From: Vulcanisaeta distributa DSM 14429
Lineage (GTDB): Archaea; Thermoproteota; Thermoprotei; Thermoproteales; Thermocladiaceae
Assembly: GCF_000148385.1 (NCBI RefSeq)
Contig: NC_014537.1
Location: 2,100,001 to 2,132,000, forward strand
Reading direction: 5' to 3'
Length of the DNA stretch: 32,000 nucleotides
The notes beneath the pieces are model-generated. The model was not told the DNA's origin. It worked only from the letters and a program-made list of their open reading frames with translations, and made no database searches. The position numbers were made by a program, and so were the translations under genes. Every line of letters begins with the position of its first letter. The first letter of the stretch is position 1. Of this stretch, positions 1-32,000 are shown in pieces.

Positions 1-6
1 ACTTCA

Positions 7-1311
7 ATGCACACTAAATTGCTTGTTCTTCTGACTCTTGGTGAGTTCTTTGAGCTTTATGATTGGTTCGTTGGCGGCTTTGTCGCGGTTCCCTTGGCTT
101 CTTACTTCCACGTACCCCTTGCCACATCAATTTACTATACTGTCGCCATATTCTTCCTAGGCGCCTTCGTTGGGTGTGTATTGTTCACGTATATTGGCGA
201 TTCCATGGGTAGGAGGACTGCCCTGATAGTCAACATGGCTATAGCGGGGATTGGTTTCTTAATAACACCATTCATGCCAAATATATACTTATATGGTTTA
301 ATGAGGTTTATAACGGGCCTTGGCGTTGGTCCTGAGTCAATACTTGTGGTTGATGTGATGACTACAGAATTCTTCCCAGCTAAGATTAGGGGTAGGGCAT
401 TGGCTAGGGCTTATACGGCTGCCTGGATAGCGCCAATAGTAGTTGCTGCCCTTGCCTACGCTTTATTACCGCATAAGTACATTCTCTACGGCTGGCAATG
501 GCTATATATAATTGCGGGTATCGGCGTCGTTCTGATAGTTCCATGGAGGTTCTTAATACCGGAGTCACCAAGGTGGTTAGAGAGTAGGGGTAGGTATGAA
601 GAGGCTGATAGGATAGTGGGTATGTTCGAGGAAGCGGCCAGAAGAGAAAAAGGTGAATTACCACCGCCAATACCTGTTGAGGTCACTACAGTACAGAGAG
701 TACCAATAAGTGACCTCTTTAAGGGCGAGTATAAAAGGAGAACAATAATGCTCTGGGTCTTCGAGTTCCTGCAGACTGGGGTTTATTACGGCTTTGCATC
801 ATTGGCTCCGTCAGTGCTCTTTGTTAAGGGCATAACATTAGTGAAGACGCTTCAATACTCATTACTCATATACACCGGTTACTTCATTTCTTCATTAGTA
901 TCTATATTCATAATAGATAGTGTTAAGTTTGATAGAAAGTGGCAAACTGCAGTCATAATGCTGGTCATGGGCTTTGTCGGTCTAGCCTTCGGTCTCTCAT
1001 CAACCCCAGCGGAAGCCGTGAGTACCGGCTTTCTATTTGCCTTATTAGCTAACATATTCTCGAATGCCTTTCACCAATATGCCGCTGAGCTTTACCCAAC
1101 TAGGATTAGGGCCTTCGCAGATGGTGTTCAATATGGCGTAAGTAGGTTGGGTAATTACGTATGGTTAACATTACTACCAATAGTATTGACTACATACGGC
1201 GCCGTGACTATGTACACAATAGTGCTAATACTCGCCATAGTGGTATTCCTTGACGTTGGATTACTGGGACCTAAGGCGTCGCAAATAGTCGTGGAGAAGC
1301 TGTCAAGGTAG
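7..1311 (+). CDS. MFS transporter, sugar-porter-like; N-terminus may extend past the window edge
   Basis: 434-aa ORF that is hydrophobic throughout, with about 12 helices. Carries the MFS loop signature GDSMGRR between TM2 and TM3 and the sugar-porter motif PESPRWLE after TM6. The frame stays open back to nt 1, so the true start may lie upstream. Confidence 0.85.
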   Translation: MHTKLLVLLTLGEFFELYDWFVGGFVAVPLASYFHVPLATSIYYTVAIFFLGAFVGCVLFTYIGDSMGRRTALIVNMAIAGIGFLITPFMPNIYLYGLMRFITGLGVGPESILVVDVMTTEFFPAKIRGRALARAYTAAWIAPIVVAALAYALLPHKYILYGWQWLYIIAGIGVVLIVPWRFLIPESPRWLESRGRYEEADRIVGMFEEAARREKGELPPPIPVEVTTVQRVPISDLFKGEYKRRTIMLWVFEFLQTGVYYGFASLAPSVLFVKGITLVKTLQYSLLIYTGYFISSLVSIFIIDSVKFDRKWQTAVIMLVMGFVGLAFGLSSTPAEAVSTGFLFALLANIFSNAFHQYAAELYPTRIRAFADGVQYGVSRLGNYVWLTLLPIVLTTYGAVTMYTIVLILAIVVFLDVGLLGPKASQIVVEKLSR

Positions 1312-1370
1312 CCCAGTATTAATTGCCCCTAAATGAATTTATATTTTTAAAAATTAGGGATCTTCGTTGA

Positions 1371-1970
1371 TTATTGCCAGGAAATATCCTTGACAGAGTA
1401 TTTAAGCGATTCAAGGGTATCGCTGGGTATTTTCACGGTCTTATTCACCATTGGGTGCGATATTGAGACCGCGACCGAAGATGCATTACTGAGCATTGAG
1501 TCAAGCCCCGCCTCGCTAACCTTAAGGTAATGAATGCTCCTGGGCAGTGCGTTTGGTCCGTAATCCTCTGGGTATATTGGCTTGGCAGGTATTGCATGGT
1601 CATTAATTTTTATGCTGATGGTATTTTCAATACCCTTATACTTGGGTAATAAATTCCTTAATTCATCGTAGTTAAATACGTGGATAAACACCGTTAATGA
1701 GATCTCATCCTTCCTCGGCACCATTGGGCTATAGGTCCTCACGGCCTCCCTGAGTATGGATTCATCATCAACACCCTCTAGGTATACAGTCTCCTCTATT
1801 TGGAACCACACGGTTACTGCATCCTCGAAGAGTACGGTTATCCTATCATCAATTTTAACATACCTACTTGCTTTATAATTGCTCACTAGTTCGTAGATTC
1901 TTTCTCTCATGCTTGAGTATTGTGATGGTAAGTAGAGGTGATTTATGATTTTAAATAGATCACTTGCCAT
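1371..1970 (-). CDS. Conserved hypothetical protein, tentatively DUF3501-like, co-operonic with rubrerythrin
   Basis: The track ORF 1371..2114 overlaps the rubrerythrin gene. The internal ATG at 1970 (MASDLFKI...) gives 199 aa and starts 10 nt after the rubrerythrin stop. The segment ITVLFEDAVTVWFQIEE...YSPMVP...LPKYKGIEN resembles, from memory, the DUF3501 family that often sits next to rubrerythrin genes. Family assignment not verified. Confidence 0.55.
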   Translation of the reverse strand: MASDLFKIINHLYLPSQYSSMRERIYELVSNYKASRYVKIDDRITVLFEDAVTVWFQIEETVYLEGVDDESILREAVRTYSPMVPRKDEISLTVFIHVFNYDELRNLLPKYKGIENTISIKINDHAIPAKPIYPEDYGPNALPRSIHYLKVSEAGLDSMLSNASSVAVSISHPMVNKTVKIPSDTLESLKYSVKDISWQ

Positions 1971-1980
1971 GGTGAACGCC

Positions 1981-2454
1981 TTATAACTTGCCCAGTGTTT
2001 CGTCCTCAACCTCCGTTTTAACGCCCCTACCCTTATAATACTTCTCGAGTGCCTCGTTAAATCTATTTGCGTGGAACCTCTCCACCTTAGCCACAGCCTC
2101 AAACCACTCAGCAACCTCTAGGAAGCCCTCCTCCCTAGCCACCTTAGCAAAACCTGGGTACATCTGTGTCCACTCGTAGGTCTCGCCGTATATCGAGGCT
2201 CTCAGGGCATCCTCTATTGTATTTATCTCGATCTCCGCGACTGGGTCAACACCGAGGAACATTAAATGCCCAAAGGCATGCCCTGTCTCAGCATTAGCGG
2301 TCTTCTCGAAGATCTCGGCTATGTCATTAAGCCCCAGTTGCTTAGCCATTCTTGCGTAGTATAGGTATCTCCTGTTTGCCATGGACTCTCCCTGGAATGC
2401 TATCTTCAGGTTTTCATAGGTTTTCGTACCCTTTGGAACTCTCTTTATACTCAT
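1981..2454 (-). CDS. rbr: Rubrerythrin-family diiron protein (ferritin-like domain only, no rubredoxin domain; sulerythrin-like)
   Basis: 157 aa. N-terminal [27 protein letters not shown] and ETGHAFGH motifs match the E...ExxH diiron ligand pattern of rubrerythrins. No C-terminal CxxC pairs. Confidence 0.85.
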
Positions 2455-2508
2455 ACTGGGTCCAGGGATTTTGTTGCTCGCTAATTAATAAATATTTCGG
2501 GTTAGAAC

Positions 2509-2524
2509 TTACTTTTAGAAGTAA
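2509..2524. promoter_or_regulatory. 16-bp palindrome TTACTT-TTAG-AAGTAA upstream of the rubrerythrin promoter; candidate operator, or terminator hairpin of the fur-like gene
   Basis: Perfect 6+6 inverted repeat with a 4-nt spacer. It lies 16 nt after the fur-like stop and just upstream (minus-strand sense) of an AT-rich TATA-like stretch at 2484..2497, which is about 30-40 nt from the rubrerythrin ATG. Confidence 0.3.
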
Positions 2525-2539
2525 TTATTTTCAACCTAG

Positions 2540-2944
2540 TTATGAAGTACCTCGACAATTACCTCGAATTATTACATTCAAGTCCTTAATCTCAATACCT
2601 AGCTTACTCACCTCCCTCTCTATGGCAGATACGTCAATGTCTACATCCATTATTTGACCTGTATCTTCACAGATGACATTAATATGAGGATCCTTACGCA
2701 TTTCATACCAGGTCTTACCATCAGCCTCAAAGGACCTCAAGATACCCAGCCTAACGAGGGTGTTTAATGTATTGTATACGGTGGATATACTTATGTTGGG
2801 TTCAATCTTCCTTAATTCGTTGAGTACTTGATCCATCGTGAAGTGACCGCCATTCATTAAGAGTTGCAGTATTGCCACCCTCTGTGGCGTAACCTTGAGT
2901 CCCTTACTCCTTAACAGCTCGATTATTTCGTTGATATTACCCAT
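2540..2944 (-). CDS. Fur-family transcriptional regulator (Fur/PerR-like) with degenerate metal sites
   Basis: 134 aa. Typical Fur N-terminal winged helix: LKVTPQRVAILQLL...HFTMDQVLNEL....ISISTVYNTLNTLVRLGIL. The C-terminal dimerisation domain reads PHINVICEDTGQIMDV where Fur proteins normally have HHHxxCxxCG. Confidence 0.8.
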   Translation of the reverse strand: MGNINEIIELLRSKGLKVTPQRVAILQLLMNGGHFTMDQVLNELRKIEPNISISTVYNTLNTLVRLGILRSFEADGKTWYEMRKDPHINVICEDTGQIMDVDIDVSAIEREVSKLGIEIKDLNVIIRGNCRGTS

Positions 2945-3055
2945 TTCGAATTAGAACCTTCTTCTGGTAATAAAATCCCTACGCCTAATCTGCATTACTT
3001 AAGACATACACTATATAATCTATATGTAGGTAAGCAATATTAACTCGTTATAATC

Positions 3056-4267
3056 TTGAAAACTCCGACCAAAATGGGTGAGGATAGGGAGGCATACATA
3101 GTCTATTTCAAGAGAACAGCATTCTCAAGGGTTAAGAGGGAGGATCCGAAGTTTGACGTATTCTACGACATAAGTGGGCCAACCCTTATCTCAAAATTGT
3201 TTGTTAAGGCCGTGCAGGACCTTGGCATAAAGCCTGAACAGATTGACCATGTGATAGTCGGCAATGCATTACAGGGCGGTGATAATTGGAGCATGGGCGG
3301 TAGGATACCGGTATTCCTCGCAAAGTTCCCAGTCACCATACCTGCCATGGCAGTTGACATGCAGTGCGCCTCTTCATTCGACGCGATCGGTATTGGTACG
3401 ATGGAAATATGGACTGGACAGGCCGACATAGTCTTTGCCGGTGGTTATGAACACATGTCCAGAGTCCCCATGTACAATAACCCGTATATAGTCCCACACC
3501 TTGAGCTAGCCACGAATCCTGAGTACGCAATGTACGACATGGCCACTGGTTATGTGATGGGGTTAACCGCCGAGAAATTGGCGGCTCTCAAGAAGATAAG
3601 TAGAGAGGAGATGGATAGGTGGTCGTATAGGAGCCACATGCTCGCTACCAAGGCCTACGAGGAGGGCTACTTCAAGGACGAAATACTCCCGATAGAGGTT
3701 GTTAAGGATGGGCAAAAGATTGTGGTTGATAGGGACCTTAGCGTTAGGCCGAATACATCGTTAGAGGCCCTGGCTAAGTTACCGCCTGCTTTTAAACCTG
3801 GTGGCGTAATAACAGCTGGTAATTCAGCGCCTCTTAACTCAGGTGCATCGTTAGTGGTCTTAATGTCAGGTAAGATGGTTAAGGAGCTTGGTCTAAAGCC
3901 GCTGGCTAGGGTTGTGTCGCTGGGTTGGGCTGCTGTTGATCCATCGATAATGGGTGAGGGCCCAGTACCGGCATCAAGGAGGGCGTTGGCAAAGGCTGGG
4001 CTTAGGGTTGAGGATATAGATTTATGGGAGATAAATGAAGCTTTTGCTGTGGTTACGTTAAATGCCATTAAGGAATTGGGAATTGACGAGAATAGAGTGA
4101 ACATTAAGGGAGGAGCCATAGCGATTGGACACCCACTTGGCGCGACTGGGGCAAGGTTAGTTGGTACCCTGGCTAGGCAACTGCAATTAACCGGTAAGGA
4201 GTATGGACTTGCAACGGCATGTGTCGGCGGTGGGCAGGGCTACGCAATAATTATTCAAAGGGCTTGA
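3056..4267 (+). CDS. Acetyl-CoA C-acetyltransferase / 3-ketoacyl-CoA thiolase
   Basis: 403 aa. Contains the acyl-Cys region VDMQCASSFDA, plus NEAFA, GGAIAIGHPLGATGARL and the C-terminal CVGGGQG thiolase signatures. The track start is TTG at 3056; ATG at 3074 is an alternative. TATA-like ctatataatc lies near 3010-3020. Confidence 0.9.
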   Translation: MKTPTKMGEDREAYIVYFKRTAFSRVKREDPKFDVFYDISGPTLISKLFVKAVQDLGIKPEQIDHVIVGNALQGGDNWSMGGRIPVFLAKFPVTIPAMAVDMQCASSFDAIGIGTMEIWTGQADIVFAGGYEHMSRVPMYNNPYIVPHLELATNPEYAMYDMATGYVMGLTAEKLAALKKISREEMDRWSYRSHMLATKAYEEGYFKDEILPIEVVKDGQKIVVDRDLSVRPNTSLEALAKLPPAFKPGGVITAGNSAPLNSGASLVVLMSGKMVKELGLKPLARVVSLGWAAVDPSIMGEGPVPASRRALAKAGLRVEDIDLWEINEAFAVVTLNAIKELGIDENRVNIKGGAIAIGHPLGATGARLVGTLARQLQLTGKEYGLATACVGGGQGYAIIIQRA

Positions 4268-4332
4268 GTGGTTTACTTTCAATTTAAATTGAAATAAACT
4301 TAAAACTGCAACCTTGCATTGTAAAGTATTGT

Positions 4333-4767
4333 ATGTTTGAGATACCACTCAAACCAATGGGTAAGGAGGACATTAGGAAACTCGAAAGTGCATTACTTGT
4401 AATGTCTCTATTCTCATCAGAGACGCTGGAGGCACTTAAGAATCCCCATGAAAGACTTACCTGGGTTGATAGTCTTTACACTGCGGCTGCCGCATTTGCT
4501 AGGGATAAGGCTGGCATGCCCATTTCGCAAATAGCTGATGAGATTGGCGTGACTGAAGCCACAATACGTAAACACCTCAGGGGTGAGACGAAGGCTGGTC
4601 AACTAGTGTTAAAGGCGTACGAGAGACTTTCTAAGGAGGGCTTCAAAATCGAGTTACCAAGCGAATTAGCTGGAACCATATCCGCCGAGGACGTGGGCAA
4701 ACTGAAGGAGAAGATAGAGAGGGTTAAGAAGCTACTTAATGATGCATTGAGGGAGTTAAGTTCGTAG
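4333..4767 (+). CDS. Small helix-turn-helix protein, putative transcriptional regulator
   Basis: 144 aa. Central HTH-like segment MPISQIADEIGVTEATIRKHLRGET and a coiled-coil-like C-terminus. No specific family recognised. Confidence 0.5.
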   Translation: MFEIPLKPMGKEDIRKLESALLVMSLFSSETLEALKNPHERLTWVDSLYTAAAAFARDKAGMPISQIADEIGVTEATIRKHLRGETKAGQLVLKAYERLSKEGFKIELPSELAGTISAEDVGKLKEKIERVKKLLNDALRELSS

Positions 4768-4818
4768 TAATGAATCGCGTATTAAAATATTTAATTTATA
4801 ATGATTGATTGAGAATCC

Positions 4819-5685
4819 CTACCCTTCTTCTTCCTCTTCCTCGGTTTCACGCGTTATGGCCTTAACTTCTTTGGTTGCTTTCTCCGTTTCCTCAATAGCC
4901 TTCCTCATTTCATCAACTTCCTCCTTGGGTAACGGCTGTATTGATGCTGAGGTTGCTGTTAACTTTAGGTACTTGTCCCAGTAAATAACGACACCCTCAT
5001 CGGTTATATCCATTGGATGCCTAACCATCGAGATCTTAGTATCCCTCATCTTCCAAACAATTATTGACCTATACAACTTACCATCTATCTCATCAAGGTC
5101 CACTCTAATGATACCATCAACGGCATGCTCAACACCAGGCCCACCAAAGCCACGCTCACCAACTGAGACTTGGCTTATGAAGAGCGCCGTCGTGCCTAGG
5201 CCCGCGATCACCCTCTTGAGGAGCATCACCGTTGACCTGGCAATGGAAGGCTTCGTTAGGTATAACGTACTCACGGAATCTATGGTCACCCTCTTGGCGC
5301 CCGTATCCTTAATTGCCTGTCTAAGTACGTCAACGAGCTCGTGGACATTATCCACATCCTTAACGACGTACTTCTCCCTCTGAGATGCGGAGCCAATGCC
5401 CGCTGTGAACGCATCAACAATCGCGAACTTACCCTCCTTCTCAAACTTTGTTATATCCCAATTAAAGTGCCTAAAACTCCTCCTAACGGCGACGGGGTGC
5501 TCCTCAAGCGCCACAAAGACTCCGGGCTCATCCCTCACAAGCCCATTATACAGGAATTGCTTACCCAATATGGACTTACCAGTACCGGGCCCGCCAGAGA
5601 TGAGGACGACACTCCTCTCTGGGATGCCTCCATACAGTATCTCGTCAAGACCCGGTACGTAGGTCCTAACCCTAGGAATGGGCAT
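4819..5685 (-). CDS. KaiC/RadA-like RecA-superfamily ATPase (single KaiC domain) with a poly-Glu C-terminal tail
   Basis: 288 aa. [39 protein letters not shown] is the canonical archaeal KaiC-like N-terminus with Walker A. Walker B-like KRVTIDSVS. The C-terminus ends [11 protein letters not shown]. Confidence 0.85.
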
Positions 5686-5918
5686 ATGGTATTGAATTAT
5701 TCTTGGTGTTGTTAAACCTTTCCCTGGTTATTGATTTAGATTGTGGAGTTATTAATAAAAGTATTTTATATTTGATCATTTTAATTTTATTACTTATATT
5801 TATAATTCATTAACACTATTAATTTAATCATGAGATTAATAGAAATAGAATACGTTTGTCCTTATTAATGGACATGTTTAACAGCGGTAATTCCTCAGGA
5901 TGTTTAAAAATAGGTGGG

Positions 5919-6431
5919 TTAATGTTTAAGGAGTTTGGGAAATAATCTTGATCTTCTTTTTACCTTATCTTTACTTGATTGAATTATTTGTTCAAGATCC
6001 TCTGGTTTTATATTTATGCCATTTTTTGATAAAATGTTTATGAGGAGATTGATATCCGTGTTTCCCGTGTTTAAATAACTCCTTATTAGCGTGTCGTCAT
6101 TATTCACCAGATCATACTGGCTGAGCAGGATGAGCGTTGCCTCAAGGCTAAGGCCTTTCCTTGTTACCTCATTCAGTAGGTCGTCGATGGACCTTGACGT
6201 GAAGTATGTGAGGAGCTTGATGAGGACGGTGGTGCAGAATCCCCTGAGTGGTCCGGCGCATTCGGAACTCCACTTCTTTATTAGCCTTTGTTCTTCCTTG
6301 CCCAGTGTAATGACCTTTACATTAATGGGCTTTACCCTGAGCTTTGTCTTCCTTACCTCATCAATCTTAACCCTCCTATCTATCTTCCATATGTCCTTAG
6401 GTTCCTGCTTATCTACGTTCATTCGATCCAC
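5919..6431 (-). CDS. Hypothetical protein (167-170 aa), last gene of the pilus-like block
   Basis: Lys/Arg-rich N-terminus and helical C-terminal part. The track start is GTG at 6431. ATG at 6422 is preceded by GGTGGA (SD-like) and overlaps the upstream ORF by 14 nt, suggesting translational coupling. No family recognised. Confidence 0.5.
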   Translation of the reverse strand: MDRMNVDKQEPKDIWKIDRRVKIDEVRKTKLRVKPINVKVITLGKEEQRLIKKWSSECAGPLRGFCTTVLIKLLTYFTSRSIDDLLNEVTRKGLSLEATLILLSQYDLVNNDDTLIRSYLNTGNTDINLLINILSKNGINIKPEDLEQIIQSSKDKVKRRSRLFPKLLKH

Positions 6432-6750
6432 CGCAACTTATGATGGATACCCACGTCTTAAAGGCGTTCGCGTACTCACTACCCACGCGTTCCTCAAGTA
6501 GTTTCACCCAATCATCAACCGTGACCTGCCTAAACACGTCATCGGAACCAAACATCTCCTGGGCCAGTATTGCCCTCTCAATCTTCGTTAACTTCTTAAC
6601 CTCCTCAAGCAATGTCCTAAGTACGTTCTGCCCGGTGGCCGGTGGTGCCTGTTGTTGAGGCTGTGCCGTGGTTTGCTCGCGGGTGCTTACCTGACCCTCA
6701 GCCTTTTCCCTCCTCACATTGCTTAGGAATAGGTCCACAGGATTGCTCAT
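6409..6750 (-). CDS. Hypothetical small protein (113 aa) with a Gln/Pro-rich disordered N-terminus and a helical C-terminal domain
   Basis: ATG at 6750. A TATA-like ttttaagtaaata element lies in the 35-nt spacer after the ParA-like gene. Residues about 15-42 are low complexity (TREQTTAQPQQQAPPATGQ). No family recognised. Confidence 0.5.
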   Translation of the reverse strand: MSNPVDLFLSNVRREKAEGQVSTREQTTAQPQQQAPPATGQNVLRTLLEEVKKLTKIERAILAQEMFGSDDVFRQVTVDDWVKLLEERVGSEYANAFKTWVSIISCGGSNERR

Positions 6751-6785
6751 TAACTCAATAGTAACTATTTACTTAAAAGGACTGG

Positions 6786-7595
6786 TTAGTAGGTCCCCGT
6801 GAGTATTGCCTTTATTTGCTTGGTCAGCGTATCCACATACTTATCAAAGGGGATCCTGAAATCCGCCAGTGAACCCTTTGGTGAATACATGATAAGGGGT
6901 TTCATTATCGATGTTAGATAGTGGACTATGGGGCTCATGGGTAGTACGAAGAACTCGCCATTATGTATGAAGCTCCTTACCTTGGACTCCATAACGTCAA
7001 GGCCGGGTATCGCCTTATTTAAAACTATATTGACTATCTTCTTAAAGCCCTTCAACAGCATTGGTTGTATGAAGTATTTATCTATTTCCTGGGCTACCGA
7101 GTCGCTGTATGTGGCATAATCAAGCACTATGTTAATTATTGATGACTGAAGCAGCGAGTTCACGGTTATTGCTTGATCCATGTGCGCCGGTAAGTCAATA
7201 ATGACGGCCTGAGCCACGGTCTTCATCACCGAATGATTTATGAGGTTACTGAACCTAACCTGCGTGGTCTCCGGGTCTACGTTGAGTTGCCACGTCCTGA
7301 GCATGCCTGGTGGTACTACGTAAACACTCGGCATTACTGGGGACCTGGAAATCACTTGGTCCACATCATCCACGGTACCGTTTATGTAATCCGCGGCGCC
7401 ATGCTTATCCGGGTTTACACCCAATATCCTGCTCGACGTCGCGGTGGAATCCATCCCAAGGTCTATGAGGAGTACGTTGCTCTTTAGGGCCTGTGATAAG
7501 GCTATGGCAGTATTACTGGCCAAGGTGCTCTTCCCAGTCCCACCCTTTAGTCCGCTGAAGAATGATACGACGACAAACCTGGGTTTAAGCATCAT
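6786..7595 (-). CDS. ParA/MinD-family (SIMIBI) ATPase, coupled to the pilus-type secretion ATPase
   Basis: 269 aa. Deviant Walker A with signature lysine: FFSGLKGGTGKSTLASNTAIAL. Walker B-like AVIIDLPAH. Its start ATG lies 3 nt after the stop of the upstream ATPase gene (TGAttaATGATG). Confidence 0.8.
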   Translation of the reverse strand: MMLKPRFVVVSFFSGLKGGTGKSTLASNTAIALSQALKSNVLLIDLGMDSTATSSRILGVNPDKHGAADYINGTVDDVDQVISRSPVMPSVYVVPPGMLRTWQLNVDPETTQVRFSNLINHSVMKTVAQAVIIDLPAHMDQAITVNSLLQSSIINIVLDYATYSDSVAQEIDKYFIQPMLLKGFKKIVNIVLNKAIPGLDVMESKVRSFIHNGEFFVLPMSPIVHYLTSIMKPLIMYSPKGSLADFRIPFDKYVDTLTKQIKAILTGTY

Positions 7596-7598
7596 TAA

Positions 7599-9176
7599 TC
7601 ATTTCAGCTCATCCTTAAAAGGATTTGTAAATTCCTCATCAAGCTTAAGCACCTCCTCTGGGATCTCCTGGTTATTCTGTGAATTTTGACCTGAGTTACT
7701 TGTGCCTGCGGTGTTATTCTCCACATTCTTAATGAACTTCTCGGGATCCTTGTAAAAGGCATATAGTAAGCCAGCCAGTTGTTCGTAATTAAGCCCGGAA
7801 TTCACAGCCCTCATTAAGAAGGCCCTCCTATACTGTAACTGCTTTATTACGTACTCATCACCGTAAGTCTTACCCAGTATCTTCATATACTCGTCTGAGT
7901 TGAATATGGACCTTACGAACCTGTGCGTGACCAGTTCATACACATTGGTCACCTGGTTATACCTGGACTGCTTCATTATGCCCAACTCTACGACGACGGC
8001 TATGTTCAGGAGATCCCTGGCCTCTAGACCAAGGTTCTCAAGCCTAACCTCTGCGGCCTTGAAATTATCTGCGTGGAATGTGGTTAGGGCTCCATGACCA
8101 AGGGTTATGGCCTCAGCCAATGCCTTGAACTCTTCGTAGCTTCTAGCCTCGTTTAAAACAATTATATCCACACCACTCCTGAGGGCTTGTTTTATTAACT
8201 CGGCCTTATTGATATTCCTGATTCCGTGAGCGTAGGAAACCCTCTCGAACATGGGTTTTACGACCTTGTGGTACGGTAGGAAGAGCTCGGCTACGTCCAT
8301 TATTATCGCCATAGGCCTATTCACGAGCATGTACGCAATGGCATTCTGCAGGCTGGTCTTTCCAGCGCCCATGGGACCTATGATCAGGACTGGGACCTTA
8401 TGCTCAGCCAGCAACCAAAGTCGGGCAGCATCATCAATGCTTATCATGCCCCTACTCACCATTTCGGGGAGTGTCCATGGCCTCCTGGGCAAAACCCTAA
8501 TGCTTATGGAACCCATGCTGACCGGCTCAGCCTCTATGGAGATCCTAACGCCAAACTCCGAGTCAACTATGGATGCCACCGGGTTGTAGGCGGTAATTGG
8601 CGTCCCCGCCCTACGACTGGCCCTCCTCATTATGTAATTCACGAAACCATTGAAGTCAAACCTTATGGTCTTAACTACCTTCTTACCCTTTCTGACGTCG
8701 TAGGGCTCCCAACCAATTATAACCCTGACGAGACCAAGCTCTGAGTGATCGACGTATATCCCACCAAGGCCGAACTTACTCCCCTCCTTGTTTATGTAGA
8801 TGTCGGTCACGTCATCCATCATCAGGACTGGCGTTAGGGGCCCATAATGGTTATTCCACCTCAGGAATAGGTTTGTGGCGAGCATGACATTATCCTGGCT
8901 TGCCTTAACACTCACCTCCTTAAGTCCCTTGGTAATGGCCTTACTGGACTCCATCCCCGACCCAATCCACTCAACTATTTTCTCGATTGGCAATGCTATT
9001 GCCCAGTCTGGTACATTGTCGATAACGTAGGCTATGTAATCGTGAGTACCGTACTGGGGATCAACAACCCTATACACATCTATATCCGTCTTGATTCCAT
9101 CAACCTCAATGACGTAGTGCTTAACTAATTCCTCACCAATAACCTTAGGCCTAGACACATGCATGGTCATCACCAC
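7599..9176 (-). CDS. Type IV pilus/archaellum-type secretion ATPase (FlaI/TadA/VirB11 = T2SS-E family)
   Basis: 525 aa. Walker A LIIGPMGAGKTSL, Asp/Walker B box DIIVLNEAR, His box LGHGALTTFHADN. The track start is GTG at 9176. ATG at 9170 overlaps the stop of the upstream membrane-protein gene (TGATG) and is an equally good start. Confidence 0.85.
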   Translation of the reverse strand: MVMTMHVSRPKVIGEELVKHYVIEVDGIKTDIDVYRVVDPQYGTHDYIAYVIDNVPDWAIALPIEKIVEWIGSGMESSKAITKGLKEVSVKASQDNVMLATNLFLRWNNHYGPLTPVLMMDDVTDIYINKEGSKFGLGGIYVDHSELGLVRVIIGWEPYDVRKGKKVVKTIRFDFNGFVNYIMRRASRRAGTPITAYNPVASIVDSEFGVRISIEAEPVSMGSISIRVLPRRPWTLPEMVSRGMISIDDAARLWLLAEHKVPVLIIGPMGAGKTSLQNAIAYMLVNRPMAIIMDVAELFLPYHKVVKPMFERVSYAHGIRNINKAELIKQALRSGVDIIVLNEARSYEEFKALAEAITLGHGALTTFHADNFKAAEVRLENLGLEARDLLNIAVVVELGIMKQSRYNQVTNVYELVTHRFVRSIFNSDEYMKILGKTYGDEYVIKQLQYRRAFLMRAVNSGLNYEQLAGLLYAFYKDPEKFIKNVENNTAGTSNSGQNSQNNQEIPEEVLKLDEEFTNPFKDELK

Positions 9177-10243
9177 GTCAGCGGTATTAACGGTATGAGG
9201 AATAGGGGTATTAGAACCACGCCAAGGCCTATGGAGTGCATGGCCTTACCCGTGAGTATGGCCGTGGACACGGCCAGCGGTATTAAGGCAGCCGATATGC
9301 CACTCACGTTAAACGTTATGGGCATCTGAACATTGGCTATGACAGCACCCGCATTAAGTGATGAAAGGATGTATGCCGTGAATAGCGTGAAGACATAACC
9401 AATGGTTATAAACGGCCCATAAACTAACCCAGTCGTCACCGACCTCTTAACGTAGTCAACGAATGCGCTGACAACCATCACAATCCTCTCCACGAACTCA
9501 CGAACACCAACCGAGTACGCGTAATCCCATAGAGGCATCAACTCCCTCTCAATTATTGTTATAGGTCTCAGTGGTTCTGGGCTTGGTGAGTTGAGCAGTT
9601 CGCCAAAGGATTTCAGCACCCTCGAACCCAGGCCAGCGTAATCCCTAATGAACCTGAGGAATTGTGGTATGTAGAAAACCGCGAAGCCTATTCCAAACCC
9701 AAACAATACCAGCAGGGCTATCTTCTCAGCACCCGCATGAAGTAGGTAACCCAATGCGTAACCTATCGCACCAGCGACGATTCCCGCGATACTGGGCTTT
9801 CCGTAGTCATATCTCGTGATCTCGACCTGGAAGTAGTGTATCACCGGCACCATGACAATGCCGACGAGGCCGACGATGGGCGGCACACCCAGTATTATTA
9901 GGAATGATAAGACGCCAATCATTATGCTTAGTACCGTTATCGCAACCAGGGCCTGGGTTTGAAAATCAATTTGCTGATTAAGTAATGCCGTGTACTTATT
10001 CATCAGGGCTAGGAAGGTTATGCCTGGGTCCGAGCCCGCTGAAAAATACGTACTCGCCAATGCAACCAACTCACGCCTGTAATCCCTGGGGAGCATCCAT
10101 GGGTTACCGAGGGAATTAAGTATAGTGGCTACTCTATTCCACGCCCTACTTAGCTTGGCGGACTCATTAACTGCGAACTCAACTCCCTCAATGGGCACCC
10201 TAATTATGAATACTAAGTCCGAAACAATTTCTCTAAGGTTCAT
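9170..10243 (-). CDS. Polytopic membrane platform protein, FlaJ/TadC/PilC-like (T2SS-F-like architecture)
   Basis: 357 aa with a two-fold architecture. A soluble helical segment (about 1-95) is followed by a TM cluster, then a second soluble segment (about 195-265) and a second TM cluster. Translationally coupled to the secretion ATPase. Assignment rests on architecture and context, not a verified HMM hit. Confidence 0.6.
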   Translation of the reverse strand: MNLREIVSDLVFIIRVPIEGVEFAVNESAKLSRAWNRVATILNSLGNPWMLPRDYRRELVALASTYFSAGSDPGITFLALMNKYTALLNQQIDFQTQALVAITVLSIMIGVLSFLIILGVPPIVGLVGIVMVPVIHYFQVEITRYDYGKPSIAGIVAGAIGYALGYLLHAGAEKIALLVLFGFGIGFAVFYIPQFLRFIRDYAGLGSRVLKSFGELLNSPSPEPLRPITIIERELMPLWDYAYSVGVREFVERIVMVVSAFVDYVKRSVTTGLVYGPFITIGYVFTLFTAYILSSLNAGAVIANVQMPITFNVSGISAALIPLAVSTAILTGKAMHSIGLGVVLIPLFLIPLIPLTW

Positions 10244-10326
10244 CGTAGTGATGGCATAATTACTTTAAAAGGGATGATGCATAAAAATGATGATTTTTAT
10301 TTGTTTTTAACAACGCCGTTGATTAC

Positions 10327-10755
10327 TCACGAGACGGTTATTGGCTGAGTACCCGCGTTTGTGGTTACATCAACCGTCGTAACGCTTGAGCAGCTGGAGC
10401 CTGAGTAAATGAGCGACAGTGTGTCGCCGGGTTTAAGGCTCCATGGTGGGGATGTCGTGGATAGTGGCTGGCCATTAAGCATTACCGAGCTTAATGTACA
10501 GCCGGACGTTACAGTACTGCTTCCTGAGTATAACGTAACATTGCTTATGGTTATCGTACCAACGCCCGCGGCCTTTAAGTTAATGATTAATTGACCACCC
10601 GCAGTTGTTGCCTGCCCAGTCAGTGAGTTGGCTATGCTTAGGGACTTCGTTGCGCCATTGTACACTATGTATAGTATCACAACCGCCATTACTATACTTA
10701 CCACAGTTACCACGACCCATAGCAGATTGAACTCACCTCTAGTCGACCTACCCAT
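10327..10755 (-). CDS. Type IV pilin-like protein with class III (prepilin) signal peptide; likely major pilin
   Basis: 142 aa. N-terminus MGRSTRG|EFNLLWVVVTVVSIVMAVVILYIVY has a short basic leader, Gly at -1 and a roughly 25-residue hydrophobic helix. The C-terminal part is Ser/Thr/Gly-rich and beta-like. Has its own TATA-like promoter and is followed by a T-stretch. Confidence 0.7.
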   Translation of the reverse strand: MGRSTRGEFNLLWVVVTVVSIVMAVVILYIVYNGATKSLSIANSLTGQATTAGGQLIINLKAAGVGTITISNVTLYSGSSTVTSGCTLSSVMLNGQPLSTTSPPWSLKPGDTLSLIYSGSSCSSVTTVDVTTNAGTQPITVS

Positions 10756-10778
10756 ATTGGTCAGAATTAAGTACTGAA

Positions 10779-10790
10779 TTTATTTTTAAG
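10779..10790 (-). promoter_or_regulatory. TATA-box-like element (cttaaaaataaa on the minus strand) for the pilin gene
   Basis: Lies 23 nt upstream of the pilin ATG (10755). This spacing fits a leaderless or very short-leader archaeal mRNA. Confidence 0.5.
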
Positions 10791-10912
10791 GGGAATTAAA
10801 CGTAAAAAAAATCCATGGAAACACAGGGCATATTAACCCTACTTAGTTATTACCCCAGTCCTCACTTTGGACTTAGTTTACGTAAACTCACGGAGACTAA
10901 GTACTTCACGGC

Positions 10913-11896
10913 TTAATGCTGGGTATTGGCCTCATTATTAATGCCCGTACGCCAAACCCACCAACCAAAGGTTTCCCTGTAAGTACCTGGTTCTGCGCTT
11001 AACTCGCCATAGTACACGTAGTCGTGTATCGAGGCTACGTATAGGCTAAACGGCACCATGACACCGAGTGCGGCCTGCGGATTGCTTATGTAGATAATGT
11101 CCAGCTTACAGGGCACTATGTATATTATTGATGAGGAATTAACGAGTATGTTAGTGAGGGCTAAGTAGCCGTAGTAGGTCCTGTTGAATGCCAACGTTAT
11201 GTTGAATGATAATGCATCAAGCGTTACATAGTCATTACTCATATTCACTACCTTGACTGTGGGAATGGGGCCATTTCCAGCGACATCCCCCATGATAACG
11301 ACCGTGAAGCCTGGGAATGGGTAGTTCATGGTCTCATTACTAACCGCCACATAGCTCACCCCATAAATTGGGAAGAAACTTGCCGACCCATTTATCGGTA
11401 AATACATGGGTAGGTAAACAGCGTGCATAAGTTCTGTCCCATACGGCAGTGAGAAATTGTAACAGCCCGCACCACACGTGAGTAGGTTCATCTCCCGTAA
11501 TAACCAATCGGGTGCAACCCACGTGGTTATGAACCACACAGTCCCATTCGGCATCACCAAGGCACGGCCCCAACACCACCCAGTCCCCATTAGATAACCC
11601 GTGTAATTCCACCAAGTCTCGCTGGAGTTCACATTGCCCATGGGTATGAAGACCGTCCTGTTTACGTAAACAAGAATTGATTGATTCACGTACCTGGTTA
11701 TGTGCGTCACATTACTCGAAGTACCCACGGCCTTATATACCTCATTAACCTCAACAAGGCCCAGGGCCTTGGCAATGGGCTGTAACGGCCTAAGGCGCGG
11801 GCTTATCAATATTATTACCAACAACGCAATCAGCACTATGATGAGCACCTTGGCCGCCGTATCGACGTACCGCCACCAATAGATTAACCTACTCAT
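10913..11896 (-). CDS. Membrane-anchored extracellular protein, heavily N-glycosylation-sequon-rich, ORFan
   Basis: 327 aa. N-terminal signal-anchor AKVLIIVLIALLVIILISP. About 13 N-x-S/T sequons by my count. Trp/Tyr/Asn-rich beta-type composition. No family recognised. Confidence 0.55.
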   Translation of the reverse strand: MSRLIYWWRYVDTAAKVLIIVLIALLVIILISPRLRPLQPIAKALGLVEVNEVYKAVGTSSNVTHITRYVNQSILVYVNRTVFIPMGNVNSSETWWNYTGYLMGTGWCWGRALVMPNGTVWFITTWVAPDWLLREMNLLTCGAGCYNFSLPYGTELMHAVYLPMYLPINGSASFFPIYGVSYVAVSNETMNYPFPGFTVVIMGDVAGNGPIPTVKVVNMSNDYVTLDALSFNITLAFNRTYYGYLALTNILVNSSSIIYIVPCKLDIIYISNPQAALGVMVPFSLYVASIHDYVYYGELSAEPGTYRETFGWWVWRTGINNEANTQH

Positions 11897-11956
11897 TTAC
11901 ATCACCCCATGAGGACCTTAATAAGGTGTTATCACGTAGAACTACGGCCCAGCTCA

Positions 11957-12751
11957 CTAGGGGGGTGATGGTGGAAGGCATATTGGTGGAAGAGGTGGTG
12001 AGTTGCCGAATAATACTGGAAATGTGTAGCAAACCTCGTTTACCTGCGTGCAATTAACATTAAATTTTATGGTGCTGCCTATATTGAATGTGTTACTAAC
12101 GTAGTATGGTTTGATCCAGCATGTGTAGTTAACTGGGTCTCCAGCCAATGAGGCTCTCATGTTTATTTGTATTGGCGTGTACGGTGGGTTTATGTAAAAC
12201 ACCGATGAGCTGGATCCACTAACTATGTAGTATTGAAAGAGGGGTCCCGTAACTATAAACCAATTACCAAGTCTTGTGAAATTTAGGTAATTCCATGTTA
12301 TCACCCAGGTTGCGTTATACGGGTCGTTAACTACAACGGTGATTGCATTACCCACGCCTGTGTAGTCATCAATCCAACCATTTACGTTCACCGTGGTGCA
12401 TGTACTTGGGTCAATGGCTGAGCACACGAATACCGCAACTGGTAATTGATTGGTCTGGTAAAACCACCACTGGTTTTGATTAAGTACGTTGCTGTTCACA
12501 TTGATTACTCCACCATTAGCTAGTAATATCTTCTTGACTATGAATGGTTCATGGCCCGTGTTCACGACACCTAGGTAATAACCACCATTGTAGGGTACAA
12601 CGTCGGCCACGGGCCATAGGTAATTCTCAAGCACCTGCCTATGTACATAGACGTAATAGCCATAGAGCCCACCACCGAGTACCATCGATATGATGACCAT
12701 GGCCAGTATGAATCCTATGGTTCCCGTCAGTATTTCATCAAAGGTCATCAT
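11957..12751 (-). CDS. Membrane-anchored extracellular protein, possibly a minor-pilin-like subunit, ORFan
   Basis: 264 aa. N-terminus MMTFDEILTG|TIGFILAMVIISMVLGG resembles a class III signal (Gly then hydrophobic helix) but lacks the usual basic residue at -2. Four N-x-S/T sequons. Pro-rich C-terminus SPPLPPICLPPSPP. Confidence 0.5.
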   Translation of the reverse strand: MMTFDEILTGTIGFILAMVIISMVLGGGLYGYYVYVHRQVLENYLWPVADVVPYNGGYYLGVVNTGHEPFIVKKILLANGGVINVNSNVLNQNQWWFYQTNQLPVAVFVCSAIDPSTCTTVNVNGWIDDYTGVGNAITVVVNDPYNATWVITWNYLNFTRLGNWFIVTGPLFQYYIVSGSSSSVFYINPPYTPIQINMRASLAGDPVNYTCWIKPYYVSNTFNIGSTIKFNVNCTQVNEVCYTFPVLFGNSPPLPPICLPPSPP

Positions 12752-12780
12752 TGATTAATATTGCATTATTTAAAAGCGGG

Positions 12781-13065
12781 TCAGGGCGTGGTTGTTTGAT
12801 TAATCGGTATTGATGGGCACGAGACGTACGTTATGCCGTTATTGCTATAGTAGAGGCAGTACCCATCGGTTTGTGGGGAATTCACGGCACTGCTTGAATT
12901 TATTGGGCTTGGTGGTTTATACGCGCCCATTGATCCTGCCCAGCGCACTTTGTCCATGCTTGATTTCAGAAGTGGCATGCTTATTGCAATTAACCCAATT
13001 ATTGCTATTACTGTTAATGCCATTATCACCGCAATTAGTAGTGATGATATTCCCCTTGTTGACAT
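12781..13065 (-). CDS. Small pilin-like protein with class III signal peptide
   Basis: 94 aa. N-terminus MSTRG|ISSLLIAVIMALTVIAIIGLIAI shares the STRG pre-cleavage motif with the 142-aa pilin. A TATA-like cttataaag element sits about 22 nt upstream of the ATG. Confidence 0.6.
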   Translation of the reverse strand: MSTRGISSLLIAVIMALTVIAIIGLIAISMPLLKSSMDKVRWAGSMGAYKPPSPINSSSAVNSPQTDGYCLYYSNNGITYVSCPSIPINQTTTP

Positions 13066-13090
13066 TGATTAATTATTAGTTATTCTCTTT

Positions 13091-13155
13091 ATAAGGGTTT
13101 TCAAGTAGAATTGAAAACAAAAAATTATAGGCTATATAGTGAAAAAATTTATAGA
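13091..13155. promoter_or_regulatory. Divergent promoter region with two TATA-like boxes
   Basis: The 115-bp AT-rich spacer holds ctttataagg (13091-13100; on the minus strand it sits about 22-27 nt upstream of the ATG at 13065). It also holds tttataga (13148-13155; on the plus strand 25 nt upstream of the ATG at 13181). Confidence 0.45.
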
Positions 13156-13180
13156 ATAACAGTAACACTTTTAATGTATA

Positions 13181-13882
13181 ATGAGGTTCGTGAACGACAG
13201 AGGCGAGGTATTAGATGAGGATGGTATGGTAATGGGTATAATCTATGAAGGCACTGAGTATTACCCAGCCCTACCGAGGTATCATAATAACGTTATCGCG
13301 AAAAGCGGTGTCAGCGAGACTTATAGGCGTATCATGCTAATTAAGAGGGCGTTCATGCCCGTGGAGGGCGTTAGGGATATCGAAGACCTAGTTAAGAATT
13401 GGGTCAACGAGTTCAAGCTGGTCCTTGGTAGGGCTGGAATACCATATAGTGAGGAGCAAGTGGTGGCGCTGGCCACGTCATTAAGGGGCAGGTGGCCTGT
13501 GAAGAGGCCAACGCCCTATGAAGTGCTTGAGTGCGTTCTAGACCCTGGCTGCATTAAGTATAGTCCAGGCCTTAGGAGGCTCATTGAGGATAAGTTCAAT
13601 GAGGTGTTTGGTTCATTAATTAGTGTGCACATAAACAGGGTACTCAGGGAGTGGGGCCTTGAGGGTGCCATTAATGTTAACGAGGTACTCAATAAGTACG
13701 CCGATATAATCAGAATAACAAAGTTTAGGAAAAGGCACTTCTATAGGAGAACACTTATTGAGCTTGCAATAACCGCGGTACTCCTTGATAATTTAGATAG
13801 GAAGGACGTTGAGGACATACTCAGGGGGTTGGGTAAGGAGGAGCTCATTAAAATAATTGATGCATTATATGGGTCACAGTGA
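13181..13882 (+). CDS. Hypothetical protein (233 aa), ORFan
   Basis: ATG preceded by a TATA-like box at -25. Soluble, charged and helical composition. No motif recognised. Confidence 0.5.
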   Translation: MRFVNDRGEVLDEDGMVMGIIYEGTEYYPALPRYHNNVIAKSGVSETYRRIMLIKRAFMPVEGVRDIEDLVKNWVNEFKLVLGRAGIPYSEEQVVALATSLRGRWPVKRPTPYEVLECVLDPGCIKYSPGLRRLIEDKFNEVFGSLISVHINRVLREWGLEGAINVNEVLNKYADIIRITKFRKRHFYRRTLIELAITAVLLDNLDRKDVEDILRGLGKEELIKIIDALYGSQ

Positions 13883-14039
13883 TAGCGGGTCTTCCTGAAT
13901 TATTTCTAGTGCTACGATGACAACAAGGCGCTGATGTCATCGTGCGCACTCTGGGTATTGTGGTTCTACACGTTATTAATATTTAGAAGATTTATCAATA
14001 ATTACCTAATTAACTTCTCACATTATTAAAAAATAATTC

Positions 14040-15464
14040 ATGGGCATCATTAAGACTAGCCTTATAAAAGCGTTAATAGACAAAATAAAGAGATTAATGG
14101 AGGTCAAGGATGTAATAATAAGGCTTGGCATTGTGAGGGATAGGTATGAAATGAGGCTTAGGGATTTATTGAGAAATTTCACTGTGCCTAATTGGCATCC
14201 ATGTCCATGCCCGCACGGTGAGACGGAAAGGGCTATTGTTGAGGGTCACATTGAGGAGCTGGCGAGGGTTGGTGGCAAGCTTCTTCAGCCCATGATCGTG
14301 CTTCATCTGGATAGTGCCAATTACCTAATTGCCGATGTATGCATATACAACGTCCTATCAACACTGCCGGAAAGCATGAATTACGTGCTTGATAGGGTAC
14401 GAACTGAGGTTTGGGACCTTGGAAAATTCAGTAGTGAGGAGAGATACGTGGCGATGGCCATGGCCACCACGATATGCATAGCCTACAAGAATAGGGTCTT
14501 GAAGGAAGTTAAGCTACACTTTGCCAGAGAGCTGATCAGGAATTACGTACTTAATGTTGCGGAGATGGACTGGAGAGGGGCCGAGGCCATGATAGAGGGG
14601 TTAAGCAGGTATGAGGGTGTCATGGGTATAGCTAGGGAACTCGCCAATGTGCTCGGCATGAGCGAGAGGAATGCCCATAGGTACATAATCGCGGTGTTAA
14701 ACGAGGACTTCATAAATGAGTTAAGGAGCCTTGTGAGGAATAGGGTGTTGCAGGTTAAACCTGGCGATAACAATGTAGATAGAGCTGATGTGGCGGAGAA
14801 CGCTGTACCAACCAAGGCATCAAAGAATCAATTAGACATATCCAAGAGAATATACATAACACAGATAGCCAAGCGCATTAATGTATCGACGAGTGAGTTA
14901 GAGGACTTGAGTAAACTAACGCAGCGTAATTTAGCAACCCTCACTAGGAGAGTCAGGGAGTTAAGCCCTGAGGCAGGTAAAAGCCTCGTGAGTAGGATAA
15001 TTAAGGCGATCAGGGATAATAATATGGAGGAGGCCGTGGCATTAATAGAGAAGACACCCAGTGACTACGGTGATAATCCCAGTCCTGTGATTGCGATTGA
15101 TGATTTTAGCGATGTTCATGTAGAAAGTGATAGGCATAGGGTGTATAGGTTAAGGGTTGGCGACATTGAATGCCCAGAGGAGTTATGTCCTGTGTATAGG
15201 AGGGTAATTAGGGCATTAAAGAATAGTGATTTAGAGTTACTTTATGAGGCCATGAGAGCACTCACGAGGCAGATGAATAGGGATGAGTTATTATGGGCAA
15301 TAGAAAAGAGGCTGGATAACGAGGACTTCAGAAAACTAATGAACATGATAATAAATGATACCAACGAGTCAATGAGCAGGGAATTACTAAGCCTGCTGGA
15401 AACCATAATTAAAGGGGATCAGGATAATGCATGTAAATTAATACATGAAATAATTAAATCATAA
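14040..15464 (+). CDS. Hypothetical protein (474 aa), helical, with Cys/His motifs and internal repeats, ORFan
   Basis: Contains a HPCPCPHGETE motif near residue 53 and ECPEELCP near residue 378. The C-terminal third holds three similar helical segments: RIIKAIRDNNMEEAVALIEK, RVIRALKNSDLELLYEAMRAL and ETIIKGDQDNACKLIHEIIK. No family recognised. Confidence 0.5.
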   Translation: MGIIKTSLIKALIDKIKRLMEVKDVIIRLGIVRDRYEMRLRDLLRNFTVPNWHPCPCPHGETERAIVEGHIEELARVGGKLLQPMIVLHLDSANYLIADVCIYNVLSTLPESMNYVLDRVRTEVWDLGKFSSEERYVAMAMATTICIAYKNRVLKEVKLHFARELIRNYVLNVAEMDWRGAEAMIEGLSRYEGVMGIARELANVLGMSERNAHRYIIAVLNEDFINELRSLVRNRVLQVKPGDNNVDRADVAENAVPTKASKNQLDISKRIYITQIAKRINVSTSELEDLSKLTQRNLATLTRRVRELSPEAGKSLVSRIIKAIRDNNMEEAVALIEKTPSDYGDNPSPVIAIDDFSDVHVESDRHRVYRLRVGDIECPEELCPVYRRVIRALKNSDLELLYEAMRALTRQMNRDELLWAIEKRLDNEDFRKLMNMIINDTNESMSRELLSLLETIIKGDQDNACKLIHEIIKS

Positions 15465-15690
15465 TAATCCCTGTCTCAACATTTATCATAGGCGGGTATC
15501 CCATCCTTATGCTAGATGGCTTCATAATATTAAAGTTAGTATAGTATCACTAATATTGCGGTATTTTATTTAAAATTAATGAATTTCATTTAATAAAATT
15601 TTATAAAAATGGAAAAATTTTTATCAATTTACTACAATAATGTCAAGGCCAGCGCACGATAACTATCAACCCAAAACAATAATGAAAAAC

Positions 15691-15697
15691 CTTTAAA
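15691..15697 (+). promoter_or_regulatory. TATA-like box (ctttaaa) for the tRNA gene
   Basis: Ends 22 nt upstream of tRNA nucleotide 1 (15720) and is preceded by a purine-rich BRE-like gaaaaac. Confidence 0.45.
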
Positions 15698-15719
15698 CTC
15701 TTACAATCATAACTTACCC

Positions 15720-15814
15720 GCGGCCGTAGTCTAGCCTGGTCTAGGATGGCGGCCTTCCGAGCAATAAACGTGGAAAGCCGCAGAACCCGGGTTCGAATCC
15801 CGGCGGCCGCACCA
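15720..15814 (+). tRNA. tRNA-Gly (anticodon UCC) with a ~16-nt intron in the anticodon loop and a genomically encoded CCA
   Basis: Hand-folded structure:
- Acceptor GCGGCCG / CGGCCGC, A73, then CCA at 15812-15814.
- D arm GTCT..GGAT.
- Anticodon stem GCGGC (15749-53) / GCCGC (15777-81).
- Loop CTTCCG with TCC at 15756-58.
- Insert at about 15760-15775 containing GGAA, complementary to the anticodon region (BHB-like).
- T arm CCGGG-TTCGAAT-CCCGG. Confidence 0.85.
15760..15775 (+). other. tRNA intron (canonical 37/38 region)
   Basis: 23 nt lie between the two halves of the anticodon stem where 7 are expected. The exact splice junctions were not resolved by eye and could shift by 1 nt. Confidence 0.7.
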
Positions 15815-15831
15815 TCGAAATCGTTACGTGA

Positions 15832-15843
15832 TTGTTTTGTTTT
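15832..15843 (+). terminator. Oligo-T terminator (ttgttttgtttt) downstream of the tRNA
   Basis: Two T4 runs about 20 nt after the tRNA 3' end. Archaeal RNA polymerase terminates at oligo-T tracts. Confidence 0.5.
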
Positions 15844-15942
15844 GACCCGTGGGTCTTAGGCCATCATTTTCTCTCCTTCTCTTCTTAATTCAGTAGAACA
15901 GTTGAATAATTATTTATAATTCTTCGTTAATGAGACTTAAAT

Positions 15943-17124
15943 GTGCCCATTAGGGTTAGGTTACCTCAGGAGAATAGGGAGGTTATATTGGACGTAGACT
16001 CAATAACTGTTGGTGAGCTTTTAAGTAAGTTAAAGCTAAGTGAGTCTGAGGCCACGGTTATACTGAACGGTTTCCCCATTAGGAATACTGAGACGGTCAT
16101 AAATCTTAATGACAGAGTTGAGGTGATTAAGCACCTGCCCAGGGGCAGGTGTGGTATATGCGGTAGGGAGGCTTACGTTAGGATACCCTACGCGAAGTTA
16201 ACCCTATGTAAGGAGCATTTTATGGAGTTTATAGTTAAGAGGGTTCGAAGGACTATTGAGGAGTACAAACTTATAAGGAGGGGTGACTTAGTCCTTGTGG
16301 CTGTTTCGGGAGGTAAGGATAGTTCAACGATGCTTCATGTTCTTTCAACCCTCAGAGATTCCCTAAAATTCGACATAGTCGCATACCACATAGACCAGGG
16401 TATACCAGGCTACTCGGACAAGGCTAGGTCAGCTGTTGAGGAATTAGCTAGGAGACTTAACGTACCTTTAATTATATCCACATTCAAGGAAATGCTCGGT
16501 GTAGACCAACCAACATTAATTAAAGGAATGAAGTCTAGGAGACCACCATGCTCCGTATGCGGTATTATCAGGAGGTATTCCTACAATGCATTGGCAATGG
16601 AACTCAACGCATCCTCAATAGCCACGGGTCACCATGCCGATGATATCGCTTCATACGCGTTAAAGGCAGTACTAACCCACGACTACCAATCATTAACTAA
16701 ACTACTGCCTAAGACTGAACCATTCGAGGGAGCCGTAGCCCATATAAGGCCCCTATACGAGATTTACGAGAAGGAAACCCTTCTCTACGCATTGGCCTCG
16801 GAGATCCCATTCACAGCATGCCCATGCCCCTTTAGGCCGAGGAACACCCTAGATGATCATATTAAGGAGTTTTTAAATAACCTGGAGACAAGGCATCCAG
16901 GAATTAAGCTGAGCTTCTTGAAGGGCCTCGTTAGGGACGTCAAGATCCTTGGGAAGGTTGTTGAGGAAAACCCTGAGATGCATACATGTAAGGTATGCGG
17001 ATTAGCATCAAGCGGTGATGTATGCTCCTTCTGCAGGTTCACCCAGCGTGAATTGGGAAGTGCCATGGGACCCCATGTCAGGGACCTCCTCCGGGTCAAG
17101 GTTTCCGGACTTAAGTTGAGGTAA
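15943..17124 (+). CDS. TtuA/Ncs6-type tRNA 2-thiolation PP-loop ATPase with an N-terminal ThiS/MoaD-like beta-grasp domain
   Basis: 393 aa with a GTG start; tatttataat lies about 25 nt upstream.
- Residues 1-65 (IRVRLP..REVILDVDSITVGELLSKL...ILNGFPI....INLNDRVEVIKHL) look like ThiS/MoaD.
- Zn finger CGICG-x17-CKEH.
- PP-loop VAVSGGKDSS.
- Fe-S cysteines PPCSVCG and CPCP.
- C-terminal Zn finger CKVCG-x8-CSFC. Confidence 0.8.
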   Translation: MPIRVRLPQENREVILDVDSITVGELLSKLKLSESEATVILNGFPIRNTETVINLNDRVEVIKHLPRGRCGICGREAYVRIPYAKLTLCKEHFMEFIVKRVRRTIEEYKLIRRGDLVLVAVSGGKDSSTMLHVLSTLRDSLKFDIVAYHIDQGIPGYSDKARSAVEELARRLNVPLIISTFKEMLGVDQPTLIKGMKSRRPPCSVCGIIRRYSYNALAMELNASSIATGHHADDIASYALKAVLTHDYQSLTKLLPKTEPFEGAVAHIRPLYEIYEKETLLYALASEIPFTACPCPFRPRNTLDDHIKEFLNNLETRHPGIKLSFLKGLVRDVKILGKVVEENPEMHTCKVCGLASSGDVCSFCRFTQRELGSAMGPHVRDLLRVKVSGLKLR

Positions 17125-17460
17125 AGGCCTGGTCATATACTAAACCGAGATTCGTCCATCAAGTCCGTAGTTAAATGCGGGGTTTAAGGAATGTATCCGT
17201 TTTCGCCACGATGTTCATTGCAGGTTTTTCCATAGACGGGTATGAGGAAATGCCCAGCACTGATTTTTAAGGTAATTAATATCTCATTTAATCCATGGAT
17301 GACGACGGCTTGATTGGCTGATTGCGTGATGACGGGAACGAATGCCGACTTTAAAAATTCCGCTTCGCTTATCCCTTAGTAAGTAAAGGGCTAGGGTGTG
17401 GAGGTTTTTGAAGGGCGACTTAAGGTTAAAATATCGCTGAGGTTTAATAGTAACGGTCTT

Positions 17461-17922
17461 ATGGTTAGTCTATACCTTATTCAGCATGGTAAGGCATTTG
17501 ATGAGAAGGTTGACCCAGAAAGGAAATTAACTCCAGAGGGCGTTTCCGAAACCGAGAGGATCGCCAAATACCTTAGTGGTGTTGGTATTACCGTTACTGA
17601 GATTGTTCATAGCGGCAAGGCTAGGGCTAAGCAAACAGCGGAGATCCTTGCTAGGTACTTGGGTGTTAGTAATGTTAGGGAGGTCGACGGTTTAAACCCC
17701 AATGATGACCCCAGAATATGGTTTGAGAGAATTTTAAGGCTTGACCATGACCTAATGATTGTTGGTCACCTACCTCACCTTAGTCGTTTGACCTCATTGC
17801 TAATTACGGGTAACCCCGACATTAAAGTCGTTGAGTTTAGGTATTCCGGCGTATTAAGGCTTAGTAAGGCCGAAAGTAATTGGGTCATTAATTGGTTCAT
17901 TACACCAGATCTAGTGCATTAG
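17461..17922 (+). CDS. sixA: SixA-like phosphohistidine phosphatase (histidine phosphatase superfamily)
   Basis: From ATG at 17461 the product is 153 aa: MVSLYLIQHGKA...LTPEG...HSGKARAKQTAE...MIVGHLPHL. This aligns by eye with the SixA pattern (xRHGxA, SPxxRAxQT, xSHxP). The track start is GTG at 17398, which would add 21 residues. Confidence 0.7.
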   Translation: MVSLYLIQHGKAFDEKVDPERKLTPEGVSETERIAKYLSGVGITVTEIVHSGKARAKQTAEILARYLGVSNVREVDGLNPNDDPRIWFERILRLDHDLMIVGHLPHLSRLTSLLITGNPDIKVVEFRYSGVLRLSKAESNWVINWFITPDLVH

Positions 17923-18119
17923 GGTCTCTTCCTTAATTCCCTGGGTGTCTTTAGCTTCAAAATGAGCTCTCTGGCTTCTTTACCATTTTTTGCCCGTGCA
18001 ATTATTGATGCCTCCTCAATTCGCATTACATAGCCGCAATACGGACATTGGTGGGTCTTAGCCGTGTCACGGACAACTGAGTAGTTCCCACACCTTGGGC
18101 ATGCAATGATTAAATACAT
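17919..18119 (-). CDS. Small zinc-ribbon protein (two CPxCG knuckles; DUF1922-like)
   Basis: 66 aa. Has CPRCG and CPYCG 20 residues apart and a basic C-terminal helix. Its 3' end overlaps the sixA-like stop by 4 nt (convergent genes). Confidence 0.6.
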   Translation of the reverse strand: MYLIIACPRCGNYSVVRDTAKTHQCPYCGYVMRIEEASIIARAKNGKEARELILKLKTPRELRKRP

Positions 18120-18281
18120 ATTCGTTGGGTATTAATGGAATGGGTTTAGAAAAATAAATTGCTTTTTGACTTCAGAATTTACAGCTGAGGTGAGTGAAAG
18201 CAATATATATTCTCTTCACTTAGGTTCGTGTTAACTTATTTTGTCCGCTGCCCCCTAATAAAAGTAATTTAAATTTCCTGT

Positions 18282-20969
18282 GTGCAATTAAGTACTGAAG
18301 CAATAAGTAAGGTGGTTGGGATAAAGGTCTTAAAGAGGAATGGAAATACAGAGGACTTCTCAAGAGATAAGTTAGTCCGTTCTCTAAAACTTGCGGGTGT
18401 TCCAGATCCAGACCTTGTAATTAGTGCCCTTGATCTCAGGGGCACCGTATCAAGTAGTGAATTGTCGGATAAGGTTCAATTAATCATGCTTAATATGGTG
18501 ACTGATGACCTTAAATGGCATGATGCGGCTAGGAATTACTTACTATGGAGTGTGTATAAGCAGGTTTGGGGTAAGGATGTTGTTAAGGCAATCAATGAGG
18601 GCAGAGTTAAGTTCGAGGATGCATATAGAGAAGGCTTCAAAGCGTGGTTTAGAACTGGGCTTGAACTTAGGATCTGGGATTCAGAGATGAGCGCTTGGTA
18701 TGCTCAACACATTGATGAGTTGGCTAAGTACCTCGACCCGAGCAGGGATTTACTGCTCACTTATAATGGGGTCAGGACGTTAATGAGTAGGTACTTACTC
18801 AAGAGGCTTGATGGCTCGTTCTTCGAGGTGCCCCAGTACCTGTGGATGAGGACTGCGATGGGCGTAGCCTACGCAGAGCTTAGGTATGGTGGTGACCCAA
18901 TAACGTGGACGAGGAGGTTCTACGACTTAATGAGCCAGTTAAGGTTCATGCCCAACTCACCAACGCTCTACAACGCAATGACAAGACTTGGACAACTCTC
19001 TGCATGTTTCGTGGTACCCATTGACGACTGCCTATCCAGGGAGAGTGATACGAATAGGGAGGATCCGGAGTGCAACTTTGGCATAATGGATGCCTTAAGA
19101 CTCGCTGCATTGATTTTCCAGTCAGGTGGTGGCGTTGGTTATAACTTCGGTAAGTTAAGGCCTGAGGGTGACATTGTGAGGAGCACCACCGGGATAGCCT
19201 CTGGGCCACTTAGCTTCATGAAGCTTTTTGATACGTTGGTGGACACCATTAAGCAGGGTGGTAAGAGGCGTGGTGCCCAAATGGGCATGCTCTTCTGGTG
19301 GCACCCCGACATTGAGAAGTTCATTACGTCGAAGAGTGGTGAGCTTAAGGACATTCAGTTGCAGAACTTCAACATAAGCGTCACAATTGATGACTACTTC
19401 ATGCAGAAGGCGTTGAAGGGTGAGGACATTTACCTGATAAACCCAAGGGAGTGCCCATGCCTATATAAGACCTGGGGTGAGGAGTTCGTTAAGTGTTATG
19501 AGGGCTGTGTGGAGGCTATAAAGGCTGGTAAAGTAAGGATATGGAGGAGGGTAAACGCTAAGGAACTTTGGGATAAGATCGTTAAGTCCGCGTGGGACAG
19601 CGGCGACCCAGGCCTGTGGAATAGGGACCTGGCTAATTACATAAATAATGAGAAACTACCTGGTGAGGTCATAAATGCCACAAACCCATGCAGTGAGGAG
19701 TCACTCTACGATTTTGAGAGTTGCAACCTTGGTAGTATTAACTTGGTGAAGTATGTTCATGAGGGTAGGATTGATTGGGACTCCCTGGCTAGGGATGTTC
19801 AGTTGGCGGTTAGGTTCCTCGATGATGTTATTGATGTCAATAAGCTACCGCATGAGAGACTTAGGAAGAGGGTCCTTGAGACAAGGAGAATCGGCCTTGG
19901 CGCCAACGGCCTTGCCGATACCTTAATAGCCCTTGGACTTAGGTACGACTCACCACAGGCGCTGGCGGTCTCTAATGAATTGGCTAGTTTCATAGCTAGG
20001 ATGGCTGTTAGGGCCAGTATTGAGTTGGCTAAGGAGAAGGGTGTCTACCCAGCGTATAAGCATAGTGATTGGGCTGAGGGCGTACTACCGTGGACAAAGC
20101 ATAGGGAGAGGCTTGAGAAATTCTCCAGCACCATTGATAAGGAGGCGGTTGATGAGTACATGAAGACCCTCGACGTGGGCTATAACGATCCAAAGGTTAG
20201 GGCTATTATCGACGGCTCAACAGCGGTACTTAAGGGGTACAGGGCATTGGACAGTGATTTATCGATAGACGTTAGTACGGTAGGTATTAGGAATGGTTCC
20301 ATAATGAGCATAGCCCCTGAGGGCTCTAGGAGCCTTATTGCCGGTGTGAACTCAAGCATTGAGCCCCTCTTCGCGATCGCCTACATCAGGAACCTCTCAA
20401 TTGGCAAGCTAATCGAGTACAACTACACCGCGCTTAGGCTGCTTATGCAGACGAAGACGCTTGATGAATCGACGAGGAGGTTTGTCGAGGAGTACGGAAT
20501 ACTGCCAAGGGATCACCCATTAGCTGACTTGCTTAGGACGGCTCATGAGATTCACTGGAAGTGGCACGTGTACATGCAGGTGACCTGGGCTAGGTGGAAT
20601 GACTCAGGCGTTAGTAAGACCATAAACATGCCGAGTGATACGCCCATGGAAGATGTCGAGCAAGCCTATAGGCTGGCCTGGCTACTTAATGCCTTCGGAA
20701 TAACGGTGTATAGGGATAAGAGTAAGTCAGTGCAGGTGATATACACGGGCGTTAAGGGCGCTGAGGCTAAGCCCACAATTGAGGTTAAGGAGGTTAAGGT
20801 TGAGACAAAGCCCAAGGTAGAGACAAAGGTCAGTTACACATCATTGTCCGCGCTTAAGGATAAGCTTGTTAGGATTAAGAGTAATGGCGGTGAGAGTATT
20901 GAGGAGGAGATGCAGGAGGAGCTTGGGGAGACTGATGATCCATACTGCAAGACTGGTTCATGCGGTTAA
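18282..20969 (+). CDS. nrdJ: Class II (adenosylcobalamin-dependent) ribonucleotide reductase with an N-terminal ATP-cone
   Basis: 895 aa.
- ATP-cone start IKVLKRNGNTEDFSRDKLVRSL.
- Motifs SPTLYNA, GGGVGYNFGKLRPEGD, active-site NPCSEE...CNLGSINL, and TVYRDKS.
- C-terminal redox Cys pair CKTGSCG.
- The length argues against an intein.
- The start (GTG at 18282) is uncertain. Confidence 0.9.
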   Translation: MQLSTEAISKVVGIKVLKRNGNTEDFSRDKLVRSLKLAGVPDPDLVISALDLRGTVSSSELSDKVQLIMLNMVTDDLKWHDAARNYLLWSVYKQVWGKDVVKAINEGRVKFEDAYREGFKAWFRTGLELRIWDSEMSAWYAQHIDELAKYLDPSRDLLLTYNGVRTLMSRYLLKRLDGSFFEVPQYLWMRTAMGVAYAELRYGGDPITWTRRFYDLMSQLRFMPNSPTLYNAMTRLGQLSACFVVPIDDCLSRESDTNREDPECNFGIMDALRLAALIFQSGGGVGYNFGKLRPEGDIVRSTTGIASGPLSFMKLFDTLVDTIKQGGKRRGAQMGMLFWWHPDIEKFITSKSGELKDIQLQNFNISVTIDDYFMQKALKGEDIYLINPRECPCLYKTWGEEFVKCYEGCVEAIKAGKVRIWRRVNAKELWDKIVKSAWDSGDPGLWNRDLANYINNEKLPGEVINATNPCSEESLYDFESCNLGSINLVKYVHEGRIDWDSLARDVQLAVRFLDDVIDVNKLPHERLRKRVLETRRIGLGANGLADTLIALGLRYDSPQALAVSNELASFIARMAVRASIELAKEKGVYPAYKHSDWAEGVLPWTKHRERLEKFSSTIDKEAVDEYMKTLDVGYNDPKVRAIIDGSTAVLKGYRALDSDLSIDVSTVGIRNGSIMSIAPEGSRSLIAGVNSSIEPLFAIAYIRNLSIGKLIEYNYTALRLLMQTKTLDESTRRFVEEYGILPRDHPLADLLRTAHEIHWKWHVYMQVTWARWNDSGVSKTINMPSDTPMEDVEQAYRLAWLLNAFGITVYRDKSKSVQVIYTGVKGAEAKPTIEVKEVKVETKPKVETKVSYTSLSALKDKLVRIKSNGGESIEEEMQEELGETDDPYCKTGSCG

Positions 20970-20978
20970 GTCATAAAA

Positions 20979-23900
20979 TTAAGTTATAACGTTCTCCTTA
21001 AGTATGCCCTTACTTACTGCCTCATTAAATAACTCATTGAGTACATCCATGTAATCCCTCTCACCGACTTCAACATCATCCATGTGCCTCTCAACAATCC
21101 TAGTTCTCTCCTCACTAACTAGGTCACTAAACTCCTTATTCTCCTCAGTTAGGAACTTATAGACTTGGCGACCAAGGTTCGTGGGCACCACATACCTAGT
21201 TCTCCTACCAACGACCAACGCATAGCGCCTCTTCAGTATTACATCAACAATCTTCGCATAGGTACTTGGTCTGCCAATACCCCTCTCCTTCATCATAGCA
21301 ATTATATCACCCTCCCTAAGCGGTGGTGTCCTACTCACCTTCTTAATATAATCAATACTGGTTATCCCATACTCACCAGGCATAAGCTCCTGGTACTCCC
21401 TACCCTCAATGTAGCCCCAAACCTTCGTGAATCCAGGCTCCAATATCTTAGAAACCCTCTCCACCTCCTCCTCATGAACATTAGCACCATTAAGGTAGAT
21501 ACTTATCCTCAACTTCTCCTTCAAAACCCTGGCACTTCTCATTTGGCTCGCCATGAACCTCCTAAATATTAAATCATAGACCTTAAGGTGGTTTGCCGTA
21601 ACCCTAATAGCCAGCTGAAGCAAACCTGTGTTAATTAGGTTCCTTAGGTCATCACTATCGATGGGCCTTGTCGGCCTTATACACTCATGGGCCCCAATCT
21701 CCTTGCCGCCCCAGGCCCTGCCCACGAAATAATCAGCCCCAACTCTCTCGCTTATGTACTCCTTAGCAATGCCAATGCCCACCGTTGATACCCTGGTACT
21801 ATCCGTCCTATGATACGTTATAAGTCCCGACTCAAATAATTCCTGGGCAATAGCCATCGTTTGCTCAACACTTAAACCGAGTATGTTTGCTGAGTCCCTA
21901 AGTAAGGCGTCTGTTGTGTATGGTGGTGCTGGATTCAATTCCTCCTCTTCCTCACCTACCTTAGTTACTCTAACCTTAACCTCAACGTCCGTTGATTTAT
22001 TCCTATGCATCGCCTTTAGGGCTTTTATCAATTCCTCCTTATCCGGCGGTATGTTCAACCTTACCTTTACACCATTACTCAAAGTCATGGTTACTGAGTA
22101 TACCTTATCCCTCCTACTCTCGTCATACCTCTCTATTATCCAACCAAGGACTGGAGTCTGAACCCTACCAGCTGATAAAGTCCTTCTACCGAACTTCTCC
22201 TGAACAATCTGGCTAAGCCCAAACCCAATCCATCTATCCTCAATCCTCCTCACCAATTGAGCGCCAACCATGCTAAGGCTTATGGCCCTTGGATTTGTGA
22301 TCGCATCAATGATGGCCTTCTTAGTAACCTCATGAAATTCAATCCTAACGATATTACTCACGTAGGGCCTAAGCATCATGTAAACATCCCAAGCAATCTT
22401 CTCACCCTCGGCATCCGGGTCCGTACCAATCATTACCTGGTCAACCTCTGTGGCTATGTCCCTTATCGCATTTACTATGTCCATGGCATCAACAAGCTTA
22501 ACACCGTGGATCTTACAAACATCCACATCCTCGGTATACGTCTCACCACCAACAGGGCACCTCTTTATTGTTCCATAGATCGGTACGAAATTATTACCGG
22601 TCTTAAGTATCCCATAATAATCAATAATCTTCCCCGCCCTTAAAGCCGGCGCGAGTTCCTTTACATCGGCCGGACCCGCCGGTATTAAATCCCACATGTG
22701 GCCCTTAGTAGCCGTTATCAGTAGGTATAGGTTGCCTAGGGTAGCTTCATAAATTATTAAAGGACCAACATTCCTCCTGGTGGGTACTCCAAAGAAGCTC
22801 GCTATTGTCCTAGCCTTAGTCGGTGATTCGACAATTACGAATGCTGTCCTTAACGGATCCTTCTCGAGGAATTGATTGGGTATCTTCCCAAGCATTATAT
22901 TCCTTATTAAGTCCCTCTCACTCCTGATCCTCTTCATTAAATCATCTATGTTAACCTCATTAATGTCCTGGATCTTAACATCCTCAAGCCTATACCTTAA
23001 ATTCCTAATTAAACCATTGAACACCTTCTCATTATCCACTATAAGCACTGATAAGCCCTGGGAGACACCACCAACGTAAAGCCTTGATGTCCTACCACTA
23101 CCCTGGATGTACGTCGTCACGTCAGGTATGATCACGTAAAGCTCACCACCCCTATACTCAAGACCAACCTCGTTAGATTGCTCTATCGCTTTTCTAATGT
23201 TGGGATCACTCAATAGTTTGTTCACTAAGTCTACGGCCTCCTTAATCACGTCAGCCGCGTACTTATCAAATCCACTCAATTCCTTATTCTCCTCAATAGC
23301 CTTTAACAAGTTATTTATTTGCTCTTGATTTAGTGCCGTTAAGTTCCTAAGTCTCGCAACGACCCTATCAATGTCATTTCTCAGGTATTGGGGGACGACA
23401 TTCCTAATGGTAAATAGAAACATTAGGTACCTTATTGGTGTGAACTCCTCAAGTCTTAGCCTAAACCTCATGCGTGGAACGCCCACGAAGACCACATACG
23501 CGATTCTCTGCGGCAAATCAATGCCCCTAACTAGGGATGACCTAGACGTAGCTAGCCCAATTAATACATCAATTTTCCCTTCCACAAAGTCATTAAGTAA
23601 TGACTTACTCGGCTTTAGGTAGGACGCAGCCTTAACGCCATTTTTATTTAATGCCTCAAGCAATTCATCAACAATGTCCCTAAGGTCCGGTGGTACGTAA
23701 ATTATCCCACCACTGCCCAGCCTCTTTACGATGTCAACCGCCGTACTTATTAGGGAATCTCTGGGCCTTACGTAGACATCAACCACGTTTCTTAACCCCT
23801 CAGCCCTACCGCCAGTCTCAAAGCCAAGGAACTCCCTAAACAGGAATAGCCTAGCTGTCCTCCTCATCCTCGTTAATGCGCCCGAGGCTATTAGTATGCC

Positions 23901-24770
23901 AATGTTGTTACTCTTTATGTAGTTGGTCAGTTCCGCATTCAACCTCTTAATATCCTCCCTAATCTTATTAATTTCCTCCTCACTCGCCCTAAACCTAATG
24001 GCTTTCCTAAGCTTCTTCATTAAATCAACCACCGTTAAAGCCTTACGGAGAGCCTCCTCATTAATGCCGAGCAATAGTAATAGCCTATCAATGTTCTTGC
24101 TTGACGCCTTAAGGACGCTATCAACATCATCGACGAAGATCAACGAAAACCTATACCTACTAAGTAGGTCCATGTGCCTTGGCAGGAAGGCATTGGTTAC
24201 TATTAATATGTCGAAGTTGCCATCCTCAATGGTCTTCATAGCCTCGGTCAACTCCTGCTTGGAAAGTATTGAGGATGCCATGACAATCCTAACATTAACG
24301 CCCATCTTATTCACATAATCACTTAATCTTCTATGAACATCATAGGCTAAGGTTGATGTTGGGACGACAATCAACACTCTTCCTCTTCTCTTTAAAGCCA
24401 CGTACAGCGATGCAATCATGCCAAACGTAGTTTTTCCACTACCCGTTGGCGCAACTATTGCGAAGCTCTTACCCTTAATAATCCTCCTAGCCCATAACCT
24501 CTGGGCACCCCACATGTTAGTTCCAATTATTTTCCTGAACATATCTGCAAACTCGTTATACTCATTAACCAGGTTCGCCAACGACCTTAACCTATTTATG
24601 GTTCCAAGCTTTTCTAGCATGTTCAACACCTCAATGGTACTTGCAACCTTCTTTGGCACGTCAGGTAGGCACCTATGGCATGGCAATCCAGAGGCAAGCC
24701 TATCCGATGTTATGTCCCCTCCACAGTTTGGGCATGCTCTTCGGTATATTACTAATGGTTGTTTCTCCAT
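20979..24770 (-). CDS. rgy: Reverse gyrase (helicase-like domain fused to a type IA topoisomerase)
   Basis: 1263 aa.
- N-terminal Zn finger CPNCGG...CHRC.
- Walker A APTGSGKTT and DDVD box.
- Toprim VESPTKA and TDPDAEGE.
- Catalytic-Tyr motif ITYHRTDSTR. Confidence 0.95.
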   Translation of the reverse strand: MEKQPLVIYRRACPNCGGDITSDRLASGLPCHRCLPDVPKKVASTIEVLNMLEKLGTINRLRSLANLVNEYNEFADMFRKIIGTNMWGAQRLWARRIIKGKSFAIVAPTGSGKTTFGMIASLYVALKRRGRVLIVVPTSTLAYDVHRRLSDYVNKMGVNVRIVMASSILSKQELTEAMKTIEDGNFDILIVTNAFLPRHMDLLSRYRFSLIFVDDVDSVLKASSKNIDRLLLLLGINEEALRKALTVVDLMKKLRKAIRFRASEEEINKIREDIKRLNAELTNYIKSNNIGILIASGALTRMRRTARLFLFREFLGFETGGRAEGLRNVVDVYVRPRDSLISTAVDIVKRLGSGGIIYVPPDLRDIVDELLEALNKNGVKAASYLKPSKSLLNDFVEGKIDVLIGLATSRSSLVRGIDLPQRIAYVVFVGVPRMRFRLRLEEFTPIRYLMFLFTIRNVVPQYLRNDIDRVVARLRNLTALNQEQINNLLKAIEENKELSGFDKYAADVIKEAVDLVNKLLSDPNIRKAIEQSNEVGLEYRGGELYVIIPDVTTYIQGSGRTSRLYVGGVSQGLSVLIVDNEKVFNGLIRNLRYRLEDVKIQDINEVNIDDLMKRIRSERDLIRNIMLGKIPNQFLEKDPLRTAFVIVESPTKARTIASFFGVPTRRNVGPLIIYEATLGNLYLLITATKGHMWDLIPAGPADVKELAPALRAGKIIDYYGILKTGNNFVPIYGTIKRCPVGGETYTEDVDVCKIHGVKLVDAMDIVNAIRDIATEVDQVMIGTDPDAEGEKIAWDVYMMLRPYVSNIVRIEFHEVTKKAIIDAITNPRAISLSMVGAQLVRRIEDRWIGFGLSQIVQEKFGRRTLSAGRVQTPVLGWIIERYDESRRDKVYSVTMTLSNGVKVRLNIPPDKEELIKALKAMHRNKSTDVEVKVRVTKVGEEEEELNPAPPYTTDALLRDSANILGLSVEQTMAIAQELFESGLITYHRTDSTRVSTVGIGIAKEYISERVGADYFVGRAWGGKEIGAHECIRPTRPIDSDDLRNLINTGLLQLAIRVTANHLKVYDLIFRRFMASQMRSARVLKEKLRISIYLNGANVHEEEVERVSKILEPGFTKVWGYIEGREYQELMPGEYGITSIDYIKKVSRTPPLREGDIIAMMKERGIGRPSTYAKIVDVILKRRYALVVGRRTRYVVPTNLGRQVYKFLTEENKEFSDLVSEERTRIVERHMDDVEVGERDYMDVLNELFNEAVSKGILKENVIT

Positions 24771-24880
24771 TTAATTCTTCATCACATTAACTAAAACCCC
24801 TTAATAAATATTCGTCGCCAACGCGAAATCTTAATTGTTAGTATTAAATATTGATATTACATTGGTATTGCTTGAGTAGT

Positions 24881-25420
24881 ATGTCGGTTAATACGGGAGG
24901 CATTCAGGACTATGTGCGGTACGTATACATAATGTCGCTAGTGTCTGCCCTGGCCATGGCTATTGCCGTGGATTACGTACTTACTGAGTTGTGGATTTAC
25001 GGTACTGCGGACTTAACAATACTTGTGATAACGCCTGTGTTTATGTTTATGCTCTCGATGCTTATTATCTCATCAATAACTATGATCAAGCAATTAAGGG
25101 GTAGCTTCGGCAGGCTATCGTCTAAGGCTAAGGCGCTTATGATAACGTACATCGCATTCTTCATGATAGCGTTGATATACTTCACCTACATATCGATAAT
25201 TCATTATGCAGGTCTAGGGCTTACGATCTCAGACCCACAGTTGGTTGGCGATCATTACCTCGGCTTTGGGCTTGCACTTTATGATGCAGGTTTGTTGACC
25301 ACTTCATGGCAACTCGTTGAGGATTTATTAAACAATAAGTTATCATCATTGTATAAGTTCTTTATTATGATGTTCAAGTCTCATTCGAACGATGACGATG
25401 ATACGATCATTATTAAGTAA
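24881..25420 (+). CDS. Hypothetical integral membrane protein with an acidic C-terminus
   Basis: 179 aa from ATG at 24881 (the track start is TTG at 24851). About 4-5 hydrophobic helices. Ends in NDDDDTIIIK. No family recognised. Confidence 0.5.
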   Translation: MSVNTGGIQDYVRYVYIMSLVSALAMAIAVDYVLTELWIYGTADLTILVITPVFMFMLSMLIISSITMIKQLRGSFGRLSSKAKALMITYIAFFMIALIYFTYISIIHYAGLGLTISDPQLVGDHYLGFGLALYDAGLLTTSWQLVEDLLNNKLSSLYKFFIMMFKSHSNDDDDTIIIK

Positions 25421-25493
25421 AAATCCTAAGTTGGTATTACGTAGGTTACGGAATAGCATGATTTTAAAAATAGGTAATGCGAAAAACTAACGT

Positions 25494-25829
25494 ATGCGCG
25501 TTGCTGGTTTGGTGGCTGATTTACTCATGAGGACCTGTAACGCGAGTTCCGTGGAGAGACAGTCATTTATTGATGGGTCTAGGTACATGATTCGATTTAG
25601 TGATAATCACAATATGGAGGTGCACCTGGTGGATAAGGGTGAAAGGCTTTTTGCTGAGTTCTGGGTCAATACGTATGCAACACCCCTAATGATAATTGAG
25701 TACGTATACACGGACATAAAGCCATCGAGTATTTGCGAGGAGATTTGCGAACTAATACGTATAATTAATGAATCATTGATGAAGCAGGGTGAAAAGGGTA
25801 ATAGAAATCAAGCCATTCAACCTAAATAA
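25494..25829 (+). CDS. Hypothetical protein (111 aa)
   Basis: ATG with ttttaaaaata about 25 nt upstream (leaderless-type promoter). Soluble composition. No family recognised. Confidence 0.45.
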   Translation: MRVAGLVADLLMRTCNASSVERQSFIDGSRYMIRFSDNHNMEVHLVDKGERLFAEFWVNTYATPLMIIEYVYTDIKPSSICEEICELIRIINESLMKQGEKGNRNQAIQPK

Positions 25830-26161
25830 TCAAGTATCCCACCCTTCCTACCCGTGGTTGTGACCTCCGTACCAGGTGACAAGTCATTAGCTAATATCCT
25901 TATCAAGTCACTCCAGGCTAGCGTATTTCTGATTGCCCAATCAATTAATTCCTGGGTATGGTTACTTAGTATTGAAAGGAACTTCTGCCAATTAATGCCT
26001 ATCCTAGCTAATTCCCTGCTCCAATGTTCCCATAAATACCTCGCAACCTCATTACCAAACCATACGGAGAAGGAGTCGCAGCCAGGCCCAGTGCATACAC
26101 TCCTTCTCTTCACTATCCTATCTTTAATGTCCCTGGGTTCAGGTGGTATCGGGAGTGCCAT
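25817..26161 (-). CDS. Hypothetical protein (114 aa), Trp-rich helical, downstream of rio1
   Basis: Preferred over the fully overlapping plus-strand ORF 25854..26171, because its composition is protein-like whereas the plus-strand translation is Ser/Leu-rich antisense-type. Co-directional with the Rio kinase gene. Confidence 0.45.
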   Translation of the reverse strand: MALPIPPEPRDIKDRIVKRRSVCTGPGCDSFSVWFGNEVARYLWEHWSRELARIGINWQKFLSILSNHTQELIDWAIRNTLAWSDLIRILANDLSPGTEVTTTGRKGGILDYLG

Positions 26162-26233
26162 TAATACCTAATACTACGTTGGAAATGAGCATTATATTAA
26201 GCTACTGCCCAGGTATTACGGTTCAAACTCCAC

Positions 26234-27109
26234 TCATACGTTCGTCAAATCATCAATTATCCTCTTATCATTTATTAATAACCATCCATCCTCATCACTC
26301 TTCACATCACCCCTATACTCATACCTACGCAGTAGGGCGTTAAGTAATGCCTTACCATCAAGTGTCTTAACATGGAGTTCCTTATTGAAGTACCTATTAA
26401 TATTCTCGATATCCCTAAGTAGGAACTCAACGGCGTTTGGGTGGTTCGTCTTTACGGCACTGCCCCAATCAATAATCACCAATTCATCACCAGTATTGAC
26501 AATATTAAACTCACTTAGATCTGCGTGGATTATCCTACCCAAAATGAATGCCTTCTCTATGTACTTAATTATCGTTAGGTAGGCAGACTCAGGATCCTCT
26601 GGTGGTGCGTCCTTAATCAACGGTGCCGGCACACCACTAACTCCCCTGTAACTTATGAATTCCATCACCAGGATATTCCTATTGAAGGTTATTGGCTTAG
26701 GCACCCTAACACCTGCATTATAGGCATCACCCAAATTACTGAACTCCTTCCTGCACCAATACTCAATGAGCTTCCTAGTATTCGTAATCTTAACGCCAGT
26801 AAATCGCGGATCGCCAAGTAAGTACTTATACCTACCCCTAATGAACTGGGCTGTGGATGTATAGAATATTTTTAGGGCTATGTCAGTACCATCGGGCGCC
26901 TTAGCCCATATTACCTTAGCCTCCTTACCCTGCGCGACTGGTCCATAAACCTCATCAACAACGCGCCTATTCATTAGCTCCCTTAGGGCGTCTATTGTGT
27001 ATTGATTAAATACATCATCAACGGTCTTTAATTGATCAACATCCTTTATCCTAAACCTCCTACTCTCCACTCTCTCCCGAATAATCCTGTCAATGTCGTG
27101 AGTACCCAC
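26234..27109 (-). CDS. rio1: RIO-type serine/threonine protein kinase (Rio1-like)
   Basis: 291 aa with a GTG start. Motifs: VFNQYTIDALRELMNRRVVDEVYGPVAQGKEAKV (RIO N-terminal helix plus STGKEA-type P-loop), LVMEFI hinge, catalytic IIHADLSEFNIV, and metal-binding IIDWGSAV. Confidence 0.9.
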   Translation of the reverse strand: MGTHDIDRIIRERVESRRFRIKDVDQLKTVDDVFNQYTIDALRELMNRRVVDEVYGPVAQGKEAKVIWAKAPDGTDIALKIFYTSTAQFIRGRYKYLLGDPRFTGVKITNTRKLIEYWCRKEFSNLGDAYNAGVRVPKPITFNRNILVMEFISYRGVSGVPAPLIKDAPPEDPESAYLTIIKYIEKAFILGRIIHADLSEFNIVNTGDELVIIDWGSAVKTNHPNAVEFLLRDIENINRYFNKELHVKTLDGKALLNALLRRYEYRGDVKSDEDGWLLINDKRIIDDLTNV

Positions 27110-27312
27110 TGAGGTAATGAATAATGCAGCACTTTATATATCAGTTTAGTCCATAAGATTCGTTTTGCTTACTTTCATGGAAAATATTCTAATGAATTCA
27201 ATAAATAAGAATGAATTAAAATGTATGCAAAAGGCTAGAGTTAGTAGGTATTGTACGATTGAAGAAGAAAAAAGATTTAAAAGTATTTCTAATGAAAAAC
27301 AATTTAGGAAAT

Positions 27313-27651
27313 ATGGCTTTAGTTCAGCAAGACGAAACATGGTTCATGCGTAGGCTCGTTAACCTCCACAAGATGAAGAGACCAATTGGTAAGATTATCG
27401 TTAATCCAGACCTCTGCAAGGATTGCAAGTTCTGCATTGAGTTCTGCCCTAACGGGGTTCTTGAGGAGTCTAAGGACGTTAATTTCAAGGGTTATCACTA
27501 CCCAGTTATTAAACCAGGTAAGGAACTTGACTGTGTAGCTTGCAGAATGTGTGAGAAGGTTTGCCCTGACTTCGCAATCACTGTTGTCTCCGAGGAGTAC
27601 ATAACGTACGATAAGTACTACGGGGTGAGTAGGCATGCCCACGGTGGCTGA
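27313..27651 (+). CDS. 2-oxoacid:ferredoxin oxidoreductase delta subunit (2x[4Fe-4S] ferredoxin-like)
   Basis: Two cluster motifs, CKDCKFCIEFCP and CVACRMCEKVCP. Overlaps the alpha-subunit start by 17 nt. The start is uncertain: ATG at 27313, 27346 or 27373, while the track ORF begins at 27259 inside the AT-rich promoter region. Confidence 0.75.
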   Translation: MALVQQDETWFMRRLVNLHKMKRPIGKIIVNPDLCKDCKFCIEFCPNGVLEESKDVNFKGYHYPVIKPGKELDCVACRMCEKVCPDFAITVVSEEYITYDKYYGVSRHAHGG

Positions 27652-28816
27652 GCTCTATAAGAAGGACCTGGATAAACTGTTAAGGCCCGGCATTCACTTC
27701 CTAGACGGCAATACAGCGGTTGCTGAGGGTGCGATAACCGCTGGTTGCAGGTTTTACGCTGGTTACCCAATAACCCCATCAAATGAGATAGCGGAGTACA
27801 TGTCGTATAGGCTACCGCAGGTTGGTGGTAAGTTCATACAGATGGAGGACGAGATAGGCAGTATAATGGCCGTGCTCGGAGCGTCAGCGGCGGGGGTTAA
27901 ATCAATGACCGCGACATCGGGCCCAGGCTTCTCACTAATGCAGGAGGAGATTGGGCTTGGCTCAATGCTCGAGATACCGGCGGTAATAGTTGACGTAATG
28001 AGGGCCGGCCCATCAACTGGAATACCAACATTGCTTGGGCAGGGTGATATACTTCAGGCTAAGTATGGCTCACATGGTGATTACGAGATAGTGGCCTACT
28101 TACCCGCCAACCCTCAGGAGGCCTTTGACTTCACGATAAAGGCGTTCAACATGGCTGAGAAGTACAGGGTCATCGCCATCGTACTCTCTGATCAATTAGT
28201 TGGGCATATGTATGGTAAGGTTAGAGTCCCTGAGTTTGATGAAATAGAGATTATCGAGAGGCCGAAGCCCACGGTACCCCCAGACCAGTACTTGCCCTAT
28301 GATAGCAGGTACCTGGTGCCTCCAATGGCAATAGCGGGTACTGGTTATAGGGTTAACAATGAGTCATTGACACACACTGATAAGGGATACCCAACAACCG
28401 ATAAGGATGCATCATTCAAGTTGGTGATGAGGCTTGTCCGTAAAATTAGGGAGAATGAGAAGGAGATAGCTGAGTGGGAGGAGTACATGCTTGATGATGC
28501 GGAGTACGTTATTGTATCCTACGGCTCAACATCAGGTTCTGTGAGAAGGGCGATAAAAGTGTTGAGGACGCAGGGTTATAGGGTCGGCATGCTCAGGCCG
28601 AAGACCGCGTGGCCATTCCCTGGTTGGGTCGTGGAGAACCTAGTCTCTAGGGGTGTTCAGAAGTTCATAACCGTGGAGGTGAACATGGGGAAGATGTACC
28701 ACGTGGTTAGGGAATTCTCTAGGGGTGTTCCTGTGGAGCATATACCCTACGCCCCCGGTTATATCCCTGACCCTGATTATGTGGTAAACAATGTGAAGAA
28801 GGTGATCGAAGGATGA
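27635..28816 (+). CDS. 2-oxoacid:ferredoxin oxidoreductase alpha subunit
   Basis: 393 aa. GNTAVAEGAITAGCRFYAGYPITPSNEIAEYM is the canonical PorA/KorA/VorA N-terminus. Substrate specificity cannot be told from sequence reading. Confidence 0.9.
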   Translation: MPTVAELYKKDLDKLLRPGIHFLDGNTAVAEGAITAGCRFYAGYPITPSNEIAEYMSYRLPQVGGKFIQMEDEIGSIMAVLGASAAGVKSMTATSGPGFSLMQEEIGLGSMLEIPAVIVDVMRAGPSTGIPTLLGQGDILQAKYGSHGDYEIVAYLPANPQEAFDFTIKAFNMAEKYRVIAIVLSDQLVGHMYGKVRVPEFDEIEIIERPKPTVPPDQYLPYDSRYLVPPMAIAGTGYRVNNESLTHTDKGYPTTDKDASFKLVMRLVRKIRENEKEIAEWEEYMLDDAEYVIVSYGSTSGSVRRAIKVLRTQGYRVGMLRPKTAWPFPGWVVENLVSRGVQKFITVEVNMGKMYHVVREFSRGVPVEHIPYAPGYIPDPDYVVNNVKKVIEG

Positions 28817-29649
28817 GCATGGAGGCCGAAGTAACAACCACCGGTATTAAGGTGGAGCTGCCCAAGTCTTATGAGGATATTAAGGACTTAATAAGGATCG
28901 ATAGGCTACCACACATTTGGTGCCCTGGCTGTGGCTTAGGAATCCTACTAAAGTTATTGGCTAGGGCTATAAAGAATTCGGGGATACCCATTGAGAAGCA
29001 CGTGATAGTCACAGGCATAGGCTGCACGGGTAGGATTGGTGGATACCTAAAGCTTGATGCGTACCACGTAACCCATGGTAGGGCCATACCCTTTGCCGTT
29101 GGGCTAAAGATGGCGAATCCAGAGCTTGAGGTAACCGTGGTCGGCGGTGACGGTGACATCCTCGCCATTGGTGGTAACCACTTCATACATGCGGCTAGGA
29201 GGAATGACGACATTAACGTAATAATAGTAAACAACTTCATATACGGAATGACAGGTGGTCAGTACAGCCCAACCACGCCTAAGGGTGCCAAGACGACTAC
29301 ATCCCCATATGGCCATTACGAGAATCCATTCAACGTACCATTACTGGCGTATGCCGCGGGAGCCTCATACGTGGCTAGGTGGACGGTTCTTCATCAGAAT
29401 GAGCTTTATCAATCTCTCCTCGAGATGTTTAAGGTTAAGGGTTTCGCAGTAATTGAGGTATTATCACCCTGCATTATCTATACCGATAGAAATGCCATGG
29501 GTGATGCTGTTGATTTAATGAAGGTACTAAAAGAGAGACCTGTGATAGATCATAACGCAAACTTAGCTGATCTAGACATTGACTTTAGCATGAGGAAGAT
29601 TATCCTGGGAAATTTTGTGAAAAGGGAGAGACCAGTATCGTATGGATAG
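28813..29649 (+). CDS. 2-oxoacid:ferredoxin oxidoreductase beta subunit (TPP-binding)
   Basis: 278 aa. Contains WCPGCGLG, GIGC and the TPP motif GGDGD...GGNH..A.RRN. ATGA start/stop overlap with the alpha subunit. Confidence 0.9.
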   Translation: MSMEAEVTTTGIKVELPKSYEDIKDLIRIDRLPHIWCPGCGLGILLKLLARAIKNSGIPIEKHVIVTGIGCTGRIGGYLKLDAYHVTHGRAIPFAVGLKMANPELEVTVVGGDGDILAIGGNHFIHAARRNDDINVIIVNNFIYGMTGGQYSPTTPKGAKTTTSPYGHYENPFNVPLLAYAAGASYVARWTVLHQNELYQSLLEMFKVKGFAVIEVLSPCIIYTDRNAMGDAVDLMKVLKERPVIDHNANLADLDIDFSMRKIILGNFVKRERPVSYG

Positions 29650-29760
29650 TGATCATGGATTTTAAACGTTTTTCTTATAGTTACGTATAATTTAAAATAA
29701 TTTTTGTCAAATTAGAATAAGATTTATTAAGGTTTCATAATTATTTATCAATAGAAAAAT

Positions 29761-30351
29761 ATGCAACAACAGCTCGACCAAATACGTATCAGGCTTATGG
29801 GGCTTGGCGGTCATGGCATAGTCTTTGCTGGTAGGCTCCTTGGTATGGCAGCGGCAATGGGAGGTCTTGATTCAGTGCTGACAATAACGTACAGCCCTGA
29901 GCAGAGGGGTGGTTGGTCTAGGGCTGACCTTATAATAGCTAAGGAGATGGTTGATTACCCACTCGTTGATGAGGCCGATATATTCCTCGCAACTACACAG
30001 CAGGCATTTAGTTTAGAGTTTAAACGTCTTCGTAAAGGCGGCGTGTTCATTTATGAGAGCACAATCTATAAACCGTCAATTCCAGATGCAAACGACTATT
30101 TAGTAATTCCGGTACCCGCCACAGAAATTGCGGAGAACGTGACCGGCAGGAGATTGACTATGAACGTGGTTTTAGTGGGTGTCATAACGGCCGTTCTTGA
30201 GCCGTTATTGAAAGAGGAGCACATAATTAACGCAATAAGGAATATGACTAGGAGGGCCGGTAAGCTCGATGCCTCGATTCAGGAAATGAACATAAAGGCG
30301 TTTCAGGCAGGTCTTGATTACGGTAGGAAGTACTTACAGGGGTTAAGGTGA
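29761..30351 (+). CDS. 2-oxoacid:ferredoxin oxidoreductase gamma subunit
   Basis: 196 aa. IRLMGLGGHGIVFAGRLLGMAA matches the GxGGQG-type gamma-subunit N-terminus. Separated from the beta subunit by a 111-bp AT-rich spacer, and followed 4 nt later by hdrA. Confidence 0.8.
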   Translation: MQQQLDQIRIRLMGLGGHGIVFAGRLLGMAAAMGGLDSVLTITYSPEQRGGWSRADLIIAKEMVDYPLVDEADIFLATTQQAFSLEFKRLRKGGVFIYESTIYKPSIPDANDYLVIPVPATEIAENVTGRRLTMNVVLVGVITAVLEPLLKEEHIINAIRNMTRRAGKLDASIQEMNIKAFQAGLDYGRKYLQGLR

Positions 30352-30355
30352 TTTG

Positions 30356-32000
30356 ATGCCGACCAATAGAATACTTATCCTGGGCGGTGGTATTGCTGGT
30401 ATTGAAGCTGCACTGGCCTTAGCTAACATGGGTTATAGGGTTACGCTTGTTGAGAAGTCCCCGGCCATCGGCGGTAAGATGGCAATGCTCGACAAGACAT
30501 TCCCAACCCTCGACTGCTCAATATGCATAGAAGGACCATTAATAAGTGATGTTGCGAGGCACCCATACATTGAATTGCTCGCCCCCGCTGAATTACTTGA
30601 CTTAACAGGGTCGCCAGGCGATTTTAAGGCTAGGATACTTGTTAAACCAAGGTACGTGACTGACGACTGTACTAAGTGTGGTCAATGCGAGGATGTATGT
30701 CCTGTGATTGTCCCTAGTGAATTCGAAGCAGGTATTGGTGCCAGGAAGGCGATATACCTACCATTTCCACAGGCCGAGCCAGGAATATACATGCTCGACA
30801 TCGATCACTGCTTGAATAAGCCACCGAATTACTTCCCATGTGATAGGTGTGCCAAGGCTTGCGATAGGAACGCCATAATATACACGATGATGCCTAAGGT
30901 CATAGAGCGTGATGTTGCTGCCGTAATTGTATCAACAGGCTTCGACTTAGAGAAGGGCGATATACTTGGGGAGTATGGTTACGGTAGGTACATGGACGTA
31001 GTTACGTCGCTTGAGTTCGAGAGATTGGTTAACGCATCGGGACCCTCAAGCGGTGTCGTTATTAAACCGAGCACTGGTGAGGAGCCGGAGAATATACTTC
31101 TTGTGTCCTGTGTTGGTTCAAGAAATAATAGATATAATGATTATTGCTCCGGGTTCTGTTGCACATACCTGCTTAAGCAGGGTATATACGCTAAGGTACT
31201 TCATGGCATTAAAAATGTGACTATAATGTACATGAATGATGTTAGGACATATGGTAAGGGTTTCGAAAGCTTCTTCGACAGAGCACTTAAGGAGGGTATA
31301 AACATTGTTTGGGGTAGGCCTGAAGTCCTTGGCGAGAGGAATGGTAAGATCGTTGTTAGGTTCGAGGATACGAGGAATAAGAAGGTCGTTGTAAATGAGT
31401 ATGACATGGTCGTACTAGCGCCCTCCGTAAAGCCTGTGGGCGATATGAATAAGTTAAGTAAAATACTAAATATATCATTAAATAGGGTTGGTTTCGTAAA
31501 GACCGACCCAGCTAACCCAACATTAACGACGAGGCCTGGAATCTTTGTAGCCGGTTCAGCGAGTGGCCCTAGGGATATTTCGGAGTCCGTGGTTACCGGG
31601 TTAGCCGCTGCGGTGCAGGCGATTAGGTATGCAAGCCCTGGGGTGATTGAGGAGGAGAAGTATGAGGAGACCATAGAGCCATACCCAATTAGGGTCGGGG
31701 TCTTCGTCTGTCATTGTGGTACGAACATAGCTGGTGTCGCTGACGTACCCGCATTAGTGGAGGCTGCTAAACAAATGCCTGACGTAGTTCATGCAGAGGA
31801 TCTCCAATTTGCATGTGCGAAATCATCACTAGATAGGATAACCCAGGTGATTAAGGAGAAGAAATTGAATAGGGTAGTCGTTGCATCATGTTCGCCAGTC
31901 ACGCACTTGAGGTTTTTCCAGGATTCTGCGAGGAGGGCTGGTCTTAATCCGTATCTCGTGGAGATGACGAACATTAGGAACCTGGATACGTGGGTCCATA
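30356..32000 (+). CDS. hdrA: Heterodisulfide reductase subunit A-like flavo-iron-sulfur protein (HdrA), 3'-truncated by the window edge
   Basis: Not in the supplied track because there is no stop in the window. My translation from ATG at 30356 stays open for 548 codons: MPTNRILILGGGIAGIEAALALA (FAD fold), LDKTFPTLDCSICIEGP, CTKCGQCEDVCP, VSCVGSRN...YCSGFCC, GIFVAGSASGPRDISESV, VFVCHCGTNIAG, VVASCSPVTH, NIRNLDTWVH. These are all hallmark HdrA motifs. Confidence 0.9.
   Translation, partial: MPTNRILILGGGIAGIEAALALANMGYRVTLVEKSPAIGGKMAMLDKTFPTLDCSICIEGPLISDVARHPYIELLAPAELLDLTGSPGDFKARILVKPRYVTDDCTKCGQCEDVCPVIVPSEFEAGIGARKAIYLPFPQAEPGIYMLDIDHCLNKPPNYFPCDRCAKACDRNAIIYTMMPKVIERDVAAVIVSTGFDLEKGDILGEYGYGRYMDVVTSLEFERLVNASGPSSGVVIKPSTGEEPENILLVSCVGSRNNRYNDYCSGFCCTYLLKQGIYAKVLHGIKNVTIMYMNDVRTYGKGFESFFDRALKEGINIVWGRPEVLGERNGKIVVRFEDTRNKKVVVNEYDMVVLAPSVKPVGDMNKLSKILNISLNRVGFVKTDPANPTLTTRPGIFVAGSASGPRDISESVVTGLAAAVQAIRYASPGVIEEEKYEETIEPYPIRVGVFVCHCGTNIAGVADVPALVEAAKQMPDVVHAEDLQFACAKSSLDRITQVIKEKKLNRVVVASCSPVTHLRFFQDSARRAGLNPYLVEMTNIRNLDTWVH

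Follow-up and report, generated by a model that had tools for sequence, protein, structure and literature searches.

In the ATPase tree of the 2016 census by Makarova et al., GI 307596359 falls within Thermoproteales sequences termed subclade 4G, where it groups with its paralogue GI 307594291 and with sequences from V. moutnovskia and Caldivirga, as a neighbor of the Pyrobaculum/Thermoproteus clade (PMC4858521). The gene complement reported for 4G comprises a diverged TadC, a FleN/MinD ATPase, Cys-bearing pilins, large secreted proteins, and small cytoplasmic helical proteins (PMC4858521). We analyzed a 32,000-nucleotide stretch (the window) of the chromosome of the hot-spring archaeon Vulcanisaeta distributa DSM 14429 containing a locus whose ATPase, ADN51625, is GI 307596359 of the published tree. 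Two observations support this mapping: the offset of 2067 is identical in the ADN, WP, and GI numbering, and the MinD entry is 268 aa long. The complement of the locus matches the published 4G description. A first-pass annotation had considered this complement unusual and lineage-specific, but the type was already described for Thermoproteales (PMC4858521), and we conclude that the locus is already known as a predicted system rather than being a new discovery. Its description as functionally uncharacterized was accurate in that the type has no experimentally characterized member, and the literature searched reported neither expression nor filaments for a 4G system.

Gene order, promoter-like elements, and conservation

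Nine co-directional minus-strand ORFs were present at 5919-13065, and their lengths, overlaps, and motifs, the last read from the translations, agreed with the first-pass annotation. The genes are as follows.

12781..13065, minus strand: pil94, small, prepilin-like putative minor pilin (94 aa, ADN51630)
11957..12751, minus strand: s264, membrane-anchored surface protein, putative minor pilin/tip adhesin (264 aa, ADN51629)
10913..11896, minus strand: s327, N-terminally anchored protein, candidate accessory surface component (327 aa, ADN51628)
10327..10755, minus strand: pil142, type IV pilin, best major-subunit candidate (142 aa, ADN51627)
9170..10243, minus strand: 357-aa polytopic membrane protein, presumed TadC/FlaJ-type platform (ADN51626)
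7599..9176, minus strand: T2SSE/FlaI-family assembly ATPase (521-525 aa by start choice, ADN51625 / WP_148678337)
6786..7595, minus strand: MinD/ParA-type ATPase (269-aa ORF, annotated as 268 aa, ADN51624)
6409..6750, minus strand: g113, small, charged, Gln-rich cytoplasmic protein (113 aa, ADN51623)
5919..6431, minus strand: g170, conserved cytoplasmic accessory protein (170 aa)

The TATA-like boxes are located as follows.

13088..13097, minus strand: box of pil94, CCCTTATAAA
11918-11926, minus strand: box of s327
10783-10792, minus strand: box of pil142
10264-10273, minus strand: box of the TadC-like gene
7614-7622, minus strand: box of the ParA gene, within the ATPase coding sequence
6772-6780, minus strand: box of g113

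The motif TT[AT][AT]AA began 20-36 nt upstream of six of the nine start codons, compared with 3.2% of positions taken at random (binomial p about 9e-8), with near-matches for s327 and g170, in agreement with the earlier proposal that nearly every gene or sub-operon has its own box. The pattern CC(N)TTWWWAR began 27-37 nt upstream in six of the nine starts and in only one of about 22 gene starts elsewhere in the window. The positions of the boxes were kept across loci L001-L005, with equal spacing in orthologues and paralogues alike. Because the genes have their own boxes at a fixed distance from the ATG, the arrangement suggests that transcripts are mostly leaderless and initiated individually.

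Synteny of the whole cluster extends to three other Vulcanisaeta genomes, and its chromosomal frame, from thiolase to ribonucleotide reductase, is kept in four. V. distributa carries one paralogous copy besides (L004), a third clade was found in metagenomes (L005), and a distant locus (L014) has an ATPase, a TadC-like protein, a pilin, a ParA-like protein, and an s327 homologue.

A KaiC-family ATPase gene is situated 233 bp downstream of the locus on the same strand, and KaiC-like ATPases accompany several archaeal T4P loci and the P. calidifontis flagellar-like pilus locus, which would fit a motility-type filament (archaellum-like or a twitching pilus) that uses this neighbor as ArlH is used. 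We regard that reading as very unlikely: the neighboring protein matched TIGR03877 thermo_KaiC_1 (441 bits) whereas its ArlH score was 46.5 versus a cut-off of 215, two of the three orthologous loci lack the gene and its HTH neighbor at the corresponding place, a second, retraction-type ATPase is absent, and Pfam and NCBIfam searches detected no homologues of ArlF/G/X/C/D/E. Ups and Aap accessory genes are likewise absent from the locus, as the first-pass annotation had also reported.

The assembly ATPase, the 357-aa membrane protein, and the MinD-type partner

The ATPase translation contains the Walker A sequence GPMGAGKTS, the DIIVLNEAR box, and the His box GHGALTTFHA that had been noted previously, and relatives as far as bacterial CpaF retain without change its Walker A, Asp box, Walker B Glu/Arg, and His box. 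The reported length of 525 aa applies only to the maximal GTG ORF; the ATG in the TGATG overlap with the stop codon of the 357-aa gene, itself seen as described, gives the annotated 523-aa ADN51625. The protein matched T2SSE in Pfam (7e-19) and, in NCBIfam, the TadA family (8e-26), FlaI (8e-22), BasE (5e-21), and VirB11 (4e-15), with the BasE, FlaI, and TadA scores far under the family cut-offs and thus indicating superfamily membership only. Among PDB sequences it matched afGspE2 2OAP (9e-19), FlaI (3e-15), CpaF (8e-15), and VirB11 (4e-9). On these sequence comparisons, the protein is assigned to the T2SSE/FlaI family, with greater similarity to archaeal GspE2, FlaI, and CpaF than to VirB11, which agrees with the FlaI/TadA-family assignment made before.

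In the AF2 model of the 357-aa protein (24 homologues, pLDDT 85), two helical domains lie in the cytosol and each precedes TM helices, of which there are about 7 in all. The duplicated soluble-plus-TM architecture proposed in the first-pass annotation was therefore retained at the level of topology, but not as a sequence duplication, as no significant internal sequence repeat was detected. That annotation also made its reading depend on T2SS-F similarity of this protein; Pfam, NCBIfam, profile searches, hhalign, and Foldseek all returned no significant similarity to T2SSF, and the published label "TadC/FlaJ family" of arCOG10359 rests on a PSI-BLAST E value of 0.006 (PMC4858521). The family is tiny, with 20 matches among 1.84 billion representatives, and in the related loci encoding it the gene adjoins that of the ATPase, with one reverse gene between them in L005. 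On the basis of its topology and its translational coupling to the ATPase, the protein is presumed to be a TadC/FlaJ-type platform.

The ParA-like gene starts 3 nt past the ATPase stop codon, as first reported, and lies directly after the ATPase gene in the orthologues, L004, and L005. Its product has the deviant Walker A motif KGGTGKST, matched CbiA (6e-10), AAA_31 (2e-8), and the archaeal minD subfamily (9e-10) in Pfam/NCBIfam, and had the archaeal MinD proteins 1HYQ, 1ION, and 1G3Q as its best PDB matches; Table S4 of the published survey lists GI 307596358 (268 aa, arCOG00589) as a MinD-type ATPase (PMC4858521). Judged by these matches, it is an archaeal MinD-type ATPase. Neither of the two small proteins encoded beyond it has a TM segment. 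Protein g113 (27% charged residues) matched no family in Pfam, NCBIfam, or PHROG, and its conservation (79-84%) is confined to the three orthologous loci. In L014, a 124-aa gene judged by eye to have a g113-like composition lies just upstream of the TadC-like gene. Protein g170 (32% charged residues) had no significant family match in Pfam or NCBIfam and is kept in the orthologues and, with 39% identity, directly after ParA in L005; its start may be either the GTG or an ATG at codon 4, and the maximal ORF is missing from the protein collection.

A VirB11-like ATPase, a VirB6/TedA-like 7-TM channel, and a VirC1-like ParA could alternatively constitute a DNA-transfer (conjugation) apparatus or mobile-element module comparable to Ted of Thermoproteales, whose loci combine a 7-TM membrane protein with a MinD/ParA ATPase (PMC9905601). 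The top NCBIfam match of the ATPase is named "TadA family conjugal transfer-associated ATPase", L014 lies on an ORFan-rich 25-kb contig with a tyrosine integrase at its end, and L005 sits within an ORFan-rich region. This reading is disfavored and, in our estimation, extremely improbable, because the window is devoid of VirB4/TedB, VirB2/TedC, HerA, Rad50, relaxase, and integrase, the ATPase scores for GspE2, FlaI, and CpaF exceed that for VirB11, and the Vulcanisaeta chromosomal frame is conserved. Furthermore, bacterial CpaF proteins, about 28% identical, are the only relatives on plasmids, close relatives in phages are absent, no PHROG matches were obtained, and the subunits described below combine class III leaders with a T4P pilin fold, in contrast to TedC, which signal peptidase I cleaves (PMC9905601).

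Prepilin-like subunits and surface proteins

As the first-pass annotation had recognized, the two small products share an STRG start, seen in the translations as MGRSTRGEF... for pil142 and MSTRGISS... for pil94. The pil94 N terminus, MSTRG|ISSLL, matches the PibD consensus (K/R)-(G/A)|(L/I/F)-(S/T/A) (PMC7347861), and its [KR]G|[IQ][ST] motif, hydrophobic helix, and two Cys residues (GYCL...SCPS) are kept in the orthologues and two paralogue clades. These features fit the description of arCOG13767, a "pilin family, two conserved cysteines" with an HHpred match to type IV pilin at Pr 93 (PMC4858521), and we infer that pil94 belongs to this family. In pil142 (MGRSTRG|EFNLLW), the sequence RG|EF is invariant in three clades and leaves an unusual Glu at +1 after the predicted cleavage. 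Both small proteins thus carry a conserved [K/R]-G motif of class III type at the predicted cleavage site, and neither matched a pilin model of Pfam or NCBIfam. The AF2 model of pil142 (single sequence, pLDDT 82) consists of a helix at 5-40 and a beta-sandwich, and its top three Foldseek matches in the PDB were the archaeal T4P pilins 8Q30, 6NAV, and 8FK7 (probability 0.99-1.00, E 2e-3 to 6e-3), with TM-scores of only about 0.33 for this single-sequence query. The family profile found no solved pilin by sequence; the UniRef name is "Archaeal Type IV pilin N-terminal domain-containing protein", and the composition is 30% Ser+Thr with 6% charged residues. From the modeled fold, pil142 is probably an archaeal type IV pilin, and it is the best candidate for the role of major subunit.

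The s264 protein ends in a Pro-rich tail, PPLPPICLPPSPP, as described earlier. Three paralogue clades share 55-60% identity over its N-terminal ~125 aa, which contain VCSAxxPSxC and form the best-conserved extracellular module among them, whereas the C-terminal part differs between relatives in sequence and length (257-406 aa in total). The N terminus, DEILTG|TIGF, has G at -1 without K/R at -2. For GI 307594294 (arCOG10434), encoded in the paralogous locus, the published HHpred match to Arch_flagellin is weak, at Pr 53 (PMC4858521); from GI order, this protein would be the s264 homologue. The conserved N-terminal module of s264 appears pilin-like, and the protein is a putative minor pilin or tip adhesin. 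The s327 protein contains exactly 13 N-x-S/T sequons, where about 13 had been reported (4 per 100 aa versus 0-1.5 elsewhere), and matched no family in Pfam, NCBIfam, or PHROG. It is kept in the three orthologous loci, is missing in L004, has other genes in its place in L005, and has a full-length homologue in L014 (28% identity, E 3e-20). Both proteins had been called ORFans; because each has counterparts in related loci, they are better regarded as components of the family.

The position of these two large surface-protein genes between the pilin genes, with one product bearing the 13 sequons, also fits a non-filament or short-pseudopilus machine, in which the ATPase and platform would drive a piston-like pseudopilus or assemble surface proteins in a bindosome-like or T2SS-like manner. 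Here s264 and s327 would be the cargo or the anchored end products, and a long adhesive pilus would not be made. The BasE score of the ATPase lies near that of FlaI, the 357-aa platform is too divergent for T2SSF assignment, and a possible change of function has been noted for some T4P-like systems of Thermoproteales, there with respect to subclade 4D (PMC4858521). We consider such a machine unlikely, since solute-binding proteins with class III signals occur neither in nor near the locus, pil142 matches major archaeal pilins in its size, richness in Ser/Thr, low charge, and fold, and the BasE score, like those of FlaI and TadA, conveys only superfamily membership.

A model for filament assembly

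The ATPase family and its boxes, the pil142 fold, the [K/R]-G leaders, the TGATG coupling, the adjacency of the MinD-type gene, the synteny, and the clade placement together lead us to conclude that the locus probably encodes a Thermoproteales-specific (subclade 4G) type IV pilus-like filament assembly machine, in line with the type IV filament-like locus first proposed from the ATPase, the class III signal subunits, and the MinD/ParA partner. In the proposed mechanism, pil142 as the probable major subunit, together with pil94 and probably s264 as minor or tip subunits, would insert into the membrane via their N-terminal hydrophobic helices, and their short basic leaders would be cut off after the conserved Gly by a prepilin peptidase of the PibD type whose gene would lie elsewhere in the genome, none being present within the window. 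A hexameric FlaI/CpaF-like ATPase, acting via the translationally coupled 357-aa platform, would then pull the subunits from the membrane and polymerize them. The MinD-type ATPase, whose role is modeled on FlhG/MinD and TadZ of other systems, and the conserved cytoplasmic g170 (and g113) may regulate or position assembly. Protein s327, predicted to be membrane-anchored and to carry heavy N-glycosylation, would serve as an accessory or adhesive surface component, and the output of the machine may be adhesion or biofilm formation.

Locus layout, ATPases and the membrane protein

The first-pass annotation of the Vulcanisaeta distributa DSM 14429 window had placed nine co-directional genes at 5919-13065 on the minus strand, and all nine ORFs were found there in translations of the window with their motifs legible; the observation of the locus holds and lies well beyond chance. 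The ATPase shares 100% identity with WP_148678337/ADN51625, and eight of the nine locus products match ADN51623 to ADN51630. Gene spacing was as described, including a ParA start 3 nt past the ATPase stop codon, except that 525 aa is the length of only the maximal ATPase ORF opening with GTG; the ATG that overlaps the stop codon of the TadC-like gene (TGATG) gives 523 aa. The roughly 13 N-x-S/T sequons claimed for the 327-aa protein (s327) were counted as exactly 13. The flanking genes are those of hyperthermophile housekeeping, encoding an MFS transporter, rubrerythrin, Fur, thiolase, tRNA-Gly, ribonucleotide reductase, reverse gyrase, RIO kinase, and pyruvate:ferredoxin oxidoreductase. No prepilin peptidase gene was present in the 32-kb window; PibD/FlaK-type peptidases occur in the majority of archaeal genomes with such ATPases, and Vulcanisaeta is not among the three named exceptions (PMC4858521).

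The ATPase matched PF00437 (T2SSE) at 7e-19, over the gathering score, and the expected catalytic boxes were all present; Walker A, the Asp box, the Walker B Glu/Arg, and the His box are invariant in an alignment (A6) that includes bacterial CpaF-type relatives. The most similar NCBIfam models were TadA/CpaF, FlaI, and BasE, with VirB11 and TrbB less so, and the solved structures ranked in the order Archaeoglobus GspE2 (2OAP), FlaI and CpaF, VirB11, and PilB. The FlaI match was 8e-22 in NCBIfam and 3e-15 in the PDB, and the FlaI equivalog score was 78 bits versus a cut-off of 550. The nearest non-archaeal relative is bacterial CpaF, and VirB11, a clustering that the first-pass annotation would have taken as a refutation, scored below FlaI, CpaF, and GspE2. 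The ParA/MinD partner proposed for this ATPase was likewise borne out by Pfam, NCBIfam, and PDB matches: the protein (269 aa as a maximal ORF) is a MinD/ParA-superfamily ATPase whose closest relative by sequence among solved structures is archaeal MinD. A MinD-type gene directly follows the ATPase gene in the three orthologous loci, the paralogue clade, and a third clade from metagenomes (L001-L005). A specific kinship with TadZ/CpaE was considered and found no support; archaeal MinD was the best match, and similarity to the ParA of Tad loci was confined to 41 aa (E 0.004).

The 357-aa membrane protein had been proposed as a FlaJ/TadC-type platform, for which similarity to T2SSF was to be checked. 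An AF2 model using 24 homologues (pLDDT 85) has two helical domains in the cytosol with TM helices after each (∼7 in total), and this predicted topology is compatible with FlaJ/TadC. Homology to T2SSF was sought in nine ways, none of which gave a significant match. No Pfam or NCBIfam family matched the protein, PDB profile searches with its alignments A1 and A2 returned nothing, Foldseek comparison of the model with the PDB gave no match with E below 0.3, and a profile search with A2 reached no protein bearing PF00482. A Pfam scan of its 16 most diverse relatives yielded one T2SSF match (E 0.022), and the best hhalign result against five bacterial TadB/TadC/PilC-type proteins and one haloarchaeal protein, PilC3, had an E of 0.019 at 2% probability and was collinear over 278 columns. 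In an internal-repeat test, the two halves aligned in register around RELxxLxxxxxSxG at a non-significant E of 0.28. The family is tiny (20 matches in 1.84 billion representative proteins by a full HMMER profile search), and the protein shares 55% identity with its TadC-like counterpart in the paralogous locus (P0119). The "TadC/FlaJ family" label of arCOG10359 derives from a PSI-BLAST match at E=0.006 in iteration 2 (PMC4858521). Because of that value and the lack of a significant T2SSF link, we infer the platform role from topology, the TGATG coupling, and adjacency to the ATPase gene in the related loci encoding the protein.

Predicted subunits, conserved core and promoter-like boxes

The class III layout noticed at the N termini of the two small pilin-like proteins, pil94 and pil142, was upheld by [KR]G leaders conserved across clades at the predicted cleavage sites. 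The leaders RG|IS (pil94) and RG|EF (pil142) are kept in every orthologue and paralogue. That of pil94, a protein with two invariant Cys residues, fits the PibD consensus cited in PMC7347861, whereas pil142 has an unusual Glu at +1, where the published consensus has L/I/F. This Glu, at the predicted RG|EF site (residues 7-9), is invariant in all three clades. The AF2 model of pil142, made from a single sequence (pLDDT 82), consists of a 36-residue N-terminal helix and a beta-sandwich, and its three best Foldseek matches in the PDB were archaeal type IV pili (T4P), namely Aap (8Q30), Sulfolobus islandicus 6NAV, and Pyrobaculum calidifontis 8FK7, with probabilities of 0.99-1.00. A sequence profile of the pil142 family gave only spurious matches against the PDB, and Pfam scans of the paralogous pilins gave no match.

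The 264-aa protein s264 opens with an N-terminal module of ∼125 aa, comprising a hydrophobic helix and then a two-Cys domain with Cys110 and Cys118 invariant, that is 55-60% identical between clades, and its C-terminal part is variable between clades. This pattern is as expected for a putative minor pilin or tip protein bearing an exchangeable outer domain. The s327 protein has an N-terminal helix anchor and is rich in glycosylation sequons, and the small proteins g113 and g170 are charged and without TM segments. The predicted subunits would thus combine class III signals with a pilin fold, with the qualifications that s264 has no K/R at -2 and that the pil142 model comes from a single sequence.

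The features of the locus and its neighborhood that enter the comparison are as follows.

4333-4767, plus strand: gene for a small HTH protein
4819-5685, minus strand: gene for a KaiC-family ATPase
6772-13097: CC(N)TTWWWAR boxes of the locus
7614-7622: the ParA box, within the coding sequence of the ATPase
10327-10755, minus strand: pil142 gene
13181-15464, plus strand: genes for a 233-aa and a 474-aa protein (p233 and p474), divergent from pil94
15720-15814: tRNA-Gly(TCC) gene
15943-17124: gene for a TtuA-like protein

The whole cluster is syntenic, in the same chromosomal frame, with p233, p474, and tRNA-Gly in three other Vulcanisaeta genomes. A paralogous locus in the same genome (ATPase P0005, 62% identity) encodes, in this order, pilin98, s257, pilin146, a 357-aa TadC-like protein, the ATPase, and ParA, without s327. 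The third clade, from hot-spring metagenomes (ATPase ∼49%), has the same core and a g170 homologue, and in place of s327 it has a gene for a TFIIB-type zinc-ribbon protein and an ORF of 507 aa. A more distant locus on a metagenomic contig (L014, GC 52%) has genes for an ATPase (31%) and a TadC-like protein (24%), together with those for a pilin resembling pil142, a ParA-like protein, other pilin-like products, and an s327 homologue that matches over its full length (E 3e-20). Comparison of gene content among the orthologues, the paralogue, the third clade, and L014 thus gives a predicted conserved core made up of pil94, pil142, the N-terminal module of s264, the ATPase and MinD, the TadC-like protein, and g170. 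The large surface proteins had been called ORFans, a description that no longer holds: both are family members with homologues in related loci, the s264 module in three clades and s327 in L014. Judged from these sequences, s327 is probably an old yet dispensable component.

Several further observations were made in these loci. In two third-clade loci (L005 4213-6738, and L006), the zinc-ribbon protein (284 aa, Zn_ribbon_RRN7 2e-8) is encoded beside the 507-aa ORF among the pilus genes, and the surrounding 19 kb of L005 is almost without Pfam-annotated genes; TFIIB homologues have been noted near another Thermoproteales T4P-like subclade, 4D (PMC4858521). The L014 locus (1-16121) lies on a 25-kb ORFan-rich contig ending in a tyrosine integrase gene and encodes several additional small proteins in which "TDA(L/I)"-type N termini precede hydrophobic helices; the locus may be an island or mobile element with a 4G-type system. 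In the draft genomes of V. distributa JCM 11216 and Vulcanisaeta sp. JCM 16159 (L002 and L003), the ATPase, s264, and s327 were each recovered as several tblastn pieces in different frames, which points to frameshifts from draft sequencing errors or pseudogenisation. The p233 and p474 genes are kept beside the cluster in four of four Vulcanisaeta genomes and are absent from L005; their products match no Pfam or PHROG family and are possible locus-specific regulators. The tRNA-Gly(TCC) gene measures 95 nt here, 93 nt in L001, and 79 nt in L002 and L003, suggesting an intron that varies in presence or length between strains. The TtuA-like PP-loop 2-thiouridine synthetase has a fused N-terminal ubiquitin-like (ThiS/SAMP2/UBX-like) domain, which would be a sulfur-carrier-like domain joined to its own enzyme.

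Nearly every gene or sub-operon had been credited with its own TATA-like box. For six of the nine genes, a match to TT[AT][AT]AA starts 20-36 nt before the start codon, versus 3.2% of random positions (p ∼9e-8), and s327 and g170 have near-matches. The longer motif CC(N)TTWWWAR precedes six of the nine locus genes by 27-37 nt versus one of ∼22 other genes in the window. Box positions are kept in the three orthologous loci and two paralogous clades, including that of the ParA box, which is embedded in the codons of the conserved NPFK motif at the ATPase C terminus. Thermoproteales mRNAs are mostly leaderless, and this together with the conserved boxes suggests that every gene of the locus can be transcribed alone. 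The near-specificity of the box to pilus genes and its retention in paralogous loci hint at a locus-specific promoter/BRE variant or at co-regulation.

Subclade 4G and other filament systems

Seven secretion ATPases of V. distributa were noted in the survey of archaeal T4P loci by Makarova, Koonin and Albers (2016, Front Microbiol 7:667; PMC4858521). Its subclade 4G is highly complex and fast-evolving, explicitly includes Vulcanisaeta and Caldivirga ATPases, and comprises a diverged FlaI-like ATPase, a diverged TadC (arCOG10359), FleN/MinD, PilA-family and Cys-bearing predicted pilins, large secreted proteins, and small cytoplasmic helical proteins (PMC4858521). The Supplementary File 1 tree contains the group (Cmaq 159041458,(Vdis 307596359,(Vmout 325968523,Vdis 307594291))), to which another pair from Vulcanisaeta and a Methanomethylovorans sequence on a long branch are joined; the whole is sister to the long Pyrobaculum/Thermoproteus branch with a support of 0.899 (PMC4858521). 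In Table S4, GI 307596358 is a 268-aa MinD-type ATPase of V. distributa assigned to arCOG00589 (PMC4858521). Because the offset from the ParA-like protein to the paralogous ATPase is 2067 in GenBank, RefSeq, and GI numbering alike, and because of the 268-aa MinD entry, we infer that GI 307596359/307596358 belong to this locus and GI 307594291 to its paralogue. This mapping puts the ATPase on the 4G branch of the published tree, the phylogenetic placement that the first-pass annotation had called for, and a homologue search recovered the same relatives as that tree (paralogue 62%, Caldivirga-like proteins 35-43%). By GI adjacency, the paralogous TadC-like protein (P0119) appears to be the arCOG10359 query GI 307594292, and the Cys-bearing predicted pilins pil94 and s264 are probably of the arCOG13767/arCOG13919 type.

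The features that define 4G are found here: the ATPase branch, a FleN/MinD gene in the locus, and diverged TadC-like and Cys-bearing predicted pilins. The gene complement agrees with the published description, and the ATPase and its MinD neighbor appear in the paper's tree and tables (PMC4858521). What had been presented as an unusual gene complement was therefore published as the 4G type in 2016, and the locus type is already known as a computational prediction; the description of a lineage-specific, functionally uncharacterised type IV filament system was right in substance. Some differences should be stated. The detailed queries of the paper concern the paralogous locus (GI 307594292, 307594294) rather than this copy; MinD here belongs to the general arCOG00589, whereas the Pyrobaculum branch of 4G has arCOG05608; the membrane proteins arCOG10497 and arCOG10500, ascribed to Vulcanisaeta/Caldivirga loci (PMC4858521), are not in the nine-gene cluster; and the third clade in metagenomes (L005) is later than the 4G census. 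Later filament structures from Thermoproteales represent other systems: the P. arsenaticum T4P, the P. calidifontis flagellar-like pilus, bundling pili, and Ted conjugation-like pili.

Aap and the other solved archaeal T4P (8Q30, 6NAV, 6W8U, 8FK7) share with pil142 the pilin plan of an N-terminal hydrophobic helix and an Ig-like beta-sandwich, PibD-type leaders, and a Ser/Thr-rich, low-charge subunit, but no sequence-level similarity. Aap-specific genes are absent here, MinD and g113/g170 are extra, and the ATPase is of a different clade. Bacterial Tad/Flp systems (CpaF-TadB/TadC-TadZ/CpaE) are alike in having a CpaF-like ATPase adjoining a ParA/MinD-superfamily ATPase and one or more polytopic platform genes. 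A single fused 357-aa presumed platform takes the place of the TadB and TadC pair, there is no secretin, and the locus has no PF04964 (Flp), PF07811 (TadE/F), PF00482, or RcpC, all of which are present in two bacterial Tad loci (L010, L011); nothing beyond the ATPase and the generic ParA/MinD fold is common to both. A bindosome-like or pseudopilus role in secretion may be considered for the V. distributa locus, but no cargo genes support it.

An origin from a mobile element was considered on account of the nearby tRNA-Gly and the ORFan neighbors, and a conjugation or Ted-like role was weighed as well. T4SS-derived transfer systems (Ced/Ted) have a VirB4-type ATPase, a VirB6-like channel, and a VirB2-like pilin, whereas the pilins here are predicted class III, T4P-fold proteins, and no VirB4-type or AAA+ TedB-like gene is present, so that the locus does not qualify as a Ced/Ted or conjugation system. 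We disfavor both proposals because the locus lacks VirB4 and VirB2, its subunits are predicted to fold as T4P pilins, the chromosomal frame is kept in four genomes, and there were no PHROG matches and no close plasmid or phage relatives; for this locus the mobile-element origin was rejected on the last three grounds.

The archaellum has in common with the locus the ATPase superfamily, class III subunits (predicted here), and a polytopic partner protein, and the nine genes gave no matches to ArlF/ArlG, ArlH, ArlX, or ArlC/D/E. KaiC-like ATPases associate with archaeal T4P loci, and the P. calidifontis flagellar-like pilus, whose ATPase was placed at the base of the FlaI clade, has a KaiC-family ATPase gene in its locus. 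The adjacent KaiC (TIGR03877 thermo_KaiC_1, 441 bits), whose gene lies with the HTH gene in the stretch from the pilus locus to that of thiolase, could argue for motility. This role is disfavored as well: KaiC scores 46.5 bits on ArlH, for which the cut-off is 215, and its gene is not conserved with the locus, being present in L001 and missing at this position, with the HTH gene, in L002 and L003. KaiC was rejected as an ArlH-like core part on both counts and is here a strain-variable insertion. L002 and L003 likewise lack the TtuA-like gene at this position, and the KaiC, HTH, and TtuA-like genes are placed outside the system because they are absent from two of the three orthologous loci.

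Significance of the locus in Thermoproteales

To our knowledge, the Thermoproteales have the most diverse set of type IV filaments known in archaea. As the result of a genome scan, the locus is a re-discovery of a type published in 2016. In practice it offers a cleaner list of parts, with a conserved core distinguished from variable genes, probable per-gene promoters, and a TadC assignment stated to be weak; beyond that, its value comes from the extreme divergence of the presumed platform protein and from a subclade for which no experimental study of any member was found in the literature searched. It seems rather improbable that the 4G machine is a functionally distinct apparatus, with a platform diverged past T2SSF recognition or replaced, a dedicated MinD and g170, and a glycosylated multi-subunit filament with an exchangeable tip module. 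That module may be the variable s264 C terminus, with s327 or other genes swapped among paralogues, and the three paralogous copies per lineage would then mean specialisation for different surfaces or partners. If the locus were characterised, one would learn in what way a FlaI-like motor cooperates with a platform protein of such extreme divergence, which part a MinD-type ATPase has in building archaeal pili, and by what means a conserved pilin-like stem carries surface modules that vary.
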